Assembly: GCA_032718475.1 (NCBI GenBank)
Contig: JAUCBJ010008675.1
Location: 1 to 64,000, forward strand
Length of the DNA stretch: 64,000 bases
Reading direction: 5' to 3'
Source of the DNA: Nemertoderma westbladi
Taxonomy: Eukaryota; Animalia; Xenacoelomorpha
Positions 1 through 64,000 of this stretch are shown here, one piece after another. Position numbers and translations under genes: made by a program. How positions within the stretch are numbered: position 1 is the stretch's first letter; each line of letters starts with the position of its first letter. Under the pieces are notes generated by a model. It searched no databases and was not told the DNA's origin. It saw only the letters and a program-made list of their open reading frames with translations.

Positions 1-1440
1 ACCACTCAGACGTTGATAGAATACACGGGGAGGCGGTCTACATTCGTAAATTTCGCCCACCCCTGAACAAACTCATACCTGGCGTCGCGTAGGTTTATAT
101 CCACATGTTTCAATTTTTATTGAGAGCATTTCAGTATAGCGGGCCACTTGTTTATTTAGTGATTTATTTTTCGCCATGCCCTATCGGATCTACTGTAGTT
201 TTGAGACGTTGTTTCACTTTTCAATTTTTTATTTTTTTCAACTTTGCAATATTTTGTCCCTTTAGTTATTATTCTTTACCATGATCTATCTGTGTAACTA
301 TATTATATTGTTAGAATGTTTGTACAATTCTGTATTTACAACTGTTCAATAGAACCCTGTTCAATAATAAAGGGTTATATCCGATGCATTTTATTTTTTA
401 TTTTTTATCTTCAGTTATTATTATTTTTTATTTATTTTTTACCATGGTGCCCCTTATTTTGTATTTTATCCACCCTATAACTGACCTACCATATTTTGTT
501 TGAGGTTTCTAATTTTTATGTACAACCATCCCTTTGTGCGCACTTTATCTGATCTACTGTACTCTTGTGTTTACTTTGGAGATGGTCAAGTTACTAAAAA
601 ATTTTCAATTTTTCATTGTCAGCTATTAAAATGTGGCGTGCCGGTAATTTAGTTTATTTTATGTTTAAAATAACCTATCGTAACTACTGTAGTTTAAGAT
701 TTTGCACAAGTTTAAATTAATTTATTCCAATACGCCGTGCCTTTATTTACTTTTAACGATGCCCTATTTGTTCTACTTATTTTATATGCCGTGTTCTTTT
801 ATTTAGTTCTACTATGCTATATGGTGCTCTATATTAACTTTTCCCGCCCCGTTATTTTAACTACTGTACTGTATATCTTTAGGTTCACCTGAATATTTTG
901 ATCTGTCAACTGTTAGTACGAATTGTACTGCTGTACTGCCTCTGCCTGACAGCCTACCGTACCATGGCCTACACGCTACACCGTACACCACGTAGCCCAG
1001 GCTGTCAGACTACAGAACCAGCATTACAAACCGGTAACGGTATCTGTGGTTTATTATTGTACAACATCTAACTGTATTATTTCAGTATTTATTTTATTGT
1101 AAGTCTATTGTTCGGTTTCTGAGTTTTACCAGGGCTTTGCAGTTTATTTCAGTATTTCGTTATTTATTTTAGTGTATTTCTGTAATTTCCTTACGTATTC
1201 AGCTATTCCATGTAGGCCTACTCTATTTGATTATTTAGTCTGTAATGCAGTAATGTGATTTCATATTGTTAATTATTTACTTGAGAATGGGCCTGGGAGC
1301 TCGAAATCGATCGTAACAAACTCTTTATTTTATAAGTTTATAGGGAATTTAGACCCCAACCTGCCTGCCTTAGAGGAGAGAGGATCCATAATGTATGTTT
1401 CAAATAATTCCCTGAAGTCGGCTTGTCGGTTTTTGAGGAA

Positions 1441-2100
1441 TTATAAATAAGGATGGAACGCGTAAACTCCCTCGTAAGAGCGTCCAGGGTAGTAGCGATG
1501 GCGGGACTCACAATGTAAATCCGCGTTCGCTTCCCAAGCTCGGATGTAGCGCAGGGTAATCATCTCATCTACGCTCTCTAAATCACGATTAAAGGGGCAA
1601 TTATAACTGGCATGTCCTTTAAGTTGACAGTGGTGGCATTGAGTCATAAATTGGGGGCAGACTGCAAAAATATGAGAGTTATTAAGTCTGCAATACGCAC
1701 AATATATCTCCATCATCGGTTGTTCGTGGAAATAGGAGCAGGGTACGTCTGAGTCCATGGGGGTGAAATGGTCTCTCGATGCGCATAATCGACAACGTTT
1801 TCGAGAAACATAGTTAGCGTGTCGATAATCGTATGCGGTGAGACATTGTGGACCTTGATACCACTCTCAGACGTAGTCGTTATCGCTGCTCCGGGGCGCT
1901 GTAGGCTGGATCGCTTCAGATTCTAAGCATATTGGTTTGTCTTCCAATTGCATAGCTGAGGTAGGTGCGACTGTCTCCGCAAGCGGACCCACTGTGAACT
2001 TCCACGACAGAATAACCTGTGGGTATTCGGGGTCTTTGTATAACAGATGAATGTAAGTTCTGTATACAAACGTCCTGAAAGAGAGCAAATCCCGCGCTGT
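1441..2100 (-). pseudogene. C-terminal part of the accessory protein with three zinc-knuckle-like motifs
   Basis: ORFs 1867-2088 and 1441-1758 are in the same frame, separated by one TGA (1867-1869). Manual read-through gives CRLCASRDH..., CAYCRLNNSHIFAVC and CHHCQLKGHASYNC (C-x2-C-x4-H-x4-C). Confidence 0.7.
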
Positions 2101-2171
2101 TTAGCTTCTCCGCAGCTGAGTCTCTTAGGCTGAGTTTGGTCAGAGCGCGGTCCTTGAACTGACTATCAACG

Positions 2172-4070
2172 TTACGGAACGGAGTCAGAAAGCGCCTTGA
2201 AATTCCATCCGTATTCTTGAAAGGCAAGATGTCCGATGGAGGTTCGTTGTACTTTGGTAATGCCGCTGGGTGTATTGGCATACATAGTGCGGAAGAAACC
2301 TCGGCCTTCTGCCCAGGGAGCAATCAGCTGAGTATCCACGAAAGGGTATGGAATGTTTTCCATATTCCGAAAGTCGTTTTGTAGATCTCCATAAACAGCC
2401 GAGCCGATTTTAAGGATTCTTTCGTTAAACAACATCTCGAGCACGGGTTGGGGTAACATCGATCCATCGATACCCATGGCCGGTTTGCGCTCGGTGTCGG
2501 CGACGTAATGCTGCGCGAGCTCGAATTGTCCATGTCGGAGTCTCTTTTGTGTCTCAGTAAGAGTTTCAAAAGAATAATCAATCACATCGGAACACGCTCG
2601 AGTAAATACGTGGGTAGAACCAGCGAGTCCTCGTACGTGTATCATCCGCGTAGTTCCCAGTTCTCCAACAGGAACGCTACCTTCGTTGTCGTAGGTGACA
2701 ACTCCATACATCTCGATAACATTAAGAGTCTCATTCCACTCTTTAGTGGCGTTTTCGAGAGTCATTCCCATAGGATGCCACAAGGTAGCGCATTCGCTAG
2801 CATTAGGTAGGTCTCTATACTTTAAATATTGTGTGGTATATGTTTCCACATCTCCATATCGTTGTATTCTTTCCTCCTCGAATAACACGTCAATATTCCA
2901 GTGTACTAAACGAGTTTTGATGAATCCATCAAGATTATACGGAGGTATTGTTTCTTTCTCTATTCTGGAAACATTGTATGGTTTTCGAAATGAGTTTATT
3001 TTAACCAACTGATCCAGATGTTTATGCAGTTGTTCGAGTTCGACAAGATCGAGAGGATTTATGAGTGGCAAAAACCTCAGACTATGTGTAGGATCTTCCG
3101 GTTTTACCATGTAATATTGTGTTAGGTTAACGTAATAAGGGTGATCTTTGATCCCATAAAACGAGTCCGGTAAAGGTCTAGCGCGTATATTTACATCGTG
3201 TACCATGCGACGGACAAGATCCGCTCTATTGTCCGGAGGTTCAACGAGTATACCATCGACACGAGCGGCTTCGATGGGTGGACGTTGCAACATGGGAGCG
3301 TCAGCGATAAGCTCTCTAGATCTTAGGTTGATATCAACCGGTTGAGGTTGTATCGTCGCAAAGAGTTTGTCTCCGAAATGGGGAACCATCGAGGGATGAA
3401 GGATGGTTTTAGAGTAGAGATCCGTCATAAGGATTTGAGCTTCGGGTTGAGCTAAAGCTGCTTCTTCTCTCTCATCTAGTTCTATATGTCTCTCCTCGAG
3501 CTGATTTTCCTCCGCTTGTTGTTGTAGACGCTCATCTAGGAACTCTTGTAAAGAGTAGGTTCGTCCACGTTTGATGTCCTCTTCGAGATTTTGTATTTCT
3601 CTATCGAACTGGGGTAAAGCTAATTCCTTCACCGCTTGGACTTGTTGTTGCAATTTACGTTTCTCCAAAAAATCGTAAGTTCCTTTTCCGATTTTCTGCC
3701 GAATAGCATCTAACGCGTTTCGTACGACGCTCTCTTCGACTTCCGTAACGGGTTGTATCGAGGTGAAGCCGGGACGGTTGTATGGGTTAAACGGCGATAT
3801 TAGATGACCGCGTCCCAATCCAGTTAGGTAGGGTTGGCGAATATCTAGTGAGCCTACTACCGGAGTACCACCGATCAACTGTTCGGGTAACACTAGATCT
3901 TTGAACAGTGAGTACAGTTCGGGAGGATCCGTGATACTATTAGGATCAAGAGTCTGAGGTCTAACCGAGGAATGAGGAGGTCTGACCGAGTATTCCGGAA
4001 CTCTGATCATTGGTTTGTTCAAGGATCGTTTGAGTCGAGCGACCGTAGGGGATACGTCGAACAGGTTTCG
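2172..4070 (-). pseudogene. Central part of the BEL accessory protein: coiled coil plus DEDDy (WRN/EXD2/RNase D-like) 3'-5' exonuclease domain
   Basis: Open frame from the 4070 breakpoint. Motifs VVTYDNEG (ExoI D-x-E), LPQPVLEMLFNERILKIGSAVYGD (ExoII), FVDTQLIA and SIGHLAFQEYG follow the order and spacing of the WRN-type exonuclease family. Confidence 0.7.
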
Positions 4071-4993
4071 CTCGAAACTCCCATAAGTATATCGTGTAAA
4101 ACTGTGTTTGTTATGTTTTTGCCCAGAGCCTAAGAACCGGCTTTTGGCACCTCCGTGTTTTCAGTTTTTAGTCTTACACTAGTAGGTTTAATTATAAGGG
4201 CATATATCCTTTAACTGACATACCGATCAAACTCATGGAATCACTGATCTGGGAATACACTGACTGCTGACACACGGCTTTTAACAACTGCTGAAACTGC
4301 TAAAATTACCTGCTCAATCGATACTGTATACTGCTATTTGTTGTCGGTTATTCATTATATTTGTTGATAAATTATTATATTGGAATAACGAGAAATAACC
4401 CCGAAAACCCAATATTCTTGATATACCGAAGGTAAGAGAGAAAGGTTACCAATAACGATTGTGACTTATGTTAAAGTGGTTTGAAGTGAATCTAATGTTA
4501 TTTGATAGACCCTACATGAGTCAGTCTGTGTTCCTTTTATATGTGACTAAAATCAGTGAAGATTGGCAGATTAGTGTGCAGTATTGTGCAGCATTGTGTA
4601 TGAGTGAGTCTGTTAAAGAAGCAATTCCTAAAGAATGCGCCATATATGTGAATTATAATTAAGCCATATCGTTGTGAGTAGTTTAAGTCATAACTCTGTT
4701 TATATAGATAAAGCGCCACGTCCTAAAGGAACTGTTAATATTCCCGAAGGTGAATAATATTGTCAGAGATTATATAATACTGTCAGTCGAATAATACATT
4801 AGGCTTACATAGCAATAAAATTAAACCGTCGAACCCAATCTCCCGGGAATATCCAGCGGGTGAATGATCGCGCACAGATTGGTTTCGACTAGTGTAGTGA
4901 ATCAAATACTTGTCATAGACTAAAAGCGATTTAATATCTAGAAGACATCTTAATTTGGTGGGTTAAACTGCCAAAAGTCTGAAAGCGCGAACA
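4071..4993 (+). repeat. Distal part of the BEL LTR (copy P)
   Basis: Aligns by eye to the reverse complement of about 25536-26365 (e.g. GCGCCACGTCCTAAAGGAACTGTTAATATT, CCAGCGGGTGAATGATCGCGCA); clear similarity stops at GCGCGAACA. Confidence 0.85.
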
Positions 4994-5294
4994 GAAGTCT
5001 CGTGGTAAGGGTGAACGGGAATAACGAGGTAATGCGTCTGCGACGTGTACGTATAATATATTATCATATATATAACGCAACGGAACAATAGCGTATAGCA
5101 GCTAACTAGGTAACGGAGTGCGGCTACGGTAGGATGTAGGTAACACAGTGCAGCTACGGTACCAGCAGCTGTGCAGTCGGCAGGTACCGGTCGTGTGCTG
5201 ACGTGCACACCCTGCACCGTGTACTGACACACTGTATGTCAGGCCGATCGTCAGGCCATGTGAGACAGACAGACGGTAGGTACTAACCGGCTGG

Positions 5295-6885
5295 TGTAAC
5301 TTATCTTTTTACCCAGTTTGTGTGCCGAAGTCGAGGCAGGGACCACTACTAACTAGGGTGACATCCATTCACCACAGTCATATAAAGTCAACACAAACAT
5401 CGGGTAAAGTAAACTGTAAGGCGTACATACGTAATATAACTAACTATGAACACACTAAATAGGAGTATACAACTATAATAACAATGGAGCAATGATAATC
5501 ATGTGTGCAAAAAAAACAGTTGGCCAACTTAGGTGTCGAACTCGGTATGGTTGGGAGCAGGTACACATGCGTTATCCCCCAAGCTAATCGGGGTGTTGGG
5601 TAACAGTTGGTGTGCGGGTGGTATGATAGGACATACTGGTTGCACCTCCATATTAGATCGAAAATGTTCACAAACAAAGCGAAGAAAGAGTTCAAAATAG
5701 TATGTAATACAGCTAAGTTTTTCAAACTAAAAGTCACTAATCGGTTTGTTTCGCCATTAGCGGCTGGAAGTCACCACGGATGATTATAATCTCATTATGT
5801 ATATATCGCAACTAACTAACTCGCAGAAGAAGTAGGGGGGGGGGGGGGGGGGGTTAATCGCAGCTAGTCAATGACGTCGGATGGGGCGAGCCATGCACAC
5901 AGGACGCATCAGGCGCGAGTTTTTATGGGAAACCGTAATATTCGGGTGGTTTGCGCACCCTGTGAGGGTGCTGTCGCTGGGAGTTGGGTGGGTCCAGGAT
6001 AACTGGGGCGGGTTGTGGGGCTGGTAGTGGCTCCACCGGTGGGTCGAACGCATCCACGGAGGGTAGTGCGCTGCCAGGGACCTGGCTGGGTAAGACTCGT
6101 TGAGGGACTCGAAATTGGAGTCGGACTAGAGGTCGACAACTGTAGTGGGTTGTGCGATTCGTGGTACGAGGAAGCAGTTGGCCTGTGGGACCCTGTAGGT
6201 GTATGCGCGGAGTTGTGATTGGAGCACCATGTGCTGTCGGTAGCGCTAACGATATACCGGGGGCTAGCGCCTAAGCGGGGGGTGTCAACATAGAGGTGTA
6301 CAAGGACATTCATGTTGAGGGCAGTGAACCCAGGTAGGACGTGGGGCAGTGAACCTTGGAGCATGCGCTGGCTGCATGGTTGGCAAGGCGACGGTAGTGT
6401 TGGGCAGAGATGATCGCAGTGTCGTCCAATGGGAGTTGGTCACCGGTAAATTGATCATGCTGGAAGAGGATCTCGCGTGCAGACAGCCCGGGATCATGGA
6501 GTCAGGCGTTAAGGTGGGCCACCGCAATGGCAAGGGATGTAGATGAAAAGGGTCCGCCGGAGGGACGGAGCTTAACTACCTTGGCTTGCAGTTCTCCGAT
6601 GGTGTGTTCGGCAATGGGATTTTTGTTAATATTCTTCCAGGCGCTGACTTCGAGGAAGAGGTGGTGGGACTTGAGGGTGGGGTCACCAACGAGGGCCTGA
6701 AAGCCTGGGCCGGGGTCTGTCCGGATGATGGCGAGGGGGCCGCTAAGGGGAAACATACCAAAGGCCAGGTTTATTACGGCGTCGCGCAGAGTGTCCTGTT
6801 GTTCGTCGGGAATTATGACGGCATTAGTGTAGGATGACACAGTTTTCGCGGATAAGAAGGATCCACTGTGAATAGCGGTGGAAGA
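5295..6885 (-). mobile_element. Ty3/Gypsy retrotransposon 3' fragment (degenerate integrase core and C-terminus, probable 3' UTR/LTR remnant)
   Basis: IIRTDPGPGFQAL...KNINKNPIAEHTIGELQ is a Gypsy-type integrase core, followed by frameshifted fragments 5868-6533. Possible LTR end ...GTTACA at 5295 (minus strand); boundaries approximate. Confidence 0.65.
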
Positions 6886-6987
6886 CATCAGCGGTAAACA
6901 ACTGGCCGACGACAGAGGGTGGATTGGGGGAGGACTGGATCGGGGTACCGAACAACAAGAGTCCCACAAGAAATGAAAACAAATAAG

Positions 6988-7076
6988 TTGGTGCCAGTTC
7001 CCAAGAAGGGCAACTCTATGGTTCTTTTTGGGGAATCTCATTGATCTCGATTGCTGCAAAACTATACAATAGAATG
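6988..7076 (+). mobile_element. Short non-LTR (RTE-like LINE) reverse transcriptase fragment
   Basis: Translates with one frameshift to LVPVPKKG...GISLISIAAKLYNRM, the LINE RT N-terminal motif. Confidence 0.6.
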
Positions 7077-7113
7077 TATACAATAGATATTACAATAGAT
7101 ATCTATACAATAG

Positions 7114-9127
7114 ATATTTTGGTCATGTTCTCCCTACGTATTCCTATCAACCTGATATTGATACTGACGTAAATACTCCCGAATGGTTAGGAGGACCTGA
7201 CTTTCTCTACAGAGAAGAAGAAGAATGGCCTCCCCATCTCACAACAGCAGAGATCAGACAGGCCAAGGGAGCGGAGAAAGTTAAACCCAAAACTCGAGCG
7301 AGTAAATCGAAGTTGTTTAAACCTGCGGTTGATCTATCGGTATTATTTACTTCCGGAGAGGATGCTTTGGATCAGAAACCCACCGCCACGACTAAAGAAG
7401 TCTTGGAAATCCGTGACAAGGATTGGAAATCTGGAATACCAGATATTTCGCAAGGACTCTCACCTCTCTTGCAGAGAGCGATACGTCACTACAGTTCCTG
7501 GAATCGGCTCTGTAAAGCTGTCACCTATTTGAAACGATGTTTTCATCATCGTTACTCCGGGACAAAGACCAATAGTGATGATGCTCCATCAACATCTGCA
7601 CGAGTCCATGTTGTTAAAGATCTTCCTAAATACAAGATATCCGACAGGTTTCTAAAGGAGAAGATCAGTTACCAGGAGCATGATGAAACCAACAAACAGA
7701 TGCTGAGACTCCTACAATGCTATGAGGATTCCGATAAGTATTTCCTGTTGTTAAGAAATCCACAGATGCGCTTAAGGGATCGCTTCTCTAGTACCATGAT
7801 AGATGGGTTAATACGTGTTGGAGGTCGGCTGACCAACGCCCCGTTATCCTTTGACACTAAGTTTCCCATACTCATTAGAAATCTTGATATACAAATCAAG
7901 ATGATTGTAGATGTTCATAGCAAACTGTACCATGCTGGTAGAGAACGAGTTCTGAGCGAAATTCGAACTCGCTACTATTTTTATAAACCCCGTAGGGCTC
8001 TGAACCAAGTTCTTAGGAACTGCATACCCTGTAGGAAAGCATTCAGTAGGCCTTTGACACAGCGAGAGGCAGAATTACCTAGGGAAAGAGTAAGCTTCTA
8101 TGAACCACCCTTTACTAATACCGGTGTGGATTTATTTGGCCCTATTGAAGTATATCGTGCCCGGACTATAGTCAAGAGATGGTGTGTCATCTTCGTTTGT
8201 ATGACTTGTAGAGCTATCCATCTCGATATGGTAAACGATCTATCCACCAACAGCTTCGTGTTGAGTTTACGACGACAGATCGCTCGCTTCGGAACCAGTA
8301 ACACGATGAGATCGGATAAGGGAACGAACTTCATTGGCGCCAACAACGAAATTCAAGCTTACGTAAAGGACTGGAACAAAAGACAGGTGGACGATCAGCT
8401 AAGGATAACAGCGTCTAGCTGGACCTTCAACGCCGCCGACGCCCCTTGGTGGGGAGGAAGTTGGGAGAGATTGATTAGGAGCGTGAAGACTGCGTTCCAC
8501 TTTATTGTGCCTTGTCGCGCTTATCTCACCGACGAACTATTGCGGACGTTAATGGAGGAAATCGCCGCCTATCTCAACGAAAGACCGCTTATGCCAGTCT
8601 CTTCAAATCCTGATTCCCTGGAAGCGCTAACACCCGCGCACTTTCTACTGAAGAAACCCGTAGCCATGCTCCCACGATCGGAGATCACAGACGGAGACGA
8701 GTACTGCCGTCGAACCTGGCAACTTATGCAGTTGCTATCCCGTCGTTTCGCTGACCATTTCGAGAAACATTACCTGCCCACTCTACAACTTCGAACTAAG
8801 TGGTTTGCGCAGCAAGAAAACGTCAGCGCTGGAGACATGGTGCTTATTGTGGACCCCGATCTCCCACGTAAGCGATGGCAAACAGGACGTATCATCGAGA
8901 CTTATATCTCGAGCGATGGTTTGGTGCGATCAGTAGAGCTCGTCGTCATGCGGCGGAACTTTAAGAAACCAGGGATAGTCTTTGAGACTCAACAGCTCAA
9001 TCGCCCAGTGGGTCGTTTATGTTTACTGGAAAGAGACAGAGAGCTCTCCGGAAACTATGGAAGGCAAGAAACTCTTCCCACGACCACTTCCCTAATCCAA
9101 CCGACATCTAGGGACTCCCCAACTTAA
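7114..9127 (+). pseudogene. 5'-truncated BEL pol of copy P (RNase H remnant and complete integrase)
   Basis: Protein is nearly identical to the C-terminus of the M polyprotein: HHCC zinc finger, GVDLFGP, RSDKGTNF, GGSWERL. About 400 bp of RNase H is deleted near 7152-7170. Confidence 0.9.
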
Positions 9128-9135
9128 TATCGTTC

Positions 9136-9151
9136 GGAGTGGGCGTGTGAC
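9136..9151 (+). promoter_or_regulatory. Polypurine-tract-like site plus TGTGAC immediately after the pol stop (copy P)
   Basis: GGAGTGGGCG|TGTGAC, 8 nt after the stop codon; same arrangement in M. Confidence 0.55.
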
Positions 9152-9672
9152 TCTATTATTTTATATTATTTTATTATTTTTATATTTATGTATGTATTAC
9201 TATGTAATTTTATTATAATCGTTTTATTTAATTTAGTAGAATATTATTTAGCGATTATTTTGTAGAATAGTGCAATATATTCGTGTTTATTACGTACGTA
9301 ATTACTTATATTATATTTAGTGAGACGGCGAAGAAATAATTATTTTTCTCTTTCCTTACTGTCCGTATTATATTATAAATACGTAACTACAGTAAGATGA
9401 AATGTCCGTACTTATTAAAGTACAATAAAGCCACTACTATATTTAAGTATTATTGGTAGGCAGAGTATTAGGAATGCAAAGTTCAGATCCTCGTGTCTCG
9501 GCTAAACCAAGCTCTGGGTAGACCTTGGAAACGACTTGCCTCTTCACACTGACATTGCTTCGTGCGATATTGCTCTCATACCGTATATTAAATAATACAT
9601 ATAGTAGCGTGATGTCCCTTTAACAGTAGCGTATAACGCAAAATAAATCTGTTAAACCCTTTGACCATCTGT

Positions 9673-9953
9673 AATTCTAGTCGATTAAGATATCGCGGCA
9701 CCCACCGATATACTTGAAAGACAAATTCTAGAATCAGTGGTTAACGTCCCCAGACAAGTTCTGGAATAAATCGGTGCCCATCTCAAATATTAATTAGTTA
9801 ATATTTACAAATCAAATAAGTCAAAATCTGTAAAATTCAGATCCTTCAACAATTCTAGTCAATTAAGATATCGTAGCATTTACCGATATTCTTAAAGAGA
9901 CAATTTTCTTAGAATTAAGGATCTTGTGTCCCTAGACATGTTCTAGAATCAAA
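9673..9953 (+). repeat. Imperfect direct repeat of about 100 bp (9673-9770 and 9851-9953) in the pol-accessory spacer
   Basis: AATTCTAGTCRATTAAGATATCG...GTTCTRGAAT occurs twice; mirrored in M at about 14235-14500. Confidence 0.7.
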
Positions 9954-10783
9954 ATATGTCCATTTAATTATCAAATAATAAAATTTCAGGGAATAAATTT
10001 AAATTCATGTCTTTTAATGAATTTAATAAATTGCCATTTTACGCAATTTATAACAGTTCCCAAAATTCCATTAATTAATAGATCAAGGGAGCGGAGATTT
10101 ATATTATTATGCGTATGCGTGTACGAAAGTCTCCCAAACATAGTTAATAGCCGATAAAATTCATAAAGTCATGTATAAAACAGAACATTGACTATTAAAG
10201 AATACTATTAAATAACATCCCAGATCTGTATGCATTGGAATCACCCTAATTCTACCGCTAGCTTTGCATAATGTCACCATAGCAACAACCACGCTAGAAT
10301 TAGAATTGAGTTAAAAGAACAATAGAAAGCTTGTCCCATTGAATAGCATAGGGAATAAATAGCGCACTACTAGTATCCAAGGATACATAATAATACAGTG
10401 ACATTCTGGAAGGCATTGACTAACGGACAAATGGCCCGAATGTGTGTAAGTTGTGACCAGTTGTGTGTGTGGTATTTGTGAGTTTTAGGTTAGGTGAATG
10501 TTACTGCTAAGGTGTGTTTACAGTAGCTAGTCGCAATCGTAAAAGTAACCTAACTCTCCAAGGAAAACCTGAAGTACATCTAAGCCTTTGGGACGGACAG
10601 TCGAGTGACTTGTGCCGGTTGTCGTTGTCGTTGTGCGGCTACGTCGTTGGCGAAAGTACAGCGGCGACGACACATCGGCGCTGAGGATCTCGTACTGTCC
10701 GGGGGTTAATTGGAGTAGGCAGCGACGCTCGCTAGCCTAAATATAAACTCCTTATAATATGGATAAACTCATATATAGCAGAT

Positions 10784-12130
10784 ATGACGGAGTTGATAGA
10801 AGATGGTCTTGGTATCGGGGAGCGATATACTCTACTTTTACAAGCGTTTGTTGATAGCTTAATACGCGGCGACGTTAGTCCAACTGCTGCGGAGGACGAT
10901 GGTCGTTATATCGAACCGACAATGTCCCAAGTGCAGCTCTCGCGAGAGTTGGACTATAGAAAATTCGCTGCTCGATATACGCAGCGTAATGGTACGTATA
11001 TGGGCTTCTTAACTACTGGTCATCCTATCGATTTACACGATACGGACAATGTCGACACCAAAAGGGAAATGGTACGATTGAAATATCCTACCCAGCGGAG
11101 GCGGAACGATAAACCGAGAATGGAACACGAGAATTCTATTCGAAACAGACTCGAAAGAGAAGACGTTGAGGAGCCGGATAAACGCAGCGACTTCAACGAT
11201 TATCTGGAATTCCTGATAGAAACATATCTCAATATTACCAGTCAACAAAATCTAGAAACTCGATATCCTCAAGGTATACATCATGACCGCATGGTAGAAC
11301 TCAAACGGCTCGATTCCCCTATGATGTATCTTACCGCCGATCGACCGCTACCTGTTGTACCGAATAGCTTCGAACGGATGGAGGAATATTGTAAGCTGGA
11401 GAAAGATCACTCGCGTTTCCCCTACAAGACGTACGTTTTTGGGTATTATTACGGTAAATGCCCTAGACCCAACTAATAAACGGAAAGACATAAACATCCA
11501 CGGAGACCGAAACTTGTTGACGTATCACCTATGCTCACTCGGCTCGAACGATCCTGGAGTAAACCTACGATCAGAGTCCCGGAATACTCGGTCAAACCTC
11601 CTCATTCCTTAGTTGGACCTCAGACCTGCGATCCTGGTGGTGTCGCGGATCCTCGCGGACTGTATTCACTGTTCAAAGATCTAGTGCTACCCTAACAATT
11701 AATCGGTAACACTCCGACAGTGATTTCTAGCTAGCCGCCCATCTTACCCAGCCGGATTGTGACGCGGACACCTAATATCACTATCCAACCGTATGGTCGT
11801 CCCCGTTTAACGCGATACAACCCCTCATCAAGGTGAAGGAGAGCTTTGTACGAAACGAGTTAAACGCTATTCTATAGAGATCAAAAGAGAAACCTGCGTT
11901 TGTTCAGATAAACGTAAGTTATAACAGTAAGTCCAGTCGATAAACGAATTGGCCTTATCTCAATTCGATTAGGAAATCCAGAATCTCTAAGAAGTTATCG
12001 AACTTGGACGATCCTATTCTCTGCGAGAGTTTTTGGATGAACGTATCCAGCTACGAGCGGAGGAAAATCAGCTCGAGGAGAAGCATATCGAAACGGCAGA
12101 TACCTCGACCACAATCCTACACCTTCTGAT
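10784..12130 (+). pseudogene. Accessory gene of copy P (N-terminal part; degenerate after 11476, 3' part deleted)
   Basis: 230-aa ORF. Beyond TAA-TAA (CAG-CAA in M) the frame reads ...HPRRPKLVDVSPMLTRLERSWSKPTIRVPEYSVKPPHS, homologous to the start of the 2172-4022 ORF. Confidence 0.8.
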
Positions 12131-12285
12131 GCAATCATATTGCACCCTTCACCCAGGAGTTATGGCCCTCCTAGTAAAGTGGCTCCCCCAAAGAGAAAAG
12201 GACTCTTGCTAGCCTCAAAAAACTGCGTAAACGCCGTCCGCGCAAGAAAGACTAACTGTTTAGAGTATCTTTATATTTTAGAAAC

Positions 12286-12692
12286 TGTGATTTGTTATAT
12301 TTTATAGACTGAAAATCCCATTTTCTGGGAGCGGTGTAAAAGCTTTTGCTGAATTGTCCGGTTATTTTTCCTTATTTTTCCCGAAAAATACTCTGTAGTT
12401 GGTTTACCAGGCATAAAAAGGCCGTGTCCTTGCTGTACTGGTGTTTTAGCGGACATAAAAGCTATTTCTTCTGTATTTGTACTTTAGAGGACATAATCCG
12501 TAATTCCGTGACGTAAAAGCTCGATACTCTTGAAAACAGTGTCGCTACCATGACGACGGCTAGCAGCTGATATTGCCACGTCGACGTTTCTTTGTTTCTT
12601 TGTTCTCTCGTTGTTCAGGTTGACCAATCAGAGCGTTTGTTGTCTCTGTGTTGGAGGTATATACAGAAACTCAGTAGTTCAGTAGCGCAACG
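12286..12692 (+). repeat. Proximal (U3-like) part of the BEL LTR (copy P) with CCAAT, TATA-like and Inr-like motifs
   Basis: Aligns to the reverse complement of about 26370-26755. GACCAATCAG at about 12622, GTATATAC at about 12657, TCAGT at 12671 and 12679. Confidence 0.8.
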
Positions 12693-13413
12693 TCTCCGCG
12701 GATGTTTATGTCTTTCCGTTTGCTGATTGGGTCTAGGACATTCGTCGCAGTAGTACCAAAGACGCACGTCCTGCAAGGGAAACGCGGGTGATCGTTCTCC
12801 AGTTTTACAATATTCCTCCATCTGTTCGAAGCTATCTGGGACGACAGGTAGCGGTCGATCGGCGGTAAGATACATCATAGTGAAATAGAGTAGTTTGAGT
12901 TCTATCATAGGATCATGATGTATACCTTGGGGATATCGAGTTTTGAGATTTTGTTGACTGGCAATATTGAGATATGTCTCTCTCAGGAATTCCAGATAAT
13001 CGTTGAAGTCGCTGCGTTTATCTGGCTCTTCAACGTCTTCCCTTTCGAGTTTGTTTCGAATAGTGTTCTCGTGTTCTATTCTCGGTTTATCGTTCCGACT
13101 CCGCTGGGTATGATATGTAAATAAAACCATTTCCCTTTCGGTGTCTACATCGTCCGTATCGTGTAAATCGATAGGATGGCCAGTAGTTAAGAAGTCCATA
13201 TACGTACCATTACGATGCGTATAGCGAGCGGTGAACTCTATAATCCAATTCACGCGTAAGTTGCTCCTGGGACATTGGCGGTTCGATATAACGACCATCA
13301 TCCTCCGTAGTAGTTGGACCAGCGTCGCCGCGTATCAAGCTATCGACAAACGCTTGTAAAGGTAGAGTATATCGCTCCCTGATGCCAAGATCATCTTCTA
13401 TCAACTCAGTCAT
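12691..13413 (-). pseudogene. N-terminal part of the accessory gene of M (one frameshift near 13238)
   Basis: ORFs 13210-13413 and 12615-13301 together match the 230-aa ORF of P. Homology ends at 12691, where LTR sequence begins. Confidence 0.85.
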
Positions 13414-15019
13414 ATCTGCTATGAGTTTATCAATATTATAATGAGTTTATATATTAGGCTAGCGGGCGTCGCTGCCTACCCTTCTTTTGCCCCCGGACAG
13501 TGCAAGATCCTCAGCGCCGATGTACCGTCGTCGCTGTGCTTTCGCCAACGATGTAGCTACACAACGACAACGATAACTGGCACAAGTCACTCCACTGTCC
13601 GTCCCAAAGGCTTAGATGTACTTCAGGTTCTTTATGGAGAGTTAGGGCTACTTTCACAATTGCGACTCGCTACTGTAAACACACCTTAGTAGTATCATTC
13701 ACCTACAAACGCACAAATTCAACACAACTGCCATAAACTACACACATTCGGGCCATTTGTCCGTTAGTCAGTACCTTCCAGAATGTCACTGTATTTATTA
13801 TGTATCCTTGGATACTAGCAGTGCGCTATTTTTTCACTATGCTATTCAATGGGGCAAGCTTTCTATTGTTCTTTTAACTCACTTCTAATTCTAGCGTGGT
13901 TGTTGCCATGGTGACATTATGGAAAGCTAGCGGTAGAATTAGGGTAATTCTCATGCATACAGATCTGGGATGCTATTTAATAGTAATTCTTTAATTGTCA
14001 ATATCCTCTCTATATATGATTTTATGAATTTTATCGGCTATTGACTATATATTGGAGATTCTCGCACACAAATACACTTAATAGAGTGAATCTCCGCTCC
14101 CATGATCTATTAATTAATGGAATTTTGGGAATGTTATAAATTGTATAAAATTACAATTTATTTAATTCATTGAAATATATGAATTTAAATTTATTCCCGT
14201 AAATTTTATTATTTAATATTAAAATAGACACAATTTTATTCCAGAACGTGTCTGGGGACTGGGATCCTTGATTCTAGGAATTTTGTCCTTTTAAGAGTAT
14301 CGGTAAGTGCTACGATATCTTAATCGACTAGAATTTTAAAGGATCTGATATTTGACAGATTTGGTAAATATTAATAATTAATATTTAGGATGGGCACCAG
14401 TTTATTCCAGAACTTGTCTGGGGACGTTAACCACTGATTCTAGAATTTTGTCTTTCAAGTATATCGGTGGGTGCCACGATATCTTAATCGACTAGAATTG
14501 CAGATGGTCAAAGGGTTTAACAGATTTATTTTGCGTTATACGCTACTGTTAAAGGGACATCACGCTACTATATGTATTATTTAATATACGGTATGAGAGC
14601 AATATCGCACGAAGCAATGTCAGTGTGAAGAGGCAAGTCGTTTCCAAGGTCTACCCAGAGCTTGGTTTAGCCGAGACACGAGGATCTGAACTTTGCATTC
14701 CTAATACTCTGCCTACCAATAATACTTGAATATAGTAGTGGCTTTATTGTACTTTAATAAGTACGGACATTTCATCTTACTGTAATTACGTATTCGTAAT
14801 GTAATACGGGCAGTAAGGAAAGAGAAAAAGAATTATTTCTCGCCGTCACACTAAATATATGATATAAGTAATTACATAATAATCGCGAACATATTGCACT
14901 AATCTACTAAATAATCGCTAAAATAACATGCTACTAAATAAAATTAAATAAAACGATTATAATAAAATTACATAATAATACATACATAAATATAAAATAA
15001 TAAGAATATAAAATAATAT

Positions 15020-15036
15020 GGTCACACACCCACTCC
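15020..15036 (-). promoter_or_regulatory. Polypurine-tract-like site plus TGTGACC after the pol stop (element M)
   Basis: Minus strand reads GGAGTGGGTG|TGTGACC just after the TAG at 15045. Confidence 0.55.
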
Positions 15037-15044
15037 ATATGCTA

Positions 15045-18000
15045 CTAAGCTGGGGAGTCCCTAGATGTTTGTTGGATTAGGGAGGTGGTCGTGGGAAGAG
15101 TATCTTGCCTCCCATAGTTTCCGGAGAGTTCTCTGTCTCTTTCCAGTAAACATAAGCGACCAACTGGGCGATTGAGCTGCTGTGTCTCGAAGACAATTCC
15201 CGGTTTCTTGAAGTTACGTCGCATGACGACGAGTTCTACCGATCGCACCAAACCGTCATCCGAGATGTGAGTCTCGATGATACGACCTGTCTGCCACCGC
15301 TTACGTGGAAGATCTACATCCACAATAAGAACCATGTCTCCAGCGCTGACGTTTTCTTGCTGCGCAAACCACTTAGTTCGAAGTTGTAGCGTGGGCAGAT
15401 AATGTTTTTCGAAATGGTCAGCGAAACGACGGGATAACAACTGCATGAGTTGCCAAGTTTGCCGACAGTATTCGTCTCCGTCTGTGATTTCCGATTGTGG
15501 TAACATGGCTACAGGTTTCTTCAGTAGGAAGTGCGCGGGTGTTAGCGCTTCCAGGGAATCGGGACTCGATGAGACTGGCATAAGCGGTCTCTCGTTGAGA
15601 TAGGCGGCGATTTCCTCCATTAACGTCCGCAAAAGTTCGTCTGTGAGATACGCGCGGCAAGGCACTATAAAGTGAAATGCTGTCTTCACACTTCTTATTA
15701 ATCTCTCCCAACTTCCTCCCCACCAAGGGGCGTCAGCAGCGTTGAAGGTCCAGCTAGACGCTGTTACTCGTAGCTGATCGTCCACCTGTCTTTGGTTCCA
15801 ATCTTTGACGTAAGCTTTGATTTCATTGTTGGCACCAATGAAGTTAGTTCCCTTATCAGATCTCATCGTGTTACTAGTGCCAAAGCGAGCGATCGTCGTC
15901 GTAAGCTTAATAGAAAGCTGTTGGTAGATAAATCGTTCACCATATCGACATGGATAGCTCTACAAGTCATACAAACAAAGATGACACACCATCTCTTGAC
16001 TATAGTCCTAGCACGATATACTTCAATAGGGCCAAATAAATTCACACCGGTATTAGTAAAGGGTGGTTCATAGAAGCTTACTCGTTCCCTAGGTAATTCT
16101 GCCTCTCGCTGTGTTAAAGGCCTACTGAATGCTTTCCTACAGGGTATGCAGTTCCTAAGAACTTGGTTCAGAGCTCTACGGGGTTTATAAAAATAATAGC
16201 GAGTTCGAATTTCGCTAATAACTCGTTCCCTACCAGCATGATAAAGTTTGCTGTGAACGTCTACAATCATCTTGACTTGTATTTCAAGATTTCTAATGAG
16301 TATGGGAAACTTAGTGTCAAAGGATAGTGGAGCATTCGTTAATCTTCCTCCAACAAGTATCAACCCATCTATCATTGTGCTAGAGAAACGATCCCTTAAG
16401 CGCATCCGTGGATTTCTCAACAACAGGAAATACTTATCGGAATCTTCATAGCATTGCAGGAGTCTCAGCATCTGCTTGTTGGTTTCTTCATGCTCCTGAT
16501 AACTGATCTTCTCCTTCAGAAACCTGTCGGGTATCTTATATTTGGGAAGATCTTTAATAACATGGACCTGCACTGATGTTATTGGAGCGGTATCACCTTT
16601 GGCCTTCATCCCGGAGTAGTAATGGTGAAAACATCTCTTTAAATATGTAACGGCCTTACAGAGCCGATTCCAGGAACTGTAGTGATGTATCGCTCTCTGC
16701 AGAAGAGGTGAGAGTCCTTGCGAGACGTCTGGTATTCCAGATTTCCAATCCTTATCACGGATTTCCACAACAAGTTTATTTGTGGCTGTGGATTTCTGAT
16801 CCAAAGCGTCGTCTCCGGAAGTATGTAGTACAGACAGATCTACCATAGGTTTGAATAACTTCGATTTACTCGCCCGAGTTTTAGGTTTGACTTTCTCCGC
16901 TCCCTTGGCCTGTCTAATCTCTGTGGTAGTAAGATGAGGAGGCCATTCTTCTTCTTCTTTGTAGAGGAAGTCTGGTCCACCTAGCCAGTCTGGAGTATCT
17001 ACCAGTTCTTGTGGAGTTGCTCCCCTGGAGGCGATGTCTGCTGGATTAATCGTTCCGGGGCAATGTCTCCATTGATCCATCGTTGTGCGACTGAGTATAA
17101 TAGCTACTCTGTTGGTAACGAAGACGCTGAACTGACAGACTTCATTGGTTATATACTCCAACACGAGTAAAGCGTCGGTCCAATAGACAGTTTTCTCCAG
17201 TGGATAGTCGATCTGTTCTGTTACATTCCGGCCGATGGCTGTAGCGTATAGAGCCGCCTTTAACTCCGCTCGAGGAACTTTCAACTTGTTGTTTATCAAT
17301 GCCTTAGAAGTAACCAAGGCAACTTTGATTCCGTCCGGAGTTTCCACCCTTAGGTAGGCTACTATACCTATTCCCATATCGCTGGCGTCTCCAAACACAT
17401 GGAGTTGATAGGAATACGTAGGGAGAACATGACCAAAATATGAACGGGAAATTATAAAGTTCTCGATGGCTGGTAGAGAATCTTCCCATTTCATCCACTT
17501 CTTTAATAATTCTCCCTTAAGTGGATCGTCCCATGAGTGGTTTTCAAGCCACATTTGTTGTACTAAACTCCGAGCAATCAATATAACTGGGCTAATAAAT
17601 CCCAATGGATCGAAATAAGTGCTCAGGATACTTAAACAAATCCGTTTAGTCCGAACTGGATTATCTCGCTGTTTTAGTTGGAAAAACAGGATATCTCTTT
17701 CTGTGTCCCATTTCAAACCAAGGGTCTTAGTTTCTGGGAGATCATCTTTTATTAGATCCAGATCTTTCGCTCCTCGATCTTCTATCGGGATCGACTCCAG
17801 AAACTTACGGGAGTTGCTGGTGAATTTAATTAATCGAAATCCACCTCTTTTTAAGCACTCTACCGTTCCTTTAGCGACATCAATGGCTTCTTCGACTGAT
17901 GGAAGGGACTTTAGATTGTCGTCCATGTATATATCCTTCTTGATGTTGTCAATCACCTCTTTAGAGAAGGCATCTCGGTTGTCATCCGCAGTGGTGCGCA

Positions 18001-21000
18001 CCACGGAACAGGCGTTTGAAGGGCTTGAGATTATCCCAAAAGCCTGGATGGTCATCCAGTACTCCACCGGTTTCTGGTTGAGGTCTCCTTCAGGCCACCA
18101 CAGAAATCGTAGGCTGTCTCGATCCCTATCCAGCGCCTTGACTTGTAAGAACATGCCTTCTATATCTGAGGCGAAAGCAATGGAATATTGTCTTAATCTT
18201 AAAAGTATTCCCAACAAGGATTGGAGTAAGTTGGGTCCGGGTAACAATTCAGAATTAAGGGATTGGCCCATATAGAGGGCGGAGCCGTCAAACACCACTC
18301 GTACTTCATGGGGTTTACCGGGTTTGGGAACATAATGGTGAGTTAAATAATACGTTCTCTCAGTTATAGGTGTTTCTTCCGGTACTAGCTCCGCGTATCC
18401 CTTGCTAATAAATTTCTTCAACTGTGTTCGATACATTTCTTTAGCTGAAGAATTTGCCGTAAGGCGTCGATGTAGTTGAGCAATTCTTTTCTCCGCCAAG
18501 GGTCTGTTGTTCACGAACTTTGGTTCTCGCTTTCGGAAAGGTAGACCGATCTCATATCTACCTTGATCTTTAAGAAAACGTGTAGTTGTCTCTTGGATCT
18601 GCTTGGCTCTTTCTTCCTCTACCGATAGGGCCTTATCGTAGGAATTGGGCTCTACAGCCTCTTGAGTAAAGAATAGTACGGCATGTTCATCCCGAGTCTT
18701 GGCATTATATCGTTCAATGACGTCATTAAGTTCGTCGTTATAGTCGTCTCGTTCTGATGGAAGAAGGAGCTGACATAAGTTCACTTGGTTTTGCCAAGTC
18801 TCGTTTTCCTTAAGGAGATCGATGGTATTCTCCTCATCGAAAAGTTGGTGGACATCGTCGTTATCTGAGGAGTATGGTGTTCCCTCAGTTAGATCATCTA
18901 ACTCACTGCCCTCGACTTCCCATTCTCTCACTTGACATACCTGGTCTTTCGGTAATCTTTCCATGAGAGTTCTACGGGAAGGGCCAGTAAAGTACCAACC
19001 CACTCTAGTTTTTCCCGCATAAGCTTGTAGTGGTTGCGGTTGAGCGGGCCGTTTCTCCAATGTCTCGAGCGCTTCATGCGCGTTTTGACCGATGAGTATT
19101 TGCACTCCAGGGTAATCGGTGTTGAATCTAGGTATTTCTAGCTGCTGGGTGAAATCGTCCTCATCCCAGTTATAAGGTTCCACTTGGGTGTTAGCGAAGT
19201 TCTTTATCGCCACCATTTTTACTGACCTTATACTATGTTCTCCTAGTTCATCCTGGGGGGTGGACAACGCACCTACAGAATAATCCACTATTACTGTAGA
19301 TTTCCAAACCTGCATAATTCCTGACATGCTTACCTTAGTTCGGAACTTGGGTTGTCCAGCAAAGATGTCTTCGGCTAGTTCTTTGTCGATGAATGTTCCT
19401 GTACTACCGGAGTCAAGGAGGGCGTTCACTACATAACTCCTTTTAGGTCCGTGGACCCTTACCTGTACTACAGGAAATTCTCGGATTCCTACATTGGAAG
19501 GTGGCGCTTTCCACGATGGTTGTCGATCAGAAGTAGTTAGGGTGAGGTCGCTGTCTGTGTCTTTTTCATACGTAAGTGCTCGATACACTGCGGTATTTAT
19601 CATGTAACAGGATTCACCTTCGTCGGAAAATTCATCTGTATAGAATCCTTCCACCTCAGAGCTTTGGTCAGTGTCGTTCACATCACTGAATTGGACATGT
19701 AGTTCGGAATCAGTTACCTGACTCGGACTATTTCGCTCGAATTCAGTGTGCAACAAGATATGATGTTTCGCACCGCACTTTGCACACCTTGTGTCGGAGT
19801 AACAGGTTCGCCGTTGGTGTCCTTGTCTGAGGCAATTATAACACAACTGCTTATCCCACATGACTTCCCGTCTCTCCGCTAATGATTTCTTCAGGAATTC
19901 ATCACACATATTCAAACGGTGAGTCCCGTCACATAGCGCACATTTCGGTTTGATGTTACTTACCTTATTTTGAATAACATTGTGCACACTCGTTCTTTCT
20001 TCGGGCTTTCTCACCTGAATTCTCTTGGGAGACGTAGGAGGAGTTTTTCTTACCTGTTCTCTCCTGTCATTGGTTCGAGACTTGAATTTACTTACCTGAT
20101 CTTTAGGCGTTTTATTGACATAATAAGATCTTTCAGTGTCTTTCCCGCTATCCTCTCCTTGAGAAGTCTGGCTTTCGCCGTCGTCTGTATAACACACTGG
20201 TGTTACCTTTCTCCTAGAGACGGGTTTCTCACTTACCTTGTTTTCCGGTGTCTTCTCTCTGGACTGCTTTATGAGCTGTAATTTCACTTCGCCATCCAAG
20301 AATGACATGAGATCAGCCATGGTAGGGTCTCGTTGTTGTTGTTCCATCATATATAACACTTTCTTGTCCCAGCGTGTACCTACTCCACCCTTCGGTAAAT
20401 TAGAAGCCACTGCTCTAATAACCATAGCACTCTGATACTCATGAGACTTACCTAGCCAATCTAATTGTCTGCAGATCTCCTGAATCTCATCGGAAAACTC
20501 TATAATCCCGCTGCTGATAAACTTTCGGGGCGCTACCAACTTTGCATACAAATACCCAGCTATGTTATTCCTATTACCATACCTGATGTTTAGTGTATCC
20601 CAAACTTGTCTTAATCCGTCTGGATGTCCAATAAACTTTAACGCCATTAACTTGGGAGATCCTTCCAAGCACTCGATGAGGAATCTAAGTTTCTCTCCAT
20701 TAGATAGCACAGAGTTCTGTATGTTATCTTTGTAATATTCATTAAAAGGTAACCATTTCATCTCATCTCCATTGAACTTGACTATCTCTCCCACGTTTAC
20801 CGCTTGGCGGGCTTTGGTTCTAGCCATTTGACGCGTAAAACTTTCTTGGGCCATCGTGTTATTTAATATCGAGTTATCGGTATATAAATTTCTCGGATTA
20901 TGATCAGGTCTATAGGGAATATCACTATCAACAGGTCTATAATTACCCTTAATAGGGTTTACTATAGGAGTTTCTACTTCGCTAGCAGTATAGATGCATG

Positions 21001-23089
21001 TAGGCTCCACACCTTGCGCATGAGATACTTCAGACCTAACGGGTTGACATATTGTTACAGAGGGTGGTGATATACCCTTTTGTAAATTTACTAATTTATC
21101 GCGTTCTAGCGCGATACTTTGCTGCACTTCTTGCAACTCTAACCTACTTTCCCTTACTGTGCCCTTGAATTGCTGAACGGTCTCCTGCATCTGCCCGAGC
21201 AGGAGATCCATCCCCCGTCGTCTCTCATCCACCCACTCGACCGCCAAAGCGGGAGCCGCCAACGTTGTAGCGGGCCGACGAGGGACAACGGGCGACAAAT
21301 CATTAATATTTCGCTCGGAGTCCAGGACATGAACATTTTCAAGGGTGGTTCTGTGGGGCACAGATAGCTTAGTGCTGTGCAGAGGGAATTTAGAGGTAGG
21401 TTCAGGGAGTACAGGTGTCTCTACCAACAAAGGGGTGGCTTCGGGAACAGGCCTAATTATTTCAGGCTCATCTACTATAGTAGGGAGTCTTTCTATTTTA
21501 ATTATTTGGTCTGTGGGTTCTGTACTACCTAAGTTTGTGTTATTTAGTTGCCTTCTAACAGCTGGAGGCAAATCAGGCAATTTCTGACGGTGGGATGTTC
21601 TTCTACGTCTGCTTAGACGAGATCTATTTCCTTTGCCTTCAGTATCGGTGGTATCGCCTTCCTCAGATGATGTATATCCCCGTCTTTTGGGAGTAGATCG
21701 ATTCATCATCTGCATATTACTAGCTGTTAACTGTTTATTTATGCAGTCTTGATTCTCCTGAATGTTTTCCAATTCTAATTGGGTGATTTCTTCAGCCGCT
21801 CTCCGTTCTGCTTCTGCCACTGCCTCTGCCACCTTTCTTTCCGCCTCTGCCGCTGCTACTGCCGCTTTTCTTTCTGCTTCTGCAGCTGCCACTGCTGCTG
21901 CCACTGCTGCTGCCTTTCTGTCTTCTATATGTTTTTTCTTCACTTGTTCTTCTTGGACTCTAGTGATGCGGAGTTGTTCATCAAATTTAGCTTGGTTCGC
22001 AGCTCTCATATCCACATCGATGGCGTCCAACACACGCTGGGTTCCTTCACTATTAGGGCTGAGTCCATCTAACCTTCTCCCCAACTCTTCATCTCCTAAA
22101 AAACGTTGATAGTCTGACAGATAGATGTCAATGGCATCCCTCTTATGCGGTTTCTCTGCCGTCGCTTCACTTTCCACTTGGGAAAAAGTAGCGTCTGTTG
22201 ATTCTCCATGGGTTGAGCGCTCCTCCAGCTGAGCTTTCCACTGAGCCGTTCCTTGAACCTGGAGACTCACCCGTTGAAACCAAGTCTTTACGGCAACTTG
22301 CAACGACGTGTCTTGTCTTCTTTTAGAAGCCTCCTCAAAGGCCGATAAGATGAGCCTGATTCGTAAAATTCTTTCTCTAACTTGATAAAGCAGCTGTACC
22401 TGCTCTTGAGGTCCTTGGGGTTGTTGAAACAATTGTTCTTTTAATCGCTCCATAGAGCTGAAGAATCCCTGTGCGTATCCGGCTGCGGACCTCTTCCACA
22501 CAGCTGGATCGATGGTTTCCTTGGTTACTCCCATCCTGTGTATATCTTCCCAGGCAGCTTCTGATAAATCAAACGGGAGTCTGGGTCCGGGGAAGTTCCA
22601 TTGCGACTCGACAATAGACTTCAGTTCTTCCCTTGTGTATCCCGCATAACTATCTTTAGTCGATCGCTTACTTCTCGCCCAATTGATCTGGTGTTCTTCC
22701 ACCGCAATCAATAACCTAGTGAGTACGGCTGCAGGAAGGATGAGAAGGGGATCCGAATAAACCGCATCCGTCATCTTTGCTCCGCGCTCGGGTGTCAGCT
22801 CTACAGTATCCTCACTACTGGAGCAGTCGGGCCATTGAGAAATAAGTTCTTGGCTCGCGGGTTGTTGTTGTTCCGCTGCTTCTTGGTCCCGCTTGACCTG
22901 AGCTCTAGTGCCTATGACAGACCTACGGTATTGGACCAGCCTAGGTTCTGATATTACTACTGGGGGAATGATCTTTCTTACAGTAGGAGGTGAGTTGAAC
23001 TTCGGTCTAACTCGTTCCACACTCCTGTCTGGGTCACATATGGTTGTATCTAGGAGACTGTCTGACAGGTTTTCCTTTGTGTCAGACAT
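15045..23089 (-). pseudogene. BEL/Pao Gag-Pol polyprotein (about 2680 aa when repaired), with a 1-nt frameshift in integrase
   Basis: Gag KFNGDEMKWLPF; knuckles CALCDGTHRLNMC, CYNCLRQGHQRRTC and CAKCGAKHHILLH; protease LLDSGS; RT YMDD; RNase H FGDASD; integrase HHCC and core. Comparison with P shows one base lost near 15893. Confidence 0.95.
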
Positions 23090-23224
23090 GTTGGTTTGTA
23101 CAGTTGAATGCCTACTGCTATATTACAGTTAAAGCAAGTTTAGTAATTCAGTATCAACTGTTAGCCTAGTAATTAATTACCGATACTGCTACTCAGTGTA
23201 GCGTGATATATATATAATATATTA

Positions 23225-23597
23225 GAATACCGGTATGCTTATGGTATATGTAAGTATTATTACAGACTAGGTTTGTCACAGAATACCGGTATGTAATTCC
23301 AGCACAAATATATATAAATATATAATAGGCCTATCGTGAATACCGGTATACAGCTTACACTTATAGTATATATAAGTATAATTATTAACTAGAATTAATT
23401 ACAGAATACCGGTATAATTTCAGCCTAAATTTATAAATATATAATAGGCCTATCGTGAATACCGGTATACAGCTTACACTTATAATGTATATATATAAGT
23501 ATAATTACAGACTAGAATTAATTACAGAATACCGGTATAATTTCAGCCTAAAATTTATAGAAATAAATATAATAAGCCTATCGTGAATACCGGTATG
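23225..23597. repeat. Tandem repeat in the leader of M (about 120-bp period, two GAATACCGGTAT per unit)
   Basis: GAATACCGGTAT recurs 7 times with alternating conserved flanks. Confidence 0.85.
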
Positions 23598-24546
23598 TCA
23601 ATTATTTTGGAATAATTGAATTTCTGAATTTTTAGGGGTTACTTGGTTACTTTAACTTACTTTATTACCGTTATTTAAGCAGTAGTCCAACTGATATTTA
23701 GACCTAATTGTTGTATGGCCGGGCAGGCCTACTATTTATAAATCTTTGAGTTGATTTATAATATATATACCCGTTAAAATGGGTTTTGTCAATATTTGAA
23801 ATAAATGTTATTATTTCTGGGGAAGTCACTACACAGAAGCTATGCGCTCTCAGTGAAGTGCTACTTGTTGGACACTAAAACAAATAATTCTAATTTACCT
23901 AAGTTACTTAATACTACAAATTACATACAATTCGGGGTGAGATTACAATCTCTAAATAAACACAAAAAATTTACAAGTACGAATTTTTAGGGTAATTTTA
24001 CAAGAAGTCTACTAACCAGCCTAACAAAGGGTTAGAAATCTGGTTATTACAACGGACAGAGTACTACGGTATTTGAAAATAATAAGTAGTAGTAAATATA
24101 CTGCGTTGTCCAGATAGAAAAATACCACCGTCTGACGACTTATAGCCGTATCGCTATAAGTACTACGTTATGTATCACGGAGTGTTCCTACCTAGAAGTT
24201 AATTACCGCGGTCTACCAGAACCAACGTGCCTATTAACCACTTTACAACACAAATATACTGCCTACACACTAATCACCTTCGGAAAGCACTGTACACTAA
24301 ACCCTAAATTAGGTACAAGTACTTATATAACAAATAATCAGTAGTTAGAAATACTTGAACAGCTAAAAGAACCACGGTATCTGCCGGAGTGACCAAAGCA
24401 CAAAATCTCCAGTCTTTACCTACGCCGAGCAGCCCTGATGTAGTACCGGGGTTAGTTTAACTGTAACGGTATGTATAACAAGCACAATTACTGCAGGAAT
24501 AAACTTGGGGAATGAATGTTGCGAATAATCGCATAAACTCTGAATA

Positions 24547-25123
24547 ATAAATATTACGCTACGTGTACAGACTACTCAAACAAAATGCAGACCAAATACT
24601 GACAGACTACTATCAAGCCTAAACAAACTACGGTATATGCAGACTCCGAAATGGTTAGTTAGTATGCGTTCTAACCTAGTAATACGACTTATTCTTTCAG
24701 AGGGGGTTTACCTCACAGCGCTGGAAGCCCCTACGTTCCCAACTGGCACTTTATCGGACATACACTCTACACACACCGAAATTTCCTCAGACCTAACAAC
24801 AGCCAGACAACTATCCAGCCTACGAATTATCTAAATAAGAATTATACGCTACCTGTACAGACTACACAAACAAAGTACAGACCAAACGATGGCAGACTAC
24901 TATCAAGCCTAAATAAACTACAGTACATGCAGACTCCGAAATGATTAGTTAGTATGCGTTCTAACCTAGTAGTACGACTTATTCTTTCAAAGGGGGTTTA
25001 CCTCACAGCACTTGAAGCCCCTACGTTCCTAACTAGCACTTTATCGGACAGATGCTCTACACACACTGCAATCCGTTCAGACTTAACAACAGTCAGACAA
25101 CAGTCCAGCCTACAAATTGTCTG
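24547..25123. repeat. Two tandem copies of about 290 bp in the leader of M
   Basis: 24547-24835 and 24836-25123 share long identical runs (e.g. GTTAGTATGCGTTCTAACCTAGTA, GGGGGTTTACCTCACAGC). Confidence 0.9.
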
Positions 25124-25392
25124 TACAATCTGAGCAGGTTTACACGCCTTCTGCTCAATACTGGCCTACAAATAAATAAAACTGACAGAAATAAGTAAGC
25201 TCCAAAATAAACAAGGGGTGTACAGTCCCTAATCTCTTAAACAGCCTACCGGTATACAATTTCACAATCGAATAATACTGCTGTACCTGTACTGCTGTAG
25301 GTACCGGTCCGGGTGGTTAGGTAGTCAGGCCTACTAGGTACCGGTTGTCCGGTACTTCAGCTTTATTGCCTACTGCAATACAGAAGCTATAA

Positions 25393-25540
25393 CCGTTATT
25401 GTTCTTACCATAACAATATTAAACTGTATTTATTGCCTACCCTGCAATTAGATGATCTATCCGTTATTGTTCTTACCAGAACAATATTAAACTGTATTTA
25501 TTGCCTACCCTGCAATTAGACAGTATATCCGTTATTGTTC
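25393..25540. repeat. About 68-bp tandem repeat (roughly 2.2 copies) adjoining the LTR end
   Basis: CCGTTATTGTTC occurs three times; AATATTAAACTGTATTTATTGCCTACCCTGCAATTAGA twice. Confidence 0.85.
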
Positions 25541-26755
25541 GCGCTTTCAGACCTTTAGCAGTTTAACCTGCCAAATTTGGATGTCGTTTTAGATGATAAA
25601 TAGTCTTTAGCCTACGACAAATATTTGATACACTACATTAGCCGAAACCAGTCTATGCGCGATCATTCACCCGCTGGATATACCCGGGAGACTGGATTCG
25701 GAAGCCTAACCGTATTGCGGGATAGGTCTACTGTATTATTCGACTGATCTTAATATATATAATCTCTGACAATATTATTCACTTTCGGGAAATATTAACA
25801 GTTCCTTTAGGACGTGGCGCTTTAAATATATAAACAGAGTTATGACTTAAACTAGACACAACGGGATGGCTATAGATTCACGTATATGGCGCATTCTTTA
25901 GGAGATGCTTCGTTATCAATCACAGTCATACACAATACTGCACAATGCTGCACACTAATCTGCCGACCTTCACTAATTTTAGTCACATATAAGGAGAACA
26001 ACAGACAATACGTGTAGGGCCTATAAAATAGCATTAGATTCACTTCAAACCACTTAATGTAAGTCGCAATCGTTATATGTATCCGGTCTCTCTAACCTTT
26101 AGTATATCAAGAAGATTGGGGTGTCTGATTGTTTATCAGTATTCCAAATATAATATTTCATCAACAAATATAATGAATAACCGACAGCAAAAGCATTAAT
26201 GTTAAGGTATGAATGATTATGAGTGACTGAGTGAGATATGATCAGTTATGATTAGTTGAGTGAGATAACGGATATACGCTCTATAATTAAGCCTACTAAT
26301 GTTGATGCTAAAGACTGAAACACGGAGGTTCCACGCCGGTGTTGTAGGCTGTGGAAAAATCACATACTGACTCACTTCCCTAGTTTCTATCTACCATCTC
26401 TAACACAGAGGCAAAAAACGCTCTGATTGGTCGACCGAACAAAGAGAGAACAAAGAACAAAGAGATGTTCTACGTGGCAATATCAGCTGTTAGCCGTCGT
26501 CATGGTAGCGACACTGTTTCAAGAGGATCCGGCGTATTGCGTCATAGAATTGCTAATCATGTCCGCTAAAGTACACATACAGAAGAAATGGCTTTTATGT
26601 CCTCTAAAACAACAATACAGTAAGGACACGGCCTTTTATGCCTGTTAAACCAACTACAGAGTACTTTACGGGGAAAATAACCGGCTAATTACGCAAAAGC
26701 CTTTACATCTTGCTACGCAAATTATTTATTCCTATGATATACAAATCGGGTCACA
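25536..26755 (-). repeat. 5' LTR of element M (TGT...ACA, about 1.2 kb; inner boundary tentative)
   Basis: Starts TGTGAC; homologous to the two half-LTRs at 12286-12692 and 4071-4993. No convincing tRNA primer-binding site found downstream. Confidence 0.7.
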
Positions 26756-26809
26756 TGTGGAGAATGGCCTCGACACACAGAAAACATATTTTTTAATTTA
26801 AACATTTAA

Positions 26810-26942
26810 AATCAAATTCGAGAATTCTGGCTCTGTCTAGTCATGGACGCGACGGTGAGTTGAACTAATTGTAAATTATAAAGATTTGTAGAAAAATTTG
26901 GTCATCCGATGAAATGAAACTATATGTGTGGTCATGGTGTAT
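26810..26942. mobile_element. Diverged terminal arm of a MITE related to 30278-31196, next to the BEL LTR
   Basis: CGACGGTGAGTTGAACTA...TAAAGATTTGTAGAAAAAT...CATGGTGTA parallels 31066-31198. Confidence 0.55.
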
Positions 26943-27374
26943 TACTATCTTGATATTTATTTTTAATATTTATTTAACAACAATTAATTAAGCAAATTAA
27001 TCAAGCAAATTTTGCTTAGAAATAAGAAAAAATATCAAATTTAACCACAAATATATGTCCACTGGTAGCGATTTTCATAAAGGATTTTGGGCATAAATAG
27101 TTTTTTTTATCTTAGATCTTTATTTTTCTACCTTATTTAACTCTTCTAGGTCTTGGAGAAACCAACAAACGAGTTCAATTGATATCTGCGTCATTACCGC
27201 TGTTGCTAATTATTCTGACGTTAATTTTTGTTTTTTATTTCAAAATACAAGAACTTTCCCTTAGCCCCTTAGCTCAGGTTAGTGATTTATCAATACTGTG
27301 TATCACTGTATTCTATCGGTAGGCCTACTACTGTACTACTATAATACTGACTGATAGCATCAAATTTTCAGATT

Positions 27375-27630
27375 GAAAGGGGGGGGGGGGGGGGGGGGCT
27401 GGACGCAATAAAAATTCATCCCTCTTCAGGGGAAATTGGACGCAAATATTAGCTGATTACTCTCAAAAATGTAACTGTAATCTGTTCTATTGTGTTTAGT
27501 TTATTGTTTTGGTTAAAATAACGTGTCACTGTAACCTGCTCATTTCCCTAAATTGAGAATTTAACATTGAGGCGGGATATTATTTCGCCAAGATGGGATT
27601 TGCGTCCAATTCCCCCCATCCCTCTCTCAA
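27375..27630 (+). repeat. Dispersed non-autonomous repeat family with poly-G head; other copies at about 28035-28178, 34605-34700, 39810-40000 (minus), 42650-42810 and 48255 (partial)
   Basis: Shared core TGTTCTATTGTRTTTAGTTTATTGKTTTGGTTAA-ATAACGTGYCACYGTAACCTGCTC. Confidence 0.75.
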
Positions 27631-28942
27631 TATTTTATATTGAATTTATAAAAGTAGATGCACTCAATGCACTTACCACGGCCGGGTGCCAATAAGCTCA
27701 GGGTTAATTTTACAACAAAAGAAGGTATAACGTTACCTCTATGAACGGTTTGTCAAAAATTGTTTTAAAATAATCGAATTCCCAAATAACCACTAGGTGG
27801 TATACACTTTCACCATTATCCAATCTACGACATAGTGATTGGTTGGGATTACTGTGGCTGTTTGGAGCTGTCAGATGCGTTTTAAAACTGAAAGATTAAG
27901 CATACAAACGTTTAACTAAATGTAAAGGAGACCCCTAACTGCATTTAAATATACAAATTGTGGCCGTATGTATAGAATTTTAGAAATAAATTAATTGGTG
28001 CAGGCATTTCATGCCGTGAACAATTTAATTTATTCAGGGGGATCTTTCGACGCAATCAAAAGGGGAAAATCGACGCCAATAACAGCTGATAACTCCCAAA
28101 AATAAAATTGTAACCTGTTCTATTGTATTTAGTTTATTGTTTTGGTTAACATAACGTGCCACCGTAACCTGCTCCTTATATAATAAATATTAATCCAATT
28201 GTTATAATTTGAAGTGACCGTTTGTTGTTTAGATCATGGAATGCTATCCCTATACTACTAACGCGTGCAAGAGGTTTGTTAAGAAAATATAAACACCTTT
28301 AGACAAGATGATGCAACTTATATTATAGTTGGTTACTTCTATACACAGAGACCCGGGCAGTTCCTCCGCGTGCAGATGTCTTCATTGATGGAGCGAGACA
28401 CGTCAATAGTAGAGCCATTAGCGAATGAGAACTATTATATTTTTATTTTATTGGTTTTGGTTTGTCTGTCTGTCTTGTGGTGAGTGTGTTTGTGTCCCAT
28501 ATCCTCTCACAACAGAAGACAGACAAACTGGGATATAAATAGAATCCTTAAAAACACCACTATAGTTATCTTATTGTTGCCGTGCCGCTGGTGAAATCGG
28601 CTTTGCCATTGACGTGTTCTCGGTATTATTTGGGCATTAGATTGATATGAGATGTACAAGATATTAACTTAATATTATTCGTGTGCAGTTGTAGCAGTTA
28701 TATTGTTTCTTAAAAGTTAATCATTTATTAATATTTGTATATATAATATATAACGTTAATAATAATAATATCAAGAATTTAGTGTTTTATATTCCAATAC
28801 TATTTGACAATGCATATCTGGGTCTGCTGTTAAACATCTCTTTCTTATCTTCAATTTATCAGCGATTTTCATCCAAAGACCGTGTGTTTATGTTTAGTGT
28901 TTTATGCTGTAATATGTAATGAATTAACTATTTTATTTTTAG

Positions 28943-29903
28943 GAAAGCTTCAATGAGATCGTCAATAAACCTCATATTATCCCAGTTGGCCCTCGCCGAT
29001 ATATTAATATCATTGCTCACGATTCCCCCAGTTCTTTCGTCATTATCCTTCAACACCCGACCATCCGAGTCGTTGTGTCGTCTCTTCGGATTTCTCTACA
29101 CCGCGTTCAACCAAGAAGCATCGCTAACGCTCCTGATAATATCGGTCGACCGATACTTCAACATCTGCCACAAACGAGAGAAGCTGACGACAAAACGAGG
29201 GAAGTGTTGGTGCGTGGGTAGTTGGTTGGTCTCCCTATTGGTGTCGCTACCCCCGCTACTGGGCTGGTCCCAGTACGGTGTGTCCGACACGCGCCCGGAG
29301 TGCACCCTCCTCACTCCGACGAGCTGGATGTCTTCCCTTCACGAAGTTATATCCTCGACTCTCGGATTAATAGCTCCTTGCGGTATAATGGCCTACACGT
29401 ATCTCTCGATACTGACTACAGTCCGACACAAAACCTTCCGAGTAGAAGACGACCCTTCTAATATCTGGTTACCAAAGTACGGTTTATGGCACCATAAACG
29501 AAGTTCCCACTTCCACGAATCTCTGAACTTTAAAACTCGGAACTTTTCTACTCTGCTACTCATGTATATAATCTACAGTTGTTTGGGAATCCCATACCAC
29601 GGTGTTCACATCGTACGAGCGTTTACCGGGCGTGAACCGTTCGGTTACCTAGGTAACAGCGTTGCAGTGTGTCTCGCGTTTACCGTTGTCGGTATCAACC
29701 CTGTCATCTACTTCCTTCGAATCTATCGATTCCGGCAGACCTGTCGGCAACTCGCGCCGTTGCCGCTAGGGGGCCTCGTGTCTACTACGACTACCTCGGT
29801 CAGTACGCTGCGCAGGATTCATCCGGAGTTAGTTTATATGAGTCGGAAACAGTCCGGAATCTCGTTGATGGAGTCTATTACTGTCGGAAAGGAGGCGCAG
29901 TAG
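28943..29903 (+). CDS. Rhodopsin-class GPCR, GPR45/GPR63 (PSP24)-like; last coding exon, TM2-TM7
   Basis: Acceptor ttttattttttAG at 28942, then KASMRSSINLILSQLALAD, LLIISVDRY, REKL, FKTRNFSTLL and NPVIY, which match remembered GPR63/45 motifs. TM1 exon not located. Confidence 0.8.
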
Positions 29904-30277
29904 GTAGGCGGGTGAGGGTGGGAGGCGTCAAATAGTCTGGAATATCCTTATTGACTTTAATAGTAAACAACCAATCAGATAACAGATCATTCGAGATCAT
30001 CTCCATTAATATATTATAATAATATTTTTTTTCAATTATGTTAATGTACCTTTTGTTTATGCTAGCGTTATATGTTTCCCGCAGCTATACATTTTATCGT
30101 GCTTGTGGTCGAATACTTCTAGGAATCTTCATATTACTTTTTTTACACAGAAATGTAAAGTGTAGAATGTTTCATTTATCCAAATTCATATGGGGTGGAA
30201 AATTCATATACCTTTTGACTTTCGGCTTGACTTTATGGGGAGTCAGTTAAATTAAATCAAATTTAATATTTAATATA

Positions 30278-31196
30278 CAGCATGTCCCGTAATATAGTGT
30301 CATTTTCTGATGACACGGACCCCCCCCCCCCCCCCCCCCCCAAATTTTTCTACAAATCTTTATCATATTGCTTGAACTTTGAAACACAACTAGTTCCACT
30401 CACCGTGGTTGACGCCATGAAGCTGGAATTTTCGATTTTGCCTTTAAATTTTTTTTATAGGCGTTTTAAAAAGGTGTCTTTTGCGAAATCGCACCCTCCG
30501 TGTCGTGGCCATTCTTCGCATTAGTCGTAATTTTTTCATATCATTAGAAAGCTTGCGTTGCAAGGATTCATAATATGTAACAATATCTGAATTTCGTTGA
30601 GAAACAGCTGAGATATAGGCGTTCAAATATTGCAAGAATTATTGTTTATTGGAGGCCATTTATTATATTTAATAAATACACGATATTCTGGAACATTTTG
30701 TTTAACTATGAATAGCTACACAATAGATATATTGGATAGGAATACCGCTGTTGCCAACCAACTCATAAAATAAATAACACGTTCTAGAATATTGTGTATT
30801 TATTGAATAGAATAAATGTCCCTCAGCGAACGATACTTCTTGTAATCTTTGATCGCCAGTATATCTCAGTTGTTTCTCAACGAAATTCAGATATTGTTAC
30901 ATATTATGAATCCTTGCAAGGCAAGCTGTTTAATGATATGAAAAAATTACGACTAATATAAAGAATGCAATGATACGGAGGGTGCGATTTCGCGAAAGAC
31001 ACTTTTTTAAAAGCCTATAAAAAAATGTAAAGGAAAAATCGAAAATTCCTGCTTCATGGGGTCATCGACGGTGAGTGGAACTAGTTGTGTTTCAAATTTC
31101 AAGCAATATGATAAAGATTTGTAGAAAAATCTGGGGGGGGGGGGGGGGGGGTGGCCCGTGTCATCATAAAATGACACTATATTACGGGACATGGTG
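30278..31196. mobile_element. Fold-back MITE with inverted arms of about 420 bp and TA target duplication (Tc1/mariner-type ends)
   Basis: TA|CAGCATGTCCCGTAATATAGTGTCATTTT...AAAATGACACTATATTACGGGACATGGTG|TA; arms are reverse-complementary up to a short central spacer. Confidence 0.9.
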
Positions 31197-32450
31197 TATA
31201 TAATATCAATCTGTAGTAAATCGATGATGAAAACTATCGAGATGAAATGTTTGTTTTTAAAATAATTCCATCGGAGATATCCTGGAGGTTTTTACGAGTT
31301 CATTATTTAATTAATTAACAGATTTTATGCGAAGCACCTTGTGTTAGTAGACGGTTGATTAAGCCGCTCAATCCGGTATTAATTACTGATCCCACTAAAC
31401 CGTCTTCCAGCGAGAGGAGCGACGGAAGAGTGTTGTACTAAACATCCTCCACTCAATACAACTCGTTATTCACGCGGGTTTTCTTTCAGAAAGATTATCT
31501 CTTCGAGTGGAGATAATGTTTGCTGTAGGGCAGTTGTAGATCGGTCATCAGCAGGAATTAAATCCAAGTAACTAGACACAAATAATGACTCCCTTATAAG
31601 GAGGGAAAATAATGCTACTCTCTGAATAATGAGATGATCATGAGATGCTCACATTTCCAATGAAAAGTTCACGATTCTAAATTGCGGAATAATTATTTTA
31701 TTAATTTCTTTGTTTCGCAATTTGTTCTTTGTTTATTCGAGGACTCAAAAAATACGTATTTTTTTTAAACTGATGTAATATGATTATATAATAATTATTT
31801 TACAGTTTATCACAAATTTACTATAATTTATCATCTTATTAGCGATGCAATTTTGTTTAGTCCAGGATTAGCGGTTATTATTTAGAGAGTATGACAAGCT
31901 ATCTGCGTCGTTTAGCTCATGCGTGTGAGCGTAAGCGTGCACAACGAGTTCATGTCTCGTTTACAACACGTTTTGTACACAATTAATTGTTTGACCTTGT
32001 AAGAATTAAATTCGCGTATTGTTGTGCCGGCTCCTTTAGCCTCCTGGCACGTATCGTAATACCGTAAAGTGAATGGTGACCCTGGAATCTTTTCTTTTTG
32101 TAGTGCCATTCAGCTGGCTGTCTGTCTGTGTGCAGTAAGTGCATGTATTATTCGTACTTTACCGTATCACAAGAGAACAATTAATTGCTCCCAACATGCG
32201 ACGACGAGAAAAACAAACCACTTATTTCGTGCTGTGTTACTGTGTTATTTATGGGTTTAGCATCTATCCGTGTAAAAAAAAACTTAAATTTAGGTGTGTT
32301 TGCGCATGCATGGGGGTTACTGCATAATATGCGCCAATTTTTATGTACCCAATATGTCCGTGCATTCCTATCTATTCTTATTAACCTTAATGCACAATAT
32401 ACAGACATTAAGAAGTGAAATGTCGTTTTGATTTATAATGGCAGTTCAAA

Positions 32451-32559
32451 TGGGTATAAACGTTATGCCTATGCCCAAAATTCATGACCCATGCCCAAAC
32501 CCAAATCCCATGCCCTTTTGGGCATGAGTTTGGGCATGGGCATAACGTTATTACACCCA
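32451..32559. repeat. Small palindromic element with ATGCCC subrepeats
   Basis: TGGGTATAAACGTTATGCC...GGCATAACGTTATTACACCCA. Confidence 0.7.
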
Positions 32560-35374
32560 GTTCGAATCCGGCGTCTGAGTCTGAGGTAACTGTAATATAA
32601 TTATTAATTAAAATTATCTGAAGTACTGGAGAGGAGAGGTTTAAAGATCTTCTTATTGCGCAATACCGGTACATTTTAGAACTATAATTATTAGTTATCC
32701 CATTGAGAAGGACACTAATTCGGCGTGTTTCCCGGCCCCATATTATCCGTTTGTGGTTCTGCGTCTGTCGTCTGAGAACCTACATTTGTAATGTCATGGA
32801 CACAGACAGCTGATTGACTGTAAGTAAACCTATTCGTCAAGAAATGTTGAATTATAGAGAACAACAAAGGGACGTCTTTGGGACTTTAGGGCGCGTTAAT
32901 AATAATTACTGGCGCGTAAGAGGGCAGATTGGGAAGAAGATTCCTACGGCGACAGAAGGAATTATTTCGTTGCTAGGGCTGTAAGGTTTGTTAACTAAAT
33001 CAGTGCCGGAACCACTCTTATTGTTAACACGGAAGTATCTACTGTACCTCCCACAGTAGAAGGATTCCTACTGCCGTCACAGTTGCCTTTATTAGTTGAG
33101 TTGGTCCGCTTTATAATTGCTAGCCATTTGAGTTGCCATAATCGAATCAGACAATAGCACCTAGTAGGTTGGGGCCAATCTTTTGGTAAATCTCTTCGTA
33201 CCCTAGTAGTGGCTGTGTAGCGGAGCTTCACTAAGTTAGATGGGGGTTCAAGGGTCAGTCGTAGAAAGCCCAATATTGTAGATAGAAAGCAATCTGTTCG
33301 ACGGAGCGTCGCAGGTTTACTGTGTGGTTCCCACGTGGAGATTAGTGACGTATTAGTAAATGTTAAACCGATAAAATACACCAGATGACGGGTTATAAAC
33401 AATATCCGATGTATAACATTACTGTAAATATTTGCTTTGTCCCTTCTGGCTCTATAATAAATAAATCATTTCAATGTTTAAAAAATCTAAAAGTATTGTA
33501 CTGTAGTTTTGCTTATAAGCCTCTTAATTTAGACCTAACAACTGTAGTCCCTATTTTAGAAACATCTTTCATTATAGTAAAATAATTAATGTTAGTTTGT
33601 AAGGGTGTCGGCAATTTCATTGGCAACGCGTCTTGGTCCTTTGGTCGTTGGGTCTTACGTATCCTTGTATTTGTATTGTATTTTGTAGCAATTAATTGTA
33701 CTTTATGTACAGCTGATTATACTCGCAAATATGAACTATAGTAAAACCTATGCTAATATTGGCTGTTGTTTAATGTTTGATTAGAATAACATGTCTCTGT
33801 AACCGGCACCTTTCCCTTAATATTCTCAGGACCTAACGCCTCGGGCGGGACCCAACAACCGAAGGATCTAATGACGCGGAACCATTTCATTACCTCATAT
33901 CTTCGCAAGAGAAGCGAGCTACGTCATCAGGATATTAAACATTAATGTATATCGTTTACATTCACCTCGGCAGGCATAGATCTTTCGTTTTGTGTTTTTA
34001 TACTTTCTATTGTGTGAGTTAACTAAATGACTTGTCACACTGCATTCGAATTCACAGAGACAATCAGCATTAACATTCCTCTTTCATCTTTAAGCCAATC
34101 AAAAAACTTTCCGATTCAATGGAAGAGAAAAAGTCAAGGAGGTGAATTTAAAAATGATTAAAACCGAAAACAGGCTGTCTTCTTATAAATGGTGACCTTC
34201 GAGGCAGGAAATTCCGAAAAATTCATTTAAAACTGCAACTAAACGATTTGAAACAATTTGATTTGGGTTGGTTGTTAGAATGTTACCGTAGGAATCCTTG
34301 TAAGCGCTGTGGCGTTAACTAATTCGGCTCCTATATGAAGCGACACCCACGATATATCATATACCCAAATCATCAAAGTCCATCGATTTGGATTAGAAAC
34401 GCAATTCAGTTCGGTTCATCGGCCCGTTTTATTTAATTACAAAGAAATTGACTTGTGTCGACTATAGAATTAAACTCGCTGTTCATCCAACTGTAGGCTA
34501 CTGTACATTTCATATTTTTTTTTATTCAAATAATACCAGAGTTTTAAGGCGGAATAGTAACACGATATCAGTAGTAGTGTAGGCCCTTACTAATAACTCA
34601 CTAAAATGAAACTGTAACCTGTTTCATTGACTGATTGTTTTTCAATAAACTAACGTAACCTGCTCCTTTTCTTTAATGAATAATTGAACATTAAGACGAC
34701 AAGATATTAATTCGATGGGATGGTATCTGCATCGCGTGCCCCACCCCCCTCCATTCACGACACCTACCGGGTATATCTCCACTATAAATTTTCCATCTAA
34801 CATATCTTTTATGTGTCCCCAGCATTTCAGAAATATTTAATAAGTAATATTTGAAATACATATATTATATTCTTAAATATTATGTAATATAGTAATATAG
34901 AAGACAGAATAGGAATGGGCACCTTTATATACTTTGGTTAAATAACAATATCATTACAGTTACAGTAAATTTATAGGACAATCATAAAACCTACTCTACT
35001 TAACTGAAAGTTTACGATAAATGTACTTAAAAAAACTTAAACTTAAAAAGTTTACTTAAAAAACCCTTTTCGTTTAATTTAATGATAACTTAAAATTATT
35101 TAAATTTAAATAAGTTTTGTTTTTTTACTATAAATAAGTTAACCATTACCAAATGGACAAACCCCCAATAACCTCGAACTACACACACGTGTTGACTTTA
35201 CAAAACTCCAGCATATTATGTTAATTAATTAATAAGTATGTAACAATATTTGGAATGTGTTTCGGAAGCTAAAAAGTATAAAATAATCAAACATTAAACG
35301 CCACAAATATTCCAGCAAAATTATCGCACTTAACAATGAGTCACGTGGTTTCTTGAAAAAATATATTATTCAAG

Positions 35375-37525
35375 TTATTTGTGAGGCGGATAGAGCCAAG
35401 GGCTTCTTGTGTATGGTGAGAAATTATCGGGGACGTACATATCTGCTGGTAGGTGGGGTAAATAGTTATAGTTAAAACCAGAACGCTGAAGAAAAGAGGT
35501 GTAACCGAAGTACAGAGGATGATTGGGGGGCAAGGGTGGGGGAAACATGGGTCTCCCAGGGGGGACACCTCCCAGATCGAACATTGGTGATGTCATGGGC
35601 TTGATTGGGCTCGGGATTGGTTTCATAGGTGTCAACATATCGGATAGATTCAGTGGTTTAGACGGTTCTTTAGTTGGCGATAATAACATTGGAATATCAT
35701 GTCGAGATAGTTTTGATTGCAAACTATTCCCAGACTGATTCAATCGGTCTAAGCTTTCATTGGACGAACTCTGTCCACTGGGAGAGTCCATTTCCTTAGC
35801 GTCGTTGTTTTTATTATTCGGAGAAATATTAGTGGAATTAGGAACGCCAATAATATTGTCCAAATTCTCACGACTCGGTAAGTCTTCCAGTGAGTTCAGT
35901 TTAGGGGCGGTCATATCACTTTGCCAAATTGTCGACTCATTCTCGTGTTTTTTCAAGTGCCTCTCCAAATTCGTTTGTTGGCCGAAACATTTCTCGCAGA
36001 TGCGGCATTTGTATGGTTTCTCGCGATTATGGATGTTACGCACGTGTCGCTGCAAGTTGGAGGATATGGAGAAGGCGCGCGAGCAATACTTGCAGGAGTA
36101 GGGTTGCTCGCCCGTGTGGGTGCGGAGGTGGCGCGTCAGGTTGGCACTGCGCGGGAACATCTTGCCGCAGTACTTACACATGTAGCGGTCGCGCGGTTTT
36201 ACCGCGCCCCCTGGTGGAGAGACGGGGGGTCTACACAGGTCGAGTCGAGGGTGGCTGGTCGAGGGGTGGAAGCGGGAACGCATCATAAAGTCGGTGGGGG
36301 GAACGAGCTGGGCTCGGTTCATGTACGGAGTCGTCGGGTTGTAGACGGGACTTGGATGGGGCGGTGGCCCGAACTGGGGAGAGAAGAACCCCCGTCGATG
36401 TCGCCACATTTCCCGGTGGTACAGAGACTCCCGATTCTGCCAATCAGACTCCAGATTCAACCTCAGCGATCCCATAGCAACAGGTTCATTTTCCTCATCC
36501 GTATCTCCTTTCCCCTCAACATCTATGATCATTTCGGAGTCGCTAATTTGTTTATCGTCGTTGTTTGTCGTCTCGAATTTGGAGTTTCCATCATTGATGT
36601 CAACCTCATTGATTTCACTCTTTTTGTTTGACAAATCCAGTGGTTCATCGTGTTCAGAGGAATGATCCGCCCCCTTCCGCTCAATTGTCAGATCAAACGG
36701 TTGGTTGTTACAAGATGACATTTCTTTTACTTCACTCTGATTGCTGTAATCAATTGGTTCTTCTGGCGATATTCCATTCGCCAAAGAGGCTGTTGAATGA
36801 AAAGTGGAAATGCGTTTATCATTTCCGTTTGGAACTGAATTTTTAGTGAACTTTGAAAGCATATGAAGTGGTGTATCTACGCCATGCGACTGAAGGAAGA
36901 CCAATCTATCGTGTTTAACTTTCGCATCGAGATCTTGAGGTCTTAAGGAATGGAAGGGTTCGAAAGCATCCCTGGTCATGCAGTTCATGGATGAGAGTCG
37001 ATTGGATGGTGAGACCACACCGGGAGGGAGGAACCCTATAGGATGTGAGTCGCTTAGTGGTTTCCGATCTACGGACACTTTGTTGCAGAAACGTCGGTGT
37101 TTATTGAGCGAACTTAGCGATTTAAAACGGTCACCGCATGAGCCGCATGATAGCTGACGACGGCAGTCGGCGTGGAGCCGTTTATGGCGACATAAGTTGG
37201 AGAACTGGGTGTAGGATTTATAGCAAACATCGCAGCTGAATGGTTTTACTGAACTGTGGATGTGAGCGTGTTGTTTTAGACCGCTGAGACTCGCGAAACC
37301 CTTTCCGCATTGCGGACACACGTGTATGCGAGAGTGCTCATCCTCCTGGTAATGCATCTGGTGACTCACAGGCGAGGAATAGTTATTCTTTGTCGTCGTA
37401 TTTTCGTCCGTTTCGTATTCTGTATCGTATTCACCGTCTTCCTCGTTGTGACTGAAGTTCTTGTTGACATCGTCAGATCCCATGTCTGAGGAGTCGTCCT
37501 CACTGGATGATACGTCGGAATAATA
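35375..37525 (-). CDS. MECOM/PRDM16: MECOM(EVI1)/PRDM16 (hamlet/egl-43) family C2H2 zinc-finger transcription factor, terminal exon
   Basis: [40 protein letters not shown]; CtBP motifs PFDLT and PLDLS; [20 protein letters not shown]...[15 protein letters not shown]. Acceptor TTTCAG at 37526. Confidence 0.93.
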
Positions 37526-40244
37526 CTGAAACATAAACAAATACAATAAATAAAGAAAATGTTAAGACAAGGATTAATACGCAACTAATAAATTATATAC
37601 TTTTTTACACTTTATAATAAATTTAATTTTTAGAGACTGCCTTAAAATTTGTTTCGGTAAACCGTGGATGGATACATTGTGAGCAAGTAAACAAGTGAGA
37701 TTACTTCTCACTTCTAAATAGTTCGTTAATAATATGGTAAGTTTAACAAGTAAACCTTGACTGATAACCCAAATTTCATCTTTATTCTTCGTTCCCCGTT
37801 ACGGCGACAAAAGAGATTTATAACTTTAAACGTTAAACACAATTGATGTGAGTTCGAAACTAATGCCCAATAGTGAGTAACTTTTGAAATGTTTATCTGC
37901 GTGTTTCAGGTCCAACCCACATCTTTATATAAGTTACTCAACAAACACCTGAGTTGTATAAGTGGGCAGATGATTTTATAATACGTCGCAATAGCTATTA
38001 CTTAATAAGGAGAAAGGAAGTGCAAGATTTATAAAACGTAAATCTCAAAAGCAATCATTTAGTAAGTGGAAATACTGCATTAAAGATTCTTTATAACGGG
38101 TATCATTTATTATCAGTTCGAAGACAAATTTACTTAGTAACTAACTAACACGCGTCAAGCAGTTAGTGTGTTGTTAGCTGTTGACCAAATACTAGGTGTT
38201 GGGTAATTTACGTACAAACACAGCATAGTGTTTCGTAACCATAGGCCTACACCGGTTGCTTCGATTTAATTGTTCTAAATAATTCATTTTATTCCATCGG
38301 ATAAGATATTTACCGCCCCGAGATATCAAACATGTGTTACTACTGATATAGCGGTAGGCGGTAATATTAAGGGGTCTGTCTATCTGGCAGTAAGTTTATA
38401 CAGTAACGTTGTCGGCCTAACTGCCTGCTTCAGCTGTTTATAATGTTATGTAGGGCCTAGGGTATATTTCACTATAGTCCCTTCACCAGTTTTTAAATTT
38501 CCCTCTACTACTGTATTTCTACTATTCAGGTATTGAAATTGAATAATAGCTATTTACATTGTGAACTGTGTATACAAGTTTTTATTAATGTCAACTTGAC
38601 CCCTTAATATTATTATTATTTAAAGATTTACTGACAATCATTAAAACTGTTTGACTGTAAACTGTTAGAAATCGACTCGAACGGTTCATCTCTAGTTTTG
38701 TTTATGTGAGGAGGGTTACGAGGATGTTGCCCCTATAAAAATTATCCGAATATGACAGTCCTGCATCCGAATCGAACTTGAGGATGGCCTTGTTCTTATG
38801 AACTTATAATGTGATTGATACCTTTAACTTATTTAATTGAAAAAATTATGAAACAAGTCACTGAGGGTTGAAAAAGGCACTAATTGTACCTTTTCGGCAT
38901 ATAACACCTCGTCAGTTTGTGCCAACAACTTTAACCAATTGATACTAAAGTAATTCATTTTTGAAAATATTTTTTTACACAAAAATGTTTTTCCAATGGA
39001 TAATAATAATGGAGAGATTGTTGTATAGATATATCTTTCCGTAGTTAGTTAGCATTCAATGAGCATCCTGGCAGCAATAAAACATTAGCAGCAATATAAA
39101 TTACCATTTGTGTGTAATTGGATCTTTCAGAACTACAACTGTATGTTGGGGGTTTTGTATAAAGATGTTAGATAAAGGGAGTTCGATCCGTCAGACAATA
39201 GGAGGATGGACTTACAAATAGACCTATTATAGATAATTATTGCAATATGCAGTTTCTGCGTTCAAAGCTTCTTTGGATGAAAGGATGGGATTAGCAATAT
39301 ATGATGCGGCATTATGTTGGGCATTGCGAGTAAGATATGATTAAATACACTGCGCTACATTCCTAATACAGTTAGTTGGTTGCTTTAGTCACTGAGTCAA
39401 AGACAGACATAATTTCTTGCAACGTCTTATCACAATGAATAAACAGTGAGGACAATAATAAAGTAGTGGGAACTTTTACTCAGTGAGGCTGTATACTCGG
39501 GGAGTTAATCATCTCCATATAACGATGCTGAGAAATGAGCACATGCTTCGAAATATATATTTGTCATGTGTGTTCAGAGACAGCGTGTTATATCTTTAGG
39601 AGGCTGGCTAAAGTAGCGGGGAATATGTGACGGACGGGTGGGTGGTGGTACATTGCGCACAAAGTAAGCAAATAAGATAAGATAAATTCGCAGTCACTTC
39701 GCTTCTCTGTACAATGTGACTTCCAATACGTTGACGGTGTTAATATTAATTATATAGGAAACCCAATAAGCATCTCAAGCGGATATAGACAAACATTGTG
39801 AGTCTATAATGTTAAATTCTCAATTTAGGGAAAGGAGCAGGTTACAGTGGCACGTTATTTTAACCAAACCAATAAACTAAACACAATAGAACAGGTTACA
39901 CTTTTATTTTTGAGAATAATCAGCTGTTATTTGCGTCGAATTTCCCCTGGAGAGGGATGAATTTTTATTGCGTCCAGCCCCCCCCCCCCCCCCCCCCCCC
40001 TATCTGCGATTCTGGAAGAAAGATAATCAAATAATAAAGCTTCTTAACATTTTATTAACATCAGAATGTTGAATAATCATAAATTAAGGAGTTGAAATAA
40101 ATATTCAATTTTATCAGAGATCAGACTGCTTAGTATATGTTTAGTTGAGTTTCTTTAGTTTAGTATGTTTGATTGTACACTTATGAATTTAGTGTATTAT
40201 GCAATAAGTTTAGTGCTTCCTTCACTCTATTAAATAAATCTTAC

Positions 40245-40391
40245 CTTGTAACTCGAATATCTGCTGTCTTGGAATTTATCGTCCGGTGTGGTCTCGTTTA
40301 CATTATTTGCACCAACACGATCGCCTGAAGTCGACGATCTTAATTCTTTGGAATTTGGGCCTCGAATTGTCAAATCCTCAGCAATATCCAT
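40245..40391 (-). CDS. MECOM/PRDM16: Upstream coding exon of the MECOM/PRDM16-like gene (49 codons, MDIAEDL...YSSYK)
   Basis: Acceptor TTTTACAG at 40401 and donor AAG|GTAAGA at 40244. Phase 0, joins YYSD of the terminal exon in frame with no stops. Confidence 0.65.
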
Positions 40392-41529
40392 AGCTAAATT
40401 CTGTAAAAGATAAAAAAAACTATCAATTAAAGGGTTGCAATTAAAACAGACATTGACAAATTTTTAATAACAATAAATAAAATTAAATTAAATTTAATTA
40501 TTAATATAATGCTGCAGTTCGCGCTCCTCCGGTCTAGCTCCCTCTGCCTGCGTGGAGGTCGGCGTCCGTGGCGGGGCTTGGGATTTGGAGACGGTGCGGG
40601 TTTGCGTGGCGCTGATTTGGGTAACTACTGATTACAGTAATTATTGTATTAAGTAAATTTATCAGCATTTATTAATCATTTATTCTACAGTAAATATATT
40701 ATTTTATTTACCTGAAATTATAATATAATAATAATAATAATTAATAATAATAATTATTAATATTAAAATTAAAATAACTAAATTTCTTTAAAATTTCGAA
40801 TACAATACGTTCACACTACTGCTAGTAAAACATCAATCGACTGAAAACTCACACCAGCTGTAGATTGAAATTGTATTACAGTTTCGGATGAAATTACATG
40901 TAAATCCATTTTTCGGACCATCACTTCATATTCAAAATATCAGTATTAATATCTTTCGAACTAATATCAAATGGCGTATTTTTGGTGTTTGCATTCGTTT
41001 TTATGCACCATTGCCGTTTTTCATATATTCGGGTTCGGGTTATGAATAAACTAATTTTCAACGAAAGGTAATTCAATCATTCAACAATTCATAACACTCA
41101 TAATTATTGTTGGACTTTGTCCAGATTACTGAACCTCTGGGCCAGCTAAGTGACTAATGCACATTAATCAAACACGGAAAATCCAACGTCTTTATTAATC
41201 AACATTTCAATATAACATAAGAACAAATAGGATTTAACTCTTATGTAGGGAATATTCCCCTACATTTAGTCTATTTCCGTTTCTGACTTATAATTATAAT
41301 TGTATCAGTTATTATAAAATAAAAGTCGTTCTATTGCCTATTTCATTGCGTAGGCCTTTTTCCATGGTGTAATCTATATATAACTTTGCATAATTCTGTA
41401 CAGTACAAGGACAACTCAAACATTTATTATTTGGGTGAGTGTCCTAGACTCAATTGTATAATAATTGTGACAGTACCAGTAGTTAGGTAGATGCAATCTG
41501 GAAGTACCACTTAATTAATACCTTTAAAA

Positions 41530-42180
41530 ATGATAACAAGAGGTCAACCGAAGTCAATGCAAGCACAAATGGAGGAATATCGACTTAAACTAGAAACATT
41601 CCTCTACCAGAAGAATGCATTCACGGATATTTTAACGCAGATTGAGCAGAAAACCAAAGTGAAACGAACCTACATGGCGATGGGAGTGGTCGGGGTGATT
41701 GCCGCTGGTCTCATAGTCGGATACGGGGCTCAATTCCTGTGTAACTTTATCGGGTTCCTTTATCCCGCCTATAAATCAGTAAAGGCGATAGAGACATCAA
41801 CTAAAGACGACGACACGCAATGGTTGATATATTGGGTGGTTTTCTCTTTCTTTATGCTCGTCGAGTTTTTCTCCGATATTTTTCTGTTTTGGTTTCCGAT
41901 GTACTATTTGCTTAAGTGTGTTTTCCTCCTGTGGTGCATGGCGCCCACATCTTTCAACGGTTCCACCATTATTTATAACCAAATAATTCGTCCATTCGTG
42001 TTGCGACACGAAGCTGAGATAGACCGCGCTATTGTCGACCTCAAACGGAAGGCTTCCATTGTGTACGGGGAGGCCCATCACGTAGTCTCAGACGCAGCGG
42101 GCGAGGTTGTCACAGAAATAATAAAAGATAAGATGAAAGCCGACAGCGACGTGAGTGATGATGATAATAAAGACTCATAG
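41530..42180 (+). CDS. REEP5: Receptor expression-enhancing protein 5/6 (DP1/Yop1/TB2 family), intronless CDS
   Basis: LCNFIGFLYPAYKSVKAIET..KDDDTQWLIYWVV and YYLLKCVFLLWCMAP..FNGS are TB2/DP1/HVA22 family motifs; full-length 216 aa. Confidence 0.92.
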   Translation: MITRGQPKSMQAQMEEYRLKLETFLYQKNAFTDILTQIEQKTKVKRTYMAMGVVGVIAAGLIVGYGAQFLCNFIGFLYPAYKSVKAIETSTKDDDTQWLIYWVVFSFFMLVEFFSDIFLFWFPMYYLLKCVFLLWCMAPTSFNGSTIIYNQIIRPFVLRHEAEIDRAIVDLKRKASIVYGEAHHVVSDAAGEVVTEIIKDKMKADSDVSDDDNKDS

Positions 42181-45100
42181 GTCAAAATAACTGAAACATT
42201 TTCTAAATAATTTATTTAATTAACCTAATTGTCAATTTATCTGTGGTCATTTCCATTTGGGAATGTCGTGTTCTCGTATTATAGTGATTCCCACTCCCAG
42301 TACATACAGTACAAGATATATAAATGGAATTGTTATGTGAGATTGAGATACATTTATGTTCTTTATACATTGTCGACTGTCGTAGTTTAATATTTGAAAT
42401 TAGAATTGAAATTGTTATTGTCGGATATCAAAATCTCCCGTTATTTATATTTGTAAGGTAGTGTAGTAACAGACTAGTAGTTCTTTTTGTGATATAATAA
42501 TAAGTTGAGGCGAAAGTTTCTAAAACTTTTTGCAAGAATTTCAACATCTTCAAATTACATCCACCACATCCTTCAAATTAAATTCATCTTACAAATCGCT
42601 GTCTGTGATGATCAACACTCTTAATTCACTGGTCTGTTTATACAAGATAGGGGGGGGGGGGGGGGTCTATCTATCTATTGACTTTCGTTTATTGTTTTGG
42701 TTAAAATATCGTTATCGTGCCTCTATAATTTGACCGTTTCCCTTAGTTGACAATTTAACATTGAAACGCGATATTAATTCACTGAGTTGGGATTTATCTC
42801 CCCCCCCACCCGCGTCGTTTTTATTGAATTGAAATCCTCATAATTTTCCCCCGGTACCATAAAACAGCAATGCCACTAACCACTAAATACTGGGGCACTG
42901 CGAGACAAGACACTTTTTTCAATTTAAAACATATAATACGAAAATAAATACAAACTCACTGTATCTCTTCACTCTCAACTCATAAAAAAATACGGTTGCA
43001 AAATTATCTGTACCAAATTTCATGCAATCTCATATATCCCTCCACCAACACATAGCCCAAAACCCACTTGAGACCATTAATATCTTTATATAAGGAAACA
43101 ATCCCGTCTATTTTGATTAAAAGCACATCAATAATGCGACCTCTGAGAACAATGATATAATTAGATGTAAGTGAAACGACTGCCCTTTGTCCCAGGTTGA
43201 CGTAATTGAATAAGCGGACTGTTTAGATGAGGGGGGCAGTAGGGGAACCAACTAAGTCGTCTAGAGTACCTTCTGCCTGTTTAACCGATTCACATTCCAT
43301 GAGCTTCTCTGTCAAGGCGACGCAGTCTTCCTAATTCAATTAGCTAACCTGATTGGTTGATTGAAGCGGACCGATCAGTTGCATCGCAGGTGAAATTTTA
43401 ATTACGCGAAATGAGGCGAACTTTAACTACCTACTTGAGAAGATCCAATTGAAAATGGGCACCAGTGACTTTATCGAGCGTATGACATCTTTAATTTTCA
43501 AATATTTTAATGCGCGAAGTCCTAAATTTCCTTACAATTCTCGATATAACAGGACAGCATGCTTTACACATTTTATAGTTGTTCACCGCCGTTATTAATA
43601 GCGTTTGAATATTGCAGATAATTTGAGACGCATCGCTAATTATGATCTAAGTTTATAAATTTAAGCTTTCACACTAGTCCTACACATCCTAGTTGGACCA
43701 CAATAAAATTTGCAGAATTTATAGTGTGACTTCGTGTGATGAGAGACGTATTCTTTATGAGGCTTGGTCACACTATACCACCCCCCCCCCCCCCCCCAAC
43801 CCCCTTAAGGATGGTGTATTATACATACATATCATAATATGTATTACATTTTTATTTAAAAATATGTGCCAAATATTATATCAAATTACGCATTATATCA
43901 ATCATTGCCCGGACGAATAATCAAATAGAATTACGAATCTGCAACGAGTAAATATATTGTATCTGCGCACCGCCGCACATATGGATCCCAGCAGAGTTAA
44001 TGAAAATGGTTGCAGTGCGCGCTGGGCTCCAGTTATTGTCTGACAAACAGACATTTAAACACGTGGTGGGGGGGTGGGGGGATTTATTTTAGGTCGATAC
44101 AGATTTAATCATCAACGAACCATCCCCATATATACCTATTGCATTCTATCTCTGACTGATCAACTGTGAATTCTCCCCCTTTGATTCGAATTGATTGTAC
44201 AATCTCATCAGTGGATTCCTCTCCAATCCCGAAACAATCTGCTCAACATTAAATTACAAACAATGAATGATCGAGAATCCAGAATCGAATCTTTGAATGT
44301 GATGCAATTTAGTTTAGGTACATTATCCTGGTACTGAATAGTCCAGTGAATAGCCGTTTATAGGGGAGATTCCAAGCCAATCGTTTTTTGCACACTCAAT
44401 AAATCCTCTATAATCCATCTATTGCATTCACCCGTGTGCAACCAGCCCATCTCTGTAGGTGGCAACTAAGCTCACAAGAGAAGAAACTCCGAAAGATCAA
44501 TGATACCTCAAAAAAAACTCACTTAAACAAATACGAAGTGGCTTTCCGGTCCAAAAATCAAGGAGATTGAGAGTAAGAGATGTTCGTTCAAATAATCATC
44601 CTATGTCTGCGCTGACCGGTGCATATATCCACGCTTACAATTTATCAGGACTTAAACCTTTGATCTTCTGTGATTGATCTACAAATGTATTGAGCGCGGG
44701 AAGGATCCGTCCTCGGCGCGATATAGATGGGGGGGACCGAATCTCTGCTGCACACAGGGCACACTAAATCAGATTGAATCGAACTCGCCCCTCAACATTT
44801 GCGTAAGTAAGTTTCGCTACTCTACCCTGTTCTCTATAGGAAGATGTGTTGGATGGAGAAGGAGAGGACGTGGTGTAGCTATAATCGATACCGGGCTAAT
44901 CATGCGATGCAGGCTTTTAGCGATCCCTGTATGCTCACCATCTGTTATCAGCCAACTAGCTAGGCCCCTTAGGATTAGAACTACGAAACAGTTTAACATC
45001 TCCACATTGACGGAGCAGTAGCAGTATTATTCACTATTGCCTCCCCTATTGGACCTGTTAGTGTAACAGTTAAGGTGGCAGTTTAAAGACATGATCATTG

Positions 45101-45964
45101 GAACTCAGTCAGCTGGTGTTTAAAGTGCTCCATCGAAGAACGTCGATACAGTTTATCGTTAGTCGTAGAAAGACGTCATCGATTTTCCTGGATGTGCCAT
45201 CAAAATAAGAAGTCTTACACACAGCACCCCCATACAGAACGCCATACAACAATAGCCCGAGGCGTATATATACAGGGCTAGATTTTCTGCACACAGCTTG
45301 TCATTGATCGCTTCCCATCGATTGTTCATCAATTAGAGCACCAATAGTGCCAACTAACGTCCTCAAATTATATGTTCTCTTAAATCTTTGATTGGAAGCC
45401 CGCTGTTTCATTAACCTGACACGATATAGGCTCTATTATGCCAATTTCAATGCATTATTCACAAATCGACATACACTGTTGTTTAGGTTTAAGGAAGTTA
45501 TTTTACATTTTTAAAACTGTTTTTTTTATTCTCTCTGACCATCCCTTTCTTTAGTGAATAAATTTCATGATTCAGTGTCCACCGCTCTTTAGAAATAAGT
45601 ATCACAGTTGCATATGTACTATTTCCATTCTAACTCGATGGGCATAACTGTAAAATGTATACAATCGAGCGTAACGTATGAGTAGGTTTAGTAACATCAG
45701 TAATATATTACAAAATATAGTTCTCTGTTATAACACATCACATTGTGTGCTATGTTGTAGGTGAACTTCCTGTAAACGTGTCCTCCTGATGTACGTAGGT
45801 GAATGTCCGTAGGTACATGTACTTGACAGTGCATTTGCACGCCCCTGCATTCCCGATGAAACCCCCGCAATGTCTTTTATTCTCATGGTATTTTATTATC
45901 ACTCAGGTAAATTTCCTACCCGTTGTGTCATAACAAACAAACCGAGAACTTCACTTGTAGAGAT

Positions 45965-46330
45965 AGTATAATAGATTTAGTTCCATGGTACACGGAGAGG
46001 ATTTCTATTGAAAAACGTAAGAAACGCCAATTGGAGAGGAAGTATCGGAAGCCCGGCCTTGTAGATAAAATGGCATTTCGAGATCAGTGTAATACCATAT
46101 CTAAAGCAATTGAGTCGGAGAAAGAAGTTTATTATAAGCGTACCACTTCTGAAAATAAAGGCGATCCAAAAAAAACTGTTTGGAATTATCAATAGTTTGA
46201 TATCTTCCCATACTAAAGGTGTGTTGCCTCAGCATGATACTGAAAGTGAGATAGACTTGGCAGAATCATTCGCGAACTTTTTCGAGAACAAGGTTGCTGG
46301 TATTAAAGATACTTTGGAATGTGCAAATGC
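45965..46330 (+). mobile_element. CR1/L2-group LINE ORF2 fragment (endonuclease-RT linker), frameshifted
   Basis: PWYTERISIEKRKKRQLERKYRK...YYK...NKGDPKKLFGIINSL...LAESFANFFENKV. Confidence 0.7.
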
Positions 46331-46424
46331 CAATAGTAACAGTAAAGTGAGTGATCAAAGTGTCGACTGTCATAGAGTAAGTTTAGATGTTCATGAACAT
46401 AGCAATGGAAATGTTGACGGAAAT

Positions 46425-46630
46425 GTCATGAACCCAGTAATGGTAATGGTGACGTTCGCGAACTCAGTAACGGTAATGTTGGCGTTCATGTATTCAGTAT
46501 TGGTAATGTTGACGCTCATGAACTCAGTAATGGTAATGGTGACGTTCACGAACTCAGTAACGGTAATGTTGGCGTTCATGTACTCAGTATTGGTAATGTT
46601 GACGTTCGCGAACTCAGTAACGGTAATGAA
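46425..46630. repeat. 30-bp minisatellite (about 7 copies)
   Basis: Unit approximately GAACTCAGTAAYGGTAATGKTGRCGTTCAY. Confidence 0.9.
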
Positions 46631-46994
46631 ATAAATAATGTTTGGCAATTAAATTAATTACTTAATTATATTTATTATTAATCATGTGTATTATTTCTTG
46701 TATGTATTATATAATAGTTTCCTGTAATATGAGTACAATACCATACAATTAATTAACTAGATAAATATAATATTGCTCTTCTGCATGGAAATATTGTGTA
46801 ACCATTTCGTTCATAGGTTTATTACTTACAGCATGCATTTTATATTTATATTTAGTACTTACTTATTAGGATAGAGTGCCAGCTGACCTCCTCAAGAGGT
46901 CAGTTATTATCAGTTAAAGAGGCTTGCCTCTAAACTGCCTTATATACATTATTGTATTTAAGTATGGCAATAAATAAATAAATAAATAAAAAAA
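46630..46994 (+). mobile_element. LINE 3' tail with hairpin and (TAAA)n/A end
   Basis: CTGACCTC-ctcaa-GAGGTCAG hairpin followed by GGCAATAAATAAATAAATAAATAAAAAAA. Confidence 0.55.
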
Positions 46995-49150
46995 TGTTGG
47001 CGTCCATGTTAACGTGTCCACGTGATGTACGTAGGTGTACATGTACTTACCAATGCATTTGCACGTCCCTGCATTCCCGATGATGCACTGCCTTTTATTT
47101 TCAAGGTGAATTCACTCAGGTAAATTTCCTACCCGTTGTGTCATAACAAACAAACCGAGAACTTCACTTGTAGATATGAGACACCCGCGGTTGCGTCATT
47201 AAAACCTCCGCGAAAAGCCACAGAAACCCGGAATACTAAGAGATACATAAGAGTTGCAGAATGCTCGCAACCGTAAACTCAAGATAAAAACAATCACGAT
47301 GAAGGGCTCTTAAAGCAGAATGTAAAAGAGACCGCGGCTATTGATAAGACAAAGATATCAGTTAGATCGGTTTAATGGAAACCAATGCATTCGAGATGAT
47401 GATACTGTAGTTCAAGTGCTCACAGCTTTTACGAATCTGGTTACAAAGAGATCCCATGTTCAGTGATTTGCGGAACACAACATTGTACGTACGGTATACT
47501 GTTAGCTAACTGCTGCTGCCACACGGCTGCCTTCAGATGCCTAGCTTCTTATCGCTACTAGAATGTCATCACATCAAAATATATCAAACAGGCAATTATT
47601 ATTCAGTTTGGCATAATGCACTAATGTTGGATTTCAATGCTACTATATTTTTCATTAAGTGTATAATAATTCTGGGTTGGAAAAGTGGTAGGGTGTAATA
47701 TATTACACGGTTTAACATAACAAAGGTTCCTCCCTTCGGGTCATCCGTTTCGGAGTCAGGTTTTATGAAGCAGTGGGCTCCTTTTATTCTCAGTGAATAC
47801 AACTCTATTGCAATGCATCCTAAGTGGCTCTCTCAATATGTCCCGGACATTAAACGATTCATTCCTGTGTTGGTTCTAATAATATAACAGCAACTGGAAC
47901 TACGATAGTACATTTTATTTAATGAATTTGAATCACCAAATAACTTTAATTGTGTTGGTTAGGTTGTATCTCTCATAATACTGTAGCTACTCACTCTTAG
48001 CAGAATGTTTGAACTTGGAAAAATGTAACAGGTTAATTATTAGTTACATGGCAAGTAAAGGGAGTATTTGAAGAAAGTTTTGGTACCAAAATAATGATGA
48101 ATTAAATTGCAGCCGTTTTTACATTACATTTGAAACTAGCAACTTATATTGAATTTGATTCAAATTGTATTCTGGTTGTTTCATGTGGGGCTTCTTAAGG
48201 GTGGGGGGGGGGGGGGGGGGTGGTCGGCGAGGAAAGCGCCGATTCACAGAGTTGTTCTAACCAAAACAATAAACTAAAGTGGGACAAGCTAGTTTATTTT
48301 TTGCTGGTAATCAGTAGTTATTTGCGTTGATTTCTTCCTGTAGCTGGACAAATTTTAATTGCGCCAAGAGCGCCCCCCCCCCCCCCCCCCTCAAGAAATG
48401 TATAAATAATTTCAACAAATACACATGAAAGAAACACGATTTCAGTTAGAACCGCATATTCGAGAATTATTGATTCTCGAATTTTGCAGTCATATAAAAC
48501 AAACTTATCACAAATACATGCCCTGCCCATCATCAACTTGAATACATTTTCAATTACTTCGACATATAAAGAAACCAATTATTGTAAACCAATAACACTA
48601 GCGATGACAATACCGATGGTGGGTGCACGCGTGTCCATGCCATCTTGAGCGATAATCGACTGGGTGAAAAAAGGTCTGAGCCTGCAAGGGAGAGGGAGAC
48701 TCATTGTGTGAATGGCCGACATAAAACTAATCTATACACTGTTAACACAACACAAAGAGAAGTCATCAACATGGGAACATAAGGCTGCCAGAAGACAAGC
48801 TGAGAATTCACAGAAGCTTGTTTAACCAGATGCCAGTGAACGGGCCTCAATTAGCCTTCAAGTAATGACATCTTGAAGACTCAATGCATACATACATACA
48901 TCATGTGAAAGCACTCAATGAGGCAGGCAAACTTACTACAGATTAAATTTTAAATAATTTCTCTTTAGCATGCGAGAAGTACACACGTTTAATTAACTAT
49001 CGGGAGTCGGCCTATTAACACCACGGTATGCAATTATACGATTACCAGTTGTAATTTAATTTGATGGGATATCGGAGGTTATGACAGATAATTATTATAT
49101 ACTAGTTGCGATAATTAGCCTCTAATGGTAAAATTAATATTTTTCTAAAC

Positions 49151-49583
49151 ATTCGCCCATGTGAAGAATACCAGATTTTCGGTCGAAATTCAACTGGAAT
49201 ATTTATGGCACTTATTTTTTCTATCTTATAACCTGTACATACTAATCCGTTTATTGTTTTGGTTAGATTAAGGCCTTCTGGAACCTTTTTAGTGAAAATC
49301 TGGCCCATGTGAAGAATACCAGACTTTCTGCCGTTATATTTCACTTTGCAGTTACCCCCATGTGAAGAATACCAGGTTTTCACCAAAAACACAGGTTACA
49401 GAAGGGCTGAATCTAACCAAAACAATAAACGAATTAGTATATGTACAGGTTATAAGACAAAAAAATAAGCGTTAAAACACTTAATAAAAATAAATAAAAA
49501 AAAATAAAAAATCTTCATATATAAAATTCCACTAAAAAGTCGACCGAAAAGTGAAATCCTGGTATTCTTCACATGGGCGAATT
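49151..49583. mobile_element. MITE-like element with 24-bp inverted ends and internal CCCATGTGAAGAATACCAG repeats
   Basis: ATTCGCCCATGTGAAGAATACCAG / CTGGTATTCTTCACATGGGCGAAT; motif repeated at about 49304 and 49357. Confidence 0.75.
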
Positions 49584-50228
49584 TTTATATATTAGGGTTT
49601 AAATTTTTGAAACTTGCCTGATATTTTGAGCGTCATTTATTAAGCAAGCAAAGCATAGAGGTGTGTGCCGTAGCCGTTTCTACCTTTTGTATTCAATGCA
49701 CATAGATATAATAGGAATAACAAAGCAATCGACCTTGAACTTAGTAGCTATAGGGTCATACTCAGTTGGAGAGGTCAGACAATATGTATGATGGCGTAAC
49801 GAAACTAAACCACGTCTTTGAAGGTGAAGTGCTTTGTGTTGGAGTGACAATGAATGGTGACGATATTAAATGTGATTTTTGATAATAATTTTTTAAATGG
49901 TTTATAGATTCTTGTATAAATAAATGTTGCAAAATATATAACTATTCATTGTTGGAAAAAAAACACATAAGTTATATTTTGTTGGATCGGAGCAATAAAT
50001 TTTCCAAAATTATTTTTGATTTCATGAGCCAAATCCATAACCTTCCATACTAAAGTCGCACGTGGTGGACAATAAGGCCTGCGTATTGTGCAGATTAGCT
50101 CACTTGGGGGGGCCCCTATTAACCGGGGATCCTTTATTGTTACCAGAGACCCCTATTATAAGGTTTGGTGGGGGACTAGACTGAAATCTGGGATGCGAGT
50201 GGAGACGCAATCACGTCCAATAACTCAA

Positions 50229-52052
50229 GGTCGAACTGATATCCCCAATTAAAGTGAATCACAACTGGTTTAGATCATCCGAGATGTCTGCATAAACCAC
50301 ATCGGAAGAGTGACCCCGGAGTTGATGAGAAATGACCCTTTTATATATTGTACGAGATTTATTGTCGTCGAGTAACTGTAGCATTTATAAAAAGGAGTAG
50401 TACCTATCGAAGGAGCATGGAGGATGGTTATCTCTATTGGACTACTAATAGATTGATTTCTACAACCAGTTGTGATTAAATTGACAAAGGATGATACATA
50501 TATACGATGCCCGGCCCTTCTTAAACCGATTCCAAATAAGGCCCCTACTATTAATTGTTCAAAGTATTACGGGGAAATACCGTTGGCAAAAATACCAGCA
50601 TGCCTGCTGACCTTAAATGGTAATCAAGGGTCGGGCTGGCTGGTTTTTATTGCGCGGTGGAAATTTATGTCTCAGTGACGGGGTGTGTTGGGCTATATGA
50701 CAACCCCCATGCAAGCGTGTAATTTTTAATTGGCTGCCAGATTTCTTTCTATACTTGGAAACTCGATAATATAAGTAAAAAATCTAGAATCCATGAAATA
50801 AAAGGTCACGTTTGGAATCAGTGGTCCCATTATTGAAATGTACATACATATTCGGCATCGGTTCTTTCACGTACCTTTTGTCATTGATATGAGAAAAAAA
50901 TAAGGCAGGCTATCATGAGTTATAATTATTGTATATTAAAAATTAAAAAATATTAAATTATTATTTAAAAAAAATTCAAATTGTTGTGTGTTGTATTGTG
51001 TTGTGTAATACACAATGTTGAACATATTCTGGATATTTTATGCAAAAGAAAATATAAGCCAATTTGTGAGCTATACTATCAAAATAAAAATTGTATCATC
51101 TATGAAATATAATAATATAGAGATATGTGATGTTTTACAGTATGTATAAAATTAGGGTAAAATGAAAAGATAATTAAAATTTTAGAATTAGCCAGCAAGC
51201 CACGCACATTTGAATATACAATTTACATTTATAAGGTGGCATATTTTTAAGAACATTAACAAAAAATTATAAATAGAATAGGTATATGCATTATCATCAT
51301 CAATTGAGGCTGAGGGATATATGCCTAGGATACAGAGGCGGGCTTTTCTAACCAAAACAGTAAACTATGGTTGTTATGCAAGACTACTACAGGCAGCCCT
51401 AAACATCAGCTGGAAACAACAAATGAAAAAGTTTTAGGGTATAATACATAGTTCTTAGTCCGGCTACCTTTTACTGTTGTGGAAACTACACACCACAATG
51501 TAGGCTCTCTCCCCCGTGGGTGACCGGCTAGTAAGGCTACCGATAATAAATAGTATGTGTATTACAGAGTCTCTCGAGACATTGCTTTCGCCGTGAGGAC
51601 CAGCCAGTGCATAATCTTGTACTTTGGCAGCCTCATGGAGTGAATAAGCATGGTGGACAGCCCATGACTTTCTTGAGACGCATCTTAAAGGACACTGGCC
51701 TTGAAGATGCGGATGATCTAGCAAATGTCATGGGTGATAGGGAGTTGTGGCGGTGCAATTTTGTCGATAAGCCGGCACAGCATTCTTAAAAATGCAGCTG
51801 CAATGCAGCATGCCGATCCTAGTAGTAGTCTCGAGGGGTATAGGATAGTTCAGACCCGGACAATTCTGACCCATTATTAAAGATCATAGGTGGGGATAGC
51901 AATATTTTAACACAGTCAATGAAAACCGAAGCTGACCATATTTGGTCATTTCTCATCAACTCCGGGGTCACTCTTCCGATGTGGTTTATGCAGACATCTC
52001 GGATGATCTAAACCAGTTGTGATTCACTTTAATTGGGGATATCAGTTCGACC
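50229..52052. repeat. Perfect 109-bp inverted repeat pair (50229-50337 and 51944-52052)
   Basis: Base-by-base reverse-complement identity checked by eye. Confidence 0.9.
51370..51830 (+). mobile_element. RTE-like LINE 3' fragments (shorter copy of the tail at about 57440-57550)
   Basis: RLLQAALNISWKQ and NLVLWQPHG...TFLRRILKDTGLEDADDLANVMGDRELWR resemble the RTE ORF C-terminus. Confidence 0.65.
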
Positions 52053-54796
52053 AATAAGCAAATTGTAACCAATAAGAGGGTAAGGCTTTGTCAAAATTGA
52101 ATAATTTTTGGTATATTTGTCAATCGATAACTGAAGGTGGATTTTTTTGTAAACTTATTAGCAAAAAATTATTACTATTCACAAAAAACACTACTCTTCG
52201 AAGATGCAGTAGTTATATTTATATAACTAGCATAACAGAAACGACGCGGCCAAATTTTAATACTGACATCAGAAATGAAATCACGGACCAAGACAATAAA
52301 TAGGAAACTTTTTAGACAGATGACATTCTGACAGACAGACCGACAGCCAAACGGACAGACAGTCACATCTCAATAATTAAGAGAGATCTCGCTAAACGGC
52401 TAATTACTAAAAATCCACACACCCTCCCTTATCGTGATAAAAATTAATATTAATTTAGGTTAAAAAAAAATTAATTACGTGCCAGAATTCTTATATTATA
52501 ATGTACCATGAATTTAGTAATGAAATGATATGCTATCAATTTATTATACCAAATTATAAATAGGCCTAAAGTATGCTATTTTATTTAACTAAGTTATATG
52601 TTTTCACTAAGTTTCGAGTCATTGCTAACTAAAAGCACGTTCAGCTGTTCCGCGTTAAACAGCTGTTAATTTTAACATGCTTGCATCCTCTACACGAGTG
52701 CACTGTGATGCAAGCAAGACGATAGACTGAGAAACAAAGTCGCAGTCGCTCTCTAATTCCCCTCCCACACTAGCACCTTCCAATCTCAGCATTGTTATTT
52801 TGCTACAATGAATGTACCAACTATAGGATATTGTCGCCTTAGTTCAAGTACATTAACAAGGCCCACGGGTAAATACATATTGATTTGATCGGATCAAAGA
52901 TTTCATTAGGAACCCCATAAGCATTTGACTTTCAGGTTGTGCGGATGCGAATACTTGGAATAAATTTTCAAAAATTAAGACTATTAATAATTGCCTGTCC
53001 AGCAGATATTAAGAGCCACTAAAGGGACAATTTGAAAAAAAAAGAGCGCTCTTGGTAATATTAAGATTGATCTCCTGTAAAACTTTACAACGATCGATAA
53101 TTAATGGTAAGACTAAAATATTGGATTGTGGTTAATATAAAAAGTGTAGGCCTATTCATTATATTTATCAATAACTTACGTTTTATGATCTTCACCTTGA
53201 TCTAGACTTGATGATCTTCGCGTTGATTTTCAAATCAGCCACAAACAATCAGATGATTCACCTTGAAAAACGTTGATCGAAAGTCGTTTCTAAGGCAACC
53301 ACACTTATTTACACAGTCTATAAAGATTTATGTAATACTGAAAATCTACACTGATACTTTCTGAGCTATGGTAGTTTGATGTTTGATGTAGTCACTTATA
53401 AGTTTCTGAAGAAGTATAGGAATTCTAGGAGAGCATCTCAAAGTTAATGCGCCACTGGTTACAGTTGTGTGGGGACAGAAGGGATGGACCAATGAGAACT
53501 AGGCGCTCCCTATTGCACAATGCTGCTATTGGATGACGTGTATTAGGGCGAGCTTCTCTGTGTCAGAGCAACATCATCACCATCATTGGGTAGAGAGTGA
53601 TAGGCTGGTTGATGGCAGGAGGAGCTAAGACGCTTAACGGCGTCCCACAGTCCCTTCCTTACGCCTAGGCGATGATAACTATAGCTTCAATAACACAGAC
53701 ATTGCGATTTATTGCAAAACTATGGCACAAACAATGTTGTCCATTCTTATGCTATGGCACTGGCACGTACACGACTGTGCGCGCCAATAGCTAAACACTG
53801 ACGTGCACTACTATGACACAGATCAGTGGCAGAGTGGGTGCCCCGTAGGTGTACTAATATTTCTAATGACATAGATAATAACTAAACTATCTCAACTATA
53901 TACGTCATTGTTCATAAAATAGCACTTTATAGCGTTACAGGACAAGTGATTCTGTTTCCCGAGCGACAGCGAGGGAAATAACAAAACGAAGGCCGTAAAA
54001 GCTTTAAAGTGCTAATTATGAACAATGGCGAATCTAATTTTATTTATTTGTGGGGAATTATTTTGTAATTAAAAAAGCGCTTAAACTTTCTAGAACAGCC
54101 TAATAATGACGCGGTGACATACTGGATATACTGAAAATACATAGTAAATGTATGGCGTAGCTGCGGAGGGACATACTGAGAAATAATGTCGCACTGCGAT
54201 AGCGATATAAAGTTGGAAAATATGTCGCTCTGGCCTTTTGGTAGTGCGAAATTAATGTCTGCTTATCTATTTTTATAAATCGGTGCTAACTTAGCACCGA
54301 ACAAGTCCATCAATTGGAGCCAAATATTTAGTACTGTAGGCCTACCAGCGCTATGTAGCAACGGTTAGAATGGTGAAGCCTACAGTATGATAGTCCTGTT
54401 AGGCAACTTGACAACTGAGAAAGTTTACAAACATAAATATGTTAAACCGTTGACTTTCTTCAGGATGATTTAGTATTGACCAGCTAACACCGGACTAAGA
54501 ATAAATAAACTTTAGGCCTGTAAGCATCACCGGTACAAATAATTACTTTCAGTTGTGATCGTTGTACCGGTAGGGTTGAGCCAAGGCCTACTAAAAGACA
54601 GGCAGACAGGCCTGGCAGCCGACTGCCTGACTCAAATCTTATAGGCCAACCTTTTTACTGCTGCTGCTACTGTGCTAGCTACAGTGTAACAGAATGCAGA
54701 TTACATGATTACTGATAATGCAGTAGACCCTAATGGCTATTCCAGTACGGTACCGGTGTTCTTTCTCCCACTTTGGTATTTGGTTAATATGGCAGT

Positions 54797-55400
54797 ATGG
54801 GAAGAAAATGCTCTGTTGGATATTGCCGATCGGGATATCTTACTCCATGTACTCAGAAGGCCGAAAGTTCCGCTTCCGAGGGCGGGCGAATAACTATCCA
54901 CAGTTTCCCGAAGGATCCCGATGAACTGCAGTTCAGCAGTTATGGCTTAGGCTACCCATTTGCCGAATGTAATAAAGTAAATTTTCTTCGGCCACTAGGC
55001 CAGGGATTACCATTACGCACAAAGTCTGACGACTTACTTCCAGTGCGGTCCCCCCAGAACTTTAATCCCCAGAGGAAACTCCAGTACTCATTTAGCTACC
55101 ACTTACGGATGCAAGGCAGAGATGCGCCCTGACTGGTCCCTAAAGCATTCGTGCCGAAACGAAAACTGCCCTGGCCCATGTGAGGATCGAACCCACGACT
55201 TACGGGGGATGTGAATTCAATGCAACGCGACGCAACATGGGTGTATGCCAGAAGCATTTTCCGTATGCAGGACTGCAGGAATGGTGTGCGGATGAAACAG
55301 AGTGGTAATGGTATTAAAGTTCCCTCTGAACCCCCTTCTTTGTTTCCTCTAGATGTTCCAACCCCCCCCCCCCCCCCCCCCCACCAAAACCGCGAACAAC
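54797..55400 (+). pseudogene. THAP-domain (P-element/THAP transposase-like) relic interrupted by a SINE
   Basis: MGRKCSVGYCRSGY...IHSFPKD before the SINE; MGVCQKHF and PPSLFP after it (C2CH THAP signature). Confidence 0.65.
54930..55227 (-). mobile_element. tRNA-derived SINE, same family as 63788-64000
   Basis: Reverse complement matches 63805-64000 almost exactly, including the B box GGTTCGATCC. Confidence 0.85.
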
Positions 55401-57563
55401 TTCACCTGTTGACAACTAAGAAAGTTTACAAACTTAAATATGTTAAAACCGCTGGCTTTCTTCAGGATGATTTAGTAGGACATTACGGACATTTGAGGCA
55501 ATCAGCTGGTGGAAATAGCAGAATAACGCAGAATAATTCATAAACATCTTTTAGTAGGCTTTAGTAGGCTTCAGATGATAACTGAACCGGTACCGTACTG
55601 GATGTAGGCCTACTCAAATATGTTTCAGTATTAAACTGGCACCAAACTTGATTACAGTGCTAATTGTTCGGTACTAAACTTGAATTTTATAGCTGGATAT
55701 TTAGTATCGTACTATCTTATTGATTGCTTCATGAATACTATTTTTTCCAAGTCCGCTGATAAAACTGAGAACCCGCGGACAAGATATTGATCGATGTACA
55801 CTTCTTTGGCACAAACAGCGACCTGCGCTTTTGCCGTACAACTATACTGACGTGCAACCCTATGGCACAAACACTTATGTGTATGTAGTACTAGACCGGG
55901 TAATTTAGGAATATGTCAACTAAGCCAAGTGACGACAACCACAAATATTCATACAGAAATAAACTGTTCCAATGAAACATGTACATCTTTAGTGCAAATT
56001 ATCTTGCAGCATGCTGCAATAGAGTTAATCAGTAGCATCCAAAACGCATCCGGCATGGCTGCAGGGTGGTAATGGGTTTGGCATTAAGATATTTATCGAA
56101 GTTGCACAATACTTCAGTAGTTAAATAAGCATTCAAGCATTGTAATCTATACCATGAACCCCACGAAACACCCTGATAAAAGTTAAAAGTACCAGCTCAT
56201 CAATATATTGTTGGTCAGTCCACAGTCAGTCCACAACCATAATCATAAATATAATCAAATGAGATGCCTAATTGCTAAAAGTAAAAGATAAGTTCTCGGA
56301 AAGGAATTATAAAACTAAAGCTAAAGTTGCTTGATAGTGAACTTAACTATAATTAATAATATATTTAAGTCGAGTTAGTAAGTAAAACATGTGGCTGTAA
56401 TCATCAGTGAGTAAGATTCATCTACAGTATCAAAGCCCTAGGCTGTCTCAGTTTGGGAGTATTCTCAAACAAACCTACCCTATGATGATTCCTGCCCCTG
56501 AGAGTTTGGGCAGGCAGCAAGTGGTACGCGAGGGCATACACAGCGTACACAAGCACACCCGGGAAGTCTCCGAGATAGCGGATAGAAAAACGCTCCACTG
56601 CTCGCAGCGTGAGCCCACACGTGTGAGTCACAACGTAAGTGTCCACATAGCGCGACGACCGGCATAAATGATTGGTTTTAATATACCTATAATATTAATC
56701 TATTGTCATTGGATTTAGTCGTGTGTCGCAGTCGTGTGCATTCTCATAATAAAACAGACAATAAATACATCTAATAGTGATAGCAAGAAAACCAGCCAGA
56801 CTATAGTGCAATCTGCTATATCTTAAAGAGTATCCCTGTCCCTTTGGGTAAGACAATTTAATGCTATTATTGCTGAGGTAACAGATGCTTCCAGACTTTG
56901 AGTAAGACAGCGTCTATACGACAATGAATTGTACTCCATGCTCACTCAATGCAATACAATGCTCCCTGTGTCAGCAGACTTCGTTATATCCTCTTTTATC
57001 GCCGGTGTAATACCTTAATGTTATTCAATATCACTAAATCACTTTGCTAATAAACGTGACGAATAAACTTACTGTACGTCTATGGATCAAGAAACACGCC
57101 TGTGGTCTTCAATGTTCGAGCGAGTAGTTAGTTTCTCGACTTCTAAGTCTAACTACTGTAAGCAAACCAAGATGTAAAAAACGTAAAACACAGGGGGATC
57201 TATAAGTTAGTTGTTTGTATTAAATAAGCAGCGCACGTCTGCCAACTGATCGGTAGGTGTTTCTCCTGATAGGCTTTACCAAAAGGATAAAATTAGAAAG
57301 CACATTAGCAATATTTAGATGTTCCTATGCTAAAGGGAAAATGTGTCATTAAACGAAAATAAAATAGCCAACCTTACAAGGATAACATTGAATTTCTGGA
57401 TCTCCACCCTCTTCTGAGAATAAATGTCAATGCGAATGATCTAGTTGTGGCGGCGAATGTTGTCGACAAGCCGGCGCAACATTATTCTTAATACCTGTAT
57501 ATATAAATATAACGCAGCAGGGCAGCAGCAATGCAGCATACCGATAGTACAGTACTATTAGCT

Positions 57564-58225
57564 CGGATCTAGGACACTTCCCCCGGACAGTTCCAGCCCA
57601 AGTAGGACACTTCCCTCCGGATACTTCATACTTTACACTTCACTTTATCAATATGTGATGTTGAACACAGAATACAGGTCGACGCATGTCGATTTTCCCC
57701 TGGAGAAGGAATAATTTTGATTGCATCAATAATTTTCATCCCCATCTGCTACAGTACAATTTGATGAAAACAATTAGATAACTATACCTATAATTAAAAC
57801 TATTAATTATTACAATTCTATAATTCTATAGTAAAAAAAACAGTATATATCAGTCGGGGGATAGGTCATATAATTAATTGTTTAAAGATTAGCAAACAAT
57901 ACAATGTAATTGCATTGATAAAATCCATAAATAAAACTCAGATACAAAATGTAAAATCAGGATGCAAAAGATCACTTTCTGAGCTAAGAAAGGAAAATTG
58001 GATACAACTTGTCAGGATACAAGCGGTCCTTACAAAATACCGGTTTACCTTACAAATTGAAAAATAAGAATGTGCGAAATTAAGAACAGTCGGGGGGGGG
58101 GGGGGGGGGGGGGTGTCCGGGGGGAAGTTTCTGGGGCTCAAGTCGCAAATGTCCGGGGGGAAGTGTCCTACTTGAACGGGGGGAACTGTCCGGGGGGAAG
58201 TGTCCGGGGGGGAAGTGCCCGGACA
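57564..58225. mobile_element. MITE-like element with GGACACTTCCCCCGGACA subterminal repeats in inverted orientation
   Basis: AGGACACTTCCCCCGGACAGTTCC at left; GGAACTGTCCGGGGGGAAGTGTCC repeats at right. Confidence 0.7.
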
Positions 58226-59789
58226 ACATTAGCTCAAGTTAGTGTCATATTGGCCATTGTCTGCTGTTGTTTCCGGTTGTCGTTTATCGGCCTAGCGTTT
58301 ACACAACTGACTATAATCGAATCAGTACCCGTAAGGTGACGATGAGCCGAACGCACGTTTTTGTGCCGCCAGTGTGGGAATTCAATTTGTCACAATGTAC
58401 AGAATCACTTGGTGACAGAACTGGAGACTAATTATATTAGCAACTGTTTCAAAATGTTAATTATTAATAATTGAATTGACCAGCAATCATTTAGCTCAAA
58501 CGATTACCTAGGCCGGTAGATATTCGTGAAATCATGAAATACATTATATTGCGATAGAAATGCGGCAAAGCTTCAGTGGTTTGCGTTGAGGTTGAATGAT
58601 CCACGATACATTGAAACCAGGTTATCCTGGACGAACATCCCAACCCTTAACGGCTAACAAACTCCAATCTATGAAAGTTGGGGATGTAACAACAATTGGG
58701 TGAACCCAGTGCCTCACTCTGCTCGTCTCAGTGTGTGGCTGACTTATTAATCTGTCCTTTTATCAATCAAAGATTCACACGCCATTGGACTCCTGTCCCT
58801 CCTCTCCCCTGTGCTTCCCGATCCCGCGATGATTGACAATTCTCGCCTGGTGAACATCTTCCAAGTGGGGAACCATGAATAGATTATAATAAAAAAATCT
58901 GTGGGATTAGTTTTGGAGATTGTGCAAGTTGAGGCCAGGAGAACGTCCCGCGGTTATCAATTGTTCTATTGTCTTTCGGTTTATTAACTCCGGTCAGGTT
59001 GTCAACATTCGTAACCGATTCCGGATCGATTCACTAAACCTGTCCGCATCCCGTGTAATCCGAAGCTTCGCAATAGATGTTTGCATCAAAACATTGTACC
59101 ACATTTGTTATTGTAAGTCTAGTATTGATGATATTTTTACGCGATTTTGTAATTAGATTTAAGTTATTTTTATCACATCTTCCGCAAATGAAACTCTATG
59201 CAATTTGCAAAATTCTCCGGATATAAATAACATCTCCGTAACATCCTGTCGACATCTGCGATAGAATTAAAATCATTTTTATTGAAATTTACTCGCTAGG
59301 AATCCTTGTCACTTCATTTATCGACTGATAAAATTGAACAAAATGATTCATTCACCCATCAACGATGATATAATAACAAGATTGTGAATCAATTCCGCAA
59401 ATTATTACATGATTAACTTTATTAATCATGTAATAATGCTCTGGAATAGCGTGGATGCTTAAAGCATTACACTGTTAAATTTATAAGTGTACCTTGATTA
59501 CACGTGTTCAATGTTCACTAATATGTGTGTTTACTTTACCTCGCGGAAAATTATGGAATTTACTAAAGGGATGAGCTTTTCATTGACAAAATAAATGTTT
59601 TGGAAAATCTAGGCGTTGCTAATGTTCAGACTAAATCTCATTCTAACTGCGTTAAAGAGTTTTTCCTCTCACCACGGCGTCAAATAGGCTGAAATCTTCT
59701 GATGTGATGTTATTGAGGCACAAATTGGCGATGCTAAGCTTTGAGAAGTACTCTGCGCCTAGGGTCAATATGCAAACAATACGAGATGT

Positions 59790-60760
59790 CAGGACCAGCC
59801 ACGATTTACTTACCCAGTTCCCACAGAGTAAGCCTACCTGGGATGTCTGAAAGTACTGCAGTACCCACCATTTATATTCAGATTGGGGACCCCTCGATCA
59901 GGCGTGAGGGCTGACAATACTTTGATTTTCGTATTAAAACCCTTAAACCTTCGCGAGGCCAATTAAATAGGATTGCCTGCTGGGGGTCCGACCTTACCGG
60001 TTAATAGGTCAGAGTGTTTCTTATATTCTTGTTGTGTGCAATGGATGGAGGGTTAGTGTTTAGTAGGCTAGGCCCGGTGTCCACGTGGCGACCCTTTCTA
60101 TTGTTATCGCGAGGAAGGGTTTTACCGCTCCCGCGCACACTTACCCTACCTACCATTGAATTGAATGAATCCCCCCATCTCGCCATCTCAGGGTTTCTTT
60201 TGTCTGTCTTTGACGGGTCCGTGCGTTGATGACTATAAACTCAAATGGAAAGGGGCTGTGGCAACCAGAAGAAATCATGCCGAATCTCACAAGAGGCTAT
60301 AACTCACTTTAATCTCTGTTTTTTACCTTGAAGGTCCGCAGATAGGCCTAATGAGGTTTCCTCTCGAATAATTTCGGTGTACGTTGCTAGGTGCTTCAAT
60401 TATCTGCTGCCCAGTATAGGAAGACCACGAAACCATTTGTACCTTTAGGGTGTGTAGAAAGAGCGAAGGTTTCAACCTAGCAGGCATTCTATTCTACTTT
60501 AGCATATAGAAAAGCCCTTAGAGAAATTGGACTGGCTTTTGTTTGGCCCCATCCTGTCCCCATCTTATTGCGATCCTGGGTTTCTGTTTAAAAAGAGGAC
60601 AGCTTCTTAATTGGGATTCTCGCTGGGTACGAGACTATCTCACCCCCAATAATGGCCCCAAGAAGCACCTTATTATTGTGTAGCTAAGCCGCACAGCACC
60701 CTACCTTATTATACATAGCTTTATATAATTGCTTTGACGCTAAAGGAATGGTTGCACGAC
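59790..60760 (+). mobile_element. Possible highly decayed DIRS-type tyrosine-recombinase region
   Basis: Only scattered motif remnants (TWDV.KVLQY, DWGPLDQ, AKPH) in a GC-richer patch. Confidence 0.25.
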
Positions 60761-62766
60761 CACATGGGTTGCAATAAGTAGATCCTAAATGCTGACAAGT
60801 TTTAGCTAAGACTTTGTCCCATATCGTATCGTAATGTAACACCAACACTAACGTTTCAGCAAAGTTTAATCTTAATGATATCCCACGAAATTTAAAACTT
60901 TTAATAGTTTAGCATCCTTATTGTCGCGAAATGTTTGTTAAATTGCTATGTTTGAAAATTGCCACATTTGATCAATTAGTTAACATCGCACCTCATCTGT
61001 ACATAATTATTCGGTTGCGCCGAATTTTCGCGTGTTATAAAATAATTACAATTCTATAGTTGATGAACTATGACCAGTACCACTGTGTGACATTGATTTA
61101 TTAGATAGTTAGTATCACATGTCACTGTAAGCTGTTCCTTTCCAGTATTTGATATTATCGGCCGAAGATTTGTAAGCTGTTCCTTTCCAGTATTTGCTAT
61201 TATCGGACGAAGATTGCATCCGTATTACTATTATTATTGTTTATAGTTTTTTGTTGGTAATCTACCCATTGAAAAGTGGCGTGAATTTACAAGGACCTCA
61301 AATCTGAAACAAATGAATTTAGATCAGAAAATCATGATATGGATAACATGGACTGGACAGGTGCTGGCTGGTATTAACAAAATGTATTCTATCAAAATCT
61401 TCTTGCAAATACATAACCCGGTACTGTATTTATTATAGATGACTGCGGACTGCGGTATATACTGTATTTATTGGATTTAAATTACCTAGGTCTAACCACA
61501 TTGTTTTTAATCCTGGATCGAGGAATGTGATAATAATGGGTTAAATAAATGACATTAAAATCTGGAAAAATTAGTTGAAAAGGAATAATCAGTTATATTT
61601 AGATCGGCAGATATCTGCCGCTTTTTTCACTGAACCTTGCATTGGAGTACATAATACATTTTTGTGTGATTTTAGCAGCGATTGTCATCAATAATCAGAC
61701 TGATTCCCAGCTGACATCATCATTGGGAATTGTGTCTAATTGCCAATAAAAAAAATAGTCCCCAGGACCAGTTTAAACATTGAATCCCATTACTGGCCCA
61801 TTTGATATTTGATATTTACATGATTCACTACAGTTAACTTTACAAAGAAGAACGATGACCTACTATATAGATATAATATCTATAGTAGTACAGTAGGTAG
61901 GTAGGTAGGTACTGTAGGTCATGCATTCGACAATTTCCATTTCAGTCACCGTCACCTCTTCGAACATAATTATGGTGGATATGCTTTTGTAGAGTTATTG
62001 GTGGAAGTTATTGACGAAAATGGATATTAAGGGGGGGGGGGGGGGGGGGTACGCCATTTTGTTTTACCCGAATTTATTTTTATGATACTGTATATTAGAA
62101 TGCGCGATTAAATGGTGTTTCCAAATCTGAAAACCGCTATTTTAGCTCTTTTTGTTTTCAAGTTATAACAATTTCCATTCAGGGAGACCTATTGAAATTA
62201 CTATTACTATGTATAATAAAAGGTCGATTATAACCAAATATTATTTTTATGAAATTGTCTACTTACATAAAAACCCTACTACAGTACGTCTACAATTTTT
62301 GAGGAATTAGTCTGAAACTTTCTGTGGGTGTCTACATAGCCAGCCACCCTGCATAAAAGGATCAGACAACTTTTTGTAATTTTTAGTTAATAAAATTTAA
62401 TACTATTTATAACAAGCCTAAAAAATTAGCATAAATTTGCAGCGCCACCTAGCGGCGCAGAATTATTTTCACAAAATTTCGCCTGATAGTTATGTTGCCC
62501 CATCTTTGATCTATCATATAAATAAACTTTCATGTGATTAGGTTCAAAACTGTAAAAGCCTTAGGGTTTTAAGCGCAACCAAGTTTTTTTATTGTTAACT
62601 AGTATTAACTAATATTAAAATGCGAAAAATAAAATTTTTCTGACCTGTCATGTAGATTAGGTACTTATAGTCCAAATTATAGCAAAAACCAAACAATTTT
62701 GAAACGCTGAGAGTGATAAATCGAAGAGTTGTCCGAAAATAGCAAATCAATCTGAAAGATGCAGGA

Positions 62767-62851
62767 GCCTCCGTGGTGTAGTGGTTAGCATACCTGAACG
62801 TTTATCGGGAGACGCGGGTTCGATCCCCGCTAGTAGCGAATTCATTTTTTC
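62767..62851 (+). pseudogene. tRNA-like sequence (tRNA pseudogene or SINE head)
   Basis: A box TGGTGTAGTGG, T arm GCGGG-TTCGATC-CCCGC, paired anticodon stem and T-run terminator; acceptor stem unpaired and no U33. Confidence 0.6.
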
Positions 62852-63544
62852 CGCTCCATTTGCTATAGAGTTGGATCATCCTAAGTTCTGTTTAAATTAC
62901 TTAATAATTTATACAATCTATGGATGTTAAAACATATAAACAATAATATTGATAATATATTGAATATTTGTATGACATTACAAAACATAATTTTAGTTTA
63001 AGATATAGCACACTTTATGCAACTGGAACACAGCCCTCTGGGGGATCGAACATTTTATTGCTTTTGCATTAGAGTTATCCTCTGGACACACTTTTGGGGA
63101 GAATACTATTCAAATAATAAATAAATATAATTTATATTAATATAACTAATAAATTGGAAATACAAAGCGAATAATTTAATACATATAATTAATAGACCAG
63201 AAACGTATTGAAGCAAAATATTTGTAATAAGAGTCGGGGAGGTCCGATCCCGAAGGAGTGCGCCGTCCCCAAACCCAAGACCCCTCCATTATCTGCGGAC
63301 GATAGGGGTGTGAGGGAGGACCTTCGCTCCTCGCAGGAATCTATGGAGTTCTCCTTCTTGGCACGAACACGTAGATCATTGAGTATGGACTCAACTGGTC
63401 TGTTCGAATAAGAGGGTCCGTCGGCGTTTACAAAGCCCATATAGGCAGGGTTACAATCCCACATATCCCCCACTCCAATCAACATGATGCATAGTGGGCG
63501 ACCAAATAGGGAAGTGAGGAATTATTGGTAAATTTCATCCAAAT

Positions 63545-63745
63545 TACTTTAAACAATACTGGCGACCCGAAGGCTCCTCTTTCGATAGCTGCGACCCGAA
63601 TTTAAGGGTGGGCGCTACTCCTATCCCAAGTTTTGCTCCCAGTAGCAGTGATTTAACTGGTCCATATTTTATCGACCCCAGGGTATGAAAGACTGAGTGG
63701 AACCTGGCGGGGCTCGAACCTATAACCAATAGTTTATGATTGTGT
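63545..63745 (-). mobile_element. Second tRNA-derived SINE family, diverged
   Basis: B box GGTTCGAGCC followed by CACTCAGTCTTTCATACCCTGGGGTCGATAAAAT, resembling a conserved metazoan SINE central domain. Confidence 0.55.
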
Positions 63746-63787
63746 TCTCTTCAAGGGTTATAATGTGATGCATAACAACTTAGGTTC

Positions 63788-64000
63788 CACCTTGGTGTAG
63801 TGGTTGCATTGAATTCACATCTCCTGTAGGTCGTGGGTTCGATCCTCACATGGGCCAGGGCAGTTTTCGTTTCGGCACGAATGCTTTAAAGGGACCAGCC
63901 AGGGCGCATCTCTGCCTTGCATCCTTAAGTGGTAGCTAAATGAGTACTGGAGTTTCCTCTGGGGAGTAAAGTTCTGGGGGGACCGCACTGGAAATAAGTC
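63788..64000 (+). mobile_element. tRNA-derived SINE (runs off window end)
   Basis: A box TGGTGTAGTGG, B box GGTTCGATCC, second copy at 54930-55227. Confidence 0.85.

Follow-up and report, generated by a model that had tools for sequence, protein, structure and literature searches.

Why LTR retrotransposons keep genes for DEDDy nucleases has been a standing question since 2017, when such genes were described as ORF3s in bdelloid rotifers, both in the Gypsy LTR elements Juno and Vesta and in elements of the Athena/Terminon type (PMC5408684; PMC6431247). A 64,000-nt stretch of Nemertoderma westbladi DNA (contig JAUCBJ010008675.1; the window) raises it again: what is the gene, here also called ORF3, that follows pol on the same strand of a retrotransposon copy (copy M), and what might it do for its carrier?

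By its Pao-type gag and pol domains, the carrier is classed as a BEL/Pao LTR retrotransposon. Its gag-pol gene (15045–23089, minus strand) is a single frame with three gag knuckles followed by protease, RT, RNase H and then integrase, the BEL/Pao domain order, as read from Pfam and the translation. DUF1759 (E 2e-10), Peptidase_A17 (E 5e-36) and Integrase_H2C2 exceed the Pfam cut-offs in copy M, as does DUF5641 on the version of the pol end in a second copy (copy P), while the RT was identified through YMDD in the translation, without a Pfam RT match. The integrase of copy M carries one frameshift near 15870–15960. The coding span of the element is about 13 kb; no LTR pair with a target duplication around all genes was found within the 64-kb window, and copy M appears to be truncated at both ends within it.

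ORF3 comprises at least 1130 codons from an ATG at 13413, 1.63 kb past the pol stop, in agreement with the roughly 1.6 kb of the first-pass annotation. The minus-strand ORF pieces that it had placed after pol in the same orientation are seen at 13210–13446, 12615–13334, 2172–4160 and 1441–1866, and every motif that it quoted is present in the translation. The first 243 codons in copy M (12684–13413, minus strand) contain one frameshift near 13216–13238 and match no known family; neither does the middle region (2781–4109, minus strand), an open frame with a charged helical stretch near 3450–3650. These are followed by a DEDDy-like exonuclease domain (2197–2780, minus strand), a deletion private to copy M (2196/2197, minus strand), 67 codons at 1995–2196 (minus strand) and a 3′ part with three Cys/His motifs (1441–1994, minus strand). 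Copy M also has a small frameshift near 1994 and a stop at 1867–1869 that other copies lack, and coverage by family contigs stops near 1443.

An 8.6-kb nested insertion (4110–12683) splits ORF3 and holds a repeat bounded by TG...CA, a fragment resembling an integrase, and copy P (7169–12092, plus strand). Copy P consists of a pol end, a spacer and the ORF3 5′ part, with its ATG at 10784 and decay after 11476; it is 88.6% alike to copy M over 7169–11507 and 75% against the 3480–4073 part. The earlier claim that copy P has the same pol-spacer-ORF3 layout and reads through the junction stood, but the insertion ends at about 4110 and not at 4073, so that the read-through in copy P includes a short deletion specific to that copy. 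Contigs of other copies diverge from the window after position 4109; run X1 has 15 of these, X3 has 10 and X5 has 1. With pol, spacer and ORF3 in line in two diverged copies, M and P, the view that ORF3 belongs to the family as cargo after pol is supported.

The position after pol is that of env in BEL/Pao elements such as roo, Tas and Cer. A survey of the group gives sizes of 4.2–10 kb and few elements with env (PMC3118150), and ORF3 resembles the env of these few in that it, too, follows pol as a third gene with the same orientation. Unlike them, it showed no membrane segment in the four ORF3 pieces tested (top 19-residue hydropathy 1.07; the deleted piece lies outside these), which rules out an env glycoprotein. 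A host gene is ruled out as well, since ORF3 occurs many times, lacks introns and lies collinear with pol in both copy M and copy P.

ORF3 is repeated in the public sequencing runs; run X1 yielded 10168 contig records, and summed depth over ORF3 is 64,687–414,143 against about 100 in the flank, a contrast that is not a copy number. It is also under purifying selection. The comparison between copies called for by the first-pass annotation gives a dN/dS of about 0.3, not near 1: 0.30 for copy M against copy P (0.19–0.48, 226 codons), and 0.29 in a second estimate (0.19–0.43, 184 codons) that dropped 7 codons with stops in copy P. At 0.09, pol is more constrained. Third positions account for 8/13 of the variant places among contigs in the exonuclease stretch, 8/10 in the middle and 7/9 on the knuckle side.

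ORF3 likely encodes an RNase D/WRN-type DEDDy domain, as judged from its sequence. In the ESM Atlas, PF01612 was assigned to 29 of 30 matches (best 0.93), with shared-feature counts of 157–164, below the 170 typical of family members. The NCBIfam RNase D model TIGR01388 matches the ExoII stretch (E 5.8e-4), and the exonuclease stretch ranks first of 1164 window chunks in three of four profiles that we built from 56 bacterial DEDDy domains; a short-RNase D/PolA profile did not pick it up. Its hhalign score is 36, against at most 16.4 across 30 shuffles. The blocks at and behind ExoII both rank first in the window, and D2387 aligns with the invariant ExoII Asp within a matching helix-strand block. 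ExoII as originally placed is thus strongly upheld by the RNase D profile, block ranks and alignments; a conserved D2336 and helices follow. As in the RNase D/WRN/EXD2/Mut-7 (Nibbler)/Rrp6 group of PF01612, this stretch is followed by a P-x-D-T-Q-like block and accompanied by a candidate D-x-E of ExoI.

For ExoI, the earlier placement at D2690/E2684 is moderately supported. D2690 ranks 2 of 127,696 for a block of ExoI plus strands 2–3, and 14 of 45 reference fragments set their Asp on it, the commonest position; in the model (pLDDT <50) the D-x-E sits on a strand that a helix precedes, with fitting strand 2–3 spacing. It ranks 175 with RNase D blocks alone, and a helix-plus-ExoI block places it 198 of 127,858. 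MAFFT and one hhalign run map ExoI to a stretch without Asp, and an N-fragment HMM did not find the ExoI site. The D2690/E2684 register needs a 43-residue insertion, with 101 residues between ExoI and ExoII against 57–63 in 45 references. An alternative at D2498/E2492 was rejected: it lies just 37 residues ahead of ExoII and falls below D2690 in three ranking tests, although one short block ranks it higher (18 vs 110).

The domain departs from the PF01612 group in these approximately 43 extra residues, in scores below every curated cut-off and in an ExoIII that is unreadable in copy M. Single-sequence AlphaFold gave no confident fold (pLDDT 30). A second model, from an alignment of the C-terminal half, reached pLDDT 55 but was built with DEDDy rows, which makes its DEDD matches circular; fold searches with it gave at best E 0.04 and Z 3.6, the weak and likewise circular matches being headed by WRN, EXD2, NrnC and RNase D. 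As the DEDDy rows bias this model, the lack of some other family from its fold matches does not count against that family. These fold results, and the confinement of every significant alignment to the 45-residue ExoII stretch, would fit a chance match in a protein of another fold. We consider this very unlikely, as language-model features, a curated HMM and our own profiles concur and motif order and spacing fit up to the break.

ExoIII had been proposed at codons 2103–2089, which are in the knuckle frame. Over 1995–2196, when read in the frame of ORF 1916–2323, third positions take up 19 of the 27 variant places and 23 of the 29 changes are silent, compared with 7/27 and 7/29 in the knuckle frame. 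Selection follows the frame of ORF 1916–2323, and the proposed codons are thus not part of the ORF3 protein. The 67 codons in the selected frame contain neither Y-x3-D nor H-x4-D. Before the break, 63 residues remain after ExoII, and the reference ExoII-to-ExoIII spacing is 65–69; the deletion coincides with the expected ExoIII position, and the true site would fall in the piece lost from copy M. In all four public runs, contig ends are loose on one or both sides of 2196/2197, and no rejoining joint was found. The deletion also rules out the stop of the 632-codon ORF at 2172 as the true end.

The zinc knuckles of the first-pass annotation are present as three Cys/His motifs (1738–1794, 1657–1701 and 1597–1638); zf-CCHC_3 scores E 5.6e-4 on the 3′ part, below the Pfam cut-off, and no HRDC or helicase domain was seen in ORF3. 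A large protein with knuckles and a charged helical region might instead be an RNA-binding adaptor built on a dead or weak DEDDy fold, as in EXD1, Egalitarian and Maelstrom, that exports, localises or shields element RNA. ExoIII is unseen in copy M, and the register given by MAFFT and one hhalign run, which offers no Asp for ExoI, does without an insertion, both in favour of the adaptor; the retained ExoII Asp and the predicted strand and spacing around D-x-E make it improbable.

Apart from zf-CCHC_3, ORF3 has no Pfam family, and no homologue was found among PDB sequences, in word-indexed protein searches (the first 500 residues against proteins of 347–1106 aa; longer proteins; the knuckle part), by phmmer with 407 residues against 1.84 billion representatives, or in metagenome and viral contigs queried with ORF3 and with the integrase. 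Phage tblastn gave two chance matches only, PHROGs weak rows only (one exonuclease family at E 0.15), and the ESM Atlas no usable match to the middle region. These negatives indicate that the collections searched lack close relatives; they do not demonstrate absence. No BEL/Pao exonuclease was described in the literature searched, which was mainly open-access papers rather than Repbase or GyDB records.

The premise that such a gene has no precedent was too strong, as DEDDy ORF3s of LTR retrotransposons are known (PMC5408684). Like those of Juno, Vesta and Athena, ORF3 is a stand-alone, RNase D-like gene after pol, in the env position, with putative activity in both cases, and some bdelloid ORF3s have a Cys-His-Cys motif comparable to the knuckles. 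It differs in its BEL/Pao rather than Ty3/gypsy or Athena carrier, its length (1130 codons or more, including a long N-terminal half of no known family), its three C-terminal Cys/His motifs, its D-E-D as opposed to DEED and its purifying selection between copies, as against the near-neutral variation reported for sequenced bdelloid ORF3s (PMC5408684). New here are the carrier, the size, the three knuckles and the selection. Its presence in a third retroelement group, in a high-copy family where purifying selection is clear, speaks for a gene that benefits the element rather than a passenger.

How it helps is a matter of graded conjecture. Our preferred reading, held tentatively and at somewhat less than evens, is a third gene kept by selection whose product, probably an RNase D/WRN-type 3′–5′ exonuclease with RNA-binding knuckles, would trim RNA 3′ ends against host small-RNA silencing. 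ORF3 would be expressed separately from a promoter in the spacer, its product would act as a metal-dependent 3′–5′ exonuclease, and trimming would blunt silencing of the element. Its own start, a TATAAA at 13446–13451 that we take to be a TATA-like box ahead of the ATG, and the lack of fusion to Gag/Pol suggest action in trans in the cell, not beside RT. Together with the nearest host folds, Mut-7/Nibbler and EXD1, which act on small RNAs, this makes small RNAs the proposed target; mature piRNAs, whose ends carry methyl groups and are bound by protein, would be a poor substrate, which counts against it. A fuller version is possible but rather doubtful: independent capture of a DEDDy domain by a BEL/Pao lineage, giving a 1150-residue knuckle protein with its own promoter that would act as a suppressor enzyme, shortening or destroying host small RNAs, with high copy number as the result. 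If small RNAs are the target, ORF3 would be an enzymatic, transposon-encoded silencing suppressor in an animal. The system is tractable, since natural copies are plentiful and the domain lends itself to assay in isolation.

An active exonuclease could instead serve replication of the element, carried into the particle by its nucleocapsid-like knuckles to trim primer, RNA or cDNA 3′ ends or to proofread. The enzymes heading the circular fold matches favour this, and 3′-processing, alongside Mut-7-like roles, was already proposed for bdelloid DEDDy ORF3s (PMC5408684); it is nevertheless unlikely, as ORF3 is separate from and less constrained than pol, and most BEL/Pao elements replicate without such a gene (PMC3118150). 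The analogy drawn earlier with a nidoviral exonuclease that permits large genomes is unsupported, given a gene apart from pol and a coding span of about 13 kb. Nidoviral nsp14 ExoN is a DEDDh enzyme with zinc motifs within the replicase polyprotein; ORF3 would likewise combine a DEDD nuclease and zinc motifs within a selfish genome that has an RNA phase, but is separate from pol and has no sequence or fold evidence of kinship.

Separating the pol stop from the ORF3 ATG is a non-coding spacer of 1.63 kb (13414–15044, minus strand), with 8.7% mismatch between copies M and P. Directly after the pol stop, both copies have a purine-rich tract, then TGT, then AT-rich DNA, and the spacer contains what is presumably an X-box-like palindrome (13902–13915). 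These features, the promoter-like motifs and the lack of an LTR after ORF3, where family coverage ends, could mean that a long LTR begins with the spacer, or that the spacer marks a tandem-unit boundary, with ORF3 in or after an LTR or before the next gag. This layout is quite unlikely, as nothing matching the spacer lies upstream of gag (23123–25535) or anywhere else in the window except in copy P. The spacer also contains internal repeats of 135 nt.

The main BEL/Pao copy in the window (copy M) holds a minus-strand gag-pol frame of 2419 codons at 15863-23122, whose translation contains YMDD and matches DUF1759, Peptidase_A17 and Integrase_H2C2 above the Pfam cut-offs; the end of its integrase is read in a shifted frame, down to 15045. 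After pol and a spacer follows ORF3, a real accessory gene on the same strand, of which 1130 codons are kept in pieces of 243, 637, 67 and 183. Self-comparison of the window reveals an inverted partial copy (copy P) at 7169-12092, 88.6% alike to M from the end of pol across the 1.63 kb spacer into ORF3 and, beyond that, 75% alike to 4073-3480 of M. Because P is continuous with both parts, ORF3 is split in the window by a nested insertion of 8.6 kb. Contigs of other family copies from public sequencing runs diverge from the window behind 4109 (15 in run X1, 10 in X3 and 1 in X5), and their letters past this point, compared by eye, resemble the M side; the two halves therefore belong to a single gene, and P carries a short private deletion at this point. 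The first-pass annotation placed ORF3 correctly in P, which reads through the junction apart from this deletion.

Frameshifts (in the integrase, near 13230 and near 1994), the insertion, a deletion and a stop confined to this copy (1867-1869) leave the window copy dead. Cover by other copies stops near 1443, where most leave the window sequence, and the frame of the zinc knuckles is still open for about 36 codons (1330-1440, minus strand) beyond the stop at 1441-1443, which therefore may not be the true end of ORF3. The repeat that splits the gene (4110-4993 and 12335-12683) is bounded by TG...CA and carries a short imperfect duplication; in a further copy, at 25536-26707, the two ends meet end-to-start, like the junction of a tandem or a circle. 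Inside the insertion, decayed minus-strand frames at 5923-7089, without a Pfam match, presumably resemble the end of a Gypsy-type integrase.

Searches by Pfam, PDB sequences and plain protein sequence found no homologue of ORF3. Three sensitive tests agree on the DEDDy-like fold signal proposed in the first-pass annotation. In the ESM Atlas, 29 of 30 matches belonged to PF01612 clusters (up to 0.93), sharing about as many features as a distant relative would, and an NCBIfam RNase D match spans 46 residues (E 5.8e-4) but scores far under the cut-off of that family. From 60 bacterial PF01612 stretches, 56 with D-x-E and Y-A-x-x-D were kept to build four profiles, three of which placed the ORF3 stretch first among 1164 six-frame window chunks (E 3.5e-5, 0.0025 and 0.14); the fourth, the short-RNase D/PolA profile, did not match it. 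In hhalign the stretch scored 36, whereas no shuffled sequence scored above 16.4, and ExoII (D2387, residues being named by window position) with its adjoining block ranked first in the window. The domain is very probably DEDDy-like. The candidate ExoI (D2690/E2684) is less firm than ExoII: taken with the two next strands, its rank among 127,696 was 2 when all references were used, 5 for WRN-like blocks and 175 for RNase D blocks, and 14 of 45 reference fragments align onto the D2690 site. This assignment requires about 43 extra residues, and global alignments favour another register, one without Asp. Structure prediction reached a pLDDT of 30 from the single sequence and 55 with DEDDy C-half rows, which bias the model and make its weak fold matches circular.

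Among contigs aligned on 1975-2250, loose ends occur at 2196 and 2197, on both sides in X1, X3 and X4 and on one side in X5, and no joint rejoining them was found among the aligned contigs of these four runs. Copy M has lost a segment here, probably of about 100 bases or more given the lengths of the loose ends. The break lies 63 residues past the ExoII Asp, and the ExoIII Tyr of 45 references lies 65-69 residues past it. Counting all 29 variant rows at 27 places within 1975-2250 and reading them in the frame of the ORF at 1916-2323, 19 of the 27 fall on third positions (p 9e-5) and 23 of the 29 changes are silent; the knuckle frame puts 19 of the 27 on second positions. We therefore reject the ExoIII proposed earlier, a run from a stop codon to an Asp codon that one substitution would turn into Y-x3-D and which falls about 95 residues after ExoII in the knuckle frame and not in the selected one. 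Neither Y-x3-D nor H-x4-D occurs in the 66-67 codons of the true frame retained in copy M; as the expected site coincides with the deletion, this says nothing against ExoIII in the family.

Between copies, dN/dS is 0.09 over 650 codons of pol. In ORF3 it is 0.30 over 226 codons of the first part (bootstrap 0.19-0.48) and 0.29 over 184 codons of the middle, where codons with gaps and 7 that hold a stop in P were dropped; the ORF3 ratios, a check suggested at first pass, are not near 1. The gene is present as many diverged contigs in four public runs from four studies (10168, 3936, 198 and 52 records). Of 40 variants listed, beside 902 further unlisted ones, 32 lie within the gene (stop codon left out), and among those listed third positions account for 8/13 in the exonuclease stretch (p 0.035), 8/10 in the middle and 7/9 on the knuckle side. 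The low dN/dS and this third-position excess indicate that ORF3 was selected as a protein over its whole length while the family spread.

The 3′ part of the gene encodes three Cys/His motifs (1597-1794), only the last with canonical knuckle spacing; the Pfam match to this region is below cut-off. An env identity is ruled out, as the ORF3 pieces examined contain no membrane segment. The spacer (13414-15044; 9130-10783 in P) differs between M and P by 8.7%, less than dS in pol (0.45) or ORF3 (0.29), suggesting either constraint or a recent exchange. In both copies TATAAA lies about 35 bases upstream of the ATG, and a palindrome at 13902-13915 and 10273-10286, with one mismatch in P, precedes the ORF3 start by about 490 bases; the motif has four matches on two strands (at most one mismatch; three sites), against 0.18 expected. 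We take this palindrome to be an RFX X-box-like motif, which could signal expression in ciliated cells or in cells that form sperm. The kept spacer, TATAAA and palindrome together suggest that ORF3 has a promoter of its own; the same features would also fit a rival layout in which the spacer forms the first part of an LTR. At two stringencies, the window yielded no LTR pair. The spacer opens with a purine-rich tract and TGT, resembling an LTR start, and the stretch of 2.4 kb or more that lies upstream of gag (23123-25535), with 120-nt and 290-nt tandem repeats, has no LTR match in the window.

Our tentative reading, which we put at somewhat below even chances, is that ORF3 would be expressed separately from gag-pol and its protein, held on RNA by the knuckles, would act as an RNA 3′-exonuclease that weakens small-RNA silencing. 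Two rivals, trimming inside the element's own replication cycle and a dead RNA-binding adaptor, seem less likely, each to the same degree. That a DEDDy gene can stand where env is usual is a known idea, described from Gypsy and Athena elements of bdelloid rotifers (PMC5408684) and restated in two further papers (PMC6431247, PMC6338049). BEL/Pao elements are given a length of 4.2-10 kb, a few of them carrying env, in PMC3118150, whose main text lacks the word exonuclease. Literature listings yielded no exonuclease-bearing BEL/Pao element; what is new about the putative ORF3 exonuclease is its BEL/Pao carrier, its size, its knuckles and the selection on it.

The window also contains animal DNA: a minus-strand C2H2 zinc-finger exon at 35375-37561, presumably MECOM/PRDM16-like, and, on the plus strand, a rhodopsin-family 7TM receptor frame at 28923-29903 and an intron-less TB2/DP1/HVA22 (REEP-like) frame at 41515-42180 that may be a retrocopy. 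A 30-nt tandem repeat of about nine units occupies 46396-46665.

Follow-up and report, generated by a model that had tools for sequence, protein, structure and literature searches.

The window, by which we mean the whole stretch of 64,000 nucleotides analysed, is a nest of repeats. As listed in Table 1, an LTR retrotransposon on the minus strand (M, the host) is interrupted within its accessory ORF by an inverted insert, which carries parts of a sister copy (P, the donor) and a piece of Gypsy-type flank DNA (G).

Table 1. Features of the host element and of the insert (positions in the window).
Feature	Positions	Strand	Description
Accessory ORF of M, 3' part	2172..4109	-	645 codons open, 4071-4109 included
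Left breakpoint	4109..4110		host ORF to LTR-distal part; placed by family contigs; T at 4109 common to both parents
Permuted insert	4110..12683	+	8,574 bp, inverted relative to host
Distal donor (P-type) LTR	4110..4993	+	884 nt, ends in ACA; alignment with M LTR ends at 4993 (= 25536); depth drops beyond
Flank DNA G	4994..6944	-	decayed Ty3/Gypsy-type pol (integrase) fragment and downstream region; low depth
Composite inner junction	6945..7166	+	putative circle closure
Inner junction, multi-copy repeat piece	~6945-7075		74 and 36 records loose before 6945; 21 behind 7075
Inner junction, tandem filler	7062-7118
Inner junction, RNase H sequence	7114-7151		38 nt identical to M 17441-17404; followed by 15-nt filler
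P pol, 3' part	7167..9127	+	RNase H end and integrase; 89% identical to M
P spacer and accessory region	9128..12334	+	decayed from ~11474; lacks 47 nt at 11506/11507 relative to host
Proximal donor LTR	12335..12683	+	349 nt, starts with TGT
Right breakpoint	12683..12684		LTR-proximal part to host ORF; placed by family contigs
Accessory ORF of M, 5' part	12684..13620	-	start approximate; family contigs run on from 4109 into this part
gag-pol of M	15045..23122	-	2,419-codon frame and second frame (integrase end); one frame break near 15900
5' LTR of M	25536..26707	-	1,172 nt, TGT...ACA; ~83% identical to the LTR parts of the insert

Judged from its sequence, the host is a BEL/Pao LTR retrotransposon in an animal genome. 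Its pol matched the Pfam families Peptidase_A17 (E 4.9e-36), DUF1759, Integrase_H2C2 and DUF5641, and the domains follow the order gag-PR-RT-RH-IN with a Pao-type set; no Pfam RT match was obtained at E 0.01, and the YMDD motif is present in the translation. Both M and P resemble BEL/Pao elements in having TG...CA LTRs and a single long gag-pol with DUF1759, a protease, the Pao Peptidase_A17, an H2C2 integrase and DUF5641. They differ from them in an extra long ORF beyond a 1.4-kb spacer, for which a homolog was not detectable, and in a primer-binding site that was not recognised. A tRNA scan found nothing. Within the window M shows its 5' LTR only, its 3' LTR lying outside.

The accessory ORF had no Pfam match. 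The 7,996 candidates drawn from 5.8 billion proteins, all of lengths 333-1061, included no homolog, and no match at E 0.001 was found among 1.84 billion representatives. In metagenome contigs, pattern searches gave 133 matches for the accessory ORF and 37 for pol, none of which was confirmed.

Breakpoints were placed against contigs of public sequencing runs, for which four of eight runs, from at most three studies, were used. These contigs represent paralogous family copies rather than the orthologous empty allele or one particular donor copy. In uninterrupted copies from all four runs, position 4109 adjoins 12684 within the accessory ORF, and 12683 adjoins 4110 within the LTR, which places the breakpoints at 4109/4110 and 12683/12684. 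Loose contig ends behind 4109 correspond to the window from 12684 on in all four runs (9, 12, 8 and 3 records), and loose ends before 4109 correspond to the window up to 12682 in three of them (6, 3 and 1 records). In run X3 the equivalent LTR join appears as loose ends before 4117. Among the 32 contig pieces listed out of 1,450, seven stop exactly at 4109.

The original prediction had placed the breakpoints at 4069-4071 and 12691-12692, around a CG crossover core. The junction letters that it quoted are present at 4063-4078 and 12685-12698, but the family contigs cross 4069-4071 and stop at 4109: two of the 32 listed pieces (4012-4109 in X3, 4024-4109 in X4) run unbroken through it with at least 31 letters on each side. 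The CG core is an artefact of alignment to copy P, from which 47 nt are missing at this site. For the same reason the restored accessory ORF is not of the same length as that of P, as had been claimed. The contig joins at 4109 further assign both 4071-4109 and 12684-12692 to the host accessory ORF, so the contiguous junction proposed as an LTR search string is not LTR sequence of the family. Breakpoints called against one neighbouring copy may thus shift by tens of bases and mimic a recombinase-like core.

The reciprocity of the seams held, at 4109/4110 and 12683/12684 instead of the sites first claimed. A single T is common to both parents (4109 = 12683), and nothing was lost or duplicated. 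The host frame is broken at a codon boundary (12684) and is open on both sides. Neither TG...CA ends nor a target duplication of 2-12 bp was found at the insert seams, so the insertion was not made by integrase, as predicted; integrase insertion and autointegration, which would leave such ends and a duplication of 4-6 bp, were rejected. Serine recombinases cross over at an identical core of 2 bp and tyrosine recombinases at one of 6-8 bp; a recombinase acting at CG was rejected, since CG is not at the junction and the seams share 1 nt. Ungapped, the flanks of the two crossover sites match at only 9 and 6 of 30 positions, with 1 nt in common, which speaks against homologous recombination between sister copies and against the homology implied by the earlier phrase "recombined into a relative". 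None of the three, integrase, homologous recombination or a site-specific recombinase, is needed, and none fits the seams. Hairpins at the seams reach only -6 to -9 kcal/mol (no control set) and carry no information.

An opening of the LTR at its transcription start was considered post hoc and rejected. Although TCAGT ends at 12683 and a CCAAT lies at 12624, the insert has 18 copies of TCAGT, a TATA-like motif at 4701 and AATAAA at 4814. The TATA-like motif at 4701 is also present in M.

The host frames stay open to the left and right of the insert. In P, both sides of the homologous site are decayed, with 9-11 stops in each frame across 11390-12095. This indicates that the host halves pair with each other and the P halves with each other. 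In the 3' part of pol present in the insert, P and M differ at 210 positions, 150 of them third codon positions, and only 58 of 1,919 38-mers match exactly between the two. One other assignment, in which the left and right flanks stem from different elements and the insert halves are the host's own 3' end, is disfavoured by the open host frames against the decayed P and by LTRs that are only ~83% alike. An inverted sister-copy insert that breaks the host accessory ORF, with swapped LTR parts (proximal at the right end, distal at the left), was correctly recognised at the outset, and the family contigs agree with its circular permutation and reciprocal junctions.

The order of the LTR halves is swapped relative to the M LTR and to the family contigs, and this cyclic shift of blocks supports a circular intermediate. 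Behind the distal LTR, where the family has leader and gag, lies ~2 kb of low-depth Gypsy-type DNA. Five matches to G carry RT, RNase H and H2C2 Pfam sets (best E 9.9e-26), and its depth in the run contigs varies from 0 to 1,011 across five bins (5124-6893). The low depth and Gypsy-type content indicate that G is chromosomal flank. The insert contains no leader, gag or RT. The one-LTR circle of reverse transcription proposed earlier was consequently rejected: the insert holds this low-copy flank and a messy filler junction instead of leader and gag.

Integration of extrachromosomal circular DNA, the core of the original prediction, remains the best reading: a circle of chromosomal origin was probably cut open at a single site within its LTR and end-joined into a break in a sister element. 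First, donor DNA from pol through the 3' LTR into ~2 kb of flank would have been circularised by error-prone, filler-adding end joining, which would leave the composite junction. The circle would then have been broken 349 nt into the LTR and the host inside the accessory ORF. The four ends would have been joined crosswise with 0-1 nt overlap, nothing being lost or doubled as the seams show, likely by non-homologous end joining.

The earlier conclusion that a single inversion cannot produce this order was correct; a symbolic search gave a minimum of two. It had missed, however, that two overlapping inversions in place, with M and P in the same orientation on one chromosome, yield the identical order. 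The reciprocal seams would come from one clean inversion, with ends in the host ORF and the P LTR, and the junction at 6945-7166 from a second, messy one between P pol and G. If the donor had the host's orientation, two inversions are enough whether it lay upstream or downstream; a donor of opposite orientation requires three. An inversion normally yields reciprocal seams with no loss; the window is a repeat nest, and the 38 nt identical to nearby M suit use of a local template. This route is unlikely all the same. It requires two separate rare events with breakpoints within ~3 and 5.5 kb of each other, and neither an LTR nor the 5' part of P is found in positions 1-2200 of the window. According to excerpts of PMC7450558, inversion alternatives to this block order call for an exact second inversion.

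Some observations count against a circle. The 38 nt identical to M hint at local copying, which suits rearrangement in place at least equally. In excerpts of a human study (10.64898/2026.09.03.749254), 79 of 80 intrachromosomal eccDNA insertions retain the source orientation; this figure weighs against a circle, and its bearing here hangs on donor orientation. The LTR join is shown in family copies, and the two LTR halves could derive from two LTRs.

The donor could have been a two-LTR chimera already (LTR, G, junction, pol, LTR). LTR-LTR recombination would then have released the insert, again as a circle; or else a linear stretch would have been excised or copied from one position in the first LTR to the equal position in the second. 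The distal LTR, inner DNA and proximal LTR are colinear with such a donor, and LTR-LTR recombination yields retrotransposon eccDNA in yeast, according to excerpts of PMC4751563. We regard this origin as improbable: nothing here places the G-pol junction elsewhere, and the linear version demands two independent breaks at one LTR base, with no common cut motif.

An assembly or library artefact is very improbable. The family is high-copy, none of the 32 listed contig pieces (of 1,450) bridges 4109/4110 at the locus itself, and G is missing or 1-6% divergent in four runs, all of which would fit an artefact. The runs may, however, stem from individuals without this allele. The sequence contains no Ns, and seams that share 1 nt make repeat-driven misjoins inapplicable. 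Random chimeras would not be expected to give two joins that lie 8.6 kb apart and complement each other exactly, and no restriction-like or common cut motif was found at the two sites. The poor cover of G is a gap in contig data and no proof of allele absence; possibly the insert is polymorphic.

The chromosome-derived circle agrees with a known type of event, AB-to-BA insertion with 1-2 bp overlaps, already published for human and cattle. Excerpts of PMC7450558 and PMC7188851 give as the signature of circular intermediates a change from A-B/C-D to B-A/D-C, 1-2 bp microhomologies and breakpoints in interspersed repeats. Cases include human cSDPs (PMC7450558), human eccDNA-mediated duplications (PMC7188851), the Nile tilapia vasa gene (PMC3245284) and cattle translocations (cited in PMC7450558). 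Compared with these excerpts, the present insert shares the cyclic block shift, a non-homologous acceptor, overlaps near the published 1-2 bp, breakpoints in interspersed repeats, and one closure plus two integration junctions. It differs in that the source is known as a family and not as one donor locus, that the integration seams, with no indel, are unusually clean and the closure unusually messy (~220 nt from several sources), and that a single retrotransposon family supplied both the molecule that was opened and its target. The human germline AB-to-BA polymorphic insertions in the excerpts of 10.64898/2026.09.03.749254 are likewise permuted without integrase marks. That screen covered non-repetitive sources only and kept 82 of 327 insertions; 23 of the 82 have terminal microhomology of at least 5 bp, against 1 nt here. 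Similar lossless cases may stand in Table 2 of PMC7450558 and in Table S2 of 10.64898/2026.09.03.749254.

We give little credence to a bolder version, in which a circle with part of an LTR retrotransposon re-entered an invertebrate-type animal germline by lossless, one-step, topoisomerase-like strand exchange. Both parents would have been cut beside a T, and a retrotransposon with flank would have moved without RNA or integrase. If so, such events may be common and countable in this high-copy family.

The insert, a single event in junk DNA for which no effect on a gene was seen, does not reveal the enzyme. Circles derived from retrotransposons are usually regarded as dead ends. Truncated LTR retrotransposons joined to insertion-site DNA are found in circles of Arabidopsis EVD (PMC10462705) and yeast Ty (PMC4751563), where, in the excerpts, free circles were seen, whereas here there is an integrated footprint only. 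Re-insertion of truncated or chimeric TE eccDNA is left open in the excerpts of PMC10462705. The base-resolved, lossless footprint in an animal retrotransposon would be a further clean example, in repeat DNA of the kind that published screens discard.

Self-alignment gave the order of the insert from left to right as distal LTR part, G (flank DNA), composite junction, P pol, spacer/accessory region and proximal LTR part, confirming the permuted layout with LTR parts at opposite ends described in the original prediction. The sister copy P sits inverted within the accessory ORF of the host element M, and to the left of the insert the host ORF picks up again. P and M represent two subfamilies, as they were 89% identical over pol and 150 of 210 differences fell at third codon positions. 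A 227 nt stretch of P (9445-9671) was perfectly identical to the host spacer near 14700-14500, the rest of which was ~88% identical; this may be due to gene conversion, or the stretch may be a cis element under conservation.

Features of the host element M and of the inserted DNA
Feature	Position	Strand	Remarks
M, BEL/Pao retrotransposon		minus	order: 5' LTR, leader, gag-pol, spacer, accessory ORF
M 5' LTR	26707-25536	minus	
M leader	23238-25540		2.4 kb, long, repeat-rich; tandem units of 123, 290 and 68 nt
M gag-pol	23122-15045	minus	Peptidase_A17 (E 4.9e-36), DUF1759, H2C2 integrase, DUF5641
M spacer			1.4 kb, between gag-pol and accessory ORF
M accessory ORF	13620-12684 and 4109-2172	minus	long, extra; split by insert
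Short ORFs after accessory ORF	2323-1919 and 1866-1444	minus	
Distal LTR part	ends at 4993		terminal ACA
G	after 4993		~2 kb of unrelated DNA
Inner junction: multi-copy repeat piece	from 6945		
Inner junction: tandem filler	7062-7118		
Inner junction: 38-nt piece			identical to M 17441-17404
Inner junction: 15-nt filler			
P pol	from about 7167		
Proximal LTR part	12335 onward		starts TGT

Contigs of four public sequencing runs (X1-X4), all from one organism and representing no more than three samples and studies, were used for comparison, and the M/P family was high-copy in all four. In a first comparison, 4109 was joined to 12689 in contigs of X1 and X3, and 12683 was joined to 4114-4116, with 5-7 letters between, in contigs of X1, X2 and X3. 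Among the loose ends listed (24 of 56 rows), contig parts departing from the window behind 4109 matched 12684 onward in every run (9, 12, 8 and 3 records; agreement 0.99, 0.75, 0.96 and 0.93), and those before 4109 matched the window up to 12682 in X1, X2 and X4 (6, 3 and 1 records); X3 had the same LTR join before 4117. Seven of the 32 contig pieces listed (of 1,450) stopped at 4109, and two spanned 4069-4071 with no fewer than 31 letters to either side. In the reading frame of the left ORF, the 4071-4109 segment stays open for its 13 codons. These joins and open codons place the breakpoints at 4109/4110 and 12683/12684, giving an insert of 8,574 bp.

The quoted junction letters were present in the window, and the permuted insert with reciprocal seams proposed originally was upheld, but the junction positions were not. 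The CG crossover core was a by-product of alignment to P, which at 11506/11507 lacks 47 nt spanning the site homologous to the insert's entry point in the host; because of this gap both flank alignments halted at CG. The gap itself could be a coincidence, a subfamily trait or the sign of a site that breaks repeatedly. At the revised breakpoints a T is common to 4109 and 12683, no letters were lost, and the flanks of the crossover sites showed no homology (9/30 and 6/30 matches). No duplication of 2-12 bp was found at the seams and no TG...CA ends on the insert, in agreement with the claim that integration was not integrase-mediated.

The left ORF contained no stops in 210 codons (4109-3480). 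P had 9-11 stops per frame over 11390-12095, and its differences beyond the homologous site were evenly spread by codon position (10, 11 and 10). Since the host frame stays open to the left and right of the site, with the break at a codon boundary, and P is decayed in both directions, the host halves belong to one element and the P halves to another.

Summed depth, which is not copy number, was 0-1,011 in five bins (5124-6893) past the LTR end at 4993, against about 45,000-1,400,000 in X1-X3 and 61-14,766 in X4 for family bins. G carries a decayed Ty3/Gypsy-type pol piece (5 matches among 497 candidates, best E 9.9e-26). With this drop in depth and the Gypsy-type G, the donor LTR is most simply read as a 3' LTR with its own chromosomal flank. 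A one-LTR reverse-transcription product is ruled out by the same low-depth DNA following the LTR; of the predicted circle, a circle thus remains likely but not a one-LTR cDNA circle. The filler of the inner junction presumably resembles products of polymerase-theta end joining or template switching, and parts of the junction may differ in age.

The order of the insert is swapped, and the seams are exactly reciprocal with respect to family copies, with a 1 nt overlap and no homology. We consider it rather probable, with reciprocity measured against family copies, that a circle closed at 6945-7166, broke open within its LTR at a point 349 nt from the LTR start, and had its ends connected crosswise to those of a break in M via end joining. 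Three observations count against this: no donor was seen, none of the 32 contig pieces listed (of 1,450) bridged the left seam, and the exact 38-nt match to M, which is uncommon (58 of 1,919 38-mers), hints at local copying. A symbolic search bore out the claim that one inversion is insufficient. Two overlapping inversions with a donor in the same orientation reproduced the observed order, and this route is unlikely, though to be taken seriously. That the donor was a pre-existing two-LTR chimera seems improbable, and an artefact more improbable still.

The locus works like published circular-intermediate insertions, with three of the four defining features found here and the fourth being the donor locus. 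Human segmental duplications change from A-B/C-D to B-A/D-C order, their breakpoints lie in interspersed repeats and their seams show either microhomologies of 1-2 bp or short indels, and cattle cases are cited (PMC7450558); the same signature is defined with a caution about mimics via tandem duplication plus deletion (PMC7188851), and is reported for tilapia vasa (PMC3245284) and for 82 of 327 insertions in human long-read data (10.64898/2026.09.03.749254). A chimeric retrotransposon-plus-flank circle is shown, with re-insertion left open (PMC10462705), and yeast Ty circles are traced to genomic recombination (PMC4751563). Among the titles listed in literature searches, none dealt with a BEL/Pao element that carries a permuted insertion, a weak negative.

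The accessory ORF of M had no Pfam match and no homolog in large protein searches; its open frame, decayed in P, suggests a function in M's subfamily. Relative to P, +1 and -1 indels at 12805-12758 (-) cancel within ~16 codons, and may be either natural or assembly errors in short homopolymers. In one of the two short ORFs a weak zinc-knuckle match (E 0.00056) fell short of the Pfam threshold. Downstream of the M LTR no primer-binding site could be recognised, and no host 3' LTR was found in window 1-2200. Positions 1-90 (+) may be the tail of a GIY-YIG endonuclease from a Penelope-like element.

The window is free of Ns, has a GC content of 40% and contains animal-type genes (a rhodopsin-family receptor and a C2H2 zinc-finger protein) plus a nest of repeats. 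Self-inverted (palindromic) elements at 30263-31209 and 49211-49469 (955 and 276 aligned columns) and an inverted pair at 55031-55226 and 63803-64000 (95% identical, 8.6 kb apart) are probably DNA transposon ends.
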